A stretch of DNA of 64,000 nucleotides from Rhodocyclaceae bacterium (GTDB taxonomy: Bacteria; Pseudomonadota; Gammaproteobacteria; Burkholderiales; Rhodocyclaceae): the NCBI GenBank assembly GCA_028869135.1, contig JAGWTC010000005.1, positions 11,175 through 75,174 on the forward strand, given 5' to 3'. A program made the position numbers and the translations under genes. Under the pieces are notes generated by a model that saw nothing but the letters and a program-made list of their open reading frames with translations, was not told the origin of the DNA and did not search any database. This document shows, piece by piece, positions 1 to 64,000 of this stretch. Numbering within the stretch: the first letter of the stretch is position 1; the number at the start of each line of letters is the position of its first letter.

Positions 1-1088
1 CCGCTCGGCCCGTAGTTGAACTTGATGGGTTCCAGATCGACACGGATGCCGTCGCTGATATTGATCGGCGACTGGCGGCGGCCTGAGGCGCAAGCCTTGT
101 TGTCCGGACTCAGGTGGGACCAGAACTCCGGCCCGCCCTTGCCTTCATAGGACCAGGGCACGGGCGCCCGTGGTGCGGCGGAGGGCGCTTCAACGGTTTG
201 CGCCGACTTGGGCGCGCGCGCCTTGCGCGGACCGAAGGTCGCCAGTTGGCGCTCTATTTCGGCGCGACTGACATTACCCGTGTGGTAGTTGGGGGAAAGC
301 GTGTCCGCTGCCGGCGCCGCCTTCCTGGTGGCTTCCGGCGTTTGCGGTGCCGCTTGGGGGGGCGCTGAGGCCGGCGCTTTCCCGGTCGCCTCTTCCAGCG
401 ACTTCTCGATCGCCTTGTCCAGCGCCGGCTTGGCGGGCTTCCTGATTTCGGGTTTGCCCTGCGGCGCCTTGGGGGGCGGTGGATTGTCGACCTTCGTCGG
501 ATCAATCCTGGGTAGCTCGATCAGGTGCGCCTTGCTGCCGGCATCGGCCACTGTGACGGGCTCTGCCTTTTGCCCATGCAGCGCGGTGGTCTTTGCGCCC
601 GCGCCGGGCGTCGTCGGGGGGGGCTTGCCCGCCATGACGGACTTGATCTGTTCGGCCACCTCCTGCATCTGGCTGACGGCGCGTGGCTTGCAAACCTCGG
701 GCAGCAGCTTTTCCTCGAAACTGCCTGCGCCGATTTCGATGGTGCGCGGCGCTTCAACCTTTTCCTCGCGCACCGGATTGCCCTTGGCATCGACATAGAT
801 GCGCTTCAGCGTCATGTATTCGCGCTTCTTGCAGTTGTAGCTGTTGAGGGCATCGATGGTGGTGTAGCGGACGCCGGTATGGCTGTCCGGCATATCGAAG
901 CCCAGCGTGAGGCGGCTCCAGGCGACGGTATTGCCGTTCGGCAGGCGGCTGATGCGGCCCTTGTCCAGCGAGATGCGTTCGCTTTCGCGTTTCTCGATGA
1001 GCTGCCAGGCCGGGCCGGGCTGAGGCACCGCCAGCGCCGGCAGGCCAGTTAATGCCATCAACAGGCAGGCTACAGTGGTTTTGCGCAT
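1..1088 (-). CDS. Secreted protein (3' end off window): signal peptide, unplaced N-terminal domain, Pro/Ala-rich linker, then the start of an alpha-carbonic anhydrase domain
   Basis: ATG at 1088..1086 (cat on + strand). Own translation: MRKTTVACLLMALTGLPALAVPQPGPAW... The frame (end coordinate mod 3 = 2) stays open to position 3. It is absent from the ORF track because it has no stop in the window. The last ~50 aa, WSYEGKGGPEFWSHLSPDNKACASGRRQSPINISDG..IKFNYGPS, match the conserved alpha-CA N-terminus (compare Neisseria CA, HWGY..W..L....C..G..QSPVNI, from memory). Confidence 0.7.
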   Translation of the reverse strand, partial: MRKTTVACLLMALTGLPALAVPQPGPAWQLIEKRESERISLDKGRISRLPNGNTVAWSRLTLGFDMPDSHTGVRYTTIDALNSYNCKKREYMTLKRIYVDAKGNPVREEKVEAPRTIEIGAGSFEEKLLPEVCKPRAVSQMQEVAEQIKSVMAGKPPPTTPGAGAKTTALHGQKAEPVTVADAGSKAHLIELPRIDPTKVDNPPPPKAPQGKPEIRKPAKPALDKAIEKSLEEATGKAPASAPPQAAPQTPEATRKAAPAADTLSPNYHTGNVSRAEIERQLATFGPRKARAPKSAQTVEAPSAAPRAPVPWSYEGKGGPEFWSHLSPDNKACASGRRQSPINISDGIRVDLEPIKFNYGPS

Positions 1089-1192
1089 GTCCTAGGGTCC
1101 GGTCGGCAGAGCACGTCAATGGCATAACGGCACCACCGGGCAGAACTTTAGGCCTTGCCGGACTCCGCATCGCGCCAGTTTTGCCCCTGCGC

Positions 1193-1672
1193 CTACGGGG
1201 ACGGCTGCGCTTCCCGGGCGGCGATCAGTTCCTTGAGCGCCTGTTCCGGCTTGAGTATCCGGTAGCGGCCCTGCATTTTTCGGTTGAGCTTGAGCAGGGC
1301 CTTGTCCGAACTGACCAGCCAATCGGCCGCGATGTCGCGCGCCAGTTCCAGGAACTTCTGATCGTCCTTGTCCTTGCAGCGCGGCAGGGGCGCAGGCTCG
1401 ACCGGCAACAGCGCGTGCGGCTGGCGGGCAATGGCCACATAGGCGGCAAGGGCTGCAGCCTGACGCTCGGGGTCGAGCTTGAACATGGCGTAATCGAGCA
1501 CGCGCCGGAACTCCTCGATGCAGTCCGGGCGCGTATAGGCCAGCCAGCGGCCGGTATCGACCTCGACGCGCAAGGGCGCAAAGCGGCTGTCGGCAAAGAC
1601 GAACATGGACAGCAGCACGTTGGTGTCGAAAACCACGCGCAGCGGATTCGGGGAGGCGCCGGTGTCGTTCAT
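1193..1672 (-). CDS. PIN-domain protein (toxin-like, PIN_3 type)
   Basis: C-terminal 159 aa of track ORF 1193..1849. MNDTGASPNPLRVVFDTNVLLS is the typical PIN N-terminus with an acidic Asp. ATG at 1672..1670 overlaps the upstream stop (ATGA). Confidence 0.75.
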   Translation of the reverse strand: MNDTGASPNPLRVVFDTNVLLSMFVFADSRFAPLRVEVDTGRWLAYTRPDCIEEFRRVLDYAMFKLDPERQAAALAAYVAIARQPHALLPVEPAPLPRCKDKDDQKFLELARDIAADWLVSSDKALLKLNRKMQGRYRILKPEQALKELIAAREAQPSP

Positions 1673-2685
1673 GCCTGATAGTGCCAAATGCCGCATTCCT
1701 CCTGGCGCCGCAGTTCGCCGCGCCGTTCCAGGTAGTTGAGATGGGCGATGGCTTCGCTCATGGCAAAGAAAACCTGGTGCGGGTCGGTGATGTCGCGCTG
1801 AAACAGGACCGGCAGCAACGAGGCGGCCGTATGCGCCTGGGTGCGGCAAGCGGCGACCAGATCGGCACAGCGGTCGGCGTGGTGCTTTTCAAGCGCGGCG
1901 ACGCGGGCGCGAATGCCGCGGAAGGGCCTGCCGTGCGAGGGCAGGGCCAGCGTATCCTCGGGCAGTTCGGCGAAGACGCGGATCGAGGCGAGGAACTCGC
2001 TGAGCGAGTCTTCATCGGGGTTGGGCGCAAACACCGCGACATTGGTCGAGATCGACGGCAGCATCATGTCGCCGCCGATCAGTACCTCCAGCGCTTTGCA
2101 ATACAGCGCGGCGTGTTCGGGGCAGTGGCCGCGGCCGACGATGACGCGCCATTCGTGCGCGCCGATGCGGACGCGTTCGGCGTCGCGCAGAATGGTGTAG
2201 GTCGCGGGGATCTGCGGCACGGCGCGCTTGTAGGCGTTGGCGCGTACCGCGAGCGCCTGCAGGCGCTCCGCGTCGAGGCCATGGCGACGAAAGAGATCGC
2301 CCGTCGCCTGCGGCGAATAGTTGCCGATCTCGTTGGCGAATGCCTGTGCGGTCAGATATTCGGCCTGGGTCATCGCCAGCGGCGCGCCGGTCTCGCTCTG
2401 CAGCCACGCGGCGAGGCCGAGATGGTCGGGGTGATAGTGGGTGACGATCTGGCGGGACAGCGGATAGTCGGCGATCAGGCGCTGCCAGTGAAGCTTGACA
2501 TCGCCCATGTCCATGCCGGTATCGACGGCGCACCATCTGCCGGGGCCGTCTTCGAGCAGCCACAGATTGATGTGGTTCAGCGCGTAGGGCAGCGGCATGC
2601 GGATCCAGCGTACCCCGGGCGCGATCTCCATGGCGGCGCCGGGTTCCGGCAGGATGTCGCCGCGGGGGTAGTCGATTTCTTGCAT
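1669..2685 (-). CDS. MBL-fold metallo-hydrolase
   Basis: 338 aa. Contains the THYHPDH metal-binding motif and later His/Asp residues. Confidence 0.85.
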   Translation of the reverse strand: MQEIDYPRGDILPEPGAAMEIAPGVRWIRMPLPYALNHINLWLLEDGPGRWCAVDTGMDMGDVKLHWQRLIADYPLSRQIVTHYHPDHLGLAAWLQSETGAPLAMTQAEYLTAQAFANEIGNYSPQATGDLFRRHGLDAERLQALAVRANAYKRAVPQIPATYTILRDAERVRIGAHEWRVIVGRGHCPEHAALYCKALEVLIGGDMMLPSISTNVAVFAPNPDEDSLSEFLASIRVFAELPEDTLALPSHGRPFRGIRARVAALEKHHADRCADLVAACRTQAHTAASLLPVLFQRDITDPHQVFFAMSEAIAHLNYLERRGELRRQEECGIWHYQA

Positions 2686-2693
2686 GCAGAGCG

Positions 2694-3305
2694 TCAGCCC
2701 TTGGCGATCCGGTAGACACCCAGACTGCCGAGGAAATTGTGCTCTTCCAGTACCGGCTTGCCGCTGTCGTCAAGGACTTCGCGCGTCCTGACGACAATGC
2801 CCATCTGTTCGCACAGCGCTTCGAAATCGGCCAGCGTGAAGAAGCGCACATTGGGCGTGTCGTACCACTGGTAGGGCAGGTCTTCGGATACGGGCATGCG
2901 GCCGTTGAGCACGGCCTGGCGGTTCTTCCAGTAGCCGAAATTGGGCACGCTGACCACCGCTTCGCGGCCGACGCGCAGCATTTCCCGCAAGGTGTTCTCG
3001 GTGTGCCTGACCGTCTGCAGCGTGCGCGACAGGACGACGTGTTCAAAGGCGTTGTCCTTGAATTCGGCGAGGCCGTGGTCGATATCGGTCTGCACGACAT
3101 TGATGCCGTTGCGAATGGAGGCGAGCACGCCCTGAGCGTCGATTTCGACGCCGTAGCCGCGTGCACCGCGTTCTTCGATCAGCAGCTTCAACAGGGAGCC
3201 GTCGCCGCAGCCCAGATCGAGTACGCGCTCACCTGGCTGAACCCAGCTCGCGATGATGTTCCAGTCGGAACGGTTTGCCAGAGTTTTTGCGGCGGCCGGG
3301 TTCAT
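2694..3305 (-). CDS. metW: Methionine biosynthesis protein MetW
   Basis: Last 203 aa of track ORF 2694..4205. Has a methyltransferase-like LDLGCGDG motif. ATG at 3305 overlaps the metX stop (ATGA). Canonical metX-metW pair. Confidence 0.9.
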
Positions 3306-4447
3306 GCCTGCACCTTCTTGAGATGAGCGTCGATGATCGAATGATAGTAGGGGTCGTCGAGCAGGAAGGAGTCGTGACCGAAGGCGAGATCGATCTCGGC
3401 ATAGGAGACGTTCTTTTCGGCCGCCAGCAGCGAGGACACGATCTCGCGCGAGCGCTCCGGCGAGAAGCGCCAGTCGGTGGTGAAGGACACGATCAGGAAG
3501 TCCGACTTGGCGCGTTTCATGACGGCGGTCAGATCGCCGTTCTCCTCGCGCGCCGGGTCGAAGTAGTCGAGCGCGCGCGTCATCAGAAGGTAGGTGTTGG
3601 CGTCGAAGTGGCCGGCGAACTTGTCGCCCTGATAGTGCAGGTAGGACTCGATCTGGAAGTCGACGTCGAAGCCGAAGGACAGGTTGCCGTTGCGCAAGCC
3701 GCGGCCGAATTTCTCGCCCATCTGGTCGTCCGACAGATAGGTGATGTGGCCGAGCATGCGCGCCAGACGCAGGCCGCGCACCGGGCGTGCGCCATGTTCG
3801 TAGTAATTGCCGCCGTAGAACTCGGGGTCGGTGAGAATGGCCTGACGGGCGACGTCGTTGAAGGCGATGTTCTGCGCGGTCAGGTAGGGCGCTGCGGCGA
3901 TGACGATTGTGCTCCTGACACGCTCCGGATAGGTCACGCTCCAGCGCAGCGCCTGCATGCCGCCCAGGCTGCCGCCGATGACAGCGGCCCAGCACTGGAT
4001 GCCGAGCAGATCGGCGAGCCGCGCCTGACTGTGTACCCAGTCGATGACCGTGACCATGGGGAAGTCCGCGCCCCAGGGCTTGCCGGTGGCCGGGTTGATG
4101 CTGGCGGGGCCGGTGGAGCCGTGGCAGCCGCCGAGATTGTTCACGCCGACGATGAAATAGCGGTTGGTATCGAGCGGTCGGCCGGGGCCGACGATGTTGT
4201 CCCACCAGCCGATGTTCTTGGGCTCATCCGCATAGTGACCGGCAATGTGGTGGTGCCCGGAGAGCGCATGGCACACGAGAATGGCATTCGTGCCATCGGC
4301 GTTGAGCGTGCCGTAGGTCTCGTAGACCAGATCGTAGGCCGGCATCACTTCGCCGCTGCGCAAGGTGAGCGGCGTATCGAAGTGCGCGCGTTTGGCCTCG
4401 ACGAGGCCGACGCCGGAGGTGTCGCCTGTGATGTTTGTGGTCGTCAT
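3302..4447 (-). CDS. metX: Homoserine O-acyltransferase MetX (acetyl or succinyl specificity not resolved)
   Basis: 381 aa alpha/beta hydrolase. Motifs [13 protein letters not shown] and [10 protein letters not shown] (nucleophile elbow). Followed by metW. Confidence 0.93.
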
Positions 4448-4452
4448 GTCAG

Positions 4453-4490
4453 AAAATAAAAAACCCGATCGGCTGTCAGGCGAGATCGGG
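4453..4490 (-). terminator. Rho-independent terminator-like hairpin between the M48 peptidase gene and metX
   Basis: Minus strand reads CCCGATC-N13-GATCGGG followed by TTTTTTATTTT. The U-run ends 5 nt before the metX ATG. Confidence 0.6.
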
Positions 4491-4589
4491 TTTGCGTCCA
4501 GTTCTCGCTTTAGCCCTATTTATTTTGCGCCGGCAAGCTGAGCTCAAAGGGGCGCGCAGGTGGAAGATTAAGTCGCGGCGCCGGCTTTG

Positions 4590-5621
4590 TCAATCCGCGA
4601 GGGCCCTGAGCGCAGCGCTGCGGCGGGCGACCGAGGGATGGGACGAGAACCAGTGCTCGAACCCGCCGGATTCCTCCTTGTCCTTCGTTGCGCTTTTTTT
4701 CCCGGCCGTGGCCTGCAGTTTTTCCAGCGCGCTGACGAGCAGCAGGGGCGACTTGCCTTCCCGCTTCAGCGCCTGGGCGGCATACAGGTCGGCCTCGCTT
4801 TCGAATGCCTGCGAGTAGTTCGACTGCAGCATGGCGGTGGAAAGCGCGGCAACCAGGCTGGACAGATCGCCCAAATAGACAGCGGCCACGGTCGAAACGA
4901 CAGCGCCCTGAATCAGCATGCGCAGGCCGTGGTACTGCGAGACGTGGCCGAGCTCGTGGGCGAACACAGCCAGCGCCTCGTCGTCGTTCAGCGTTTCCAG
5001 CAGCGAATCGAAGATGACGATATTCCCGTCCGGCAAGGCAAAGGCGTTGGGCGGCATGGCCTTGGGCGCGGCGCGGAAGTTCAGCTTGTAGGCCGGAAAA
5101 TGCTGTGTGGCGGCAAAGGCCGCCATGCGCTGGCCGATCTCCGCCTGTCTTTGCGCCGGCAGGGCAGACGGTTTCAGCACATGTTCGTCAAGGCTGGCCA
5201 GCGATGCGGCGGAAAGGCTGGCGACAGTGGCACCGGGAATGCGCGGCGCAATATAGTCGGCGGCGGCCGGCAAGAGCCAGACATAGCCGGCGACAACGGC
5301 GGCGGCGATGCCGAGCAGGGAGAACAGGGCGACGCTCCAGCGTCGCTGCAGGCGGACGGAAAGCGGTTCGCGATGCCCGACAGCGGCGAGCAGGGCGGCA
5401 AGACTGCGGGTGTCGCCAACCTCGCAGTAGGCGCCGTCGGCAAAACGCAGCGTGCGCGGCGCCATCCCCATGGGCTCGGAAACCTGCATCTCTTCGAGGG
5501 AGGCTTCGCGCTGCCCCCATTCACCGGCAACGCGGAGTTGGCCGTCTTCGTCCAGCGTCAGGGCGGCCGCGTACCGCCGGGAGCTTTTGCCGTCGTAGTA
5601 ATGAATCCCCTGAATCTGCAT
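4590..5621 (-). CDS. M48-family zinc metallopeptidase with an N-terminal extra domain and TM helices
   Basis: HELGH (HEXXH) motif plus a downstream ESEAD. Start trimmed to MQIQGIHYYDG (ATG at 5621). Lies 8 nt downstream of the DUF898 gene stop. Confidence 0.85.
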   Translation of the reverse strand: MQIQGIHYYDGKSSRRYAAALTLDEDGQLRVAGEWGQREASLEEMQVSEPMGMAPRTLRFADGAYCEVGDTRSLAALLAAVGHREPLSVRLQRRWSVALFSLLGIAAAVVAGYVWLLPAAADYIAPRIPGATVASLSAASLASLDEHVLKPSALPAQRQAEIGQRMAAFAATQHFPAYKLNFRAAPKAMPPNAFALPDGNIVIFDSLLETLNDDEALAVFAHELGHVSQYHGLRMLIQGAVVSTVAAVYLGDLSSLVAALSTAMLQSNYSQAFESEADLYAAQALKREGKSPLLLVSALEKLQATAGKKSATKDKEESGGFEHWFSSHPSVARRSAALRALAD

Positions 5622-5629
5622 GCGAAGAC

Positions 5630-6970
5630 TCAGATCGCGATATCGAAATCGAACACATCGGTGGCGGCATCGCCGAAAGCGCCGACCTGCTGCGATGCGC
5701 TTGCCAGGAAGCTGTCGAGGCTGCCCGCCATTGCGAGTCCGGTGCACGAAGCGCGATAGCGGGTCAGTTTTACCTTGGCCCAGGGCCAGTACAGACCCAG
5801 CGTCAGCAAGGTGAATAGCCAGTTCTTCAGCGTGATGCCGAAATAGGGTTTGAATTGCATGTTGCTGAAGAAGTCATTGTCGTCGAGCGAGGTGCGGCTC
5901 CAGATGTAGTTGTTGAGCGCCATGCGCAGGTAGGGCAGGAGCGCGATGTAGATGAGAACAGAGGCGAAGGCGGAGGCCGTGCTCGCGATGACGGCCAGCA
6001 TGGGCAAAGCCACTGCCAGCAGCGTCGAGCCGATAATTGCAATGACGACGGCGGCAATCGCGAACAGCCAGGCCTTGAACATGAAGACGAATATCTCGGC
6101 AGCCAGCAGTTCGCAATGGAACTCGCCATGTCCGTAGCGCAGGTTGTTGATGATGTATTTGTGCGTTTCCCGCAGCCAGACCGGCGTGCCGAGGCCAAAG
6201 GTGAATAGCACGAGCAGGCCGTAGCCGACATAGGCCTTGAGTGCGCCGCCGTAGGTGCCGACGAAGGTAAAGCGCAGGCCGCGATAGCTGCTGTTGTAGG
6301 CGCGGAAACGCATGGAGCGCATGATCAGCCAGGGGAAAACGAAGGCCCCCGCCGCCAGCGCGCAGAAGTACAGCGTCAAGCTGACATGCTGCGAGCCGCT
6401 GACTGCGGCGAACAGCAGCAAGGCGACGATGCGCCCCTTGAGGATGGCGACCGGGTTGCCGTGGTAGTCGAAACCGGCGCCGTCGAGCATCAGGTTGCGA
6501 TGGAAATACTGCTCGCGCCGGACTTTGGCCCAGGCCGAATAAATACCGAGGGTAATGACGGACAGCAGCAGATTGACGATCCAGATGCGGAAATACTCGC
6601 TGCCTTCGCCGCGGAAGGAAAACGGCAACTCTGTCGGAGTTGCCGCCGCATCGCCGGTCTGCGCCGTCGGCATGGGCGGTGCAGCGGGCGGTGCAGCGGG
6701 CGGTGCAGCGGGCGGGGCGGCCGGAGGCGCGGCAGTCGTCGCGGGCGCGGTTTCGTGCGGTGCCTGGTCGTAGGCGGCGCGCTGGGCCGGATCGCGCAGC
6801 ACCGCAAAGGCGGCGTCGAGGCGCTCAAATTCCTCCTGCGGCGGCTGCTTGCCGGCGGCGATTTTTTCACCGAGATAGCTGACGAGGCGCGTGTAGGCCT
6901 CCTCGATTTCCGCTTGCGTTGCTTCCGGCGCGATGCGCAAGAGCGCGTAGTACGGACGCACGTTCTCCAT
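5630..6970 (-). CDS. DUF898 (YjgN-like) multi-pass membrane protein with a J-domain-like N-terminus and a (PAAP)n linker
   Basis: 446 aa. The N-terminus YYALLRIAPEATQAEIEEAYTRLVSYLGEK...AVLRDPAQRAAYD is J-domain-like but lacks HPD. Then APPAAPPAAPPAAPPAAPP, then YFRIWIVNLLLSVITLGIYSAWAKVR (DUF898 signature, from memory). Confidence 0.8.
   Translation of the reverse strand: MENVRPYYALLRIAPEATQAEIEEAYTRLVSYLGEKIAAGKQPPQEEFERLDAAFAVLRDPAQRAAYDQAPHETAPATTAAPPAAPPAAPPAAPPAAPPMPTAQTGDAAATPTELPFSFRGEGSEYFRIWIVNLLLSVITLGIYSAWAKVRREQYFHRNLMLDGAGFDYHGNPVAILKGRIVALLLFAAVSGSQHVSLTLYFCALAAGAFVFPWLIMRSMRFRAYNSSYRGLRFTFVGTYGGALKAYVGYGLLVLFTFGLGTPVWLRETHKYIINNLRYGHGEFHCELLAAEIFVFMFKAWLFAIAAVVIAIIGSTLLAVALPMLAVIASTASAFASVLIYIALLPYLRMALNNYIWSRTSLDDNDFFSNMQFKPYFGITLKNWLFTLLTLGLYWPWAKVKLTRYRASCTGLAMAGSLDSFLASASQQVGAFGDAATDVFDFDIAI
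6674..6721. repeat. Tandem 12-nt repeat (gggcggtgcagc x3 plus one variant) encoding the PAAP repeats
   Basis: Three exact copies at 6674-6685, 6686-6697 and 6698-6709. A variant copy follows at 6710-6721. Confidence 0.9.
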
Positions 6971-7123
6971 GGCCCCCCCGAGTTTCTGGATTTATTAATG
7001 CCGAAAATATAACCCGATAGCGTTGCTGGTTTGTGATTTTTCCGAATGTGCGGTACGGCCTGTGGCGAGTATGTGACAGGCAGGGCAAGCCGCTGCGGCG
7101 CGTGTTCTGCGCGACATGGCATC

Positions 7124-8566
7124 ATGCGCCTTATGCAAAACGACTCCGCCCTGGTCTGGTTTCGCCGCGATCTGCGCCTGTTCGACAACACCGCGCTACG
7201 CCAGGCGCTGGAAGGGTATGGGCGGGTTTATTGCGTCTTCGTCTTCGATACGACGCTATTAGCGCAATTGCCGCGTCGCGATCGCCGCATCGAATTCATC
7301 CGGCACGCCCTGAACGAGCTCGATCGCACGATGCGTGAGCAGGGCGGCGCGTTGATTGTCCTGCATGGCGATCCGGTTTCGGAGATTCCGAAACTGGCGC
7401 GCAAGCTCGGAGTGGCCGCCGTGCATGCCAATCGCGACTACGAGCCGGCGGCTGTTCAGCGCGATGCGCGGGTGGCCGAGGCGCTGGCGGGCATGGACGT
7501 CGGCTTCCGCGACTTCAAGGATCAGGTGATCTTCGAGAAGAGCGAAGTCATGACGCAGGGCGGCACGCCGTTTTCGGTGTTCACGCCGTACAAGAATGCC
7601 TGGCTCAAGCGCCTGCTGCCCGGTGACCTGCAAGTGCATGAAGCCGATTTCGGGCGGCTGGCGCGGCCTGACTTCCCGACGGCTGTGCCCGAGTTGGCCG
7701 CTTTGGGTTTCGAGCCAACCAATCTGGCCGAGCTCAAGTTTCCGCTCGGCGCCAGCGGCGCGGCCTCACTGTTCGATGACTTTCAGGATCGCATCGACAG
7801 CTACAAGGAGGCGCGCGATTTTCCGGCGGTCAAGGGCGTGTCCTATCTCTCTGTGCATCTGCGCTTCGGGACGCTCTCGATCCGTCAGCTTGCCGCCTTT
7901 GCCTACGCCCGCGGCGGCCGTGGCGCCGAGACCTGGCTGTCGGAGCTGATCTGGCGCGAGTTCTACATGATGATCCTGTGGCATCACCCCCGCGTTGTCG
8001 AACATTGCTTCAAGCCGGAATACGATGCGCTGTGCTGGGACGAGGATGAGGCTTTGTTCGCGGCATGGTGCGAGGGCCGCACCGGCTACCCCATCGTCGA
8101 TGCCGCGATGCGTCAGATCAAGCAGAGCGGCTACATGCACAACCGCCTGCGCATGATCGTCGCCTCCTTCCTGACCAAGGATCTCGGCATCTCGTGGCGC
8201 CGCGGTGAGGCCTATTTCGCCGAGCATCTCAACGATTTCGAGCTGGCCTCGAACAACGGCGGCTGGCAATGGGCCGCCTCGACCGGTTGTGACGCGCAGC
8301 CGTACTTCCGCATCTTCAATCCGGTCACGCAGTCGGAGAAGTTCGATCCTCAAGGCAAGTTCCTGCGCCGCTACTTGCCCGAGCTGAATAAAGTGCCAGA
8401 CAAGTTCATACATGCGCCGTGGACGATGAAGCCGTCCGATGCCGAGGCCTGTGGCTTTGTCTTGGGGCACGATTATCCGGCGCCAGTCGTAAATCATGCT
8501 CAGGCCCGCGAGCGCACGCTGGCACGTTTTGCCGCCGTTAAACAGGGAGCAAGCGATCATGTCTAA
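7124..8566 (+). CDS. phrB: Deoxyribodipyrimidine photolyase (class I CPD type)
   Basis: ALVWFRRDLRLFDN N-terminus. TGYPIVDAAMRQ..GYMHNRLRMIVASFL and WQW..S FAD-domain motifs. Start trimmed to the ATG at 7124. Confidence 0.9.
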   Translation: MRLMQNDSALVWFRRDLRLFDNTALRQALEGYGRVYCVFVFDTTLLAQLPRRDRRIEFIRHALNELDRTMREQGGALIVLHGDPVSEIPKLARKLGVAAVHANRDYEPAAVQRDARVAEALAGMDVGFRDFKDQVIFEKSEVMTQGGTPFSVFTPYKNAWLKRLLPGDLQVHEADFGRLARPDFPTAVPELAALGFEPTNLAELKFPLGASGAASLFDDFQDRIDSYKEARDFPAVKGVSYLSVHLRFGTLSIRQLAAFAYARGGRGAETWLSELIWREFYMMILWHHPRVVEHCFKPEYDALCWDEDEALFAAWCEGRTGYPIVDAAMRQIKQSGYMHNRLRMIVASFLTKDLGISWRRGEAYFAEHLNDFELASNNGGWQWAASTGCDAQPYFRIFNPVTQSEKFDPQGKFLRRYLPELNKVPDKFIHAPWTMKPSDAEACGFVLGHDYPAPVVNHAQARERTLARFAAVKQGASDHV

Positions 8567-9632
8567 CGTACTGCAACAGGCCATTCTCGACAATATTCCC
8601 GACCAAGCCTGGCTCAAGGACGCCGAATCTCGCTATATCCAGGTCAACGACGCTTTCATGACCGCCTGTGGCCTGACGGCCGAGCAAATACTCGGCAAGA
8701 CGCCGAGTGACGTGTGGCCGACCGATTGGGGCGGCCGTTACGTCGATACCGATATGGCTGTGATCGCGAGCGGGCAGCGTATGCGTTACGAAGAGCAGCG
8801 TTTCAGCGCGGCGGGCGAGGTGCGCTGGTTCGATACTATCAAGGCGCCGGTCTTCGACGAGCAGGGCAAGGTGGTCGGAACGGCCGGCATTTCACGCGAG
8901 ATTACCGACCGCAAGCATGCCGAACAGGAGCTGCGAGAGTCTCGGGCGCAGTTGCGCGAACTGTCCGCTTATCTGCAGTCCGTGCGTGAGGAGGAGCGAA
9001 CACGCATCGCTCGCGAACTCCATGATGAACTGGGGCAGACGCTGACAGCGATTCAGCTTGGGCTCGGTGCGCTCGACAACGCAGTCCGTAACGGCGGCGA
9101 TGCTGAGGCTATGCGATCGGGTTTATCCGGCTTGGTGGCTCTTGCCGACAATGCGAGCCGTTCGGTACAGCGCCTGGCAACCGATTTGCGGCCGCCCATT
9201 CTCGACGGATTAGGTTTGGGGGCCGCGCTCGAATGGCAAACTGAAGCCTTTGTCGAGCGTACCGGCATCACTTGCGAACTGGTTCTGCCGCAACCTCCAG
9301 TCCAGCCGGGAGGGGAAATTGAGACTGCCGTGTTTCGGATCATGCAGGAGGCGTTGACCAATGTCGCGCGTCACGCCGAAGCCACGCGCGCCGAGGTAAC
9401 GCTACACTTGGATGGAGACAGACTGATTTTGCGTGTCGTCGACAATGGCAAAGGTATGCTGCTGTCGAGTACCGCGCCCAGGCGTCTGGGCATCGTCGGC
9501 ATGCGTGAACGCGCCTATATGTTGGGCGGCGAGCTGCGGCTGCAGAGCAGCCCGGGACATGGCACGCAAATCGAAGTGTCGCTGCCCTTGCAAAGCGGCG
9601 ACAATACGGGCGAGGAACAGAAGGGAGCGTAG
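8559..9632 (+). CDS. Cytoplasmic PAS-domain sensor histidine kinase (HisKA_3/NarX-LiaS type)
   Basis: PAS-like N-terminal domain. H-box ELHDELGQTLTA. HATPase N- and G-box regions. No TM segment. ATG at 8559 overlaps the photolyase 3' end by 8 nt. Confidence 0.85.
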   Translation: MSNVLQQAILDNIPDQAWLKDAESRYIQVNDAFMTACGLTAEQILGKTPSDVWPTDWGGRYVDTDMAVIASGQRMRYEEQRFSAAGEVRWFDTIKAPVFDEQGKVVGTAGISREITDRKHAEQELRESRAQLRELSAYLQSVREEERTRIARELHDELGQTLTAIQLGLGALDNAVRNGGDAEAMRSGLSGLVALADNASRSVQRLATDLRPPILDGLGLGAALEWQTEAFVERTGITCELVLPQPPVQPGGEIETAVFRIMQEALTNVARHAEATRAEVTLHLDGDRLILRVVDNGKGMLLSSTAPRRLGIVGMRERAYMLGGELRLQSSPGHGTQIEVSLPLQSGDNTGEEQKGA

Positions 9633-9637
9633 CAACG

Positions 9638-10276
9638 ATGATCCGCATACTGGTCGCTGACGACCACGCCATCATTCGCGATGGTCTCAAGCAGATCATT
9701 GCCTTCAACTCCGATATGCAGGTGGTGGGCGAGGCCGGCGACGGCGACGAGGTCCTGCAACAATTACGCAAGACGCCCTGCGACTTGCTGCTGATGGATC
9801 TTTCCATGCCGGGCAAGAGCGGTATTGCCTTGATCCAGCAGCTTAAGGCCTCCTATCCCAAGCTGGTCGTGTTGGTGCTCAGCATGCACCAGGAAAGCCA
9901 GTACGCCGTACAGGCGATACGCGCCGGCGCGTCCGGCTACATCACCAAAAGCATGGCTTCGCAGCAGTTGATCGAGGGTATACGCAAGACGGCGCGCGGC
10001 GGTAATTTCATTTCGGCGGCGGTGGCGGAAAAGCTGGTGCAACAGATTCAGCAGCCGGAAAACCAACTGCCGCACGCTCGCCTGACTTCGCGCGAATTCC
10101 AGATATTCCAGATGCTGGTCGAAGGCCGTAGCGTCAACGAAATTGCCGATGCCCTGTCGCTGAGCAATAAGACCGTGAGTACGCACAAGGCCAATATCCA
10201 GCAAAAGATGGAGATAGAAACGACCGCCGGCCTGGTGCATTACGCCATGAAGCATGGTCTGATCGAGGACAGCTAA
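9638..10276 (+). CDS. NarL/LuxR-family response regulator
   Basis: Receiver domain (ILVADDH, ..DLLLMDLSMPG) plus a C-terminal LuxR HTH (LTSREFQIFQMLVEGRSVNEIADALSLSNKTVSTHK). Confidence 0.9.
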   Translation: MIRILVADDHAIIRDGLKQIIAFNSDMQVVGEAGDGDEVLQQLRKTPCDLLLMDLSMPGKSGIALIQQLKASYPKLVVLVLSMHQESQYAVQAIRAGASGYITKSMASQQLIEGIRKTARGGNFISAAVAEKLVQQIQQPENQLPHARLTSREFQIFQMLVEGRSVNEIADALSLSNKTVSTHKANIQQKMEIETTAGLVHYAMKHGLIEDS

Positions 10277-10283
10277 TCCCGAG

Positions 10284-10327
10284 CTAGGGATTTCCTTAGA
10301 GCAAATTCAGGCAATCCCGATTTCCTC
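10284..10327 (+). promoter_or_regulatory. Palindromic operator copy 1 (CTAGGGATTTCCT-N-TCAGGCAATCCCG, plus an extra GATTTCC half-site)
   Basis: Inverted repeat 57 nt upstream of the GGT-family gene ATG. Matches the reverse complement of 15874..15909 at 25/36 positions, with the outer arms nearly identical. Confidence 0.5.
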
Positions 10328-10376
10328 CGACGGTGGGCTTTACTACAGTGAAGTCAACGCGAAGTAAGGAGGAAGC

Positions 10377-12032
10377 ATGAACACACCGTACGTACATATC
10401 GGCCAGCCGCAGAAGCAAACCCATCCAGCCTGGCCGCGCCCGCGCACCACACGCGCAGTTTGCCGGGCCGAACATGGGATGGTTGCCACCGCCCACTATC
10501 TGGCTTCGGCCGCCGCGCTCGACGTGCTCAAGGAAGGCGGCACCGCTGTCGACGCCGCCATCTGCGCCGCGGCTACGATGAGTGTGGTATTGCCCCACAT
10601 GATAGGCATAGGCGGCGACGCGTTTTGGCTGATTCATGACGTCGAGCGCAAACAAGTGATGTCGCTCAACGGTAGCGGCAATTGCGGCCGTAATATCACC
10701 CTGAACAGTTACAAGGGCATGGACGCGATTCCGCACCGCGGCCCACAAGCGGCGATTACCGTACCCGGCGCCGTTTCGAGCTGGGGTCTGGCGCACGAGC
10801 GCTGCGGCAAGTTGCCGATGGCGCGTCTGCTGGCGCCGGCGATTGAATATGCTCGCCGCGGTGCGCCGGTGACATCGGATACCGCTCAATGGATAGCCGA
10901 CGATGCCGAGGCCTTCCGCGCGGACCCGGGTAGTGCAGGCATCTTCCTGAAAAACGGCCAGCCCTACGCTGCAGGCGAACGTCTGGTGCAAAGTGCGCTC
11001 GGCGACACGCTGGAAAAAATCGCCAAGTACGGCACTCAGCATTTCTATGCCGAGACCGGCAAGTCCATAGCCGCCTATCTCAACAGCCAGGGCGGACTGC
11101 TGACGGCCGAGGACTTCCGCGACTACAAGGCGCGCTGGGTCGCGCCGATCTCGACCCGCTATCGCGACTGCGATGTCTTCCAGGTTCCGCCGCCATCGCA
11201 GGGCATCGCCGGCCTGCTGATCCTGAACTTCCTCAACGGCGTCGACTTTTCCAATGTCGCACCGGACTCGCCCGAGTACTACCACGCGCTCTTGCAGGCG
11301 ATCAAATGGGCCTTCCAGAAGCGCGATCGATATCTCACCGATCCGACCTTCTCGGACATTCCCGTCGAGGCCCTGCTCAAGCAGGAAGTCGCCGATGCCG
11401 AGCGTGCCGCCTGGCTCGCCGACGCCAGCCTCACGCATGAAAACACACCGGGTGGCAGCGACACGACGTTCATCAGCATCGCCGACCAGTACGGCAATGC
11501 GGTGGGCCTGGTGCAAAGCCTCTACTTCGACTTCGGCGCCTGCGTTACCGATCCGGCAAGCGGCGTGCTGATGCAGAACCGCGGCAGCTTCTTCTCGCTC
11601 GATCCCCGGCATCCCAATGTGCTGGCGCCGGGCAAGCAGTCGGCCTCGACGCTGATGTCGGGCATGGTGCTGCGCGACGGCAAGCCGCTGATGGTGTACG
11701 GCACGCAGGGCGGCGAAGTGCAGCCGCAGACCCAGACTTCTGTGATTACCCGCGTTGTCGACTTCGGTCTCGACGTGCAACAGGCCATCGATGCGCCGCG
11801 TGTGCTTTACGGCCGCTCCTGGGGCGACAGCAGCAATAAATTGTTGCTGGAATCCTCGGCGCCTGAAGCAACCTTTGCTGCTTTGCGCCAACTCGGCCAT
11901 CCGGTCGAAGCGGCAACCTGGCCGCATACGCGCATGGGCACGGCGCAGGCGGTGCGTTTCCCGGATACGGAACACCCCTTCTTCGAAGGCGGCGCTGATC
12001 CGCGCGGCGAAGGCGTGGCGCTGGGCTTCTAA
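10377..12032 (+). CDS. Gamma-glutamyltransferase-family (Ntn hydrolase) protein, no signal peptide
   Basis: 551 aa. GGTAVDAA, GIGGD and the autoprocessing/nucleophile region GGSDTTFISI. RBS AAGGAGG. Confidence 0.85.
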   Translation: MNTPYVHIGQPQKQTHPAWPRPRTTRAVCRAEHGMVATAHYLASAAALDVLKEGGTAVDAAICAAATMSVVLPHMIGIGGDAFWLIHDVERKQVMSLNGSGNCGRNITLNSYKGMDAIPHRGPQAAITVPGAVSSWGLAHERCGKLPMARLLAPAIEYARRGAPVTSDTAQWIADDAEAFRADPGSAGIFLKNGQPYAAGERLVQSALGDTLEKIAKYGTQHFYAETGKSIAAYLNSQGGLLTAEDFRDYKARWVAPISTRYRDCDVFQVPPPSQGIAGLLILNFLNGVDFSNVAPDSPEYYHALLQAIKWAFQKRDRYLTDPTFSDIPVEALLKQEVADAERAAWLADASLTHENTPGGSDTTFISIADQYGNAVGLVQSLYFDFGACVTDPASGVLMQNRGSFFSLDPRHPNVLAPGKQSASTLMSGMVLRDGKPLMVYGTQGGEVQPQTQTSVITRVVDFGLDVQQAIDAPRVLYGRSWGDSSNKLLLESSAPEATFAALRQLGHPVEAATWPHTRMGTAQAVRFPDTEHPFFEGGADPRGEGVALGF

Positions 12033-12089
12033 ACACCTTCGGGCCCAACAAAAACAACAAGGGCCTTTGATCAACACCAGAGGAAAACC

Positions 12090-13394
12090 ATGAAACTCGA
12101 TCTGCTCATACGCAACACACGTGTCGACGACGAGCAAGGCATCGTCGATATCGGCATCAAGGACGGCCGCATCGTCGCCATCGCGGCGGGGATAGAAGAT
12201 CCTGCTGCCGAGACGATAGACGCCGAGGGGCGCGTCGCCATTCCCGGCTTCGTCGAACCGCACCTGCACATCGAAAAGGCGCTGCTGCATCGTCGCCTGC
12301 CGGCACGTCTCGGTACCTTGGATGAAGCCATCCGCGTCACCGGCATCCTGAAGAGCAAGCAGGAACGCGACGATGTACTCGATCGTTCGCGTCGCGTGCT
12401 CGACATGGCGGTCAGCAACGGCACTATCGCAGTTCGCGCCCATCCGGATGTGGACCTGATTCAGGGCTTGATCGGTGTCGACACGCTGCTGCAACTGCGC
12501 GAGGAATACAAGAACCTGCTCGACATCCAGATCGTCGCTTTTCCGCAGGAAGGCATCCTCAAATCCGAGGGGACCTACAAGCTGATGGAAGACGCGATGA
12601 ATATGGGCGCGGACGTGGTCGGCGGTTGTCCCTACAACGAGCTCTCGTGGGACGACACCAAGCGCCACATCGACATGGTCTTCGAGATGGCGAAGCGCTA
12701 CGACGCCGACGTCGATATGCATGCCGACTTCTCCGACGATACGACGAATCTGCGCTTTATGTCGGCCGCCTACATCGCCAAGAAGGCGATCGAGACGGGG
12801 TGGCAGAGCCGGGTCTCGTTGGGGCACGTCACCAGCCTGGGCAGCCTCGAAGCGGCTGATCTCGATCCCATCGTCGAAGCGCTTAAACAGGCCGACGTCA
12901 GCATCGTTACCCTTCCGGCGACCGATCTTTACCTCGGCGGCCGCAACGACAAAAGCAAGCCGCGCCGTGGCCTGACGCCGGTGCGCGCGCTGCATCAGGC
13001 CGGCGTGAACGTCGCGTACTCATCCAACAATATCCGCAATGCCTTCACGCCTTTCGGCAAGGCCGACATGCTGCAGATCGGCAATATGCTGGCCCACGTC
13101 GCCCAGTTCGGTACCCCGGAAAACCAGCAGGCGATCCTGAGTATGGGCACTTACAACGCCGCGCGCGCCATCGGCATGGATGACTACGGCCTTGCGGTCG
13201 GCAAGCGCGCCGACATCGTGATCCTGGATACCTATCTAGTCGCTGATGCCTTGCTCGATATCCCGGCGCGGTCGTGGGTCGTCAAGCGCGGCAAGGTCAC
13301 CGTCGTCACTCATCACAAGTGCGAAATCCATCGCAACCCGGGCCAAGGTGGCAGCTGCGGCCCGAATTGCAACCATAGCAACCACGCTCATTGA
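12090..13394 (+). CDS. Amidohydrolase, cytosine-deaminase-like
   Basis: 434 aa. PGFVEPHLHIEKAL (HxH metal motif). Overall CodA/AtzC-like layout. Unusual Cys/His-rich C-terminal tail. Confidence 0.8.
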   Translation: MKLDLLIRNTRVDDEQGIVDIGIKDGRIVAIAAGIEDPAAETIDAEGRVAIPGFVEPHLHIEKALLHRRLPARLGTLDEAIRVTGILKSKQERDDVLDRSRRVLDMAVSNGTIAVRAHPDVDLIQGLIGVDTLLQLREEYKNLLDIQIVAFPQEGILKSEGTYKLMEDAMNMGADVVGGCPYNELSWDDTKRHIDMVFEMAKRYDADVDMHADFSDDTTNLRFMSAAYIAKKAIETGWQSRVSLGHVTSLGSLEAADLDPIVEALKQADVSIVTLPATDLYLGGRNDKSKPRRGLTPVRALHQAGVNVAYSSNNIRNAFTPFGKADMLQIGNMLAHVAQFGTPENQQAILSMGTYNAARAIGMDDYGLAVGKRADIVILDTYLVADALLDIPARSWVVKRGKVTVVTHHKCEIHRNPGQGGSCGPNCNHSNHAH

Positions 13395-13416
13395 GTTTCA
13401 ACCAGAGGAGAGCATC

Positions 13417-13944
13417 ATGAAAAAACCGCCCGCAGAAGTCGTGGCCTCGTTGTTGGCCGTTACGACTCTATTTGTCCCCAATCACCTGCCGCCTTGGGCC
13501 ATCTTTATCAGCTGGGCCGCCGCCTTCGCCATGGGCGGACCGTCACCCGCCAATCTGAAACGCTTGTGGCCGGCCATGCCCGTCGGCTCCATCGCCGGCT
13601 GTCTGGTTGTGCTCGGTTTCACGCATGTGGGTTCCATGTTCAGCGGCAGCCAGCAGACCATCGTCAATATGCTGATCCTGTTCTGTTTGAACGCCGGCAT
13701 GATGGCGGTGTCGCGATTCGTGCCGATCTTCAGCTTTACGCCCGGCATGTTCTTCGGCTTCGCGACTTTCTTCGCCACCATGTTCGGCAACTTCGGCCCA
13801 CAGCCGGGTGATCCTGTTGTGGCAATGCTGGCCGCAATCGTCATGAATGCCATCGGCCCGATCTACGCCTTCATCACCTGGCGCTGCTCGTCCCATGCGG
13901 CGCACCGTATCGAAGCCGAGTTTCCGCACCCGGCTTCGCACTGA
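13417..13944 (+). CDS. Small polytopic membrane protein (DUF1097-like)
   Basis: Last 175 aa of track ORF 13246..13944. RBS GAGGAG 6 nt upstream of the ATG at 13417. 4-5 hydrophobic helices. Confidence 0.7.
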   Translation: MKKPPAEVVASLLAVTTLFVPNHLPPWAIFISWAAAFAMGGPSPANLKRLWPAMPVGSIAGCLVVLGFTHVGSMFSGSQQTIVNMLILFCLNAGMMAVSRFVPIFSFTPGMFFGFATFFATMFGNFGPQPGDPVVAMLAAIVMNAIGPIYAFITWRCSSHAAHRIEAEFPHPASH

Positions 13945-13976
13945 GTTCCTTCCAGCTGCGTCCCTGCAGTACCTCC

Positions 13977-14003
13977 TGCCCGGCAATGCCGGGCAATTTT
14001 TTT
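13977..14003 (+). terminator. Rho-independent terminator
   Basis: TGCCCGGC-aat-GCCGGGCA followed by ATTTTTTT. Confidence 0.6.
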
Positions 14004-14017
14004 GAAATGAGCTGAAT

Positions 14018-14467
14018 ATGTTGGATCACGAATCACGTCTGCGCGAGGCTGTCAGGCTGGCCCAGGAAAATCATCGCCACGGCGGCCGCCCTTTCGGCGC
14101 TGTGTTGGCCTTCGGCGAGCATGTGCTGGCTTCCGGCGTCAATGAAATTCAACGCACTCACGACATCAGCGCGCATGCGGAAATGGGCGCCCTGCGCGAG
14201 GCCTGCAAGCTCTTGCAGCGGCCCAATCTGAGCGGCGGCATCATGTATGCGAGCGGTCAGCCCTGCCCCATGTGTCTGGCGGCCATGGTGTTGGCCGGCA
14301 TCAAGGAGGTGTATTACGCCTTCGGCAACGAGGATGCTGCACCCTATGGTTTCGCCAGCACTCAAGTCTATGAAGCGCTGCATCTGCAACTGCCGGTGGC
14401 TTTACCGCTTAAAAAGATGCAGCTCGACGGCGTATCCGTTGATCAAGTGTATGGGCCGAAAGCCTAG
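14018..14467 (+). CDS. CDA-fold nucleoside/guanine deaminase
   Basis: 149 aa. HAE...PCPMC zinc-binding signature. Confidence 0.85.
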   Translation: MLDHESRLREAVRLAQENHRHGGRPFGAVLAFGEHVLASGVNEIQRTHDISAHAEMGALREACKLLQRPNLSGGIMYASGQPCPMCLAAMVLAGIKEVYYAFGNEDAAPYGFASTQVYEALHLQLPVALPLKKMQLDGVSVDQVYGPKA

Positions 14468-14490
14468 GTGGCTCTTCATCCGGAACGAAT

Positions 14491-14522
14491 AAAAAAGCCC
14501 CGGTTTGCGCCGGGGCTTTTCT
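14491..14522. terminator. Bidirectional terminator between the convergent deaminase and porin genes
   Basis: AAAAAA-GCCCCGG-tttgcg-CCGGGGC-TTTTCTT. Confidence 0.75.
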
Positions 14523-14536
14523 TGAGTGCAATTGCT

Positions 14537-15799
14537 TTAGAAGTTGTACTGAAGCATCAGGCGGTTCTGCAGAAAGTTATTGCTGTTGTTTTCCATCGTG
14601 GCGTAACCCAGCATATTCGTGATCTGCAAGCCTTTGACTGCGGCGGGGGTATAGGTCACGCTCAGTACGTATTCGTCGATCGTCTCAGCAGGGCTTCCAT
14701 CCGCCGTTTGATTGAAGCGGTTGTAGCTGGCCCAGGTAGACCACGATTCATTGAAGGTGTGGCTGCCGGACAGTTGATAGGCGTCACCGCTACCCAGCCC
14801 TTCGGTGGGGAATAGCATATTGGCGGTGAAGAGAGAGGCCGACCCGTAGCCGTCGGTATAGGGTGAGGCCATACCGCCGTTGTTGAACGCGCCCTGGTGC
14901 GACGGAATGTGGACCACTGCCGCGGTGACATTGCTCTGGCCGAAATCCGCGCCAAACTTGAAGCCGTAAGGCGTGCTGTCCACGGCACCCAGAATGGCGC
15001 TACCCGTTTCCTTTTGATGGGCGTACTGGAATCCCACAAAAGGTTTGAAGTCCTCGCTTACGGGGAAAGCGAGTTTTTCGTCCAGGAAGATCAAGTTGGC
15101 GACATTGATGAAGTTGTAATACCAGAGCTGGCTGGTCAATTGGGCGCCGCGCACATCCGTCAAGGCATGTGCGCCTGCGTACCAGAAACCGCTGCTGGTA
15201 AGACCGTCTAGCCCGGGCTTTTTGAAGGGGCCGTCGGTTTCATTGTTGGTCATGCCGAAGCTCGAACTTGTCCAGCTCTTGTAATGCGTGATGCGCCCCG
15301 CTGTGAAGCCGTAGCTTTTCGTCGGGTTGTAGTCTGCCGTAACGCCTTGGTATAGCGCCGGCACCATGCGATAGTCGGCGCTGTTGGCGAACGGGGTCTC
15401 GATGACCTGACGCCCGGCGCGCAGATTGAAGCCTTCGTTGCGGTAGTTGAGATAGGCCTCGCCCAGCGTATCGATGTCCGTGCCCAGCGTCGGATCGTAG
15501 TTCATCGAGGTGTCCGAGGTGGACTGCGGCGTATGCGCGGTATAGAACGCCGCAGCGACTGAGAAGTGATTCACCTCGCCGCTTTCCGCCTTCAGCTTGC
15601 CGCCAAGAACGAAGGTGTCGTTGTCGACGGGGCTGTTGTAGAAATTCCGATTGCTAAACTCATAGGCGCGTACATAGCCGCTGACTTTGCCGTCGCTGAT
15701 GAAGCTGCTGGTATTGTTGTCTTCCGCCTTGGCTTGTGCGCTAAATGCGCCAAGTATGGCTGTCGCCAATAGGGCTGGGCGGTGATGCCTTATGTTCAT
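14537..15799 (-). CDS. OprD-family outer-membrane porin
   Basis: 420 aa. Signal peptide ending AQAKA. Alternating beta-strand pattern. C-terminal ...LMLQYNF. Confidence 0.8.
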   Translation of the reverse strand: MNIRHHRPALLATAILGAFSAQAKAEDNNTSSFISDGKVSGYVRAYEFSNRNFYNSPVDNDTFVLGGKLKAESGEVNHFSVAAAFYTAHTPQSTSDTSMNYDPTLGTDIDTLGEAYLNYRNEGFNLRAGRQVIETPFANSADYRMVPALYQGVTADYNPTKSYGFTAGRITHYKSWTSSSFGMTNNETDGPFKKPGLDGLTSSGFWYAGAHALTDVRGAQLTSQLWYYNFINVANLIFLDEKLAFPVSEDFKPFVGFQYAHQKETGSAILGAVDSTPYGFKFGADFGQSNVTAAVVHIPSHQGAFNNGGMASPYTDGYGSASLFTANMLFPTEGLGSGDAYQLSGSHTFNESWSTWASYNRFNQTADGSPAETIDEYVLSVTYTPAAVKGLQITNMLGYATMENNSNNFLQNRLMLQYNF

Positions 15800-15873
15800 G
15801 CATGAGCTCCTCTGTTATGTATGGAATGCGCTGTGGCCTTCCAAGCATGAACATCGGAGCCTGCAAAAAATAT

Positions 15874-15909
15874 CGGGATTTCCTGATTCGAAGCTCAGGA
15901 ATCCCCTAG
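15874..15909 (-). promoter_or_regulatory. Palindromic operator copy 2 (GGGATTTCCTGA-N8-TCAGGAATCCCC)
   Basis: Near-perfect 12-nt inverted repeat 74 nt upstream of the porin ATG. Same motif as 10284..10319. Confidence 0.5.
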
Positions 15910-15934
15910 TTACATCATTCAGCCGGGAGCAAGA

Positions 15935-16828
15935 CTAGAAGCTTTCGTCTTCGCGCAGGAAGCGCCACTGGCCCAAGGGCAAATCGCCGAGTTTGACGTT
16001 GCCGATGCGCACGCGTTTCAAGCCCACGACCTTGAGGCCGACCAGTTCGCACATGCGACGGATCTGGCGCTTGCGGCCTTCCTTGAGCACGAAGTGGAGC
16101 TGATCGTCGTTGATCCAGTTCACCTTGGCCGGGCGCAGCTTGACGCCGTCGAGGCTGAGACCATGGTTCAACAGACGGATGCCTTCGGTCGATAGTTCGC
16201 CTTCGACGCGGACCAGATATTCCTTCTCTACATCCGAATCTTCGCCGATCAGCTTTCTCGCGATCACGCCGTCCTGGGTCAATACCAGCAGCCCGGTCGA
16301 GTCGATGTCGAGACGGCCGGCGGGCGCGAGGCCGCGCAGATTGGAGGGGTGAAAGACCTGTGCGCCGGACTTGCGCTGCTGCGTTTCGGCCTTGACCAGC
16401 GTTACTGCCGGCTTGTAGCCATCCTCGGCCTGGCCCGAGACGAAGCCGATGGGCTTGTGCAGGATGATGGTGACGCGCGCATCCTGCTGCGCCTGCGCCA
16501 ACTGGTCGAGGCGAATCTCGGCGGAAGGGTCGACCTTGGTGCCGAGCTCGGACACGCGCTCGCCATTCACGAAGACGAGGCCGCGCTCGATATAGCTGTC
16601 GGCCTCGCGGCGCGAGCACAGTCCGCGCTCGGCCATGAGCTTGGAGACGCGCACCAGACCGTCATCCGTTTTCGGGGCGGACGGGTCATTGATCAGGCGT
16701 TGCGGACGAGCGCGATCGTAGCGGCCATGCGTGCGCTCCGCCGTCTTGCCGGCGGGCTTCGCTGCTCGGGGTTCGGCCTTGGCCGGTCGCGGCGCGATGC
16801 GCAGCGTGTGTTTCTTTTCTTCAGTCAT
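15935..16828 (-). CDS. rRNA pseudouridine synthase (RsuA/RluB/RluF family) with a basic N-terminal tail and S4 domain
   Basis: S4 motif [19 protein letters not shown]. Catalytic [14 protein letters not shown]. Start trimmed to MTEEKK (ATG at 16828). Confidence 0.85.
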
Positions 16829-16835
16829 ACTGTGT

Positions 16836-19601
16836 TCAGTGGGCCTGATCCCAATTGGCGCCAATGCCGACCTCGACCAGCAGCGGCACCTTGAGCTTGG
16901 CGACGTTTTGCATCAGCGGGGGCAGATGTTCGCGCACCAGCGCGAGCTCATCTTCCGGCACTTCCAGCACCAGTTCGTCATGCACCTGCAGGATGAGCTT
17001 GGTCCTGAGTTTTTGCTCGTCCAGCCAGCCTTGCACCGCCAGCATGGCGAGCTTGATCAGGTCGGCGGCGGTGCCCTGCATGGGCGCGTTGATGGCGGCG
17101 CGTTCGGCGCCCTGGCGGCGGCCGGCGTTGCTCGACTTGATCTCGGGCAGCCACAGGCGCCGGCCGAACACGGTTTCGACATAGCCCTTGTCGCGCGCCA
17201 GTTGCCGCGTTTCCTCCATGTACTGGGCAACGCCCGGATAGCGCGTGAAGTAGCGGTCCATATAGGCTTGCGCGGCGCTGCGCTCGAGGCCGAGTTCGCG
17301 GGCGAGGCCGAAGGCGCTCATGCCGTAGATCAGGCCGAAGTTGATGACCTTGGCGGCGCGACGTTGTTCGCTGGCGACTTCGAGCGGCGTGATGCCGAAA
17401 ATCTCGCCGGCGGTGGCGCGGTGGATGTCCTCGCCGTTGGCGAAAGCCTGCAGAAGACGTTCGTCGTCCGAGAGGTGCGCCATGATGCGCAGCTCGATCT
17501 GCGAATAGTCGGCCGAGACGATCTTGCTGCCGGGCGCGGCGATGAAGGCGGAGCGGATGCGGCGGCCCTCGCCGGTGCGCACCGGAATGTTCTGCAGATT
17601 GGGATCGTTCGACGCGAGGCGCCCGGTAACGGCGGTGGCCTGCGAGAAGTTGGTGTGCACACGCCCGGTGGCCGCGTTCACCATCTTGGGCAGCTTGTCG
17701 GTGTAAGTGCCTTTCAACTTGGCGAGGCTGCGGTGTTCGAGCAGCATTTTCGGCAGCGGATAGTCCTGCGCCAGTTGCTGCAACACCTCTTCATCCGTCG
17801 AGGGCGTACCCGACGGGGTTTTCTTCACCACCGGCAGGCCCTGCTGGTTGAACAGGATCTCGGCGAGCTGCTTGGGCGAATTCAGATTGAAGGGTTGGCC
17901 GGCCTGGGTGTGGGCTTCGCCTTCAATCTCCAGCAGGCGGCGGCCGATCTCGTCGCTTTGTCGCGCCAGCGCGGTGCTGTCGATGAGGACGCCGTTTCTC
18001 TCCATGCGAAACAGCACCTCGGCCGTCGGCAGTTCGATTTCGCGATAGAGCTTGCCCAGCCTTTCGGCGGCGGCCAGTTGCGGCGACAAAACCCGATGCA
18101 CGCGCAGGGTGATGTCCGAATCCTCGGCGCCGTAGAGCGCGGCCTGCTCGACGGCCACCTGCGCGAAGGAAATGCGATTGACGCCCTTGCCGGTCAGCTC
18201 GTCGTAGGGAATGGTCTTCAGGCCGCAGTGACGCGCGGCCAGACTGCCGAGCTCGTGCGGTTTGTCCGATTCGAGCACATAGGATTGCAGCAAGGTGTCC
18301 TCGACGATGCCGCGCAAGGCGATACCGTGATTGGCGAAGACGTGGCGGTCGTACTTGAGGTGCTGGCCGAGCTTGGCGTGATCTTCGGACTCCAGCCAGG
18401 GCTTCAGTCGCTTGAGAACTTCTTCCAGAGGCAACTGGTCCGGCGCGCCAGCGTAGCTGTGGCCGAGGGGAATATAGGCGGCCTGGCCGGCTTCGCAGGC
18501 GAAGGAGATGCCGACGAGCCGGGCCTGCATCTGGTCGAGGTCGGTGGTCTCTGTATCGAGGGCGGTGAGGGTGGCAGCGTTGATGACAGCCAGCCATTTG
18601 TCGAATTGGGGCCAGCTCGTGATGCAGACATAGGCGCTGCGATCGGGCTCCTGTTCCGGCGCAGCGGGGCTGGGCGCGAACAGCGGTGCGGCTTCCGGCC
18701 TAGCTTTGCCAGTCCTGCCGCCGTTTGCGACATCGGCCTTGGGCATGCCGTAGATGCCCTGCTGCGCTTCCCTGGTCCAGGTCTTGAATTCGAGGTGGGT
18801 GAACAGCTCGACCAGCTTTTCCTGATCGACCGGATTGGGCGTGAGATCGGTGACCTGCTGGTCCAGCTTCAGGTCGCAGACGATGGTGACGAGCTTTCTG
18901 CCCAGCGGCAGGAAGTCGAGCGCCTTCTTGAGGTTGGCGCCGACGGCGCCGCCTATGCTGTCGGCATTGGCGATGACGCCGTCCAGCGTGCCGTGCTGCG
19001 TGAGCCACTTGACCGCCGTCTTGGGGCCGACCTTCTCGACGCCCGGCACGCCGTCGACGGCGTCGCCGACCAGGGTCAGGTAATCGACGATGAGATTCGG
19101 CGGCACGCCGAACTTGGCTTCGACGCCCGGAATGTCGAGCACTTCGTTGCTCATGGTGTTCACCAGCGTGACCTTGTCGCACACCAGTTGCGCCATGTCC
19201 TTGTCGCCGGTCGAGATGACGCAGTTCATGCCTTGCGCGGCGGCCTGGCGGGCGAGGGTGCCGATCACATCGTCGGCCTCGACGCCATCGACCATGAGCA
19301 GCGGCCAGCCGGCGGCGCGGATGGCGGCATGCAGCGGCTCGATCTGGCTGGCCAGATCGTCCGGCATGGGCGGACGATGCGCCTTGTACTCCGGATACCA
19401 GTCGTCGCGGAAGGTCTTGCCCTTTGCGTCAAAGACGACAGCCCGGTATTCTGCCGACTGTTCGGCCAGCAGGCGACGCAGCATATTGAGCACGCCGTAG
19501 ATGGCGCCCGTCGGCTCGCCGGCGGCATTGCGCAGGTCGGGCAGGGCATGAAAAGCACGGTACAGGTAGGACGAACCGTCGACCAGAAGAAGAGAGGACA
19601 T
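16836..19601 (-). CDS. polA: DNA polymerase I
   Basis: 921 aa. Contains the 5' nuclease, 3'-5' exonuclease and polymerase motifs ([15 protein letters not shown]). Confidence 0.97.
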
Positions 19602-19606
19602 GAGGG

Positions 19607-20332
19607 ATGTTGATAAACAAGCTGCCGAAAATTGAAGACCCGCAACTCAAGGCCAAGGCCGCCAGCGGCCAGGACGCCTGGCGGGTGCTCGGCATTATGT
19701 CAGAGTTCATTGAGGCGACTGCGCGCCTGCGCGACATCCGCCCGGCCGTGACCATCTTCGGTAGCGCCCGCACGCCGATCGATCATCCGGTCTACGAGCA
19801 GACCGAAAAAATTGCGCGGCTGCTTTCCGATTCCGGATTCTCGGTCATTTCCGGCGGCGGTCCCGGCGTCATGGAGGCCGCCAACAAGGGCGCCTTCTAC
19901 GGCAAGAGCCCGGCCGTGGGGCTGAATATCGAGCTGCCCATGGAGCAGCACAACAACCCCTATCAGGACATCTCGCAGACCTTCCGCCATTTTTTTCCGC
20001 GCAAATACATGTTTGTGCGTCTGGCCTCCGCCTATGTGGTCATGCCGGGCGGCTTTGGCACGCTGGATGAGTTGATGGAAGCGCTCACTCTTGTTCAAAC
20101 CAACAAGTCTCCGCGCATGCCTATCATCCTGGTCGGCAGCCTTTTCTGGAAGGGACTGGTCGACTGGTTCCGCGAGCGCTTGGTCGAAGACCGCCTGATC
20201 AGCCCGGAGGACATGGACCTGCTGCAGGTCATTGACGACCCGGACGAAGTGGTTGCGGCGATTTTCCGGCACTACGAAAGCTCGGGCTTCACCCATCTGC
20301 CGCCGGAGCATGACCTCCTTTTGAACCTCTGA
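19607..20332 (+). CDS. LOG-family (TIGR00730) nucleotide phosphoribohydrolase-like protein
   Basis: 241 aa. VTIFGSAR, GGGPGVMEA and PGGFGTLDEL motifs. An alternative start at 19697 is possible. Confidence 0.85.
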   Translation: MLINKLPKIEDPQLKAKAASGQDAWRVLGIMSEFIEATARLRDIRPAVTIFGSARTPIDHPVYEQTEKIARLLSDSGFSVISGGGPGVMEAANKGAFYGKSPAVGLNIELPMEQHNNPYQDISQTFRHFFPRKYMFVRLASAYVVMPGGFGTLDELMEALTLVQTNKSPRMPIILVGSLFWKGLVDWFRERLVEDRLISPEDMDLLQVIDDPDEVVAAIFRHYESSGFTHLPPEHDLLLNL

Positions 20333-20377
20333 TTTGGTAGAATTGCCTTCCTGACACAAGGACTTCGGGACTTCGAT

Positions 20378-20710
20378 ATGCGTCGCGTATTGCCTGCGCT
20401 GTTGCTGGCACTGGTTTTCCCCGTTTGCGCCGAGAGCGGTCCGCCGCCCGGCTCGAAACCGCTGCCCGACGTGCCGCCGCCCCCGCCCGGCGTCGACGCG
20501 CCGGACGAACCTCAAATCACCATCACCAAACGTGGTGAGGACAAGGTCGAGGAGTACCGGATCAACGGCAAGTTGTACATGCTGAAGGTCACGCCGCCGC
20601 ACGGTGTGCCCTACTACCTTGTGGATGACAACGGGGACGGTACCTGGGCGCGCCAACAGCCGACTGATTCGGGTGTGCGCGTACCGCGATGGGTACTCTT
20701 TAGCTGGTAA
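20378..20710 (+). CDS. DUF2782-like small secreted protein
   Basis: 110 aa with a signal peptide. EEYRINGKLYMLKVTP motif. The polA-adjacent position is typical for this family (from memory). Confidence 0.75.
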   Translation: MRRVLPALLLALVFPVCAESGPPPGSKPLPDVPPPPPGVDAPDEPQITITKRGEDKVEEYRINGKLYMLKVTPPHGVPYYLVDDNGDGTWARQQPTDSGVRVPRWVLFSW

Positions 20711-20770
20711 TCCCCACGTTTTAATTTTCTTCGCAGAGTGGCGGGCGCAGGCCCCAACCACCGGACTATC

Positions 20771-22033
20771 ATGACCGCTTCAAACTTGCTGACGCCGCCG
20801 AACAAGATTCACTCCTTCCATCCGCCGCTGCGCACCCTGATGGGCCCGGGGCCTTCGGAAATGCATCCGCGCGTGATCGCCGCCATGGGACAGCCCGTCA
20901 TGGGCTATCTGGACCCGATCTTCGTGCGCATGATGGATGAGCTCAAGTCCCTGTTGCGCTATGCGTACCAGACCAAGAACCCGCTGACCTTCCCGGTCTC
21001 CGGCCCCGGTTCGGTGGGTATGGAAACCTGTTTCGTGAATCTGGTCGAGCATGGCGACAAGGTCATCGTCTGCCGCAACGGCGTGTTCGGCGGTCGCATG
21101 ATCGAGAACGTCGAGCGCTGCGGCGGCATCCCCATCGTCATCGACGACGAGTGGGGCGAACCGGTCAGCCCGCAGAAGGTTGAAGACACTTTCAAGAAGA
21201 ACCCCGATGCCAAGGTGCTGGCCTTCGTGCATGCCGAGACTTCCACCGGCGCGCAGTCGGATGCCAAGACCCTGGTCGAGATCGCCCACCGCTACGGCGC
21301 GCTGACCATCGTCGACGCCGTCACCTCGCTGGGCGGCTCGCCCGTGCTGGTCGACGAGTGGCAGATCGACGCCATCTACTCCGCCAGCCAGAAGTGCCTG
21401 TCGTGCACGCCGGGCCTGTCGCCGGTGTCCTTCTCCGATCGCGCCATCGAGCGCGTCAAGGCACGCACGACCAAGGTCGAAAGCTGGTTCATGGACCTGA
21501 ACCTGGTGCTTGAATACTGGGGCAATACCAAGCGCACCTATCACCATACCGCCCCGGGCAACAGCCTCTATGGCCTGCACGAATCGCTGCTGCTGCTGCG
21601 CGAAGAAGGCCTGGAGAACTCCTGGGCGCGCCATCGTCGCCATTCGCGCGCGCTGTCGGCGGGTCTTGAGTCCATGGGCCTCAAGTTCGTCGTCAAGGAA
21701 GAAGCCCGCCTGCCGCAGATGATCGCCGTGTATGTGCCGGAAGGCATCGTCGAAGCCGACGTGCGCAAGCGCCTGCTCGACGAGTTCAACCTCGAAATCG
21801 GCGCCGGCCTGGGCCCCTTGGCCGGCAAGATCTGGCGCTTCGGCCTGATGGGCTATTCCTGCAAGCCGGAAAACGTCATGTTGTCATTGTCTGCGCTGGG
21901 TTCGGTGATGTCCGACATGGGCTATCCGGTCGAAGTCGGTCAAGCCGAGGCGGCTGCGCACCAGGCCTATTCAGCGATGCATGCCGAAGATGCCAAGGCC
22001 AAGGCCGCACGAGTAGCTCGCAAGATCGCCTGA
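20771..22033 (+). CDS. Class V aminotransferase (serine-pyruvate/alanine-glyoxylate type)
   Basis: [14 protein letters not shown]-terminus. SASQKCL with the PLP lysine. Start trimmed to the ATG at 20771. Confidence 0.85.
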
Positions 22034-22043
22034 GTCGGGCGGC

Positions 22044-23042
22044 ATGGCTGCAACCACTCGTAATTGCTGCGTGCTGTTTGCCGATGTGGCAGGCAGCACG
22101 CAGTTGTACGAGAAGCTCGGCGATGCCGAAGCGCTGCGCGCCGTCGAGCGCTGCCTGAACCGGGTCGAGCGCGCCATCGTCGCCTGCGGCGGCAAGGTCA
22201 TCAAGACCATAGGCGACGAGCTCATGGCCACCTTTGCGTCGGCCGAGCTGGCCTGCCATGCGGCGTGTGTTATGCATGCGCGCATTGAAGGCCTGCCTTC
22301 CGTGGCCGGCGGCAAGCTGGCTATCCGCGTCGGCTTTCATTACGGCTCCGTGCTCGTCGATGGCGTCGACGTGTTCGGCAACACGGTCAATGTGGCGTCG
22401 CGCATTACCGAGGTCGCCAAGGCGCGCGAGATCATCACCAGTGCCGAGACGGCCAGGCTGCTGCCGGAGGCCATTCGCGAAAAGAGTCTCAAGCCGCTGC
22501 CTGCGATCGCCGTCAAGGGGGTCAGCGCGCCGCTCGATCTGGTGGAGATTTCCTGGACAGCCGGTCCGGCGGCCCGTGTGGCCCAGGCCACGTCGCCGTC
22601 GCAGGTTTCGAAAAGCGTTGCCGCGCCGGTGATTGCCGAAGCGGCGCCACCCGCAGCGCCGCCCAAAACCAAGCTCACGCCGCGCGTGATCCTGCGCTAC
22701 GGCAATCAGGAAATTCTCATGCGCGGCCATGCCGCCTGCGTGACGCTGGGACGGGATACCGGCAACGACATCGTCATCCAGGACCCGCGCGCATCGCGCA
22801 ACCACGGCATGATAGAACTGCGCGACGGCAAGTGCATCCTGACCGACAAGAGCTCCAACGGCACCTTCGTCTCCCCGCACGGCGGAAGCCATGTCGCCGT
22901 CAGCAAGGACACCCTGGTGCTCGACGGCAAGGGCTATATCTGCTTCGGCCATATCTGCCCGCCGGACAGCGTGGGCAGTCTGGCCTATGACGTCCAGGTG
23001 GGTGAAGAGCCGGGTACGAAAAAGGCAAAAACCAAGAGTTGA
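22044..23042 (+). CDS. Class III adenylate/guanylate cyclase fused to a C-terminal FHA domain
   Basis: Metal Asp residues in LFADVAGST and KTIGDELMA. FGNTVNVASR (Asn/Arg). C-terminal FHA-like TLGRDTGNDIVIQDPRASRNHGMIE...SSNGTFV. Confidence 0.8.
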   Translation: MAATTRNCCVLFADVAGSTQLYEKLGDAEALRAVERCLNRVERAIVACGGKVIKTIGDELMATFASAELACHAACVMHARIEGLPSVAGGKLAIRVGFHYGSVLVDGVDVFGNTVNVASRITEVAKAREIITSAETARLLPEAIREKSLKPLPAIAVKGVSAPLDLVEISWTAGPAARVAQATSPSQVSKSVAAPVIAEAAPPAAPPKTKLTPRVILRYGNQEILMRGHAACVTLGRDTGNDIVIQDPRASRNHGMIELRDGKCILTDKSSNGTFVSPHGGSHVAVSKDTLVLDGKGYICFGHICPPDSVGSLAYDVQVGEEPGTKKAKTKS

Positions 23043-23060
23043 GAGAAGTAAAAACAAAAA

Positions 23061-23090
23061 GGCCATCCCGCGGGATGGCCTTTTTGTTTG
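23061..23090 (+). terminator. Rho-independent terminator
   Basis: GGCCATCCCG/CGGGATGGCC perfect hairpin followed by TTTTTGTTTG. Confidence 0.75.
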
Positions 23091-23094
23091 ATTC

Positions 23095-23171
23095 TGGTGG
23101 TGATGGGGGGACTTGAACCCTCGACCTACGGATTATGAATCCGTCGCTCTAACCAGCTGAGCTACATCACC
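23095..23171 (-). tRNA. tRNA with CAT anticodon (elongator Met, or Ile2 if lysidine-modified)
   Basis: The 77-nt reverse complement GGTGATGTAGCTCAGCTGGTTAGAGCGACGGATTCATAATCCGTAGGTCGAGGGTTCAAGTCCCCCCATCACCACCA folds as a cloverleaf: 7-bp acceptor stem, CAT in a 7-nt loop, GTTCAAG T-loop and encoded CCA. The G1-C72 pair argues against an initiator tRNA. Confidence 0.9.
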
Positions 23172-23266
23172 TTTTGCGCCCGGGCGTACCGGGTACCAAA
23201 GAAGCGGGATTATCGCGGTTTTCGGCGCGCCTTGTCAAGCCGCTCGGAGTTCGGGAGAATGCGAGA

Positions 23267-24433
23267 ATGAAGCTTGATATTGTCATTGTCGGTGGCGGCC
23301 TGGCCGGTCTGGCCCTGGCGGCGGCCCTGCGTGGCAGTCGCTACAGCATTGCGCTGGTCGAGGGGCGGGCGCCGAGCGCGCCGCAAGGGCTGGATGCGCG
23401 CATCTATGCGATCAGCCCCGCCAACGCCGCATTTCTGGCCGATATCGGCATCTGGCGCCATCTTGATGCGACGCGCATGCAGCCGGTCGAGCGGATGGCG
23501 GTGGCCGGCGATACGACCGGGCGTATCGAATTTTCGGCTTATGACACAGGCGTCAGCGAGCTGGCCTGGATCGCCGAGTCGTCGCTGCTGCAGCAGGAGC
23601 TGTGGGAAACGGTCAAGCGCCAGCAGAACGTCCAGCTCCTGTGCCCGGCCACGCCGCAAGGCGTGCAGATCGATGCGCACGCTGCCACGCTGCAATTGAC
23701 CGATGGGCGTACCCTGGTCGCGGATCTGATCGTCGCCGCCGACGGTGCGGATTCCTGGACGCGCCATGCCCTGGGTGTGGAGGTCGGTTTTCGCCACTAC
23801 GAGCAATTGGGCGTTGTGGCCAATTTCAGTTGCAGCCGGCCGCATCGCGGCACGGCCTTCCAGTGGTTCCTCAACGGCCCCGACGCGGACGGCATCCTCG
23901 CTTGGCTGCCCCTGCCGGGAAATCGGATTTCGATGGTGTGGTCCGCGCCCAAGGCGCATGGCGAGGCGCTGTGCAGGATGAGCCCGGAGGAGCTGTGCGC
24001 CAAGGTTGCCGCGGCCGGCCACCATGTGTTGGGCGAGCTCGACCTGATCACGCCGCCGGCCGGCTTTCCCTTGCGCCTGATGCGCGCGCCGCGTACGGTC
24101 GGTCCGCGATTTGCTCTGATCGGTGATGCCGCGCACGCGATTCACCCCCTGTCTGGTCATGGCATCAATCTGGGCTTTCAGGATGCGCGGGTGCTGGCCG
24201 ATACGCTGGGCGCCCTGGGTGAATTGGATCGCTGCGGCGACTTGCGTTCCCTGCGCCCCTACGAGCGCCGTCGCAAGGAGGAGGTTGTTGCCCTGCAGAC
24301 CATGACCGACGGCCTGTATCGACTGTTTGTCCCCAAAAACGAGCCGCTGGTCTGGTTGCGCAATACGGGGATGAACCTTACCTGTAGATTGCCCGTCTTA
24401 CGCGATGCCCTGGTGCGTTATGCCCTGGGCTGA
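23267..24433 (+). CDS. UbiH/UbiF/VisC/COQ6-family FAD-dependent hydroxylase
   Basis: DIVIVGGGLAGLALA Rossmann motif. GDAAH..HPL.G.G.N motif. Start trimmed to the ATG at 23267. Confidence 0.85.
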   Translation: MKLDIVIVGGGLAGLALAAALRGSRYSIALVEGRAPSAPQGLDARIYAISPANAAFLADIGIWRHLDATRMQPVERMAVAGDTTGRIEFSAYDTGVSELAWIAESSLLQQELWETVKRQQNVQLLCPATPQGVQIDAHAATLQLTDGRTLVADLIVAADGADSWTRHALGVEVGFRHYEQLGVVANFSCSRPHRGTAFQWFLNGPDADGILAWLPLPGNRISMVWSAPKAHGEALCRMSPEELCAKVAAAGHHVLGELDLITPPAGFPLRLMRAPRTVGPRFALIGDAAHAIHPLSGHGINLGFQDARVLADTLGALGELDRCGDLRSLRPYERRRKEEVVALQTMTDGLYRLFVPKNEPLVWLRNTGMNLTCRLPVLRDALVRYALG

Positions 24434-24454
24434 TTCCACCTTGTCGGAGTTCCT

Positions 24455-25174
24455 ATGAAGAAGTTTCTGCTTGCCCTGTCCCTGTTCGCTTCAGGCCTTG
24501 TTACCGCACATTCGGCTCTGGCCGGCGAGGCGGAAGCCAGAAAGGCCGTCGAGAATTTCCTGGGCGAACGCGCCAAGGTCGAAGCCGTGCGCAAGTCCGG
24601 CGTGCTCGGTCTGTACGAAGTTCAGATCGGGGGCGACATCGTTTATGCGGACGAGAACGGACGTTACGCGTTCTTCGGCGATATCGTGGACTTGAAGAAT
24701 CGTTCGAATCTGACCGAGGAGCGCAAGCTCAAGCTGAGCCAGGTCAAGTTCTCCGATCTGCCGCTGAACATGGCGATCAAGCAGGTGCGTGGCAACGGCA
24801 AGCGCGTATTTGCCTCCTTCGAGGACCCGAATTGCGGCTATTGCAAGAAGTTTGCGCGCGAGACGCAGGGCCTGACCGACATCACCCTCTACATCTTCCC
24901 GTATCCCATCCTGGCGCAGGACTCCTTCGAAAAGTCGCGCAACATCCTGTGCGCGGCCGATCCGGCCAAGGCATGGAACGACTGGATGGTGAACGGTGTC
25001 GCCGCGCCAACGGCGCCGGCGAAGTGCGAGGTATCGATGGACAAGTATGTTGCGCTGGGTCATAAATTCAATGTGCGTGGTACGCCGAACTTCATCCTCA
25101 GCGACGGAAACCGCATCCCCGGCGCAATTCCGCAGGCGCAGCTCGAAGCGCGCCTGGATGCGTTGGCCAAGTAG
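24455..25174 (+). CDS. dsbC: Thiol:disulfide interchange protein DsbC/DsbG type
   Basis: 239 aa with a signal peptide. CGYC active site. GTP cis-Pro loop. Confidence 0.85.
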   Translation: MKKFLLALSLFASGLVTAHSALAGEAEARKAVENFLGERAKVEAVRKSGVLGLYEVQIGGDIVYADENGRYAFFGDIVDLKNRSNLTEERKLKLSQVKFSDLPLNMAIKQVRGNGKRVFASFEDPNCGYCKKFARETQGLTDITLYIFPYPILAQDSFEKSRNILCAADPAKAWNDWMVNGVAAPTAPAKCEVSMDKYVALGHKFNVRGTPNFILSDGNRIPGAIPQAQLEARLDALAK

Positions 25175-25193
25175 TTTCCGACGCTGTGCAACG

Positions 25194-25225
25194 AAAAGCC
25201 GCCTTCGCGCGGCTTTTTTGTTTTT
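25194..25225 (+). terminator. Rho-independent terminator
   Basis: AAAGCCGC-cttc-GCGGCTTT followed by TTTGTTTTT. Confidence 0.7.
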
Positions 25226-25276
25226 GCAGAGGCGGGCGATTAGAATTCAATTGTCATTGCCGCTGCGGAGCCCACC

Positions 25277-28105
25277 ATGAGCGAGTCTGTCAAAGACAGG
25301 TTGTTGAAGAACCCTTATGCGCAGAAGGCCGCCGCGCGCGTGAAGCGCCATCGTCGATGGCTGTATGCCTGCGTCGGACTGGTCGCCCTGTTCGGTCTGG
25401 TGGGCTATTTCTGGCTGCCGGGTTTCGCCAAGGGCAAGGCCGAGGCACTGCTGTCGGAGAAGCTGCATCGCCCTGTCACCATCCAGCGCGTCGAGTTTCA
25501 CCCCTACAGCCTTGAGGCCGCCGTCGAGGGACTGCGCATAGGCGAGCGCGAAGGCGACGGAGAGCTGTTGGGCTTTGACCGCCTCTACGTCAATCTCAGT
25601 TCGGCTTCCTTTTATCGGCGCGCGCCGGTCATCAGTGCGATCAAGCTGACGGGGCCGCGAGTACACCTGGTGCGCAACGCGGACGGCACGCTCAACATTA
25701 GCGATCTGATCGAGGAGTTTTCGAAGCAGCCGAAGTCCGAAGAGCCGGCCCGCTTCTCGGTGAGCAATATCGAGGTGGAGGGCGGGCGCATCACGCTGGA
25801 CGACCGGCTCAAGCATGGGCAGCAGACCGTCAGCGACATCAAGCTCGGTCTGCCCTTCATCGCCAGCTTTGAAAGCGCCGAAGAGGTCTGGGTGGTGCCG
25901 CATCTGTCCGCACGCCTGAACGACAAGGCCCAGTTGCTCTTCGAGGGCAAGGCCCGACCGTTCGCCGACAGGCGCGAAATGGTGATGGATGTTTCGATCC
26001 AGGATCTGGACCTGACCGGAGTGGACCAGTATGCGCCGCCGCTCAAGGGCATCAAGCTGCTTTCGGGCCTGCTGGACACAAAACTCGACGTGAGCTTCGT
26101 GCAGGCAGCCGATGCGGGGGCGGCCATCCGCATCAATGGCGATGTGGTGCTGCGCAACCTGGGTGTGGACAACCAGGCCGGTCTGCCCTGGCGCCTTGCG
26201 GGCGAGCGCCTCGCCGTGCATCTGGTCGACTTCGATCCCTTCCTCAAGCAGCCGCTCAAGGCCGCCGTACAGGCCGCCAATCTGCGCCTGGTGCAGGGCG
26301 CCCGTCCCGAGCTCAAAATCGACGCGCTTAGCCTTGCTGACGTCGTGGCGGATTTCGGTGCCAGCAACGCCCAATTTGCACTGGACTCCACCATCAACGG
26401 CAAGGGCCATTTGCGCGCCAAGGGCAAGGCGGCATGGGCGCCGCTCAGCGCCGACGTGGACGTCGATGCCGAGCAGGTGGACTTTGTCGCTCTGCAAGGC
26501 TGGGCGCTGGAAAAGTTCGACCGCCCGTCGCTGGCCCTGACCAAGGGCGCACTGAGCTTCGTCGGCAAGGTCAAGGCCGGTGGCCAGCCGCTTAACGTAG
26601 CGCTCAGCGGCAAAGCCGGCATCAGCGATTTCAACCTGCTGGACAAGGCCACTTCGGAAGACCTGTTGCGCTGGCGCAGCCTCGATGTCACGGGCATCGA
26701 CGTGAATACCCAGCCCCTGAACGTGAAAATCGATTCCGTCGTGCAGAGCGATCTGTTTGCGCGCGTGACCATCATGCCCGACGGCTCGATCCGTCTGCGC
26801 GATGCCTTGCTGCATGGCGAGGAAAGCGAGGCGGAGCGCCAGGCCGAAGCGGCCGGCAAGGAAGTGGAAAAGAGCCGCGGCGGCACGGTTGCCAAAACGG
26901 AGCTGCCCGAAAAGCGACAGGCGCTGCCCATCCGGGTGGGCGAGGTGGTGTTGAAGAACGGCAATGTGATTTTCAATGATCGCTTTATCAAGCCGAACTA
27001 CCGCGCCAATCTGACCAAGCTCAATGGCAAGCTCGGTCCGCTGGCGCCGGGGCAGCGCGGCCAGGTGGAGATCGCAGGTGCGGTAAATCGTTCTGCGCCG
27101 CTGGAGATCAAGGGCAAGGTGGATCCTTTCGGCAGCGAACTGTTCATCGATCTCTCGGCCAAGGCCAAGGGCATTGACCTGCCGGGCTTCAGCCCCTATT
27201 CGAGCCGCTACATCGGCTACCAGATCGCCAAGGGCAAGCTATCGGTGGACCTGCGCTACTTCATCGAGAAGGGCGAATTGCGTGCCGAGAACAATATCTT
27301 CCTCGACCAGTTCACCCTCGGCGAGAAGGTCGACAGTCCGAATGCAATTTCCCTGCCGGTCGGCCTTGCGGTTTCCCTGCTCAAGAACTCGCGCGGCGAG
27401 ATTGATATCAATCTGCCGATCAGCGGTTCGCTCAACGATCCCGAGTTCAGCATTGGTGGCCTGATCGTTAAGGTGTTCTTCAATCTGCTGACCAAGGCGG
27501 TGACGGCACCGTTCGCGCTGCTTGGCAATCTCTTCGGCGGCGGCGCCGATCTGTCCTATGTGGAGTTTGCGCCGGGCTACGCGCGTCTGACACCGGAAGC
27601 CGAAAAGAGCCTCGATGCGATCGGCAAGGTCATGGCCGACCGACCGGCGCTGAAGATGGAAATTACCGGCATCGCCACGACTGCCACTGATCGCGACGGG
27701 CTCAGAAAGGCTACGCTGGAGCGTCGCGTCAAGGCGCAGAAGCTGGCTGATCTCGCCCGCCAGGGCAAAAGCGGCGGCAGCATCAACGATGTGGAAGTAT
27801 CCGCCGCCGAATATTCAAAATATCTGGAGCAGGCCTACAAGGCCGAGAAGTTCGACAAGCCGCGCAATCTGATCGGCATGGCCAAGAGCCTGCCGGTGCC
27901 CGAAATGGAGCAGCTCATGCTCGCCAATATGCCGGCCGGCGACGAGGAGTTGCGCGGCTTGGCTGAGCGGCGCGCGCGGAGCGCATATGACGCCCTGATC
28001 GCCAAGGGCGTGCCGGGCGAACGGGTGTTTGTGGTACAACCCCGAATCGATGCGGCGGCCGAGGACAAGAAGCCCGGCGGCCGCGCCGATTTCTCTTTGC
28101 GTTGA
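25277..28105 (+). CDS. Large DUF748/AsmA-like envelope protein
   Basis: 942 aa. One N-terminal TM helix, then a long beta-rich repetitive region. Family call is from memory of DUF748 N-termini. Confidence 0.75.
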   Translation: MSESVKDRLLKNPYAQKAAARVKRHRRWLYACVGLVALFGLVGYFWLPGFAKGKAEALLSEKLHRPVTIQRVEFHPYSLEAAVEGLRIGEREGDGELLGFDRLYVNLSSASFYRRAPVISAIKLTGPRVHLVRNADGTLNISDLIEEFSKQPKSEEPARFSVSNIEVEGGRITLDDRLKHGQQTVSDIKLGLPFIASFESAEEVWVVPHLSARLNDKAQLLFEGKARPFADRREMVMDVSIQDLDLTGVDQYAPPLKGIKLLSGLLDTKLDVSFVQAADAGAAIRINGDVVLRNLGVDNQAGLPWRLAGERLAVHLVDFDPFLKQPLKAAVQAANLRLVQGARPELKIDALSLADVVADFGASNAQFALDSTINGKGHLRAKGKAAWAPLSADVDVDAEQVDFVALQGWALEKFDRPSLALTKGALSFVGKVKAGGQPLNVALSGKAGISDFNLLDKATSEDLLRWRSLDVTGIDVNTQPLNVKIDSVVQSDLFARVTIMPDGSIRLRDALLHGEESEAERQAEAAGKEVEKSRGGTVAKTELPEKRQALPIRVGEVVLKNGNVIFNDRFIKPNYRANLTKLNGKLGPLAPGQRGQVEIAGAVNRSAPLEIKGKVDPFGSELFIDLSAKAKGIDLPGFSPYSSRYIGYQIAKGKLSVDLRYFIEKGELRAENNIFLDQFTLGEKVDSPNAISLPVGLAVSLLKNSRGEIDINLPISGSLNDPEFSIGGLIVKVFFNLLTKAVTAPFALLGNLFGGGADLSYVEFAPGYARLTPEAEKSLDAIGKVMADRPALKMEITGIATTATDRDGLRKATLERRVKAQKLADLARQGKSGGSINDVEVSAAEYSKYLEQAYKAEKFDKPRNLIGMAKSLPVPEMEQLMLANMPAGDEELRGLAERRARSAYDALIAKGVPGERVFVVQPRIDAAAEDKKPGGRADFSLR

Positions 28106-28124
28106 GCGACCCGGAGCCTTCCAG

Positions 28125-28640
28125 ATGAAGAACCGCCGTATCCGTAAGCCCGTCCTGCTGGTGACCGCAGGTTTTGCCTCCTGCTTGCTGGCGGGCTGCA
28201 TGCCGGACTGGAACAAGCCCCTGCCCGTTGCGACGGCCAATATGGAGCCGGTTGATGCCAGCTCGGTCAGGGGGCGCCTGACGTTCGGCGAGGAAAACGG
28301 CGTGGCGCGCATCTTCGTCGACCTCACCGGCCTGACCGGCGAGCACGGCTTCCACATTCATCAGGAGAGCGATTGCCGCGCCGCATTGGCCAATCTGCGC
28401 ACCGGCCACCTCAATCCGGAGGGCAAGCCTCATGGTCAGCATCTGGGCGATTTGCCGAATATTCGTTCCGATGTCTATGGCACCATGCGCGGCCCCATCT
28501 ACCTCAGGGCGCCGCAACTGGAGCCCGCCAATATCGTTGGTCATGCCATCGTCATCACCGCGAATTACGACGACTATAAAACCCAGCCAGACGGCCATTC
28601 GGGCCAGGCGGTGGCTTGCGGCGTGATTCAGAAGCTATAG
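28125..28640 (+). CDS. Cu/Zn superoxide dismutase-like lipoprotein
   Basis: Lipobox LLAGC. HGFHIHQESDC, GHLNP, HGQHLGDLPN and ACGVI motifs. Start trimmed to the ATG at 28125. Confidence 0.8.
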   Translation: MKNRRIRKPVLLVTAGFASCLLAGCMPDWNKPLPVATANMEPVDASSVRGRLTFGEENGVARIFVDLTGLTGEHGFHIHQESDCRAALANLRTGHLNPEGKPHGQHLGDLPNIRSDVYGTMRGPIYLRAPQLEPANIVGHAIVITANYDDYKTQPDGHSGQAVACGVIQKL

Positions 28641-29558
28641 CGATTTGCCGCCGGCAGTGTCGGCGCAGGCGTTCTTTACCCGGGCGCGGATGATTTCCGC
28701 CAGACGACGCACCCCCGGCCCGGCGAAATCCGGATCGGCGACGATCAGGTAGATATCCACCCAGCGCTCCTGCCCCTCGCGCAGCGGCAGCGGCTTCAAG
28801 CGTCCGTCGGCCAGTTCGCGGGTGATGCGTTCGGCAGGCAGCCAGGAAAAGCCATAGCCTGCACAGAGCGCCTCGATCGACGTGGCCATGTGGCTGACGG
28901 TCCAGCGCTGCTCCACTTCCACCATGACCGCGCGACGGTCGCGCTGGCTGCCCGTGTCGCGCACCGTGATGTGGCGATGGTTGCGCAAGTCGCGCCGCGT
29001 CAGCTTGCGCTCCAGCTTGTGCAACGGGTGGTCGGGATGCGCTACCGCAATGACCGGCGTGCGCATCAACAGCTCCCCAAAGAAGCCCGGCGGTATCTGC
29101 GGCGTAATGGCGATGTCGGCCTTGCCGGTGAGCAGGGCTTCCGCCGTGCCGCTGAGCACGGACTCGATGATCTCGATCCGTGTTTGCGGGCTCTCTTCGC
29201 CAAACCGATTCAGGCTGTCGAGCAGGAGCCAGATGGGGAACAGAATTTCCGCGGCGATGCCGATCTCGGCCTCCCAGCCGGCGGAGAGATTCCTTGCCGC
29301 GCGCTCCAGTTCGCCGGCCTCGCTGACCAGCGCCAGCGCGCGACGGTAGAGCAGTTGCCCGGTCGGTGTCAGGATGGCGCGGCGCCCCTGGATTTCGAAA
29401 GCTTTCAGATTCAGCAGCGATTCGATCTTCTGCACCGCGTAGCTCACCGCCGACTGGCTCTTGTGCAGCTTCTCGGCCGCCTGCGCGTAGCCGCCGGCAT
29501 CGACCACGGCGATCAGCGCCCGCCATTGCTCCAGTGAAATATGCGGAACCTCGCTCAA
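28635..29558 (-). CDS. LysR-family transcriptional regulator
   Basis: 307 aa. N-terminal wHTH (LEQWRALIAVVDAGGYAQAAEKLHKSQSAVSYAV). Divergent from azoR. Confidence 0.9.
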   Translation of the reverse strand: MSEVPHISLEQWRALIAVVDAGGYAQAAEKLHKSQSAVSYAVQKIESLLNLKAFEIQGRRAILTPTGQLLYRRALALVSEAGELERAARNLSAGWEAEIGIAAEILFPIWLLLDSLNRFGEESPQTRIEIIESVLSGTAEALLTGKADIAITPQIPPGFFGELLMRTPVIAVAHPDHPLHKLERKLTRRDLRNHRHITVRDTGSQRDRRAVMVEVEQRWTVSHMATSIEALCAGYGFSWLPAERITRELADGRLKPLPLREGQERWVDIYLIVADPDFAGPGVRRLAEIIRARVKNACADTAGGKSL

Positions 29559-29573
29559 TCCGGTGTCCTTGTT

Positions 29574-29588
29574 ATCTAATTATTAGAT
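29574..29588. promoter_or_regulatory. Perfect 7-1-7 palindrome ATCTAAT-T-ATTAGAT (T-N11-A LysR-type box)
   Basis: Lies in the divergent LysR/azoR intergenic region, 16 nt from the LysR start codon. Confidence 0.5.
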
Positions 29589-29698
29589 TGAATCTAGCGA
29601 AATCTTCTGCTTTTTTATCTGTTTTGTAAATAGTTAAATACGCTCATCGGGGCAGCAAGTCCGCTGTCCAGGTTCAAACGAATTCAAAGGAGAACATC

Positions 29699-30310
29699 AT
29701 GACGACGCAAACCCGCAAGCTGGTCCAGATCAACAGCAGCCTGTTCTCGGGCCAGGGGCAATCGAGCGCACTGGCCGACCAGTTCGTTGCCAAGTGGCAG
29801 GCAGCCGCTGCCGACCGCGAGGTGATCCGCCACGACCTCATCAACGAGAACATTCCGCACCTGGACGGCGCGCGCTTCCTGTCCTTTCTGGCCAAGCCGG
29901 AAGAGCGTACCGAGGAGCAGAAGGCCGTCGTCGCGTATTCGGACAAGCTGATCAACGAGCTGCGCGAAGCCGACACCATCGTCATCGGTCTGCCGCTCTA
30001 CAACCTCGGCGTGCCTTCGCAACTCAAGGCCTATTTCGATCACATCGCGCGTGCCGGCGAAACCTTCCGCTACACCTCGTCGGGTGTGGAAGGTCTGCTC
30101 AAGGGCAAGAAGGTTTTTGTGTTCGCCACGCGCGGCGGCCAGTATGCCGGCACGCCGTTCGATACGCAGACCGGCTTCATCCGCAACCTGCTGGGTCTGG
30201 TCGGCATCACCGATGTGGAGTTCATCTACGCCGAAGGTCTGGCCCGTAGCGAGATCAAGGATGCCGCATTGGAAAAGGCGCACGAACAACTTGAAGCACT
30301 GGCGGTCTGA
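29699..30310 (+). CDS. azoR: FMN-dependent NADH-azoreductase
   Basis: 203 aa. KLVQINSS..G..S N-terminus and PLYNLGVPSQLKAYFDHI motif. Confidence 0.9.
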   Translation: MTTQTRKLVQINSSLFSGQGQSSALADQFVAKWQAAAADREVIRHDLINENIPHLDGARFLSFLAKPEERTEEQKAVVAYSDKLINELREADTIVIGLPLYNLGVPSQLKAYFDHIARAGETFRYTSSGVEGLLKGKKVFVFATRGGQYAGTPFDTQTGFIRNLLGLVGITDVEFIYAEGLARSEIKDAALEKAHEQLEALAV

Positions 30311-30339
30311 ACAGGATCGCCGCAGACAAGGAGATCATC

Positions 30340-31194
30340 ATGAGCACCCGCACCTTGAAGCAAATCATTCGTTCCGTCCCCGCATCGGATGGTGCGGGGG
30401 TGCAACTGCGCCGCAGCCTCGGGCAGACGCCGCACCTCCGTGTCGATCCCTTCCTGATGCTCGACGAGTTCTCGTCCGAGAACCCGGACGACTACGTTGC
30501 CGGTTTCCCGGCGCATCCGCATCGCGGCTTTGAAACCGTGACTTATATGCTCGACGGCCATATGCTGCACGAAGACCATCTCGGCAACCGCGGCCATCTG
30601 AAGAGCGGCGGCGCGCAATGGATGACGGCGGGGCGTGGCATCATCCATTCGGAAATGCCGCAGCAGGAAAGCGGGCGCATGCGCGGATTCCAGCTCTGGA
30701 TCAATCTGCCGGCGAAGGAAAAGATGAAGGCCGCCGGCTATCGCGATATACAGGCGGAAGAAATTCCGCAGGTCACGCTGCCCGGCGGCGCCGTGGTCAA
30801 GATCATCGCCGGGTCGCTGGAAAGCGAAGGTCGGCATGTTGACGGGCCGATCCAGGGTGTCACCACGGCGCCGCTGTTCCTTGACGTGCATCTACCGGCC
30901 GGCGCGCATTTTGCGCAGGCCGTGGGCGTCGAGCATAGCGTCTTCGTCTATCCCTACGAAGGCTCGGTGCGCGTGGGCGACAGCGAGATTCCGCGCGGCG
31001 ACGCCGGCGTGCTGGTGAGCGGCGACGCAGTCGAAATCGTGGCTACCGGCGAAGAGGCCCGCTTCATACTGCTCGCGGCCCTGCCTTTGCGCGAGCCTGT
31101 CGTTCAGTACGGCCCCTTCGTGATGAACTCGCGCGAGGAAATCGAGCAGGCATTGCGCGATTACAGCGACGGGACTTTTGCCGCCGTTGCGTAA
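30340..31194 (+). CDS. Pirin-family protein
   Basis: 284 aa. FPAHPHRGFETVTYML..G cupin metal motif. Confidence 0.9.
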   Translation: MSTRTLKQIIRSVPASDGAGVQLRRSLGQTPHLRVDPFLMLDEFSSENPDDYVAGFPAHPHRGFETVTYMLDGHMLHEDHLGNRGHLKSGGAQWMTAGRGIIHSEMPQQESGRMRGFQLWINLPAKEKMKAAGYRDIQAEEIPQVTLPGGAVVKIIAGSLESEGRHVDGPIQGVTTAPLFLDVHLPAGAHFAQAVGVEHSVFVYPYEGSVRVGDSEIPRGDAGVLVSGDAVEIVATGEEARFILLAALPLREPVVQYGPFVMNSREEIEQALRDYSDGTFAAVA

Positions 31195-31263
31195 GCGCGG
31201 ACAGGCAGACGGATGGGCGAGGCCGTAGAATCATGGCTTCGTCCATTCCGTTTTGCCTTGCAT

Positions 31264-31716
31264 ATGAAACGATTTCTTCGGGCTGTATCCGTAGCGCTAG
31301 GGCTGTTGGCCTTTTCCTGCCTTGCCGCTGAGCCCGAGGTGCAGATCACCAGCGCGGCTTTCGGGGTGCTGGACGTCAACAAATCGAACGAGCTCAGCTT
31401 CGAGCCCACCAACGTGGTGCCGCATCGGTTGAAGCAGCGTTACGGCTGGGTGATCGAGCTGCAGACCAAAAAGCGGCGCGTGTCTGTGCGCGAGGAGTAC
31501 CTGTTGCCGCCCCGACCGCAGAGCGCGGAAGAACAGGCGAGCGGGGCGATTCCAATGGAGCGGCGCAGCCAGGTCAGCCAGCGCGCGCTGGTTCCCATTG
31601 ACGGAAAGATCTACGGCGAATGGGCGGTCGGCCCCAACGAGCCGGCCGGACATCGTCACCTGCAGGTGTTTGTCGAAGACGAGCTGGCGGGGGATTTCGA
31701 GTTCGACGTACGCTGA
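31264..31716 (+). CDS. Hypothetical secreted protein
   Basis: 150 aa. Signal peptide MKRFLRAVSVALGLLAFSCLAA. No family recognised. Confidence 0.6.
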   Translation: MKRFLRAVSVALGLLAFSCLAAEPEVQITSAAFGVLDVNKSNELSFEPTNVVPHRLKQRYGWVIELQTKKRRVSVREEYLLPPRPQSAEEQASGAIPMERRSQVSQRALVPIDGKIYGEWAVGPNEPAGHRHLQVFVEDELAGDFEFDVR

Positions 31717-31741
31717 GCGCTATAGACGTTGAGCTCCAAGT

Positions 31742-31785
31742 AAAAAAGCCCGGTGCGGAATGTTCCGCACCGGGCTTTTTGTTTT
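31742..31785. terminator. Bidirectional terminator
   Basis: AAAAAA-GCCCGGTGCGGAA-tg-TTCCGCACCGGGC-TTTTTGTTTT. Confidence 0.8.
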
Positions 31786-31799
31786 GAAGGCGCAATCGC

Positions 31800-32573
31800 T
31801 TACTTCTCTGCGAAGGCGCGTTCGATGACGTAGTCGCCGGGGGTGCCGATGTGCGGCGAAATGACGAAGCCGCGCGCGTCGAGCATCTTGGCCAGGTCTT
31901 CCAGCATAGCCGGGCTGCCGCAGATCATGGCGCGGTCGACGGCCGGATCCAGCGGCGGCAGGCCGATATCGGTGAACAGCTTGCCGCTCTCGATCAGGTC
32001 GGTCAGGCGACCGGCATTGCGGAAGGGCTCGCGCGTCACGGTCGGGTAGTAGATCAGCTGGTTCTTCACCATATCGCCGAGGAATTCGTTCTCCTTCAGA
32101 CCTTCGAAGAAGTCGGCGTAGGCGAGCTCATTCACATTGCGCACGCCGTGGGTCAGGATGACCTTCTCGAACTTCTCGTAGGTGGCCGGATCCTGGACGA
32201 TGCTGATGAAGGGCGCGAGGCCGGTGCCGGTGGACAAGAGGTAGAGATGCTTGCCGGGCTTCAGGTCGTCGAGCACCAGCGTGCCAGTCGGCTTGCGGCT
32301 GACCAGCAGGTCATCGCCGACCTTGATGTGCTGCAGACGCGAAGTCAGCGGACCGTTCTGCACCTTGATGCTGAAGAACTCGAGATGGTCTTCGTAGTTC
32401 GGGCTGGCGATGGAGTAGGCGCGCACCAGCGGCTTGTCGTCGACTTGCAGGCCGATCATGACGAACTGGCCGTTTTCGAAGCGCAGGCCCGGATCGCGGG
32501 TGGTCTTGATGGAGAACAGGGTGTCGTTCCAGTGGTGGACGCTGAGAACTTTTTCAGTGGCGAACTTGCTCAT
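31800..32573 (-). CDS. fpr: Ferredoxin-NADP+ reductase
   Basis: 257 aa. RAYSIAS FAD motif and LLSTGTGLAPF NADP motif. Confidence 0.9.
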   Translation of the reverse strand: MSKFATEKVLSVHHWNDTLFSIKTTRDPGLRFENGQFVMIGLQVDDKPLVRAYSIASPNYEDHLEFFSIKVQNGPLTSRLQHIKVGDDLLVSRKPTGTLVLDDLKPGKHLYLLSTGTGLAPFISIVQDPATYEKFEKVILTHGVRNVNELAYADFFEGLKENEFLGDMVKNQLIYYPTVTREPFRNAGRLTDLIESGKLFTDIGLPPLDPAVDRAMICGSPAMLEDLAKMLDARGFVISPHIGTPGDYVIERAFAEK

Positions 32574-32585
32574 TGTTTAACCTTT

Positions 32586-33524
32586 TTACTTCTGCAGTGC
32601 AGCGGTGAGTTCGGGCGCGACATCGAACAGGTCGGCGACCAGCCCGTAGTCGGCGACCTGGAAAATCATTGCATCGGGATCGATATTGACGGCCACGATC
32701 ACGCGGCTGTCCTTGATGCCGGCGAGATGCTGGATCGCGCCGGATACGCCCATGGCGATGTAGAGCTCGGGCGCGACGATGGTGCCGGTCTGGCCGACCT
32801 GGATATCGTTGGGCGCATAACCGGCGTCGACGGCGGCACGCGTGGCGCCGAGGGCGGCGCCGAGTTGCGTGGCCAGGGGGCCCAGCGTGGCTTCGAATTT
32901 TTCGGCGCTGCCGAGCGAGCGGCCGCCGGACACGACGACGCGCGCGGACGACAGCTCGGGACGTTCGCCGCCGGCGTGGTCGACCGAGATCCAGCGCACG
33001 CGGCTGTCGGCAGCGGGCGCCGCAATCTGCGCGACCTCGGCGTTGCCGTCAGTCTCGACCGCCTTCCAGCGCGAAGCGCGCACGGTCAGCACCTGCAGCC
33101 CGGGCTTGTTGTCGACCGTGGCGAGCAGATTGCCGGCGTAGATGGGACGCACATAGCTGTTCGGCGCGTTGATTTCCAGCGCCTCGCTGACCATGCCGAC
33201 GTCCTGCAGCGCGGCGAAGCGCGGCAGAATGTTCTTGCCCTGGCTGGTGTGCGGCGCCATCACGACGCTGTAATCGGCGGCCAGCGACTGCAGCAGCTTG
33301 GCAGCATCTTCGGCGCTTGGGTGCGCGAGGTGCGCGGCATTGGCGTGCAGCACGCGGCGCACGCCGGCAAGCTTTTGCGCCTGTTCGAGCACGGCGGCAT
33401 TGGCGGGCCCGAGTACGAGCACGTCAACCGGCAGGTTCCAGCTCTGCGCGGCGCGCACGGATTGACGGGTGGCGTTTTTCAGGCCGCTTGTGTCGAATTC
33501 GGCGATGAGGAGAACAGCGCTCAT
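32586..33524 (-). CDS. etfA: Electron transfer flavoprotein alpha subunit
   Basis: 312 aa. C-terminal FAD region PELYIAMGVSGAIQHLAG. Confidence 0.93.
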   Translation of the reverse strand: MSAVLLIAEFDTSGLKNATRQSVRAAQSWNLPVDVLVLGPANAAVLEQAQKLAGVRRVLHANAAHLAHPSAEDAAKLLQSLAADYSVVMAPHTSQGKNILPRFAALQDVGMVSEALEINAPNSYVRPIYAGNLLATVDNKPGLQVLTVRASRWKAVETDGNAEVAQIAAPAADSRVRWISVDHAGGERPELSSARVVVSGGRSLGSAEKFEATLGPLATQLGAALGATRAAVDAGYAPNDIQVGQTGTIVAPELYIAMGVSGAIQHLAGIKDSRVIVAVNIDPDAMIFQVADYGLVADLFDVAPELTAALQK

Positions 33525-34267
33525 TACAGGACCCCCGCTTCGTTCTTGAGTTTGTCGACCAGCTCGGCGACGCTGTTCACCTTCACGCCGGCCTTGCGCG
33601 GCGGCGGCTCGGCGACCTTGAGGGTCTTCAGGCTGGGCGCGGCGGCAACGGCGGACAGGTCGATGGCGCCGATCGGCTTCTTCTTCGCCATCATCAGGTT
33701 CGGCAGTTTGACGAAGCGCGGATCGTTGAGGCGCAGGTCGGCCGAGATCACGGCCGGCAGATCGATGTTCAGTGTTTCGGTGCCGCCGTCGATTTCACGC
33801 ACCACGGTGGCGGCGTTGCCTTCGACGGTGAGCTTGGAAACGGCCACGGCTTGCGGCCAGTCGAGCAGGGCGGCGAGCATTTGCGCGGTCTGGCCGGCGT
33901 CGTCGTCGATGGCCTGCTTGCCGAGCAGCACGAGCTGCGGCTGTTCGGCGGCGACCACGGCCTTGAGCAGCTTGGCGACGGCCAGCGAATCGAGGTCATC
34001 ACCGGCTTCGCCGTGAATCACGCGATCCACGCCCATGGCCAGCGCATGGCGCAAGCCTTCCTGGGCGCCGGCATTGCCCAGCGATACGGCCACGATCTCG
34101 GTGGCCTTGCCGGCCTCCTTGAGGCGCAACGCTTCCTCGATGGCGTTTTCATCGAAGGGATTGACGCTCATCTTGACGCCTGCGGTCTCCACGCCGGAAC
34201 CATCGGCCTTGGGGCGCACGCGCACGTTGTAATCAACCACCCGCTTGAGGGCGACTAAAACTTTCAT
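33524..34267 (-). CDS. etfB: Electron transfer flavoprotein beta subunit
   Basis: [19 protein letters not shown]-terminus. The track start at 34276 is a GTG, and the ATG at 34267 is preferred. Confidence 0.93.
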
Positions 34268-34388
34268 TCCAAACACCTTTCCTTATTTGCCCGGCATTTT
34301 AGAGAAGGCTACAATATCTGTGAAATGGATTGTTTATATATTTATTATCGTTTTTATGAATAAGCAACCAACTAAGTAGCTGAAATTC

Positions 34389-35315
34389 ATGAAGTTCACC
34401 CTGCGCCAACTCGAAATCTTCGTCGCCGTCGCCAATGCCGGATCGGTGTCGCGGGCCGCCGAACAGCTCTCGCTGTCGCAGTCGGCCGCGAGTACGGCGC
34501 TTGGCGAGCTTGAAAGAGCCTACGACCAGACCTTGTTCGACCGTGTCGGTAAACGACTGGTTCTGAACGACACCGGACAGTGGCTGCGGCCGCGGGCGCT
34601 GGAGCTGCTGGCACGGGCCGAAGAGCTTGAGGCTCAGCTCGGCACCGATCAGAGCATCGGCAACCTGCGTCTTGGCGCCAGTCTCACAATCGGCAATTAT
34701 CTCGCAACCCTGCTGGTTGCGGACTTCCTGCAGCAGCATCCGGCCAGCCGCGTGCAGCTGGTCGTACACAATTCCGCTTCGATTATCGAGCAGGTGGCCC
34801 ACTACGAACTTGACTTGGGTCTAATCGAAGGCGATATGGGGCACCCCGACGTGGTGGCGACGCCCTGGCTCAAGGACGAGCTGGTCGTGCTCGCCGCCCC
34901 TGATCATCCGCTGGCGAAGAAACGGAACGTCACGCTGACGCAGGTGCTGAAAGAAAACTGGATTCTGCGCGAGGCCGGCTCCGGCACGCGCTCCACCTTC
35001 GAACGCGCCCTGGGGGCGCGGCGCAGCGAGCTCAAGGTGCGGCTCGAACTGGAACATACCGAGGCCATCAAGCGCGCGGTGGAGGCCGGGCTTGGACTTT
35101 CCTGCATTTCGCGTCTGGCGCTGCGCGACGCGTTCCGACGCGGCAGTCTGGTGCCTGTCCGCTTGCCGGAGTTGCAGTTGCAACGGCAGTTCTACATGGT
35201 GCAACAGAAGAACAAATATCTGACCAGCGGTATCCGCAGCCTGATGGCACACATTCAGGCCGGCGTTGCTGCAGCCGAAAGCACCGACGACCTGCCTTTG
35301 CCTATGGTGCCCTAG
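34389..35315 (+). CDS. LysR-family transcriptional regulator
   Basis: 308 aa. LRQLEIFVAVANAGSVSRAAEQLSLSQSAAS wHTH. Divergent from etfBA. Confidence 0.9.
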   Translation: MKFTLRQLEIFVAVANAGSVSRAAEQLSLSQSAASTALGELERAYDQTLFDRVGKRLVLNDTGQWLRPRALELLARAEELEAQLGTDQSIGNLRLGASLTIGNYLATLLVADFLQQHPASRVQLVVHNSASIIEQVAHYELDLGLIEGDMGHPDVVATPWLKDELVVLAAPDHPLAKKRNVTLTQVLKENWILREAGSGTRSTFERALGARRSELKVRLELEHTEAIKRAVEAGLGLSCISRLALRDAFRRGSLVPVRLPELQLQRQFYMVQQKNKYLTSGIRSLMAHIQAGVAAAESTDDLPLPMVP

Positions 35316-35375
35316 CGGTCGGGCAGGCAAGTAAAATACGCAGCTATCACGAAAAGGCATCAGAAGAAAGAAATC

Positions 35376-37025
35376 ATGTCTGACGACATCATGCAATACG
35401 ACGTCCTCATCGTCGGCGCCGGCCCTGCGGGCCTGGGCGCGGCGATACGCCTCAAGCAGCTGGCTGCGGCCGCCGGCCGCGAACTTTCGGTCTGCATCTT
35501 GGAGAAGGGCGCCGAAGTCGGTTCACACATCCTTTCCGGCGCGGTGATCGATCCCCGGGCGCTGGCCGAACTGTTTCCCGACTGGAAGGAGAAGGGCGCG
35601 CCGCTGCAGACCGCGGTGACGAGCGACGATATGTGGCTGTTGTCGCAGTCGGGCGGTTTCAGAATCCCGCAATTCCTGTTGCCGCCGTTGATGCACAACG
35701 ACGGCATGTATGTCGGCAGCCTTGGCGAGCTGTGCCGCTGGCTCGGCAGCGAGGCCGAAGCGCTGGGCGTCGAAATCTACGCGGGTTTTTCGGCCGCCGC
35801 GCCGGTGTATGACGAGCAGGGCCGCATGATCGGCATACGCACCGGCGAAATGGGCCTCGATCGCGACGGCAATCCGACCGACCGGCATGTGCCGGGCATG
35901 GAAATCCACGCCGCCTACACGCTGGTGGCCGAAGGCGCGCGCGGCTCGCTGAGCCGTCAGCTCGAACAGAAATTCAATCTGCGCGGCGACAGCGGTCCGA
36001 GCAAGTTCGCGCTCGGCGTCAAGGAAGTCTGGCGCATCGCCAAGGACAAGCACAAGCCCGGCCATGTCCAGCACAGCCTGGGCTGGCCGCTGGACGCGAA
36101 GACCGGCGGCGGTTCCTTCCTCTATCACTACGGCGACAATCTGGTCTCGATCGGCTTCGTCACCCATCTCGACTACAGCAATCCGCGCTTGTCGCCTTTC
36201 GACGAGATGCAGCGCTTCAAGACGCATCCGACCATTGCGCCCCTGCTCGAGGGCGGCGAGCGCATCGGCTACGGCGCGCGCGCCATCAATGCCGGCGGCA
36301 TGCAGGCGCTGCCCAAGCTGATCTTCCCCGGCGGCGCCTTGCTCGGTTGCAGCGCCGGCTTCCTCAATGTGCCGCGCATCAAGGGCAGCCACACGGCGCT
36401 CAAGTCGGGCATGCTCGCGGCCGAGTCGGTGTTTGCGGCCATCGAAGCGGGGCGCGCCAACGACGAGCTGGTTGAGTATCCGGCGGCCATCGCCGGAAGC
36501 TGGATCTGGCAAGAGCTCGAATTAGTGCGCAACGTAAAACCCTATCTGAGCCGCTGGGGCGAATACGGCGCCATGCTGCTCGGCGGTTTCGAAATGTGGC
36601 TGGGCAGCTTCGGCATCAGGTTGCCGTGGACGCTGAGGCATCGCCAGGCCGACAACGACAGCCTGAAGCTGGCTGCCAGCATGCCAAAGCCGCAGCCGAT
36701 CAAATTCGACGGCAAGCTGACCTTCGATCGCCTGAGCTCGCTGGCGCTGGCGAATCTTCAGCACGACGACAGCCAGCCGGTCCATCTGAAGCTCACGGAT
36801 CCTTCGCTGGCGATTCGCTACAACCTGAAGAATTTCGACTCGCCGGAACAGTATTACTGCCCTGCTGGTGTCTACGAAATCGTGAACCGCGATACCGAGC
36901 CGGCCTTGCAGATCAATGGCCAGAACTGCGTCCACTGCAAGACCTGCGACATCAAGGATCCGTTGCAGAACATCGTCTGGACCTTGCCTGAAGGCGGCAG
37001 CGGTCCGCAGTATGCGGGCATGTGA
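35376..37025 (+). CDS. Electron transfer flavoprotein-ubiquinone oxidoreductase
   Basis: 549 aa. DVLIVGAGPAGL motif. C-terminal 4Fe-4S CPAGVYE...CVHCKTCDIKDP. Confidence 0.93.
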   Translation: MSDDIMQYDVLIVGAGPAGLGAAIRLKQLAAAAGRELSVCILEKGAEVGSHILSGAVIDPRALAELFPDWKEKGAPLQTAVTSDDMWLLSQSGGFRIPQFLLPPLMHNDGMYVGSLGELCRWLGSEAEALGVEIYAGFSAAAPVYDEQGRMIGIRTGEMGLDRDGNPTDRHVPGMEIHAAYTLVAEGARGSLSRQLEQKFNLRGDSGPSKFALGVKEVWRIAKDKHKPGHVQHSLGWPLDAKTGGGSFLYHYGDNLVSIGFVTHLDYSNPRLSPFDEMQRFKTHPTIAPLLEGGERIGYGARAINAGGMQALPKLIFPGGALLGCSAGFLNVPRIKGSHTALKSGMLAAESVFAAIEAGRANDELVEYPAAIAGSWIWQELELVRNVKPYLSRWGEYGAMLLGGFEMWLGSFGIRLPWTLRHRQADNDSLKLAASMPKPQPIKFDGKLTFDRLSSLALANLQHDDSQPVHLKLTDPSLAIRYNLKNFDSPEQYYCPAGVYEIVNRDTEPALQINGQNCVHCKTCDIKDPLQNIVWTLPEGGSGPQYAGM

Positions 37026-37073
37026 CCGGCGCCGCCGGCGCTGGTGCTATCCGCTGTAAAAGACATGCATAAA

Positions 37074-37108
37074 CCCACATGACGGATGGTGAAGCATCCG
37101 CCATGTGG
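37074..37108 (-). terminator. Long hairpin, probable terminator of the membrane-protein gene
   Basis: CCACATGaCGGATG-gtgaag-CATCCGcCATGTGG. A T-rich tract follows on the minus strand only. Confidence 0.45.
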
Positions 37109-37140
37109 ATTGCGGCCGGCTCGCGCGACCCGGTGTCGGC

Positions 37141-37656
37141 TTAAGGAAAAGCCGGAAACGCAGGCTCGAAGCCGCGCGAGGTTGCTTCGGGGTGGGTGCG
37201 ACCGATCAGGCTGCGTATTTCGTCCACGCGTCCGCGCGGCACATCGATGATGAGCAGCACCTTGCCCTGCGTGATTTCTTCCTCGAACTGTGACAGCTGC
37301 GAATTGGGCAGGGCGATGCCGATCATGCTGCTGAACCAAGCGCCAAGCACCGCGAACAACACCGCCATGGCCAGTACGATCACCGGCTGCAGGACGATGC
37401 CGACAGGCTGGATGGCATACAGGACGATGCCGACTACCAGTCCGAACAGGCCGCCGCTGATCAACCCCACTTCGGCGCCGCGCAGAACATCATTGCGCAA
37501 GCCATACCCCGCCTCATGCAGGCTGCCGAGATGGGTGCCGGGTTCGGCCATGAAGTGCATGCGCTTGTCTTCGATGCGCGCCAGTAGCAGATCGTTGGCA
37601 GTTTTTTCAGCGCTGGCAACACTGGGGAGCATGAAATAAAGTCTACGATTCATCAT
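37141..37656 (-). CDS. Small membrane protein (DUF1269-like, Gly-zipper helices)
   Basis: 171 aa from MMNRRLYFMLP (ATG at 37656). Two Gly-rich TM helices. Confidence 0.65.
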   Translation of the reverse strand: MMNRRLYFMLPSVASAEKTANDLLLARIEDKRMHFMAEPGTHLGSLHEAGYGLRNDVLRGAEVGLISGGLFGLVVGIVLYAIQPVGIVLQPVIVLAMAVLFAVLGAWFSSMIGIALPNSQLSQFEEEITQGKVLLIIDVPRGRVDEIRSLIGRTHPEATSRGFEPAFPAFP

Positions 37657-37788
37657 GGCAGTATCCTCATCTACGGGCCGTTTTTGCGGCCCTGTTTCTG
37701 GAACTCCCTGATTTCTTTCTAGCCCCGCCGGCCGAAAAAGCAACAGGATTCGGGCCGGATATGAAGGGCTTTTAAATGGAAAATTTTC

Positions 37789-38028
37789 ATGGCTACACCA
37801 TCAGAGGAATACCTGAGCGAAAGCGATGCCCGCCGCATCGCGACCCACGAACACTACAAGGGCGGGCTGTATCGCGTCGTCGGCGAGGCGAGGCACTCGG
37901 AAACCGAGGAGTGGCTGGTCGTCTACGAGCAGCTCTGGCCGAAAGCCCGTGGCCTCTGGGTCAGGCCGCGCGACATGTTTTACGGCCGCCTGGATGACGG
38001 AACCATCCGCTTTCGACCGCTGGCCTGA
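37789..38028 (+). CDS. DUF1653-like small protein
   Basis: 79 aa. HYKGGLYRVVGEARHSETEEWLVVYE motif. Confidence 0.7.
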   Translation: MATPSEEYLSESDARRIATHEHYKGGLYRVVGEARHSETEEWLVVYEQLWPKARGLWVRPRDMFYGRLDDGTIRFRPLA

Positions 38029-38036
38029 GCTTGGGA

Positions 38037-39050
38037 TCAGCCTGCGGCGGGCGGCGCGGCAGCGTTGATGCGGTCGCGTATTTTCGCTGTCAGCGCAAGC
38101 GACTCAAGGCGCGCGGCATGATCGGCGAACAGGCCGGTCACCATGAGTTCGTCGGCCTCGGTCAGATCGAGAAAGCGTTGCAACTGCGCCGCCACATGGT
38201 CGGGCGAGCCCACGGCCGAGTAGCTCAGCATGGCCTCGGCATGCACGCGTTCGGCCGGCGACCAGTAGTCGTCGATATTGGCGATGGGCAGCGGAATCTG
38301 CCCCGGCGCTCCGCGAACGAGATTGACGAAAGCCTGTTGATGCGATGTGAACTGGCGCCGTGCTTCGTCGTCGGTCGCGGCGGCAAAGACATTCACGGCG
38401 ACGATGCTGTAAGGCTGGTCCAGTTGCGCCGACGGCCTGAAGTTGCCGCGATAGATGGCCAGCGCGCTTTGCAGCTGGGTGGGGGCGAAGTGCGCCGCGA
38501 AGGCGAAGGGCAGTCCCAGCATGGCTGCGAGTTGTGCGCTGTAGGTGCTGGAGCCCAGCAGCCATAGCGGCACGTCGAGCCCCGCTCCCGGAATCGCCCT
38601 GACCGGCCGATGCGGATCGTCATCGGCGAAATAGCGTTGCAGTTCCTGTACGTCCTGCGGAAAGCGTTCCGCACTGAGCGCGTCGCGGCGCAATGCGCGC
38701 ATGGTGGTCTGATCGCTGCCCGGTGCGCGCCCTAGCCCCAGGTCAATCCGCCCCGGATGCAAGGAGGCCAGCGTGCCGAACTGTTCGGCGATGACGAGCG
38801 GAGAGTGGTTGGGCAGCATGATGCCGCCGGCGCCGACCCTGATCGTACGAGTGCCGGCGGCCACATGGGCAATGACCACGGATGTGGCGGCGCTCGCGAT
38901 GCCGCTCATATTGTGATGCTCGGCCAGCCAGAAGCGCCGGTAGTCCAGGGCTTCCGCGTGCCGCGCGTAGTCCAGGGTGTGACGCAGTGAGTCGGCCGCC
39001 GTGGCGCCCACAGGGATGGGGGAGAGATCGAGAATCGAGAAGGGGATCAT
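38037..39050 (-). CDS. LLM-class (luciferase-like) flavin-dependent oxidoreductase
   Basis: FSILDLSP..., FWLAEHHN and [16 protein letters not shown] motifs. Start trimmed to the ATG at 39050. Confidence 0.85.
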
Positions 39051-39187
39051 GGCATTCCTTGCCTTAGCGCCCCGCAACTCATGCGCGTGCGGGAAGCGGC
39101 GCGATGTCGCGCCGCTTCCTTAGGTCGGGAGAGTCGGTCGGTTTTTCAAGAGGCCGGTCTGTTTTTCCGGACGGCCCCTTGTGGAGG

Positions 39188-39607
39188 TCAGCTCGACGGC
39201 CAGTTGAACTTGAGCTGCTGGCGTGCGCCGCCGTCGATCTTGAGCTGCTGCTTGAGCGATTTGCCCCGATAGTTGGCATCCACCGTATAGCTGCCCTTGG
39301 CCAGCTTGAGCAGGCATATCGGCCCGTCGGTGATGAAAAGCAGCGGGTCCTTGAGATCGCCGCCGTTGATGGTGATGGCGACATCGGCGAGGAAGGCGCC
39401 GTCGGGGCCGCTTGTGAACAGCAGCTCGGCGACGGCGTCATTGCGCAGCGCCTTGATTTCATCCATGCCTTCGGCGGAAACGCCGCCGCATACATATTGC
39501 GCCTGCGTCACGGTGATGGCTTGCCATTTCGGCGGCGGTATTTGCGCCCCCGCTGTTGTCGCTGCCAGCAACAGGGTGCCGGCTGCGTATTTGATATGCG
39601 CTTTCAT
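39188..39607 (-). CDS. Hypothetical secreted protein
   Basis: 139 aa with a signal peptide. Beta-rich. No family recognised. Confidence 0.6.
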   Translation of the reverse strand: MKAHIKYAAGTLLLAATTAGAQIPPPKWQAITVTQAQYVCGGVSAEGMDEIKALRNDAVAELLFTSGPDGAFLADVAITINGGDLKDPLLFITDGPICLLKLAKGSYTVDANYRGKSLKQQLKIDGGARQQLKFNWPSS

Positions 39608-39691
39608 GATGGCTCCTTGTATGACAATGACACTGATTATTCTAGAACGTGGTTGCCCGTCTGTGTAGGCAGAATCCGATTTCGCCGCAGG

Positions 39692-40654
39692 TCAGATCAG
39701 CCTGCGCGCACTGGGCCGGGCGAAATAGAACCATTCGTTGCCCGGCAGGGCGCGCGGGTTGGGGAATACGATGAAGCCGTCATCGGCGACGGCGACCGGC
39801 GTGCCGTCATGGCGATGACCGATGACTTCGCCGGCCTTGACCGGGTCGAAGCTTTGCCACTCGCGCACGAAAATATCGCCCGGATGGTCGAGGTCGATCA
39901 CATCCTGCAGGCGCAAGACCTCGAAGTCTTGCGTCGGCGCCTGCGGTTGCGCGCCGCTGAGCCCGAGCAAGGCCAGCGTCTGGCGGATTGCGCGATAGGC
40001 GACTTCCGGTGCGGCGGGGTCGTCGTGCTGGCCGCATTCAAGCGTGACTCCGTAGCCGCCGCGGGAGCGCATGTATTCGGTCGTGCCGACGCCGTAGGCC
40101 GCATCCAGCAGCAGCGGGTTGGCATCCGGCTGCCGCGCCCGGCGGCGTTCGACGCCCAGCGCATAGGTATCGAGCCAGCCTTCCACGACGCGCGACACGC
40201 CGAGATGGGCGGCGAGTCGGGCTTCTTCCGCAGCGTGGGAAAACGGTTCCAGCGCGCCGTCATTGTCGCGCGGCCCCAGCATGACGAAGGGTTGGCCGCC
40301 CGTATGGAAGGAGTGCAGGTCGAGCAAGACCTCGTGCGCGTCCAGCAGCGGACACAGCGCATTGGCGATGCGGTCCTCGAAATCGCGGGGTTCCGCGTTG
40401 GGGCGCAGATTGCGGTTGAGATTGCGTTCGCCCTGTCGCTGCTTGCGGTCGTAGGCAAGCGGATTGGTGACGGGAACCAGTGTCAGCGTGCCACGCTCGA
40501 TGCGGAGCTCGCCGTTGTCGATCTCGGCGATCAGCCGCGCGATCGCGCGGGTGCCGCAAATTTCATTGCCGTGCACTGCGCCGAGAATGATCAGGCGCGG
40601 CCCCGGTTGCAGACCGGCATACTGGTGGACGCGCAGCGTGGTGGGTAGGGGCAC
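39692..40654 (-). CDS. Succinylglutamate desuccinylase/aspartoacylase-family zinc hydrolase
   Basis: ILGAVHGNE zinc motif and ERNLNR. No in-frame ATG lies near the conserved N-terminus, so the GTG at 40654 is proposed. Start uncertain. Confidence 0.7.
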   Translation of the reverse strand: MPLPTTLRVHQYAGLQPGPRLIILGAVHGNEICGTRAIARLIAEIDNGELRIERGTLTLVPVTNPLAYDRKQRQGERNLNRNLRPNAEPRDFEDRIANALCPLLDAHEVLLDLHSFHTGGQPFVMLGPRDNDGALEPFSHAAEEARLAAHLGVSRVVEGWLDTYALGVERRRARQPDANPLLLDAAYGVGTTEYMRSRGGYGVTLECGQHDDPAAPEVAYRAIRQTLALLGLSGAQPQAPTQDFEVLRLQDVIDLDHPGDIFVREWQSFDPVKAGEVIGHRHDGTPVAVADDGFIVFPNPRALPGNEWFYFARPSARRLI

Positions 40655-40727
40655 GATGAGGCGGAGGCGGCTGATGATCGATGCTCCGATTCTAGCCTGT
40701 CTGCGGCGGCCTCGTCGTGCGGCGGTT

Positions 40728-41420
40728 TTACGGCAGAAAGGCGGGCGACAGCAGGCGCAGGCCGATGGATATCCAGTTGTCTCCGCCATTGTTGCGATTG
40801 CCGTAGGTGGCATCGACCTGCACGCGATTGGGCACAACCCAGTGCCGCAGGCCGATTTGGTAGTAAGGATTGCCTTGATTCTCGCCGTAAATTTCGGCGA
40901 TCAGCCAGGTGCGCGACGTCATCTCCACTTCGCTGCCAAGGCCCCAGAGCATGGCGTCATGATGCTTGTCCTGTGTTCGCGCCCAGCCGAGATTGGTGTG
41001 GAGCACCACCTTGTCGTCGCGAAACGAAAATGAAGCCGGTATGTAAGCGTAGATGTCGCCAATCATCTCGCGGGCAAGGTCCGGGTGGTGGGCGATGCCC
41101 GCCGTCAGACCCCAGGCCCAGCCATTGGGCTCCAGCGTCTTGAACAGCGTTTTTCCTTGCAGTACCACATCGCTGGTCCGGCTTTCGCCATTGGCGCGAG
41201 TGCTTGCACCACCGAGCGCCAGCTCCAGGTTGCCGGAGAAGTTGCAGGAGGGCAGCGCCCAGTATTCCTCGCTGTCGCGACGAGTCTTGACCCAGCTTTC
41301 CAGTTGGCATGATTTGTCGTCGACGATGCGCGCATCATCGGTGACCATGGGGCGGGCGGCCTGGGCTGACGGGCTGAGCCAGAGCCCGAAGCACAGCAGG
41401 ACAGGAAGTCTGAGGTGCAT
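40728..41420 (-). CDS. Hypothetical outer-membrane beta-barrel protein
   Basis: 230 aa with a signal peptide ending AQA. Alternating aromatic/polar strands. Confidence 0.6.
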   Translation of the reverse strand: MHLRLPVLLCFGLWLSPSAQAARPMVTDDARIVDDKSCQLESWVKTRRDSEEYWALPSCNFSGNLELALGGASTRANGESRTSDVVLQGKTLFKTLEPNGWAWGLTAGIAHHPDLAREMIGDIYAYIPASFSFRDDKVVLHTNLGWARTQDKHHDAMLWGLGSEVEMTSRTWLIAEIYGENQGNPYYQIGLRHWVVPNRVQVDATYGNRNNGGDNWISIGLRLLSPAFLP

Positions 41421-41518
41421 GGGGGATATACCGAGGAGGAGCCGGATTGTAGGGGCAGTTTGTTTCGAAATGAAGAAAAATAAAACTCCATTGGCAACAA
41501 TGGCTTATAATCGACCCT

Positions 41519-42607
41519 TTGTATATTTGCGGCGCTGCTGTTAGCCGTTTATGCGAGGTTGTGGTTTTGCGGTCCTTTGTTATTGATCTGTTCAAGGCGG
41601 TGGCAGCGCAGTTGATCGTGCTCCACCATCTGGTTGCGTATGGCCCCGTTGCTGCGGCTGTCGCCGTGGCCTCTCCTCTGGCGGCTGACTGGTTGTTCGA
41701 TTACGCGCGCATGGCGGTGCAGGCTTTCATCGTCATCGGCGGTTATCTGGCCGCGCGCAGCTTCAGCGGCAGCAATAGAGGCCATCCGCTGTCCCCGATC
41801 TTCAAGCGCTATCTGCGTCTGGTCGTTCCTTTTCTTGCGGCGCTGGCGCTGACCAGCGTCGTTGCCGCCTTTGTGCGCCCCTGGTTCAACGACGACGCCT
41901 TGCCTACTGTGCCGACCTTTGGTCAGGTGTTTGCCCATATTTTCCTGCTGCACGGTGTGCTGGATTACGAATCGCTGTCGGCCGGCGCCTGGTATGTCGC
42001 CATCGACTTCCAGCTCTACGCCTTGTTCGCCTTGCTGGTCTGGGGCAGCCGTCAGGCGCCGCGCTGGCACCTCGCCGTGGTGATCGGCCTTACGGCGGCC
42101 TCGCTGTTCCATTTCAATCGGCACATCGAGCTGGATAACTGGGCGCTGTATTTCTTCGGCGCCTATGGCATGGGCGTGCTGGCCTTCCACATCAGCCGCC
42201 GGTCGCGCCCGCTGCCGTGGCTGGGCGCGCTGATCGCTGTCGCCGCCGCCGCGCTGTGGCTGGACTTCCGCGGCCGCATTCTGCTCGCGCTGTGTATCGC
42301 GGTGGCCCTGGTGCTGCTGCGCAACGTCGCCATCGACAAGCACGGCAAGCCGGCGCAGCGCATCGGCTATCTGGGGCTCAATTCCTATTCCCTGTTCCTG
42401 GTGCACTTCTCCCTATGCCTGCTGGGCAATGCCTTGTTCGTCCGTATGGGCTGGCATTCTCCGGCCGAGGGTATTTCGATGCTGCTGCTGATCTGGCTGG
42501 CGAGTAATCTGCTGGCGGATCGCTTCTTCAAGCGCGTCGAGCAGCCGGCCGGCAAGCTCGATTGGGAAAGCTCCCTGTTGCGCTTGCGACGCAGCGAAAG
42601 CGCCTGA
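41519..42607 (+). CDS. Acyltransferase family 3 membrane protein
   Basis: About 350 aa with about 10 TM helices. AAQLIVLHH N-terminal motif. Start (TTG at 41519 or a downstream GTG) uncertain. Confidence 0.75.
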   Translation: MYICGAAVSRLCEVVVLRSFVIDLFKAVAAQLIVLHHLVAYGPVAAAVAVASPLAADWLFDYARMAVQAFIVIGGYLAARSFSGSNRGHPLSPIFKRYLRLVVPFLAALALTSVVAAFVRPWFNDDALPTVPTFGQVFAHIFLLHGVLDYESLSAGAWYVAIDFQLYALFALLVWGSRQAPRWHLAVVIGLTAASLFHFNRHIELDNWALYFFGAYGMGVLAFHISRRSRPLPWLGALIAVAAAALWLDFRGRILLALCIAVALVLLRNVAIDKHGKPAQRIGYLGLNSYSLFLVHFSLCLLGNALFVRMGWHSPAEGISMLLLIWLASNLLADRFFKRVEQPAGKLDWESSLLRLRRSESA

Positions 42608-42754
42608 GTCTCCAGCCCCAGCAGCACCCGCATCCGCCTGCTGCCGTGCCGTGAGCGTCTCCATGGCGCGGCCGCGATGCGTTTTTGTGCCTGCCGCATC
42701 GGGGCGGGGTGGCGCAGGCAGATATCGATCCGCAAAAGGCTTGCGTTCATTGTT

Positions 42755-42773
42755 GAGAATAATTATCATTATT
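42755..42773 (+). promoter_or_regulatory. Fur box
   Basis: GAGAATAATTATCATTATT matches the consensus GATAATGATAATCATTATC at 15/19. Lies upstream of the PepSY cluster. Confidence 0.65.
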
Positions 42774-42867
42774 TGAAGACAACTCGCAGCCAGCCATCTG
42801 TCATGCCGCCCTGCGGCACCCATGCAGAACGCCAGCCAATCGTTCGTTTTGCATATCGGAAAGACAG

Positions 42868-43020
42868 ATGAAAATGCTGAAATCGCATTGCATGCCGCCG
42901 GCCCTGGCGGGCCTGATGCAAAGAATCGAGCCGGGCGCTTATGCGCCGGCCTATGCTGCGACGCGCAATATCGTGCTGAGCATGATGCGACACAAATTGC
43001 GATCGGGTAATCGCCTGTGA
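42868..43020 (+). CDS. Possible 50-aa leader or small protein (below the ORF-track cutoff)
   Basis: Own translation: MKMLKSHCMPPALAGLMQRIEPGAYAPAYAATRNIVLSMMRHKLRSGNRL. GGAAAG 5 nt upstream of the ATG. Stop TGA overlaps the next gene's GTG start (GTGA). GC3 counted at about 70%. Confidence 0.35.
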   Translation: MKMLKSHCMPPALAGLMQRIEPGAYAPAYAATRNIVLSMMRHKLRSGNRL

Positions 43021-43328
43021 GCCCCTATCACCTTGCCACGGGTGCGGTCGTCGTTCGTACCCTGCTCGCCAGCGTGGGTGGCTATGCGCTCGCCCTGAGC
43101 TTTACCGTCGGCGGCTCCATCGTCGTGGCGCGCAGCTTCGGCATGGCGCGCAGCGAGGCGATCGTGCTGGCCGCGATGCTGGCTTTTCTCGTCTGGATGC
43201 TGGCGGTGCTGATTGCTTTCGCCGCCACCACCACTTGGCGCGCGGCGGTCTGGATACTGGGCAGCGCGGCATCGTTCGCGCTGCTGGGCTGGGGGCTGGG
43301 GCCGCTGCAGGCGCCGGGAGGTATCTGA
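43017..43328 (+). CDS. DUF3649-like small membrane protein
   Basis: 103 aa with 3 TM helices and a GTG start. Family call is from memory. Confidence 0.6.
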   Translation: MSPYHLATGAVVVRTLLASVGGYALALSFTVGGSIVVARSFGMARSEAIVLAAMLAFLVWMLAVLIAFAATTTWRAAVWILGSAASFALLGWGLGPLQAPGGI

Positions 43329-43329
43329 C

Positions 43330-44898
43330 ATGGACAAGCGGCGCCACACCTTGAGACAGTCGATGGACTTCGTCCACACCTGGATGGGTGTGACATTTTC
43401 GACCTTGCTGTTCCTGGTCTTCTTCATGGGCACGCTGTCGGTGTTCGATCAGGAAATCGATCGCTGGATGCTGCCGCAGACGCGCCTAACGCCGGCCGCA
43501 TCGTTCTCCGTCGATCGCCAGATCCTGCCCCTGCTGCAGGCGCTGGCACCGGAGGCCAGGCAGTGGTCTATCCTCTATCCGTCGGAGCGGAGTCCCGTGG
43601 TGCGCATCGCCTGGCGCGAAGGCAAGACTTTCGTGTCGCGCCTGATCGATCCTGATCGTGGCGAGGTATTGCCGGAGGCTGGCAGTTGGGGTGGAACGGG
43701 ATTCTTCTTTCCGTTTCACTACAGCTTCCACATCAAGTGGATGGACCTGGGCTATTGGCTGCTGGCCATTGTCGGCATCGGCATGCTGGCGTTGCTGGTG
43801 TCGGGGGTGATCGTTCATCGGAAGATATTCACCGACTTCTTCACCTTCCGTCCGGACAAGAGCCGGCATAGGGCGACGCTGGATGTGCATAATATCTGCG
43901 GCGTGCTGATTCTGCCTTTCCACTTCCTGATCACGCTGTCCGGCCTGATCATCTTCTGCTCCATCTACTTCAAGCCGGCGCTGCCTTTGGTTTTTGGCGG
44001 AGATGCCCCCAAGGCTGCGCAGGAGATATTCGACCAGTTCGACCGCCCGCCGGCAAAGGTGCCGGGCACGCTGGGTTCGGTCGATGCCATGGTGGCCGAA
44101 GCGCAGCGCGCATGGGGCGGCGGCAACGTGCGTGTCGTGTCGATCGCCCATCCGCAAGACAGGAATGCCGTCGTACAGGTGCAGCGCCGCCCGGACGATC
44201 AGGTCGCCTATGCCACCGCGACGGTAGCCTTCGACGGCGCCAGCGGACAGTTGCTGTATGCGCAGAAGGCCGCCCCCGTGGCCGGTGTGCAGAAGTTTTT
44301 CTCCGGCCTGCACATGATTCCCTTCTCCCATTGGGGCATACGCTGGCTGTATTTCGTCATGGGCCTGGGCGGCTGCGTGCTGATCGCCACCGGCCTGCTG
44401 CTGTGGGTAGACAAGCGGGAGGTGCGCCAGCGCAAGGAAGGGAGGCGCAGCCATCGCGTCGTCAATGGCCTGGCCTGCGCCGGTACGCTCGGGGTGATCG
44501 TGGCGACGCTGGCCATGCTGGTGGCCAACCGTCTGCTGCCGTCGATGGAAAATCGACAGATGGTGGAAGCCGCGGCCTACTTTGCCGTCTGGATACTCAG
44601 CCTTCTGCACGCGACCTGGCGCAGCCGCGCGCCGCTAAGCCGCCGTGCGTGGTTCGAACAGGCGGCGGCGATCGGCGTACTCGCCCTGCTGGCCGTGATC
44701 CTGAATGCCCTGACCACCGGAGACAATCTGTACCGCAGCGTGCTTGACGGGAAGTGGGCGATAGCCGGCATCGACAGCGTATTGCTGGCGACCGCCCTGC
44801 TTGCGCTGTGCCTGGCGAGGCGCCACTTCCGGCGCGCGGCGGCGCTTCCTATTCCGGCGGGCGTCACCGCACTGAAGCCGGCGGAGAGCGCGCCATGA
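43330..44898 (+). CDS. PepSY-associated TM-helix protein (PiuB/FoxB-like)
   Basis: 522 aa from MDKRRHTLRQSMDFVHTWMGV (ATG at 43330). Has the characteristic H-containing TM helices. Confidence 0.85.
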   Translation: MDKRRHTLRQSMDFVHTWMGVTFSTLLFLVFFMGTLSVFDQEIDRWMLPQTRLTPAASFSVDRQILPLLQALAPEARQWSILYPSERSPVVRIAWREGKTFVSRLIDPDRGEVLPEAGSWGGTGFFFPFHYSFHIKWMDLGYWLLAIVGIGMLALLVSGVIVHRKIFTDFFTFRPDKSRHRATLDVHNICGVLILPFHFLITLSGLIIFCSIYFKPALPLVFGGDAPKAAQEIFDQFDRPPAKVPGTLGSVDAMVAEAQRAWGGGNVRVVSIAHPQDRNAVVQVQRRPDDQVAYATATVAFDGASGQLLYAQKAAPVAGVQKFFSGLHMIPFSHWGIRWLYFVMGLGGCVLIATGLLLWVDKREVRQRKEGRRSHRVVNGLACAGTLGVIVATLAMLVANRLLPSMENRQMVEAAAYFAVWILSLLHATWRSRAPLSRRAWFEQAAAIGVLALLAVILNALTTGDNLYRSVLDGKWAIAGIDSVLLATALLALCLARRHFRRAAALPIPAGVTALKPAESAP

Positions 44899-45251
44899 GC
44901 CAGCTCCTCGTTTATACCGGCGCACTGTTTGCGGCGTGGGCCGCCATGGGGGCGTTCTGCCTGCGCAGCGACGCCATTCGCAGCCGCTTGCGCTGGCCCG
45001 GATTTTCTGCCGAAGACAAGCAGCGCTATGCCTTCGGTGCCGTGCTGCTGTGTCTCCTGTCGCTGGGCATGCTGTGGCTTGCGGTACAACCCTCCTATGC
45101 GCTGATCCTGTGGGTGCTGCTGCATGGCGTCCTGGGCATGGCCATCGCGTTCGGCCTGCCGTATGCCAGCCGCGCCTTGTCGCAAAGTTTTGCCGTTGCT
45201 GCCGCTGCCTCCTTGTGCAGCCTGTGTGTACTTTTCGTTTTCGGAGCCTGA
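44895..45251 (+). CDS. DUF3325-like small membrane protein
   Basis: 118 aa. ATGA overlap with the PepSY stop. 3-4 TM helices. Confidence 0.6.
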   Translation: MSQLLVYTGALFAAWAAMGAFCLRSDAIRSRLRWPGFSAEDKQRYAFGAVLLCLLSLGMLWLAVQPSYALILWVLLHGVLGMAIAFGLPYASRALSQSFAVAAAASLCSLCVLFVFGA

Positions 45252-45253
45252 TC

Positions 45254-45973
45254 TTGATTGCAAAAAAACTGCTTGCCGGCCTGTTGGGTACGCTTGCCTT
45301 GGGCCATGCCGCCGCTCATCAGATATGGATAGAGCCTGCCGGCAAGGCCTATACGCTGCACTTCGGCGAATACGATGAAAACCTCAAGGAGGTCAGCCCC
45401 GGGCTGCTCGACAAAATGCCGACGCCGCATGTGGTCAGCGTTTCCGGCAGCAAGGAAACGCCGCTCGCAGTCAGCAAGGGCAAGGAGGGCTTCGGCCTCG
45501 ACGCAGGGCTGGGCAAGGTCGCTGCGATCGTTGCCGAGGTTCGCTCCTATCCCGTGTTCGAGCGCAAGAACGGCGAGCAGCTTGTGCGCGGCAAATGGGT
45601 GCCCGCCGCCCGCTATGTGTCCGACTTTTCTGCCCAGAAGCCGCTCAACATTCTGGATATTGTCCCGAACGGCGCACCCGGAAAATTCAAACTCTTCTTC
45701 CGCGGCCAGGCCTTGCCCAAAACCAAGTTGACCCTGGTCGCGCCGAACGGCTGGCACAAGCCGCTGCAATCGGACGATAACGGCGAGTTCGAGGCAGCGA
45801 CCTTGTGGCGCGGCGACCATGTGATCGAGGCCTCGTACAAGGAAACGACGGCCGGAGAGATCGGCGGCGACAAGTACGACAACGCCAGTTTCACCAGCAC
45901 TCTGACCTTCACTCAGACCACGGGCACCGCCACGCCGCGTCCGACGCCGAGCAGGCCGCACGAGATGAAGTGA
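45254..45973 (+). CDS. DUF4198-like periplasmic protein
   Basis: Signal peptide (I)AKKLLAGLLGTLALGHAAAHQIWIEP. TTG start proposed, start uncertain. Confidence 0.65.
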   Translation: MIAKKLLAGLLGTLALGHAAAHQIWIEPAGKAYTLHFGEYDENLKEVSPGLLDKMPTPHVVSVSGSKETPLAVSKGKEGFGLDAGLGKVAAIVAEVRSYPVFERKNGEQLVRGKWVPAARYVSDFSAQKPLNILDIVPNGAPGKFKLFFRGQALPKTKLTLVAPNGWHKPLQSDDNGEFEAATLWRGDHVIEASYKETTAGEIGGDKYDNASFTSTLTFTQTTGTATPRPTPSRPHEMK

Positions 45974-46187
45974 GCGGGTCCGCTGGCAGCGATGGCGACA
46001 TGCATGAGGCGATGACCGGCAATTCATCGAGATGAGATGGCGATTCCGCGCGAACTGCAATCGGCAAACGTCGAGGTTTACTCTCTGCGCCTCAAGGAGC
46101 GGCGTTTGCTCTATCATGCGTTTGGGTCCAGGATCGGTGCATGAGAATGCCGACCGCCCGGACGCCGGCGATCGGCTACCCGGAAAG

Positions 46188-46218
46188 ACGGCCTCCCCTG
46201 CGGAGGCCGTTTTCATTT
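46188..46218 (+). terminator. Rho-independent terminator
   Basis: ACGGCCTCC-cctgc-GGAGGCCGT followed by TTTCATTT. Lies 215 nt after the DUF4198 stop. Confidence 0.75.
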
Positions 46219-46289
46219 GATCTCATGGCTTCCCGCGCCGGCTTGCGTCGCGCGGGAGTGACACATGAGGCGCTATAACAGGAGCAGCA

Positions 46290-47915
46290 ATGGATTTCGA
46301 ACTACCGGATGTACTGGCCGGCAAACTGCTCGGCCATATCGACCAGGACAGCGTCCTGGCGAAACAGTTGTCGGAGCATCGCAACCGGCGCGGTCGCATC
46401 ATCGTGTCCAGCAAGCTCTTCAATGGCGCCGCGTTGAACACGCTTTACGGCCTTTGCAAGGCGAACGACGAACGCAACCTGATGTTCCAGTTGCTGGCGC
46501 TGGACAATATTCGCAGTTCGCCCGATGCGCGCAAGATTCCCAGTCTCGAAGTCCTGATCAACGGTCTGATCGCCTACCTCAAGCGCGACGCCATCGACGG
46601 CTGGCTCTACAAGCGCAACAAGGACGGCGTGCTGCTGCCGTGGCTGGTGACCGGCATGCGCCACATGATTCCGGTTGAAGGCAAGCCCTATGTCGTCGTC
46701 AGCCTGGTGGCCAACACGCTGCAATCGGCCGACAAGGAGCCGTCGGACGATTACCGCCAGCGCCGCTCCGGCATGAACACGGTCATCGTCATCGACGGCA
46801 ACGACATTGCCGACCGATCGATTCCCCAACTGCTTGCGGAGCTCGGCTACTTCAAGGAGTGCCCCGACTTCAAGCGCGAATACGAGGAGCAGATCGCGCG
46901 CTTTCATTCCATGCAACCCAGCTTCGGCACGCAGTTCGTGGCCAAGCGCGCGGCCTATCTGCTGCGCAGCAGGGCGGGCCACGAATTCCTCGCGCTGCCG
47001 GCGGGTCAGGTGGCCAAGGTGGTCAACGACGAGGAAATCCTCGAACGCCGTTTCGAAACCAACGCCGACAATGCGTTCTGGTGCGAGTCCGGCCTCGAGA
47101 GCGGCTTCGACCAGATTCCCCTGCATCCCTATCTGCACGTCTTCCATCTCGAACTGCATCGCAATATCTGGGTGCACGTCGACAATCTGGAGGAGTACAG
47201 GTACAACCCGGCCTTGCGTGAAAAACTGGTGCTGCCGCAGGACCATCGCGACCTGATCGACATTCTGACCGCCGACATGGGCGTGCTTCTGGAGGATATC
47301 GTCGAGGGCAAGTCGGGCGGGACCACCATCCTCTGTAAAGGCGCGCCGGGCCTGGGCAAGACGCTGACGGCCGAGGTCTATGCCGAAGTCGTCGGCAAGC
47401 CGCTCTATCGCGTTCACTCCGGCCAGCTTGGCATCAGCGCCGAGTCGGTCGAGGCGCATCTGTCCACCATCCTGCGTCGCGCGGCGCGTTGGGGCGCGAT
47501 CCTGCTGCTCGACGAGGCCGACGTTTATATCCGTCAGCGCGACAATGACCTGCAGCACAATGCCATCGTCGCCGAGTTCCTGCGCACGCTCGAATACTTC
47601 AGCGGTCTGCTGTTCATGACAACCAATCGCACGAACGATATCGACGACGCCATCGTCTCGCGCTGCATTGCCATCATCAAGTACGAGATGCCCTCGCGCG
47701 AAGACAGGCTGCGCCTGTGGAGGACCCTGGCGGCGCAGTTCCTGGTTGAACTGTCGGACGACATGATCGAGACCTTGACCAATCGCTTCCCCGACACCAG
47801 CGGTCGCGATATCAAGGAGCTGCTGAAGCTGACCGCCAAGTTCTGCCGCAGCAAGAATATCCCGTTCTCGGAAGAGGCTTTCCGCCAGTGCGCGATGTTT
47901 CGCGGCATCCAATAG
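46290..47915 (+). CDS. Classical AAA+ ATPase with a large uncharacterised N-terminal region
   Basis: 541 aa. RBS AGGAG. Walker A GAPGLGKT (aa 351-358), Walker B LLLDEAD (405-411), sensor-1 TTN (444-446), Arg-finger region DDAIVSR (R458) and lid SGRDIKELL. I match no motif in aa 1-320. No signal peptide or TM helix. Confidence 0.85.
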   Translation: MDFELPDVLAGKLLGHIDQDSVLAKQLSEHRNRRGRIIVSSKLFNGAALNTLYGLCKANDERNLMFQLLALDNIRSSPDARKIPSLEVLINGLIAYLKRDAIDGWLYKRNKDGVLLPWLVTGMRHMIPVEGKPYVVVSLVANTLQSADKEPSDDYRQRRSGMNTVIVIDGNDIADRSIPQLLAELGYFKECPDFKREYEEQIARFHSMQPSFGTQFVAKRAAYLLRSRAGHEFLALPAGQVAKVVNDEEILERRFETNADNAFWCESGLESGFDQIPLHPYLHVFHLELHRNIWVHVDNLEEYRYNPALREKLVLPQDHRDLIDILTADMGVLLEDIVEGKSGGTTILCKGAPGLGKTLTAEVYAEVVGKPLYRVHSGQLGISAESVEAHLSTILRRAARWGAILLLDEADVYIRQRDNDLQHNAIVAEFLRTLEYFSGLLFMTTNRTNDIDDAIVSRCIAIIKYEMPSREDRLRLWRTLAAQFLVELSDDMIETLTNRFPDTSGRDIKELLKLTAKFCRSKNIPFSEEAFRQCAMFRGIQ

Positions 47916-48023
47916 GGAGGAGCCGGCGCAAGCCGGCTGCCCCGTATTTTTCTGCAGCGGCGCTTGATCTCGCCATCGTGGCCGCTGAAGGAGTATTCTC
48001 CGTGCATACAGGAGCACGGTGCA

Positions 48024-48401
48024 ATGAGTGTCGAAGAGCTTAAGCAGGACGGAGTTTCGCAGGCAAGCAAGGTCCTGTCTTTTTCCGAAGGCGCCGCCAG
48101 ACGCGCGGCCCATGAGCTTTTGGCCTTGCTGCAGGTCTATGATCGCCTGATCGCGCTGCTGCGCGAGACCGACAACGACGGGCTCGACATGCTCACCGAC
48201 GGCCTGGTGCTGTCGGCGGTGCGTTGCCGCGCCGTGCTGGCGCAGGGCGGCAACGACGCCGGGATGCAGCAGATGACGAGCGAGCTGCGCGCCGGCCTGC
48301 GCGAAATGCCCGGCACCCTGCGCGCCTTGCTGCCCGGACTGGGGCCGCGTCTTGTCGAAAGCCTTCAGCACAAGCTCGGCATCCAGTTTCTTGCCTACTG
48401 A
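48024..48401 (+). CDS. Hypothetical small helical protein, partner of the AAA+ ATPase
   Basis: 125 aa from MSVEELKQDG. AGGAG 9 nt upstream of the ATG at 48024. Leu/Ala/Arg-rich and predicted all-helical. No recognised family. Confidence 0.55.
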   Translation: MSVEELKQDGVSQASKVLSFSEGAARRAAHELLALLQVYDRLIALLRETDNDGLDMLTDGLVLSAVRCRAVLAQGGNDAGMQQMTSELRAGLREMPGTLRALLPGLGPRLVESLQHKLGIQFLAY

Positions 48402-48527
48402 GCGAGCCGCCCTTTTTCGCGGCGGCCGGATGAACAGGCGCATCTTGCGCTATATCAAAAGGGCTGCGCCTCTGATGATGCACAGTGGATCGGATGTAGT
48501 TCCCTTCATGTTCAAAGGAGACGTGTC

Positions 48528-49010
48528 ATGAAACGCATGCTTGCCCTGACTCTGTTTGCCGCCAGCCTGACCGCAGCCCCGGCCTGGGCCGCCGCGCCGT
48601 CGGAAGCTCCTCCTCCCAAGCCGAGCGCCAAGGCGACCGCCTCGCCAAGGCCCGCCCCTGGCGAGCTGACGCCTGCACAGCGCGCGCAAATGGAAAAGCA
48701 GATTGCCTCAATGCAGGAGATACACGAGAAGTTCATGGCCGCCAAGACGCCGGAGGAGCGCGCTGCGCTCATGGATGAACACATGAGGACCATGCAGGCC
48801 GGCATGTCCATGATGCGGGAAATGCACGGCGGCCCGCCGATGGGAAGAGGTATGGGCAGGGGAATGGGCGGCGGAATGGGGATGGGCCGAGGCATGGGCC
48901 CAGGTCCAGGTCAGGGCTGCATGGAAACATGCATGCAGTCGCGCATGGACATGATGGAAATGATGATGCAGATGATGATGGATAGAGCCGCCGCTGTTTC
49001 GGGAAAGTAG
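48528..49010 (+). CDS. Periplasmic Met-rich protein with an LTXXQ (Spy/CpxP/ZraP-like) motif
   Basis: 160 aa with a signal peptide. LTPAQRAQM motif. (G/R)MG repeats MGRGMGRGMGGGMGMGRGMG and a MDMMEMMMQMMMD tail. RBS AAGGAG. Confidence 0.7.
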   Translation: MKRMLALTLFAASLTAAPAWAAAPSEAPPPKPSAKATASPRPAPGELTPAQRAQMEKQIASMQEIHEKFMAAKTPEERAALMDEHMRTMQAGMSMMREMHGGPPMGRGMGRGMGGGMGMGRGMGPGPGQGCMETCMQSRMDMMEMMMQMMMDRAAAVSGK

Positions 49011-49030
49011 TAGGCGGTTCCCAGTAAGAA

Positions 49031-49054
49031 GGAAGCCGGCGCATGCCGGCTTCC
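49031..49054. terminator. Palindromic hairpin between convergent genes
   Basis: GGAAGCCGGC-gcat-GCCGGCTTCC. No strong U-tract on either side. Confidence 0.45.
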
Positions 49055-49081
49055 TCACATTCGCGGCCGCGACGCGCTCGA

Positions 49082-50311
49082 TTACCAGTGCGTGTCGCTT
49101 TCGGCAGTCGAGCCGATCTTGTGTATGGACAGGTCGGCGCCGTTGAATTCCTCTTCCCGGTCGAGCCGCAGGCCGACGGTGCGCTTTAGGGTGGCGTAGA
49201 CCGCGAATCCGCCGATGACGGCGACGGCGATTCCGAGCAGGGTGCCGAGCAACTGGCTGACGAAGCTGACGTTGCCGAGGCCGCCCAGCGCGGCGCTGCC
49301 GAAAATGCCGGCGGCGATGCCGCCCCAGGTACCGCACAGGCCGTGCAGGGGCCAGACGCCGAGCACGTCGTCGATCTTCCAGCGGTTTTGCGTGCAGGTG
49401 AACAGGCGTACGAACAGCGCCCCGGCGATGGCGCCGATGATCAGCGCGCCGAGCGGATGCACGAGGTCCGAACCGGCGCAGATGGCGACCAGTCCGGCCA
49501 GTGCGCCGTTATGCACGAAGCCCGGATCGTTGCGTCCCACCAGCGTTGCGGCCAGTGTGCCACCGACCATGGCCATCAGCGAGTTCATGGCGACGAGGCC
49601 GGTGATCTTGTCCAGGGTTTGCGCGCTCATGACGTTGAAGCCGAACCAGCCGACGATGAGTATCCAGGAACCGAGCGCAAGAAAAGGGATGCTCGACGGC
49701 GGATGGGCGGCGACCGCGCCATCCCTGGTATAGCGGCCGTGGCGGGCGCCGAGTTGCAGCACAGCCATCAGGCCGATCCAGCCGCCGACGGCATGCACGA
49801 CGATGGAGCCGGCGAAGTCGTGGAACTCGGCGCCGAAACTGGCCTTCAGCCAGGACTGGAAGCCGAAGGCGCCGTTCCAGGCGATGCCTTCGAAGAAGGG
49901 ATAGATGAAGCCGACGATGAGGAAGGTGGCGGCAAGCTGCGGATTGAAGCGCGCGCGCTCGGCGATGCCGCCCGAGATGATGGCGGGAATGGCGGCGGCG
50001 AAGGTCAGCAGGAAAAAGAATTTGGTCAGGTCGTAGCCATTGCGCTGCGACAGCACCTCGGCGCCGCTGAAGAAATGCATGCCGTAGGCGATGCCGTAGC
50101 CGATGAAGAAATACGCCAGCGTGGAAACCGAAAAGTCCACCAGGATTTTGACCAGCGCATTGACCTGGTTCTTCTTGCGTACGGTGCCGAGCTCCAGAAA
50201 GGCGAAACCGGCGTGCATGGCCAGAATCATGATGGCGCCGAGCAGGATGAACAGTACGTCGGCGGAAGTATGCAATTGTTCCAAAATGGGGCTCCCAGGG
50301 CGGTTTGGCAC
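49082..50311 (-). CDS. amt: Ammonium transporter (Amt family)
   Basis: About 400 aa with 11 TM helices. AGFAFLE.G and GGW.G..A motifs. The track start is the GTG at 50311. An in-frame TTG at 50284 with GGGAG 7 nt upstream is an alternative. Confidence 0.9.
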   Translation of the reverse strand: MPNRPGSPILEQLHTSADVLFILLGAIMILAMHAGFAFLELGTVRKKNQVNALVKILVDFSVSTLAYFFIGYGIAYGMHFFSGAEVLSQRNGYDLTKFFFLLTFAAAIPAIISGGIAERARFNPQLAATFLIVGFIYPFFEGIAWNGAFGFQSWLKASFGAEFHDFAGSIVVHAVGGWIGLMAVLQLGARHGRYTRDGAVAAHPPSSIPFLALGSWILIVGWFGFNVMSAQTLDKITGLVAMNSLMAMVGGTLAATLVGRNDPGFVHNGALAGLVAICAGSDLVHPLGALIIGAIAGALFVRLFTCTQNRWKIDDVLGVWPLHGLCGTWGGIAAGIFGSAALGGLGNVSFVSQLLGTLLGIAVAVIGGFAVYATLKRTVGLRLDREEEFNGADLSIHKIGSTAESDTHW

Positions 50312-50338
50312 GCTAATGGTGATATGGCTGCCTGTATG

Positions 50339-50354
50339 AGCAACAACTGTTCCA
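50339..50354 (-). promoter_or_regulatory. Sigma-54 (-24/-12) promoter of amt
   Basis: Minus strand reads TGGAAC-AGTTG-TTGCT. GG-N10-GC spacing is correct, with one mismatch to TGGCAC-N5-TTGCW. Confidence 0.6.
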
Positions 50355-50397
50355 ACTTGGTGCTTATTGTCAAATCAGGCGCTTAGCCCTTTTGCTT

Positions 50398-50422
50398 GTG
50401 CGCTGGCGCACCGCAATGGTGC
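50398..50422 (-). promoter_or_regulatory. Putative NtrC enhancer sites upstream of amt
   Basis: GCACCGCAATGGTGC (GCACC-N5-GGTGC) overlapping the palindrome GTGCGCTGGCGCAC. Confidence 0.5.
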
Positions 50423-50431
50423 TTTTCAAAT

Positions 50432-50462
50432 ACAACAAAGCCCCAATTTGGGGCTTTGTTGT
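50432..50462 (-). terminator. 14-bp perfect hairpin downstream of mltA
   Basis: ACAACAAAGCCCCA-att-TGGGGCTTTGTTGT. Weak U-tract. Confidence 0.45.
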
Positions 50463-50504
50463 ATTGGATGCGGCAATTTGGGGCGGTCTGGCTGCAGCGG
50501 GGGT

Positions 50505-51713
50505 TCAGGGCAGTTTTGCGGCGGCCGGCTCGTGGTCGCGCGGCAGCAGCACCCACATGCTGCCGGTTTGCCGCATCCGCCCCGCCTGGGCGCCGGCAGC
50601 CGGGCCCGAGCCCCAGTAGAAGTCGGCGCGTACCGGGCCGCGGATGGCTCCACCCGTGTCCTGCGCCAGCATCAGCCGCTGCAAGGGCTGATCGCTATTG
50701 GGCTGGGTGGTGCTCAACCAGACCGGCGCACCCAGCGGCGTCGTGCGCGGATCGACGGCAATGCTGCGCTCGGGTGTCAAGGCGATGCCCATCGCCCCTT
50801 GCGGACCGCTGCCTTCGGCCTTGAGCTCGCGGAAGAAAACCAGACTCGGGTTCTGGTTCAGCAACTCCTGCAAACGCCTGGGGTTGGCGCGCGCCCAGGC
50901 CTTGATGCCCTGCATTGAAGCCTGCTCCGGCTTGAGTTCGCCCTTGTCGATCAGCCAGCGGCCGATAGAGTGGTAGGGATGGCCGTTCTGGTCGGCGTAG
51001 TTGAGACGGATGCGGCTGCCGTCGTCGAGGGCGATCTGCCCCGAGCCCTGAATCTGCATGAAAAAGAAGTCAACGGCATCGTCCACCCACAGCAGCGATT
51101 TTCGCTTGTCTTCCTGCTGCGTCCACTCGGAGCGCGAATAGAAAGGTACCAGCTTGCGACCCTCGATGCGGCCGCGCAGGCGCATGTTCTTCAGCTCGGG
51201 GTAGAGCTCGCCGAGATCGACGACGATGAGATCGTCCGGCACGCCGAAAACCGGCGTTGTATAGGGTGGCTTGCGCGTGCGGCTGCCCGAAAGCACCGGC
51301 TCGTAGTAGCCGGTGATGAGGCCGCTGCGCGTGCCATCCGGATTGACGAGCTGCCAGGGGCGCAACTGGACTTCGAACCAGGTGCGCACGGCATCGGCGT
51401 CGGGGCTGGGGAGGGCAAGCGCGCTGGCGCAGGTAGCGCGCCACAGCGGCTGTCTGGACAGGCTGACGCACTCGTTGACGAATGCCTGGAAGGCCGGCAG
51501 CGGATTGTCGTCGCGCCAGCCCGGCAGGTCGCTGTATTGGGCCGCCTGCAGCGGCGGCACGGCGGGCCTGGCGGGTTCGGCCTCCTTGCATGGCACGCAG
51601 GGGCTGGCGGTCGTGGCGGGCTTTCCCGGCAACTGTGCGCAGCCCGCCATGAGCAAGAGAAGCGGGATGGCGGTAAACAGGCGACGGGCGGTGGGTGTCT
51701 GGAGCATGCGCAT
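50505..51713 (-). CDS. mltA: Membrane-bound lytic murein transglycosylase A
   Basis: 402 aa. Lipobox LMAGC. MltA and 3D domain motifs (GYYEP, ADFYWG). Confidence 0.88.
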   Translation of the reverse strand: MRMLQTPTARRLFTAIPLLLLMAGCAQLPGKPATTASPCVPCKEAEPARPAVPPLQAAQYSDLPGWRDDNPLPAFQAFVNECVSLSRQPLWRATCASALALPSPDADAVRTWFEVQLRPWQLVNPDGTRSGLITGYYEPVLSGSRTRKPPYTTPVFGVPDDLIVVDLGELYPELKNMRLRGRIEGRKLVPFYSRSEWTQQEDKRKSLLWVDDAVDFFFMQIQGSGQIALDDGSRIRLNYADQNGHPYHSIGRWLIDKGELKPEQASMQGIKAWARANPRRLQELLNQNPSLVFFRELKAEGSGPQGAMGIALTPERSIAVDPRTTPLGAPVWLSTTQPNSDQPLQRLMLAQDTGGAIRGPVRADFYWGSGPAAGAQAGRMRQTGSMWVLLPRDHEPAAAKLP

Positions 51714-51798
51714 CTGCTAAAGTCGAGGGCCGATGTGAAGAAGGTTTCACGCAAGATTAGCAGAGGCAGACCGTCTCGCTGTTGCAGAGTTCCCACCT

Positions 51799-52692
51799 AT
51801 GAGTTCCTTACCTCCGGAGTTCTTTCGTTTTCTGGAGCGCGCCGAAACTGTGCTGGCGCGCGTCGAGTCTCTGTTGCCGCCGTCGCCGCGCGCCGTCAAT
51901 TGGGACGCGCATGCCTATCGCTGGCGCAAGCAGCGCGGTTACGGGCAGCTCGAAGCGGTAGTGCACCCGCACCGGATTCGCGCCGAGGATTTGTGCGGCG
52001 TCGAGGACCAACTGCAGCGCATCGATCAGAATACGCGCCAGTTCGTCGCCGGCCGCAGCGCCAACAATGTGCTGCTGACCGGCGCGCGCGGCACCGGCAA
52101 GTCCTCGCTGGTCAAGGCCATGCTGGAGCGTTATGCCGGCCGGGGCTTGCGCCTGATCGAGGTCGACAAGGAAGATCTCGTCGATCTGCCCGACATCGTC
52201 GATCTCGTTGCCGACCGCAGCGAACGCTACATCATCTTCAGCGACGATCTGTCCTTCGAGTCTGGCGAGGCGAGCTATAAGGCGCTGAAGAGCATCCTCG
52301 ACGGCTCGATCGCCGGCACGCCGCAGAATGTGCTGATCTACGCCACCTCGAATCGCCGTCATCTGATGCCGGAGTTCATGAGCGAGAATCTGGAGACCCG
52401 CGTCGAGAACGGCGAGATCCGGCCGGGCGACACGACCGAGGAAAAGGTGTCCCTGTCCGAGCGTTTCGGTTTGTGGATTTCCTTCTATCCCTTCGATCAG
52501 GACAAATACCTGGAAATCTGTGCGCACTGGCTGGCGTCGTTCGGTGTGAGTGTCGCGCAGATCGAAGCCTCTCGTCAGGATGCGCTGCAATGGGCGCTGC
52601 TGCGTGGCGCGCGTAGTGGTCGCGTGGCCTGGCAGTTTGCCCGCGATTATGTCGGCCGCCTTGATGCCGAAAGCAACGAGGTCCGACCGTGA
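51799..52692 (+). CDS. DUF815-type P-loop ATPase
   Basis: 297 aa. Walker A GARGTGKSS and Walker B IIFSDDLSF. Confidence 0.8.
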   Translation: MSSLPPEFFRFLERAETVLARVESLLPPSPRAVNWDAHAYRWRKQRGYGQLEAVVHPHRIRAEDLCGVEDQLQRIDQNTRQFVAGRSANNVLLTGARGTGKSSLVKAMLERYAGRGLRLIEVDKEDLVDLPDIVDLVADRSERYIIFSDDLSFESGEASYKALKSILDGSIAGTPQNVLIYATSNRRHLMPEFMSENLETRVENGEIRPGDTTEEKVSLSERFGLWISFYPFDQDKYLEICAHWLASFGVSVAQIEASRQDALQWALLRGARSGRVAWQFARDYVGRLDAESNEVRP

Positions 52693-53627
52693 GCGTGAAA
52701 AAAGTCGAGGTTGCCGCGGCGGTGATCGAGCGCCCCGACGGAACTTTCCTGCTTGGGCGCCGGCCGCCCAACGGCATTTACGCCGGCTGGTGGGAGTTTC
52801 CGGGAGGCAAGGTCGAGGCCGGCGAAACGCCGCATCAGGCGCTGGTGCGCGAGCTGCAGGAAGAGCTGGGCATCGACGTCGAGTGTGCCTACCCGTGGAT
52901 CATGCGCGAGCATGCTTACGAGCACGCGCATGTGCGTTTGCATTTCTTCCGCGTCACCGACTGGCGCGGCGAGTTGCGCGATCTGCAGCATGACCAACTG
53001 TCATGGCAACTCGCCGACGACGTTTTCGTGGCGCCGGTATTGCCGGCCAACGCCCCCGTCTTTTCGGGGCTGCGCCTGCCGCTGCAATACGGCATTACGC
53101 ACGCCTGGGAAATCGGGGTGGAGGCGCAACTGGAAAAGCTCCGGCACGCCTTGTCGCGAGGCCTGCGCCTGGTGCAATTGCGCGAGACCGCACTGCCGCC
53201 CGCGGAGCGCGAACGCTTCGTGAATCTCGCGGTGGAGATGTGCCACGCGCAAGGCGCGCGCGTGCTGGTGAATGGCGATATCGAGCTGGCGCGCCAGTCG
53301 CGCGCCGATGGCGTGCACTTCTCCGCTGCGCAAATGATGGCGCTGGACGCGCGCCCCGGTTTCGAGCTGGTTGCCGCTTCGTGCCATACCGCGGCAGAGT
53401 TGGACAAGGCGGCGCAACTCGAACTGGATTTCGTCGCCATCGGCGCGGTACAACCGACGCTGAGCCATCCGGGCCGGCCGGCATTGGGTTGGGAACGATT
53501 CGCCGATCTGGCGCGGGATTTTCCTGCGCCAGTGTTTGCGCTCGGCGGCCTGGCGTTGCGGGATATGGAAATGGCGCGGCGCAACGGCGCGCACGGCATC
53601 GCGGCGATCCGCAGCATCTGGGGTTGA
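52689..53627 (+). CDS. Nudix (MutT-like) hydrolase fused to a ThiE/TMP-synthase-like domain
   Basis: GTG start overlapping the upstream stop (GTGA). Nudix box GGKVEAGETPHQALVRELQEELGI. The C-terminal half is a TIM-barrel ThiE-like domain (VQLRE..., ..ALGG). Confidence 0.8.
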   Translation: MSVKKVEVAAAVIERPDGTFLLGRRPPNGIYAGWWEFPGGKVEAGETPHQALVRELQEELGIDVECAYPWIMREHAYEHAHVRLHFFRVTDWRGELRDLQHDQLSWQLADDVFVAPVLPANAPVFSGLRLPLQYGITHAWEIGVEAQLEKLRHALSRGLRLVQLRETALPPAERERFVNLAVEMCHAQGARVLVNGDIELARQSRADGVHFSAAQMMALDARPGFELVAASCHTAAELDKAAQLELDFVAIGAVQPTLSHPGRPALGWERFADLARDFPAPVFALGGLALRDMEMARRNGAHGIAAIRSIWG

Positions 53628-53729
53628 CCCTTCACTCAGGAGGAACCGGGCTAGGGTGCGCGGTTTGTCCGTTCCGCGAACGTATCGCTTTGCCTTGAGG
53701 CGCCGAATTTCTCTGGCGTGGCGCTGGGC

Positions 53730-53924
53730 TTAGTTGCCACCGCGATTGTCGGGCGGCGTTTCCTCGTCTTCCGTCGGCGCGCTCTGGCTGACGCGGTATT
53801 CCTCGTTGGCCCAGGCGCCCAGATCGATCTTCTTGCAACGCTCGGAGCAGAAGGGGCGGAAGCGGTTCTCGGGTTTCCATTCGACCTGCTTGCCGCAGGT
53901 CGGGCAGTTGACGACTTTACTCAT
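53730..53924 (-). CDS. yacG: DNA gyrase inhibitor YacG
   Basis: 64 aa. CPTCGK...FCSERCK zinc finger. Confidence 0.9.
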
Positions 53925-53928
53925 GCGC

Positions 53929-54684
53929 TTACAGATTGCAGAAGGTCAGGCCGAAGCCGATGTCGACTTCCGCCTGCTTCGGTCGCACGGCTGATTCAGG
54001 CTCGGTGAAGCGGATATTGATCGCGTACTTGTTGGCGCTGATTTCGGGGATGTAGTGGTCGCCGTCGTCTACGGTCAGACGCAACATTTGCGCAGTGCGT
54101 CCGCCCAGCATGAGCTGGAAGACGCCGCGCTTGGCCACCTGCAAGTCGGGATGACCGGACGAGCGCAGGAGGCGCAGCACGATGGATATTCCCTGGCTGA
54201 TGGGCAACATGGGCCGCACCCAGTTGCTCAGCGATTCGCGCCGCGATTCTGCATCGCGATGCAGCCAATAGTGATAGCCAGGCAAGTCGAATTCGCACAC
54301 GCCGCCGGGAATGGCGGCGCGGTTCTTGATCGACATCAGCCACTCGTTTTCGCGCAGGTACTGGCCGATCTTGCCTTGCATGGCGAGCAGCCCGGAACTG
54401 GCCTGCTCTATTTCATAGAGGGCACCCGACAAGGCGTCTTCGGAAATCTGCGGATTGTTGCGGAAGGACAGCAGGATTTGGCGCTGACGTTCCAGTTCTT
54501 GGACGAGGTCGAACTTGAGGTCGGCGCGGCCGGCTACTTCCAGTATCTCGAACAGCGTGACTAGCGCTACATGATGTTCCTGCGCGCCTTCGCCGTTGGT
54601 GAAGTGCAGGGTGCGCTCGAACAAGTCCTCCAGCCGCAGCAGGGTGCGGATGCGCTCGTTCAAGGGATATTCGTAAGTGATCAC
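53929..54684 (-). CDS. zapD: Cell division protein ZapD
   Basis: 251 aa, GTG start. [19 protein letters not shown]-terminus. coaE-zapD-yacG synteny. Confidence 0.9.
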
Positions 54685-54747
54685 GCGCCGGTCGATGGGT
54701 GGGTGAAGGTGATGATTCGGCGATTTTGACGGATTTATCAGTAAATC

Positions 54748-55356
54748 TCAACCAATCCGCGCCAAATCTAGATATCTGGCATGCAGAATGGATATTTGCG
54801 GGGCCAGCGCCTCAGGCAGCCCGCTATTGTCGATCACGTCGTCCGCCACGGCGAGACGCTGAGCGCGCGTGGCCTGCGTGGCCATGATGCGCTCGACGTC
54901 GGCCCGCGTCATGCCGTTTCTCGCCATGACGCGGGCGATTTGCATTTCTTCCGGGCAATCGACCACGGCTAGTCGCTGGCAACGTTGCCGATAGGTTCCG
55001 CTCTCGACCAGCAATGGGACGACGAGCAGGGCATACGGGCTTGCCGCCGCGGCGCAGCGTTCGTCGCAAAGGCGACGTATGCGCGGATGCAGGATCTGTT
55101 CGAGTCGCAATCTGATCGCCGGCTCCGCAAAGGCCAGCTTGCGCATGGCGCCGCGATCCAGCGCGCCCTCGGGCGTGACGGCGGCCCGCCCGAATGCCTG
55201 CTCGATCTCCCCCATGGCGGCACCGCCGGGCGCCGTCAGTTCGTGCGCCACGGCATCGGCATCGACGATGACGATGCCGTGTTCGCGAAAGCATTCGGCG
55301 GCGGCTGACTTGCCGCTGCCGATGCCACCGGTGAGGCCGACCACATAGCGGCTCAT
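54748..55356 (-). CDS. coaE: Dephospho-CoA kinase
   Basis: 202 aa from MSRYVVGLTGGIGSGKS (P-loop). ATG at 55356. Confidence 0.9.
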   Translation of the reverse strand: MSRYVVGLTGGIGSGKSAAAECFREHGIVIVDADAVAHELTAPGGAAMGEIEQAFGRAAVTPEGALDRGAMRKLAFAEPAIRLRLEQILHPRIRRLCDERCAAAASPYALLVVPLLVESGTYRQRCQRLAVVDCPEEMQIARVMARNGMTRADVERIMATQATRAQRLAVADDVIDNSGLPEALAPQISILHARYLDLARIG

Positions 55357-55378
55357 GTCGTCGCCCTTATATCGAATC

Positions 55379-56167
55379 TCAATTCCTCGCGACCTCGGCC
55401 GGCTTGCATTCCCCCAGCGTGGCGCTGGCCAGCGGCTTGATTTCCCGTGCCAGCACGCCCAGCGCCTCTGCCGGCGCGGTGACTTCGAGCCGTACTTTCT
55501 CGGTGCCCTTGTCACGCACCTCGATCTTCGCCGAGCGGACGCCCTGCTTGATGAGCCTCTGAAGATAGTTGTCGGCCATGTCCTTGCTCTTGAACAGCCC
55601 CAGCGATACGGCCCACTTGTTCGGACCCTCGTCGGCGATGATGAAACTGTCGTCGACGCCCATCTGCTTCAGCTCGGCCACCTTCTTTTCTGCGCCGGCC
55701 TTGCTCGATTGTGCGGGAATGTGGACCCAGTAGCTGGTGGAATCCTTGCTCGAGATGAGCGCGACCTTGGTCGCCGGGGCGCTGCTGTTGATTGCAGCCT
55801 GCGCGGCCTTGGCGCTTTCCGGCGTGAAGCCGGCAAAGGACTTGCACAGCAGCGTGGGCGAAACTTCAGCGCTCTTCGGGGCTTCGCTTTTCGCTGCCTC
55901 CGCCTTCGCCGATTCGGGTTTAGCGGGTTCGGCAGGCTGCACTGCAGGCTCGGGCGTCTTACTCTCGGCCGAGGCGGGCTCAGGCTTCTTGGCCTCGGGT
56001 GCTGGCTCCGGTTTTTCCGGAAGAATCAGGCGCAGCTTGTCCGGTTCGATTTCCTGCTGCAGTCGCAAAGGCTCATGACCTTCGGCGGGCCCGGCATTTT
56101 TTTGCCAGGCGAAAAATGCGACGTTGGCGAGCAAGAGTGCAAAGAAAATCAGGCGTAGGGTCGGCAT
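55379..56167 (-). CDS. SPOR-domain membrane-anchored protein
   Basis: 262 aa from MPTLRLIFFALLLANVAFFAW (ATG at 56167). Pro/Glu/Ala/Lys-rich linker and a C-terminal SPOR-like fold. Confidence 0.7.
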   Translation of the reverse strand: MPTLRLIFFALLLANVAFFAWQKNAGPAEGHEPLRLQQEIEPDKLRLILPEKPEPAPEAKKPEPASAESKTPEPAVQPAEPAKPESAKAEAAKSEAPKSAEVSPTLLCKSFAGFTPESAKAAQAAINSSAPATKVALISSKDSTSYWVHIPAQSSKAGAEKKVAELKQMGVDDSFIIADEGPNKWAVSLGLFKSKDMADNYLQRLIKQGVRSAKIEVRDKGTEKVRLEVTAPAEALGVLAREIKPLASATLGECKPAEVARN

Positions 56168-56186
56168 GGCAAATGTGAGGTCGTTC

Positions 56187-56906
56187 TCAGCTCCGATTAT
56201 CCGACAAGGCAATGCACGCCAGCCCCCTGAGCACCAGGTCGTCGACGGTTTGTACGGGAATTTGCAACAGCGGGACGATTTCCGCAGCGGCCCCGCCCGA
56301 GAGCAGGCAGACTGCCGTTGCATCGTCCAGGCGCGCGTACATGCGTTCGATGGCGCCGGCGGTGGCTTCCAATGTGCCGCTGACGATGGCGCTGTCGGTG
56401 TCCGTCGGCGTCGTGTGATGCGCGGCGTTGGCGAGCGGAAGATCGGCGGTATTGTGGGCCAGCGCCGCGCGCATGAGGTTGAGGCCGGGCAGGATCACGC
56501 CGCCGCGAAAGCGGCCGTCGCCTTCCAAAAGGTCGACGGTCGTGGCAGTGCCCGCATTGACCACGAGACACGGGCCCTCCTGCAGGGTACGTGCGGCGAT
56601 CAGGCTGGCCCAGCGATCTGCACCGAGCTGGGCTGCTTTCTTGTAGCCGTTCCTGACGCCGCATTGTTCGCGTTGCGGCACGATCCACTCGGGCTCGACT
56701 TGCAGCTGGGCCGCAATGCGTTCCGCGTTCTCTGCGCCGGCGACATTGCAGCCGACGACGCGATCGAAATCGGGTTGATCGATCAGGGCTGCACGCAGAT
56801 TGTCGACTTGCGCCAGCGGCATGGCTCCGCGTGCGTGCCATTCCCCCGACGGTGCGAGCAGTCCCCACTTGATACGGGTATTGCCGCAGTCCAGGCACAG
56901 GATCAT
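56187..56906 (-). CDS. coaX: Type III pantothenate kinase
   Basis: 239 aa from MILCLDCGNTRIKWG (ATG at 56904-56906 verified). Confidence 0.88.
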   Translation of the reverse strand: MILCLDCGNTRIKWGLLAPSGEWHARGAMPLAQVDNLRAALIDQPDFDRVVGCNVAGAENAERIAAQLQVEPEWIVPQREQCGVRNGYKKAAQLGADRWASLIAARTLQEGPCLVVNAGTATTVDLLEGDGRFRGGVILPGLNLMRAALAHNTADLPLANAAHHTTPTDTDSAIVSGTLEATAGAIERMYARLDDATAVCLLSGGAAAEIVPLLQIPVQTVDDLVLRGLACIALSDNRS

Positions 56907-56931
56907 TGACGTTTCCTCTTGTCCGGATTGT

Positions 56932-57711
56932 TCATTGCAGCCGCAGCGAAACTTCACCGCTGGCGATGGTCTGTATGCAAGTAGCCGTTTCCAGCAGCAG
57001 TTCGCCGTTGGCGTCGACGCCGCGGCAGACGCCCTGCACGGGTTCGCCGCCTTCGCTGAAGAACAGGTTCACTGCGAGGTCCTGGTATGCATGGCGCATT
57101 TGCCAGCGCGACTGCAGCGGGCTGAATCCGTGCGCGCTGAACTCGTCGAGCACCGTGACCAGACCATCTAGGATGCGCGCCAGCATGTGGGTGCGGTCAT
57201 CGACTGGAATGCCGCAGGCCGTCGCGGCGATTTCAGCGGGCAGATCGCCGAGGTCGCCGAGATTGATACCGATGCCGATAACGAAGCACTGGGGCCCGGC
57301 GCTCTCGATCAGAATGCCCGCGATTTTGCGTCCGTCGAGCAAGACGTCGTTCGGCCATTTGAGCTGCGCGGAGACAGGCAGCGCTTCGGCGACGGCAAGG
57401 CCGACGGCGAGGCTGAGGCCGCTGGGCGGACGGTCGGCAGGCAGCCGCCACAGCAGTGAAAAGGCCAGCGATTGCGGGCCCTGATACCAGCTACGTCCGC
57501 GCCGTCCGCGGCCGGCCGTCTGGCGTTGAGCCAGCAACAGGGTGCCGGCTGGCGCGCCGCCTTTTGACAAGATCTGCAATTGCAGATTGGTGGAGTCGCA
57601 TTCCTCGAGCACCTGCAGGTCGATGCGACCCGCCGCCGCGCCGAGCAGTGGCAACAGGATTTCGGGCTGTATGGGCGGGCAGGCGGGATCGGGGGCGTGG
57701 GTCGGGCTCAT
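56932..57711 (-). CDS. birA: Biotin-[acetyl-CoA-carboxylase] ligase (no HTH domain)
   Basis: 259 aa. QTAGRGRRGRSW motif. Confidence 0.88.
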   Translation of the reverse strand: MSPTHAPDPACPPIQPEILLPLLGAAAGRIDLQVLEECDSTNLQLQILSKGGAPAGTLLLAQRQTAGRGRRGRSWYQGPQSLAFSLLWRLPADRPPSGLSLAVGLAVAEALPVSAQLKWPNDVLLDGRKIAGILIESAGPQCFVIGIGINLGDLGDLPAEIAATACGIPVDDRTHMLARILDGLVTVLDEFSAHGFSPLQSRWQMRHAYQDLAVNLFFSEGGEPVQGVCRGVDANGELLLETATCIQTIASGEVSLRLQ

Positions 57712-57731
57712 GGCCCCCGATTATGCAACAG

Positions 57732-59147
57732 CTATTGCCCGACGTCGTCTCCGCCGCGTACGTCCTTGAGGCCGAGCTCCTGGATCTTGCGCGTAATGGT
57801 GTTGCGTCCGATGCCGAGAATCTGCGCCGCCTCGATGCGCCGGCCGCCGCTGGCGTTGAGTGCGCGGCGTATCAGCGTCGATTCGAATTCTCGCGTCAGA
57901 TGGTCGAAGACCTGGCCAGGCTGCGTCGAGATCATGCGATCGGCTTCGTGGGCGAGCACCTCCATCCAGTCGGATGAGACCTCGCGGATCGGATGCTCGC
58001 GCAGCTCGGACGGCAGGTCGGCGACTTCCACGACCTGTCCGGCGGCCATGACAGTCAGCCAGTGACAGACGTTTTCGAGCTGCCGCACATTGCCGGGGAA
58101 GTCCAGCGCCGCCAGATATTTCAATGCCGCCTCGGACAGGCGCTTCGGCTCGACACCCAACTCCTGGGCGCTCTTCTGCAGAAAGTGGCGCGCCAGCAGC
58201 GGGATGTCTTCGCGACGTTCGCGCAGCGGCGGCAGGCGCAGGCGAATGACATTTAGGCGATGGAAAAGATCCTCGCGGAACAGGCCGTCCTTGACGCGTT
58301 GCTCCAGGTTCTGGTGGGTCGCTGCGATGACGCGCACATTGGCTTTTACAGGCTGCTGGCCGCCGACGCGATAGAAGTTGCCGTCGGAAAGCACGCGCAA
58401 CAAACGCGTCTGCAGTTCGGCCGGCATGTCGCCGATTTCGTCGAGGAACAGCGTGCCGCCCTCAGCCTGCTCGAAGCGGCCGCGACGTTGCGCGGTGGCG
58501 CCGGTGAAGGCCCCGCGCTCGTGACCGAAGAGCTCGGATTCAAGCAGGTCGCGCGGGATCGCGGCGGTGTTGATGGCGATGAAGGGGGCGTCCTTGCGCG
58601 GACTGTGGCGGTGCAGGGCGCGTGCAACGAGCTCCTTGCCACAGCCGGATTCCCCATTGACCATGACGGTGGCATGCGATTGCGACAGGCGGCCGATGGC
58701 GCGGAAGACTTCCTGCATGGCCGGCGCCTTGCCGAGTATCTCGGGCGTGATGCTGCTGGTCTCCGGGACTGCCTCCTCCTGCGCCGATTGTTCGAGGGCG
58801 CGGCGCACGAGGTCGACCGCCTGATCGACGTCGAAAGGCTTGGGCAGGTATTCGAATGCGCCGCCCTGGAATGCCGCCACGGCCGACTCGAGATCGGAGT
58901 AGGCGGTCATGATGATGGTCGGAATGTCCGGATAGTGCGCCTTGATGTGCCGCAGCAGGTCGAGCCCGCTTTGCCCGGGCATGCGAATGTCCGAGACGAC
59001 GACCTGCGGCGCTTCGCCGGAATCGAGCGCGGCCATGGCTTCATTGGCCGCGCCGAAGCTGCGGTAGCTGACGCCTTCGCGAGCCAGGGCCTTTTCGAAG
59101 ACCCAGCGTATCGAGCGATCATCATCGATGATCCAGACGGGCTTCAT
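57732..59147 (-). CDS. ntrC: Nitrogen regulation response regulator NtrC (sigma-54 activator)
   Basis: 471 aa. Receiver domain, AAA+ domain with GAFTGA (ERGAFTGA) and a C-terminal Fis-type HTH. Confidence 0.93.
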
Positions 59148-60280
59148 TGTTCTTCTCCTGTTTGGCTGTCGTGCTGCAGCGGCAGCAAAATGTTGAAACT
59201 GGTGTGGCCGGGGCGGCTGTCGACCTCGATCGCGCCCTGATGCTGGTGGATGAAGCTTTGCACCAGCGTCAAACCCAGTCCGCTCCCGCCTTCGCGGCCG
59301 GAAACGAGCGGATAAAAGATCTTGTCGCGTATGGCTTCCGGAATGCCGGGGCCGTTGTCGACGATGCGTAGTTCCAGCGCCAGGCGATGGCGCTTTTTGG
59401 CTATCGTCACCTGCCGCGCGGCGCGCGTACGCAAAATGATCTCGCCGTCGCCGTGCATGGCTTGCGCCGCATTGCGCGCGATGTTGAGAATGGCCTGGAT
59501 CATTTGTTCGCGATCGGCGGTGATCAGCGGCAGCGAGGTGTCGTAATCGCGCTTGACGCGCACGCCGCTGAATTCGGCATGGATGAGACGGCGCACGCGT
59601 TCGAGGATCTCGTGCATATTGACCTGCGCCGGCTGCATCACGCGATGCGAGGACAGCAGGCGCTGCATCAGGTCCTGCAAACGGTCGGCCTCGTTGATGA
59701 TGACCTGGGTGTATTCGGCCAGCTGATTTGCGTTTGGCAAATCCTCCAGCTCGTGCTCGAGCAGTTGCGCTGAGCCGCGAATGCCGCCGAGCGGGTTCTT
59801 GATCTCATGGGCGAGATTGCGGATCAGCTCTCGATTGGCCTGCTGCTGCTCGGCCAGGCGCTCTTCCCGCGCCGCCTTGAGCTGCTGGTCGATGGGACGG
59901 AACTCGATGAGCAGACGCGCACCGCCGACTTCGATCGGCGTGACGGTGCAATCGAGATGCAGCACATCATCCTCGCCGCGGCGGATAGCGATGTTCTGAC
60001 CGGTATAGCCCCAGTTGTTCTTGAGCGCATTGTCGAGCGCCGCCGCCAGCCCGGCCGGTTCGCCGACGAGTTGGCGCAAGGGATGCCCGCTCAGCAAGCG
60101 GTGGCTGACCGCGAACAGATTCTCGGCTGCCGGGTTGGCGTAGCGTATCTGCAGCTTCGCGTCGACCAGGACCACGGCCGACGAGAGCAGGTCGAGTCCG
60201 GCAAAGGCAGGTGGCGCTACATGAGCTTGTTGAGTCATGTCGATGTGGTGAGCAAGAAGCAAGCCATCATCGTCAGTCAT
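59144..60280 (-). CDS. ntrB: Nitrogen regulation sensor kinase NtrB
   Basis: PAS domain, H-box LAHEIKNPLGGIRG and HATPase domain. ATGA overlap with ntrC. Start uncertain (ATG at 60280 or 60238, or the track's TTG at 60286). Confidence 0.9.
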   Translation of the reverse strand: MTDDDGLLLAHHIDMTQQAHVAPPAFAGLDLLSSAVVLVDAKLQIRYANPAAENLFAVSHRLLSGHPLRQLVGEPAGLAAALDNALKNNWGYTGQNIAIRRGEDDVLHLDCTVTPIEVGGARLLIEFRPIDQQLKAAREERLAEQQQANRELIRNLAHEIKNPLGGIRGSAQLLEHELEDLPNANQLAEYTQVIINEADRLQDLMQRLLSSHRVMQPAQVNMHEILERVRRLIHAEFSGVRVKRDYDTSLPLITADREQMIQAILNIARNAAQAMHGDGEIILRTRAARQVTIAKKRHRLALELRIVDNGPGIPEAIRDKIFYPLVSGREGGSGLGLTLVQSFIHQHQGAIEVDSRPGHTSFNILLPLQHDSQTGEEQ

Positions 60281-60298
60281 GTGCAAGCCGGCCCGGAA

Positions 60299-60697
60299 TT
60301 ATTTGAGATTGGCGATTTCTTTCTGCAAGGCCATGATATTGCGCTCATGCAGCTGGGCCTTGTTGCTGTTGTTCGCCTTCCTGGCCTCCTCCAGATTGCG
60401 TTGCTCGCTGGCGAGCTCCTGCTCCAGAATGGTGCGTCGACCGCCATCCCTTTCCTTCTGCGTATCGCTGCTGACGCGCGGGAAGTCGCCGGGCGTCGGC
60501 GTGGCGGAGGCCTTAGGCCGGATGGGCGCCGCGCCGGGAGTCGATTGGGTGCTGGAGACAATGATGCACTGCCGTCCAGAAACGCGCTGATTGGTAAACA
60601 GCGTGGTATCCGAGGCCTTGTCGGTGCACTTGTACAGCGTGTCGGCCATGGCCGGACAGAGGAACAAACCGGAAAGCAGGATTAAGGCTTTTTTCAT
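60299..60697 (-). CDS. DUF4124-like small secreted protein
   Basis: 132 aa from MKKALILLSGLFLCPAMADTLYKCTD (ATG at 60697). Conserved position between glnA and ntrB. Confidence 0.7.
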   Translation of the reverse strand: MKKALILLSGLFLCPAMADTLYKCTDKASDTTLFTNQRVSGRQCIIVSSTQSTPGAAPIRPKASATPTPGDFPRVSSDTQKERDGGRRTILEQELASEQRNLEEARKANNSNKAQLHERNIMALQKEIANLK

Positions 60698-60831
60698 CGC
60701 GGCTATGAGCGTGAGAATGCGACAGTGTAGTGCAATCCGGCCTGAACAAGGCGGGTGAAGCCGGCTGAGACTGGTCGAGTGTGCAAGGCGGGGTTGCCGC
60801 CCGGAAACGCCTGAGATACGGAAGCTGCGAT

Positions 60832-60866
60832 ACAAAAGAAAACGGGGCCCGAAGGCCCCGTTTTTA
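60832..60866 (-). terminator. glnA terminator (bidirectional shape)
   Basis: AACGGGGCC-cgaa-GGCCCCGTT flanked by A-rich and T-rich runs. Confidence 0.75.
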
Positions 60867-60882
60867 TACGCAGCGCGACAGC

Positions 60883-62298
60883 TTAGAGGCTGTAGTACAT
60901 CTCGAACTCGAGCGGATGCGTGGTCATGCGGATGCGGGTCACTTCTTCCATCTTCAGGGCGATGTAGGCATCGATGAAGTCATTGGAGAAGACGCCGCCG
61001 CGGGTCAGGAACTCGCGATCCTTGTCCAGGGCTTCCAGCGCTTCTTCGAGCGATGCGCACACGGTCGGGATCAGCTTGTCTTCTTCCGGCGGCAGGTCGT
61101 ACAGGTTCTTGTCGGCCGGATCGCCCGGGTGGATCTTGTTCTGCACGCCGTCCAGACCGGCCATCATCAGGGCGGTGAAAGCCAGGTACGGGTTGGCCAG
61201 GGGATCCGGGAAACGGGCTTCGACGCGGCGTGCCTTGTCGGATTGCACGAACGGGATGCGGATCGAGGCCGAGCGGTTGCGGGCCGAGTAAGCCAGTTTG
61301 ACCGGCGCTTCGTAGTGCGGGACCAGGCGCTTGTACGAGTTGGTGCCCGGGTTGGTGATGGCGTTCAGCGCCTTGGCGTGCTTGATGATGCCGCCGATGT
61401 AGTACAGCGCGAACTCGGACAGGCCGGCGTAGCCGTTGCCGGCGAACAGGTTCTTGCCATCCTTCCAGATCGACTGGTGCACGTGCATGCCGGAACCGTT
61501 GTCGCCAACGATGGGCTTGGGCATGAAGGTGGCGGTCTTGCCGTACTGGTGGCAGACGTTGTGAACAACGTACTTCAGCAGTTGGGTCTGGTCAGCGCGA
61601 CGCACCAGGGTGTTGAACTTGGTGCCCAGTTCGTTCTGGCCGGCGGTGGCGACTTCGTGGTGGTGCACTTCGACTTCGAGGCCGCAGGCTTCGAGCAGGG
61701 TGCACATTTCGGCGCGGATGTCGTTCGACGAATCGACCGGCGGGACGGGAAAGTAGCCGCCCTTGACGGACGGACGGTGGCCGGTGTTGCCGCCTTCGAA
61801 CTTCTCGCCGGAAGCCCACGCAGCTTCTTCGGCGTTGATCTTGACGAAGGTACCCGACATGTCGGTCTTCCACTCGACGGAGTCGAAGATGAAGAATTCG
61901 GGTTCCGGACCGAAGAAGGCGGTATCGCCGAGGCCGGAGGACTTCAGGTAGGCCTCGCCGCGCTTGGCGATCGAACGCGGGTCGCGGTCGTAGCCCTTGC
62001 CGTCGGACGGCTCAACCACGTCACAGGTCAGGACCAGGGTGGTTTGCTCGAAGAAGGGGTCGATGTAGGCGCTGGCTGCATCGGGGATCAGCAGCATGTC
62101 GGAAGCTTGAATACCCTTCCAGCCGGCGATCGAGGAGCCGTCGAAAGCGTGGCCGTCTTCGAACTTGCTGATGTCAAAGGCCTTGACCGGCACGCCAACG
62201 TGCTGTTCCTTGCCGCGGGTATCGGTGAAGCGGAAATCTACGAACTTGACTTCCTGGTCCTTCACCAGCTTGATTACGTCTTGGGGCGTCATCGACAT
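60883..62298 (-). CDS. glnA: Glutamine synthetase type I
   Basis: 471 aa. DGSSI, GSGMHVH and the adenylylation-site region [17 protein letters not shown]. Confidence 0.97.
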
Positions 62299-62370
62299 TG
62301 AGGTGATCTCCTGAACTGGTGTCTCTAGATAAGTTATTTCTTGCGAAATGGGACTAACGGATTCGGTATA

Positions 62371-62386
62371 GCAGTTTGCGTGCCAT
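62371..62386 (-). promoter_or_regulatory. Sigma-54 promoter of glnA
   Basis: Minus strand reads TGGCACG-CAAA-CTGC with correct GG-N10-GC spacing. About 73 nt upstream of the ATG. Confidence 0.65.
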
Positions 62387-62460
62387 TACGGAGGATGGGC
62401 TTTATTGCTAGCAAACTATTGTGCCATAAAGGAGCTGCGCGGCCAGGTAAAAAGCGGCAA

Positions 62461-62507
62461 TGCACTGATGTGGTGCGGTATTTCATTGAATGCACTATGT
62501 TGGTGCA
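62461..62507 (-). promoter_or_regulatory. Two NtrC binding sites
   Basis: TGCACTGATGTGGTGCG (62461-62477) and TGCACTATGTTGGTGCA (62491-62507), compared with the consensus TGCACCA-N3-TGGTGCA. Centres are 30 bp apart. Confidence 0.65.
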
Positions 62508-62541
62508 ATTTTGGAACCATTTGCTAGCTGCTGGTGCATGC

Positions 62542-63696
62542 CTATGGCACCCGGCGTATCGTCACGCTGGCCACGGGAGGATCGGCCTGTGGAAATTGTG
62601 CATGGAGCTCGGGCAGCAATATTTCCGGCGCCGGGACGATCAGGTCGGGCGGCAGATCCAGAACGATTTCCAGCCCGCTGTCCAGGTAGTGCAGCGTCAT
62701 GCGGGTATCGTCGAGATCGGCAAGGCCGCTCTGCTGCAAGGCGGCCAGCAAGGCGAGGCGGCCGGGCTGCTGACGGGCGTCGCGTGTCCCGTCCGGTTCG
62801 ACATCGATATGCACCATGACGTCGAGCACGTCGATATGCTCGGCCAGCACGCGATCGTGGACGGTTTCCGCAATCCGATGCCCTTCGGAGACGCTGATGC
62901 GCGGCGATACCTGCACGCGCGCATCGACCAGTACCTTGTGCGCCATGCGTCGGCTGCGCAGGGAGTGGCAGGCCAGAATGCCGGGCGTGGCGAGTACGGT
63001 CGCCATGACCGCATCGCGTTCGGCGCTCGGGATACCGGTATCGACGAGTTCGGCCAGCGCCTCCCAACTGAAGCGCCAGCCCATGCGCATGACCATCAGG
63101 CCGACCACGATAGCGGCGATCGGATCGAGGAAGCGCCAGCCAAGCAGGCTGCCGCCAATGCCGGCCGCCACCACCAGCGAGGAGGCGGCGTCGGCGCGCG
63201 CATGCCATGCATTGGCAATCAGCATGGGCGAGCGCAGACGTTCGCCGACACGCAGCATGTAGCGAAACAGCAGCTCCTTGCCGGCAATGGTGGCAAACGC
63301 TGTCCATAAGGCGATGCTGGCCACGGGCGGCAAATCATCCAGATGTTGAAGACGGCCGATGGCCGCGTAAAGAATGCCGGCGCCGGTGAGCAGCAGCACG
63401 ACGCCAAGCGCGAGCGAAGCCAGGGTTTCGATGCGTTCGTGACCGTAAGGATGGTCTTCATCGGCGGGGCTGCCGCTATGCTTGTTGGCGGCCAGCACCA
63501 TGAAATCCGCCAGCACGTCGGCAAGCGAGTGAAAGCCGTCGGCAACCAGACTCTGGGCGTGCGCCAATATGCCGACCACGATCTGCAGCGTGGTCAGCAG
63601 CAGATTGACGGCGATGCTGACCCAGGTCACATGACTGGCGGCACGCGAGCGTTCGGCGGCGGTGGTTGATGACATGTTTTGCATCCGGTCGGACAT
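62542..63696 (-). CDS. Cation diffusion facilitator family transporter
   Basis: 384 aa. SLVADGFHSLADV and HPYGHER motifs. 6 TM helices plus a C-terminal cytoplasmic domain. Confidence 0.88.
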   Translation of the reverse strand: MSDRMQNMSSTTAAERSRAASHVTWVSIAVNLLLTTLQIVVGILAHAQSLVADGFHSLADVLADFMVLAANKHSGSPADEDHPYGHERIETLASLALGVVLLLTGAGILYAAIGRLQHLDDLPPVASIALWTAFATIAGKELLFRYMLRVGERLRSPMLIANAWHARADAASSLVVAAGIGGSLLGWRFLDPIAAIVVGLMVMRMGWRFSWEALAELVDTGIPSAERDAVMATVLATPGILACHSLRSRRMAHKVLVDARVQVSPRISVSEGHRIAETVHDRVLAEHIDVLDVMVHIDVEPDGTRDARQQPGRLALLAALQQSGLADLDDTRMTLHYLDSGLEIVLDLPPDLIVPAPEILLPELHAQFPQADPPVASVTIRRVP

Positions 63697-63821
63697 TTTT
63701 CAAGAGAGTGCGGGAACCTGGCCCGTCAGGTCGGAACCAAGCAGCAAGCCGGACGATGTATTTATACTTCTGCCTGACCGGACAGGCCGTATTCTAGGCC
63801 ACGATTATGTGAGGAATGTTC

Positions 63822-64000
63822 ATGGGACGCATGACCGAATTATTGAAGACGGCGCAGGCGCGCGCCAGAGAGCTGCATCTGCCGTATGCCGGCGCGCTGA
63901 CGCCGGCGGAGGCGTGGGAGGTGCTGCAGCAGTCGCCGGGCGCCCGGCTTGTGGATGTGCGCACCCGGGCCGAATGGGACTGGGTCGGCCGCGTGCCGAA
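63822..64000 (+). CDS. Rhodanese-domain protein (5' part, runs off window)
   Basis: Own translation: MGRMTELLKTAQARARELHLPYAGALTPAEAWEVLQQSPGARLVDVRTRAEWDWVGRVP. RBS GAGGAA. LVDVRT..E is a rhodanese hallmark. Confidence 0.7.
   Translation, partial: MGRMTELLKTAQARARELHLPYAGALTPAEAWEVLQQSPGARLVDVRTRAEWDWVGRVP

Follow-up and report, generated by a model that had tools for sequence, protein, structure and literature searches.

The locus raises the question of whether an AAA+ ATPase gene and the small open reading frame (ORF) downstream of it are the two halves of one dedicated system, or whether the ATPase has to be understood on its own. The window, i.e., the whole stretch of DNA that was analysed (64 kb), had been described in an earlier note as carrying an "orphan" two-gene module with a suggested role in defence or stress remodelling. 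Based on the evidence given below, we consider it probable that the gene encodes an intact ATPase of family PHROG 29662, that it belongs to a betaproteobacterial chromosomal clade, that the small ORF is unrelated to it, and that the ATPase works as a remodeller. Motif conservation was judged on an alignment of 90 diverse family members, and the features of the ATPase gene are the following:

46290..47915, + strand: AAA+ ATPase gene, chromosomal member of PHROG 29662 (541 aa; ATG start; AGGAG 8 nt upstream)
46290..47279, + strand: N-terminal domain specific to the family (aa 1-330), of mixed alpha/beta type and common to 606 representative clusters
47280..47912, + strand: classical-clade AAA module with helical lid (aa 331-541), from PDB sequence and Foldseek matches
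47340..47363, + strand: Walker A GAPGLGKT (aa 351-358); G354, G356, and K357 invariant (n = 90)
47424..47438, + strand: pore-loop-1 position Q-L-G-I-S (aa 379-383), from column counts over the 90 family members
47502..47522, + strand: Walker B LLLDEAD (aa 405-411); E409 invariant, D408 and D411 nearly invariant (n = 90)
47619..47627, + strand: sensor-1 TTN (aa 444-446); N446 invariant (n = 90)
47661..47663, + strand: candidate arginine finger R458 in the motif DIDDAIVSR; R458, D452, and A454 invariant, S457 nearly invariant
47799..47825, + strand: lid motif SGRDIKELL (aa 504-512); R506, invariant (n = 90), falls on the sensor-2 position

The motifs that had been read in this ORF by the earlier note (Walker A, Walker B, sensor-1, R458, and SGRDIKELL) were found to be invariant or nearly so in the 90 members, and Pfam AAA (PF00004) matched aa 348-464 with an E-value of 3.2e-14 (53.9 bits against a gathering threshold of 21.2). 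PDB sequence matches to Rix7, Msp1, and p97 covered aa 345-516, down to an E-value of 2e-10. The AF2 model of the full-length protein reached a pLDDT of 94.1, and searching it with Foldseek against the PDB returned Msp1, Rpt, p97, and Ycf2-FtsHi (E-value ~1e-12, ~240 residues). Judged by its sequence and predicted fold, the ATPase is an intact, stand-alone, single-module enzyme of the classical AAA+ clade with every catalytic motif present. It shares the AAA core fold, Walker A/B, sensor 1, and the arginine of DIDDAI-x-R with Msp1/ATAD1, Rix7/NVL, p97/Cdc48, and Rpt, but the likeness is restricted to the C-terminal ~200 residues (query-normalised TM ~0.35), and neither the N-domains nor the transmembrane helix of these proteins are related to the N-domain of the ATPase.

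Two positions within the module also set the ATPase apart from classical AAA proteins. R506 stands at the sensor-2 position, where the classical clade usually has alanine, and we infer that this residue acts as sensor 2. At residues 379-383, which by alignment to classical AAA proteins we take to be pore loop 1, the four commonest residues per position in the 90 members never included an aromatic one; position 379 was Q/T/S/L, position 380 was L in 86/90, and position 381 was G in 90/90. The aromatic-hydrophobic-Gly pore loop 1 of threading AAA proteins was hence not found in the ATPase, which reads Q/T/S-L-G. As this loop lacks the aromatic residue, the ATPase probably does not thread polypeptides processively, substrate translocation as such being still compatible with a loop of this kind.

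The earlier note had been unable to place the first ~320 aa, and wider searches confirmed that this region corresponds to no curated domain family and no solved fold. There were zero matches to aa 1-330 in Pfam, NCBIfam, and PADLOC, and PDB sequence and profile searches with the N-domain gave nothing significant. The top match of these searches was a MarR-like regulator at an E-value of 0.04, which we regard as noise, or at best as hinting at a winged-helix sub-domain. The N-domain was modelled by AF2 with a pLDDT of 90.6. When the full ATPase model was searched against the PDB with Foldseek, the AAA core alone was matched and the N-domain was left unmatched; the N-domain-only model retrieved small SH3/Tudor/EF-P-like barrels only (best E-value 0.023, TM <= 0.15).

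The label "orphan" had to be given up, as the family of the ATPase comprises hundreds of clusters. It matched the phrog_29662 profile at an E-value of 1.1e-143 (aa 48-540 on profile positions 51-545 of 548), and the N-domain used alone as query recovered the 606 representative clusters, nearly all with proteins of 520-600 aa (~545 aa). The ~330-aa N-domain seems always to be fused to one AAA module. Scanning with the full-length family alignment revealed relatives encoded in 177 viral-contig stretches, and the family appears to be mainly phage-borne, including an early gene of the jumbo phages AR9 and PBS1. The window ATPase is 47% identical to gp082 of the Bacillus jumbo phage AR9 over 504 aa (E-value 2e-161); this identity takes in the AAA module completely and the N-domain for the most part, and both proteins match phrog_29662 end-to-end. 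AR9 gp082 and PBS1 gp276 have the same two-part architecture (548 aa vs. 541 aa in the window). AR9 gp082 is a phage early gene, with an annotated early promoter directly upstream and a Firmicutes host, whereas the window gene lies on a betaproteobacterial chromosome. The two phage proteins are annotated as "ATP-dependent protease" or "AAA family ATPase"; the former label is unsupported for the family because no protease domain was detected with Pfam or PHROG.

Six of seven sampled distant family members sit on phage-like contigs. Genes neighbouring distant members include those for AcrVA2-like, ART-PolyVal, and Lar proteins, DNA methylases, RecA, and an exonuclease, and other distant members lie amid long runs of small unannotated ORFs on contigs of 212 kb and 398 kb. 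A recurring neighbour family was sought in 87 viral loci, and none was found apart from near-identical contigs. No publications on the PHROG 29662 ATPase family were retrieved by a literature search. The analysis thereby brings out an unstudied AAA+ family of hundreds of clusters, whose N-domain is confidently modelled and matches no solved structure, and which is unusually well conserved over very distant hosts.

The betaproteobacterial ATPases formed one shallow clade in a neighbour-joining tree, which is rough and midpoint-rooted and does not tell in which direction the gene moved between phages and bacteria; the window ATPase belongs to this chromosomal clade. Its neighbours in the window are PepSY_TM, AmtB, MltA, and DUF815, those of the Herminiimonas ATPase are SodB, XseA, ExbBD, LpxK, and Adk, and in other genera PEP carboxylase, a PLD-family protein, and pseudouridine synthase were found next to it. 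Within a genus, the chromosomal surroundings of the gene are stable, and the ATPase is kept broadly across genera, including Polynucleobacter. The GC3 was 83% for the ATPase ORF and 81% for the small ORF, and the local GC around the gene pair agreed with the rest of the window, which bears out the host-like composition that had been claimed from GC3. With housekeeping neighbours and host-like composition, the window ATPase gave no sign of a phage or prophage location, and no tRNA genes were found within 23 kb of it. A connection to defence or conflict, as suggested previously, is retained at the level of the family, whose mostly phage-encoded diversity links it to genetic conflict; at the level of the locus it is not, as the neighbourhoods here and in relatives are housekeeping ones with no defence island.

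For the relation of the ATPase to the small ORF, three additional features were considered:

46185..46213, + strand: intrinsic-terminator-like hairpin ending the upstream block (12-bp stem with 7 GC pairs, then a T-run)
47921..47938, + strand: hairpin between the two genes (7-bp stem, GCAA loop), seen in the sequence
48024..48401, + strand: 125-aa gene, restricted to Betaproteobacteria, with its own AGGAG, starting 108 nt after the ATPase gene

According to the earlier note, the ATPase and its small helical neighbour of 125 aa might make up a dedicated defence or stress-remodelling module, in which the hairpin between the genes would set differential expression. In its favour, the genes lie on the same strand at a distance of 108 nt behind a terminator, which was confirmed and which sets the upstream PepSY_TM cluster apart from the ATPase gene. 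Both genes are also real. The protein of the small ORF is conserved in 60 clusters, its homologues are 62-70% identical with indels in frame, and nucleotide differences accumulate at third codon positions (e.g., 57, vs. 30 at position 1 and 20 at position 2), in agreement with the coding status proposed for it. The pair was, however, kept in 3/75 assessable loci only (genome loci with sufficient downstream sequence; L004, L007, and L082), all from close Rhodocyclaceae relatives, and additionally on two identical contigs. Other relatives with an ATPase 84-91% identical to that of the window (L003, L005, and L006) lack the small ORF, no AAA gene lies within 6 kb of more distant homologues of the small ORF on long contigs (L083, L084, and L086), and in the genome of Herminiimonas arsenitoxidans 2.2 Mb separate the two genes. 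Among the 87 viral loci, none contained a relative of the small ORF, and the ORFs flanking the ATPase at 7 phage-like loci, downstream ORFs included, were related neither to one another nor to the 125-aa ORF of the window. The small protein itself had no match in Pfam, PADLOC, NCBIfam, PHROG, or the PDB.

The intergenic hairpin adds little to the case for a module. Its stem and GCAA loop exist, but the intergenic region folded with an energy of -24.9 kcal/mol at z = -1.26 against shuffles, i.e., not beyond the expectation from composition, and the hairpin was not called in the terminator scan because the T-run begins 7 nt past the stem. A search of positions 40000-54000 against Rfam gave no match. 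The hairpin was rejected as a regulatory element. The two-gene module is largely refuted by the co-occurrence data, and we regard it as highly improbable. The small ORF is a real, separate, lineage-restricted gene that happens to lie next to the ATPase gene without being its partner; its adjacency in the closest relatives (L004, L007, and L082) could be a young, clade-specific association. This removes "ATPase plus small partner" as a lead, the two being merely adjacent genes in one small clade.

The sole recurrent neighbour of the betaproteobacterial ATPases was instead a gene for a ~240-aa alpha/beta-hydrolase (esterase), located beside the ATPase gene in 41/80 betaproteobacterial loci in several orientations and often 1 nt downstream of it (in L046, stop codon and start codon are separated by 1 nt). 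A 2.4-kb segment with exactly the ATPase and the esterase occurs twice in one assembly between unrelated flanks. The 64-kb window does not contain the esterase (tblastn, no match better than an E-value of 2.8). ATPase and esterase would constitute a real cassette of the betaproteobacterial clade, and the window would have lost the esterase or never had it.

Such a cassette invites two further explanations. The betaproteobacterial clade might be an IetAS-type anti-phage system, with the ATPase as sensor or motor, the esterase as effector, and the window as a solo ATPase remnant. The top matches of the AAA core in the defence libraries were indeed IetA/IteA (PADLOC 50.4 bits; NCBIfam NF042959 38.4 bits), but the IetA models, for a protein of ~370 aa, cover the AAA core and not the window N-domain, and the equivalog cut-off for IteA is 510 bits. 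The partner in about half of the loci is likewise a serine hydrolase, yet one of the alpha/beta type without a match in PADLOC, and no subtilisin-like IetS was present among the neighbours. That the cassette is found in varied contexts, twice in one assembly, and that the family is common to bacteria and phages would fit this explanation as well, since defence and counter-defence genes are often shared with phages; against it stand the housekeeping neighbourhoods without defence islands and the broad retention across genera, including Polynucleobacter, a pattern of retention that resembles a core function more than a patchy defence gene. Taken together, an IetAS-type system appears improbable. 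The window ATPase was rejected as IteA on score and coverage, and the window locus as IetAS on its composition (no subtilisin-like IetS adjacent, the 125-aa protein downstream, and PepSY_TM, AmtB, and MltA in the flanks). CBASS TRIP13/Pch2 was rejected too, as the PADLOC TRIP13 model scored 32 bits over aa 395-496 only and HORMA and CD-NTase neighbours were absent.

Alternatively, the ATPase might be a housekeeping remodeller that works with the esterase in lipid or polyhydroxyalkanoate (PHA) metabolism, e.g., by extracting a granule- or membrane-bound depolymerase or lipase, or by activating it. Weak matches of the esterase to PHA-depolymerase and carboxylesterase models point in this direction, although every one of them lies far under its curated cut-off (NF050058 43.8 bits, PRK11460 40.3 bits, Abhydrolase_2 23.1 bits). 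A PLD-family (cardiolipin-synthase-like) gene is located directly upstream of the ATPase gene in L025, an ORF of equal size and position is present in four more Comamonadaceae loci, and the surroundings on the chromosome are stable within each genus; against this, the phage members in the 87 viral loci have no adjacent esterase or lipid genes, the window itself has no esterase, and nothing links the N-domain to lipids. This explanation is, in our view, decidedly improbable.

The reading preferred here, that of a chromosomal PHROG 29662 ATPase acting as a remodeller without the small ORF, can be put in mechanistic terms. Because no characterised family member was found, we infer target, oligomeric state, and activity alike. 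The ATPase would assemble into a hexameric ring like classical AAA proteins, the N-domain would recognise a conserved cellular target, and ATP hydrolysis would remodel or disassemble that target. That a Bacillus phage and Betaproteobacteria share so strongly conserved a sequence argues for a target of the N-domain that is itself conserved. A more specific history is rather unlikely but can be formulated: the family would be a widespread phage ATPase for early host takeover or counter-defence whose novel-fold N-domain hits a universal bacterial component, and it would have been captured once by an ancestor of Burkholderiales/Rhodocyclales and repurposed as a cellular remodeller, paired with the esterase in half of the lineages. 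An N-domain directed at a universally conserved bacterial component would explain the 47% identity between the proteins of a Bacillus jumbo phage and a betaproteobacterium, and the window ATPase would then be a domesticated phage weapon now in host service. The chromosomal clade and its esterase partner are present in the cultivable genera Variovorax, Herminiimonas, and Polaromonas, which offers a route to the targets of the phage ATPases.

Likeness in both parts of the protein was also seen in AAA ATPases of giant viruses (Mimivirus LCMiAC01 A0A481Z0A9, Hyperionvirus A0A3G5A9Z5, Klosneuvirus A0A1V0SHU6, and others), although these are proteins of viruses of eukaryotes and their identity to the window ATPase is 16-23%. 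Their predicted structures superpose on it over the N-region and the AAA module with a query-normalised TM of 0.63-0.65 (454-590 aligned columns, E-values down to 8e-32), and this agreement between models suggests that the N-domains of the window ATPase and of the giant-virus ATPases are homologous.

The earlier note had read the AAA+ ATPase gene and the small gene 3' of it as an orphan two-gene module. What it had observed was accurate, and the module reading was unsupported: the ATPase, itself chromosomal, belongs to a large, uncharacterised AAA+ family in which phage members predominate, and its N-domain (aa 1-330) matches no solved structure. The features of the two genes were as follows.

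Features of the ATPase and the small ORF (window coordinates, or residues of the ATPase)
46290..47915, + strand: ATPase ORF, ATG start, 541 aa, AGGAG box 8 nt upstream
aa 351-358: Walker A, GAPGLGKT
aa 405-411: Walker B, LLLDEAD
aa 444-446: sensor-1, TTN
aa 458: R458
aa 504-512: SGRDIKELL
48024..48401, + strand: small ORF, 125 aa, 108 nt 3' of the ATPase, own AGGAG box

Every motif named in the earlier note was found in the ATPase ORF, and K357, E409, N446, R458, and R506 were invariant when 90 diverse family members were aligned (R506, at an invariant lid position, was taken to be sensor 2). The catalytic apparatus is intact. The Pfam AAA domain covered aa 348-464 (E 3.2e-14, 53.9 bits vs. 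a cut-off of 21.2), and Pfam gave no match in aa 1-330 or for the 125-aa small protein. The upstream terminator was confirmed at 46185..46213, and base composition and GC3 (ATPase 83%, small ORF 81%) were host-like. The GCAA-capped hairpin between the genes (47921..47938) exists, but its region folded no better than shuffled sequence (z = -1.26) and was not called by a terminator scan. Rfam had no match within 40000-54000. A 713-aa antisense ORF (46302..48443, - strand) spanned both genes, and similar antisense shadow ORFs were present in the relatives' loci; ORFs of this type result from sense genes having a high GC3 and are not themselves genes.

The small ORF is a genuine protein-coding gene, since its homologues at three Rhodocyclaceae genome loci were 62-70% identical with in-frame indels, nucleotide differences concentrated at codon position 3 (e.g., 57 vs. 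30 and 20), and about 60 homologue clusters were found in public data. Its pairing with the ATPase was assessed in 80 genome loci with a full-length ATPase relative, 75 of which had 600 bp or more of sequence downstream. The small protein was encoded in only three of these 75 (L004, L007, and L082). At L003, L005, and L006, the ATPases were 84-91% identical and the small ORF was absent, its place being taken by an HflX-like GTPase gene in L005 and a chemoreceptor gene in L006 (both from reading the translation). Conversely, three small-ORF homologues that were more distant and lay on long contigs had no AAA gene within 6 kb; their neighbours were CTI/EgtB/EgtD, SLAC1/DsbD, and EAL genes. A 3.78-Mb record of Herminiimonas arsenitoxidans carried homologues of both genes, one near 1.28 Mb and the other near 3.50 Mb. 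Taken together, this is the result that the earlier note had itself named as refuting a module; the adjacency is local synteny within one small clade.

At the 80 loci, clustering of every ORF up to 4 kb from the ATPase left a single conserved neighbour, an alpha/beta-hydrolase of about 240 aa (hereafter esterase), which was found by tblastn in 41 of them. It mostly lay directly 3' of the ATPase on the same strand, with 1 nt between ATPase stop and esterase start in L046; other arrangements were convergent (L023), divergent (L008), upstream (L027), or 4-5 kb off (L074, L079, L081). In the assembly of Polynucleobacter sp. MWH-HuK1, a 2.4-kb segment comprising exactly ATPase and esterase occurred on two contigs (L033:4974-7386, L045:4977-7386) at 88% nucleotide identity, with ATPases 92% identical and unrelated flanks, so that either the pair moved as a cassette or two strains were mixed in the assembly. 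The esterase barely reached the Pfam Abhydrolase_2 threshold, matched PHA-depolymerase and carboxylesterase models weakly, and had no match in PADLOC. It is the ATPase's real partner in relatives of this clade and is missing from the window, where no trace of it was found anywhere in the 64 kb.

Nor is the ATPase an orphan: relatives of full length (about 541 aa) and 54-91% identity occurred throughout Burkholderiales and Rhodocyclales, in genera including Herminiimonas, Oxalicibacterium, Oxalobacter, Polaromonas, Variovorax, Polynucleobacter, Paraburkholderia, and Azoarcus. When just the first 325 aa were used to search 1.84 billion representative proteins, 606 clusters were obtained at E <= 1e-3, of which 251 reached E <= 1e-10; almost all were 520-600 aa long and aligned as far as the AAA-module junction. 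The N-domain is therefore conserved and defines a family of fixed architecture. The protein belongs to PF00004 and, by an end-to-end profile match (E 1.1e-143), to the phage protein family PHROG 29662, on which literature searches found no paper. An identity as IetA was rejected (38.4 bits vs. a cut-off of 510, no IetS gene nearby), as was TRIP13, to which the match was partial and weak.

In a rough neighbour-joining tree, which gives no direction of transfer, all betaproteobacterial chromosomal ATPases fell into one shallow clade, and members in phage context were scattered over the remaining, much deeper diversity. Neighbours of the chromosomal members were housekeeping genes: PepSY_TM, AmtB, MltA, and DUF815 in the window; SodB, XseA, ExbB/ExbD, LpxK, KdsB, and Adk in Herminiimonas; and, in other genera, genes for PEP carboxylase, a pseudouridine synthase, an ion channel, and a protein of the PLD family. 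These neighbourhoods showed no sign of a defence island or prophage, and no tRNA lay within 23 kb.

The family is mainly phage-borne. Among GenBank phages, tblastn with the N-domain matched only the Bacillus jumbo phages AR9, PBS1, Goe21, and Internexus; AR9 gp082, with an annotated early promoter directly 5' of it, was 47% identical to the window ATPase over 504 aa of the full proteins (E 2e-161). Directly 3' of gp082 lies gp083 (L089, AR9, 6509..6841; 110 aa), annotated as a virion structural protein and without similarity to the 125-aa small protein. Of seven contigs inspected for distant members, six were phage-like and one bacterial-looking; four of the phage-like contigs (about 20-45 kb) carried AcrVA2-like, ART-PolyVal, Lar, DNA methylase, RecA, exonuclease, NinX, and L5 gp82 genes, and two (212 kb and 398 kb) long runs of small unannotated ORFs. 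A scan of IMG/VR returned 177 viral stretches with ATPase relatives on contigs of 5-251 kb. Near-identical contigs aside, no neighbour gene family recurred in 87 viral loci, and the ORFs flanking the ATPase in seven of them were unrelated to each other and to the small ORF; the phage ATPase is thus a stand-alone gene. An AcrVA2-like gene adjoined or lay near the homologue in two phage-like contigs (L092:4637-5857, L087:1244-2230), and ART-PolyVal genes recurred in L088 and L092 and DUF4031 genes in L087 and L088, so phage copies may reside in accessory or counter-defence regions. The label "ATP-dependent protease" of phage members was without support, as no protease domain was detected.

The full-length AlphaFold2 model (90-sequence alignment; pLDDT 94.1, pTM 0.89) is confident and has the classical-clade fold. 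Against the PDB, the AAA core alone matched (Msp1, Rpt subunits, p97, Ycf2-FtsHi; E ~1e-12, query-normalised TM ~0.35); in a comparison with predicted structures of viral proteins, several AAA ATPases of giant viruses aligned over both domains (TM 0.63-0.65, E down to 8e-32), which would be in keeping with the eukaryote-associated AAA clade suggested in the earlier note. The N-domain is well folded and conserved without a solved relative, given that it was modelled alone at pLDDT 90.6, that its model had no significant PDB match (best E 0.023, TM <= 0.15, small SH3/Tudor/EF-P-like barrels only), and that a profile search of PDB sequences gave nothing significant. A MarR/SlyA-type regulator profile matched aa 37-144 (46398..46721) below significance (E 0.041), coinciding with a three-helix and beta-hairpin stretch of the model, and may hint at a winged-helix-like sub-domain.

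Pore-loop-1 of the family reads Q/T/S-L-G, with no aromatic among the four commonest residues per position in 90 members. The ATPase would assemble as a ring, the N-domain would recognise the target, and the activity driven by ATP would be remodelling, not canonical threading. That a Firmicutes phage protein and betaproteobacterial proteins share such unusually high identity suggests that the cellular target may be a conserved one.

Three further ORFs of the window, all on the + strand, were recorded. A 239-aa ORF 3' of the PepSY_TM gene (45254..45973; called as a gene on L001, no Pfam match) ended 212 nt upstream of the 46185..46213 terminator. A second P-loop ATPase of the DUF815 family (51799..52692; PF05673, E 4e-105), unrelated to the AAA+ ATPase, was divergent from the MltA gene (50505..51713). 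A 160-aa ORF (48528..49010), without a Pfam match, had a signal-peptide-like N-terminus, and its tail was very rich in Met and Gly (MGRGMGRGMGGGMGMGRGMG ... MMEMMMQMMM); the product may bind metal (copper?) in the periplasm.
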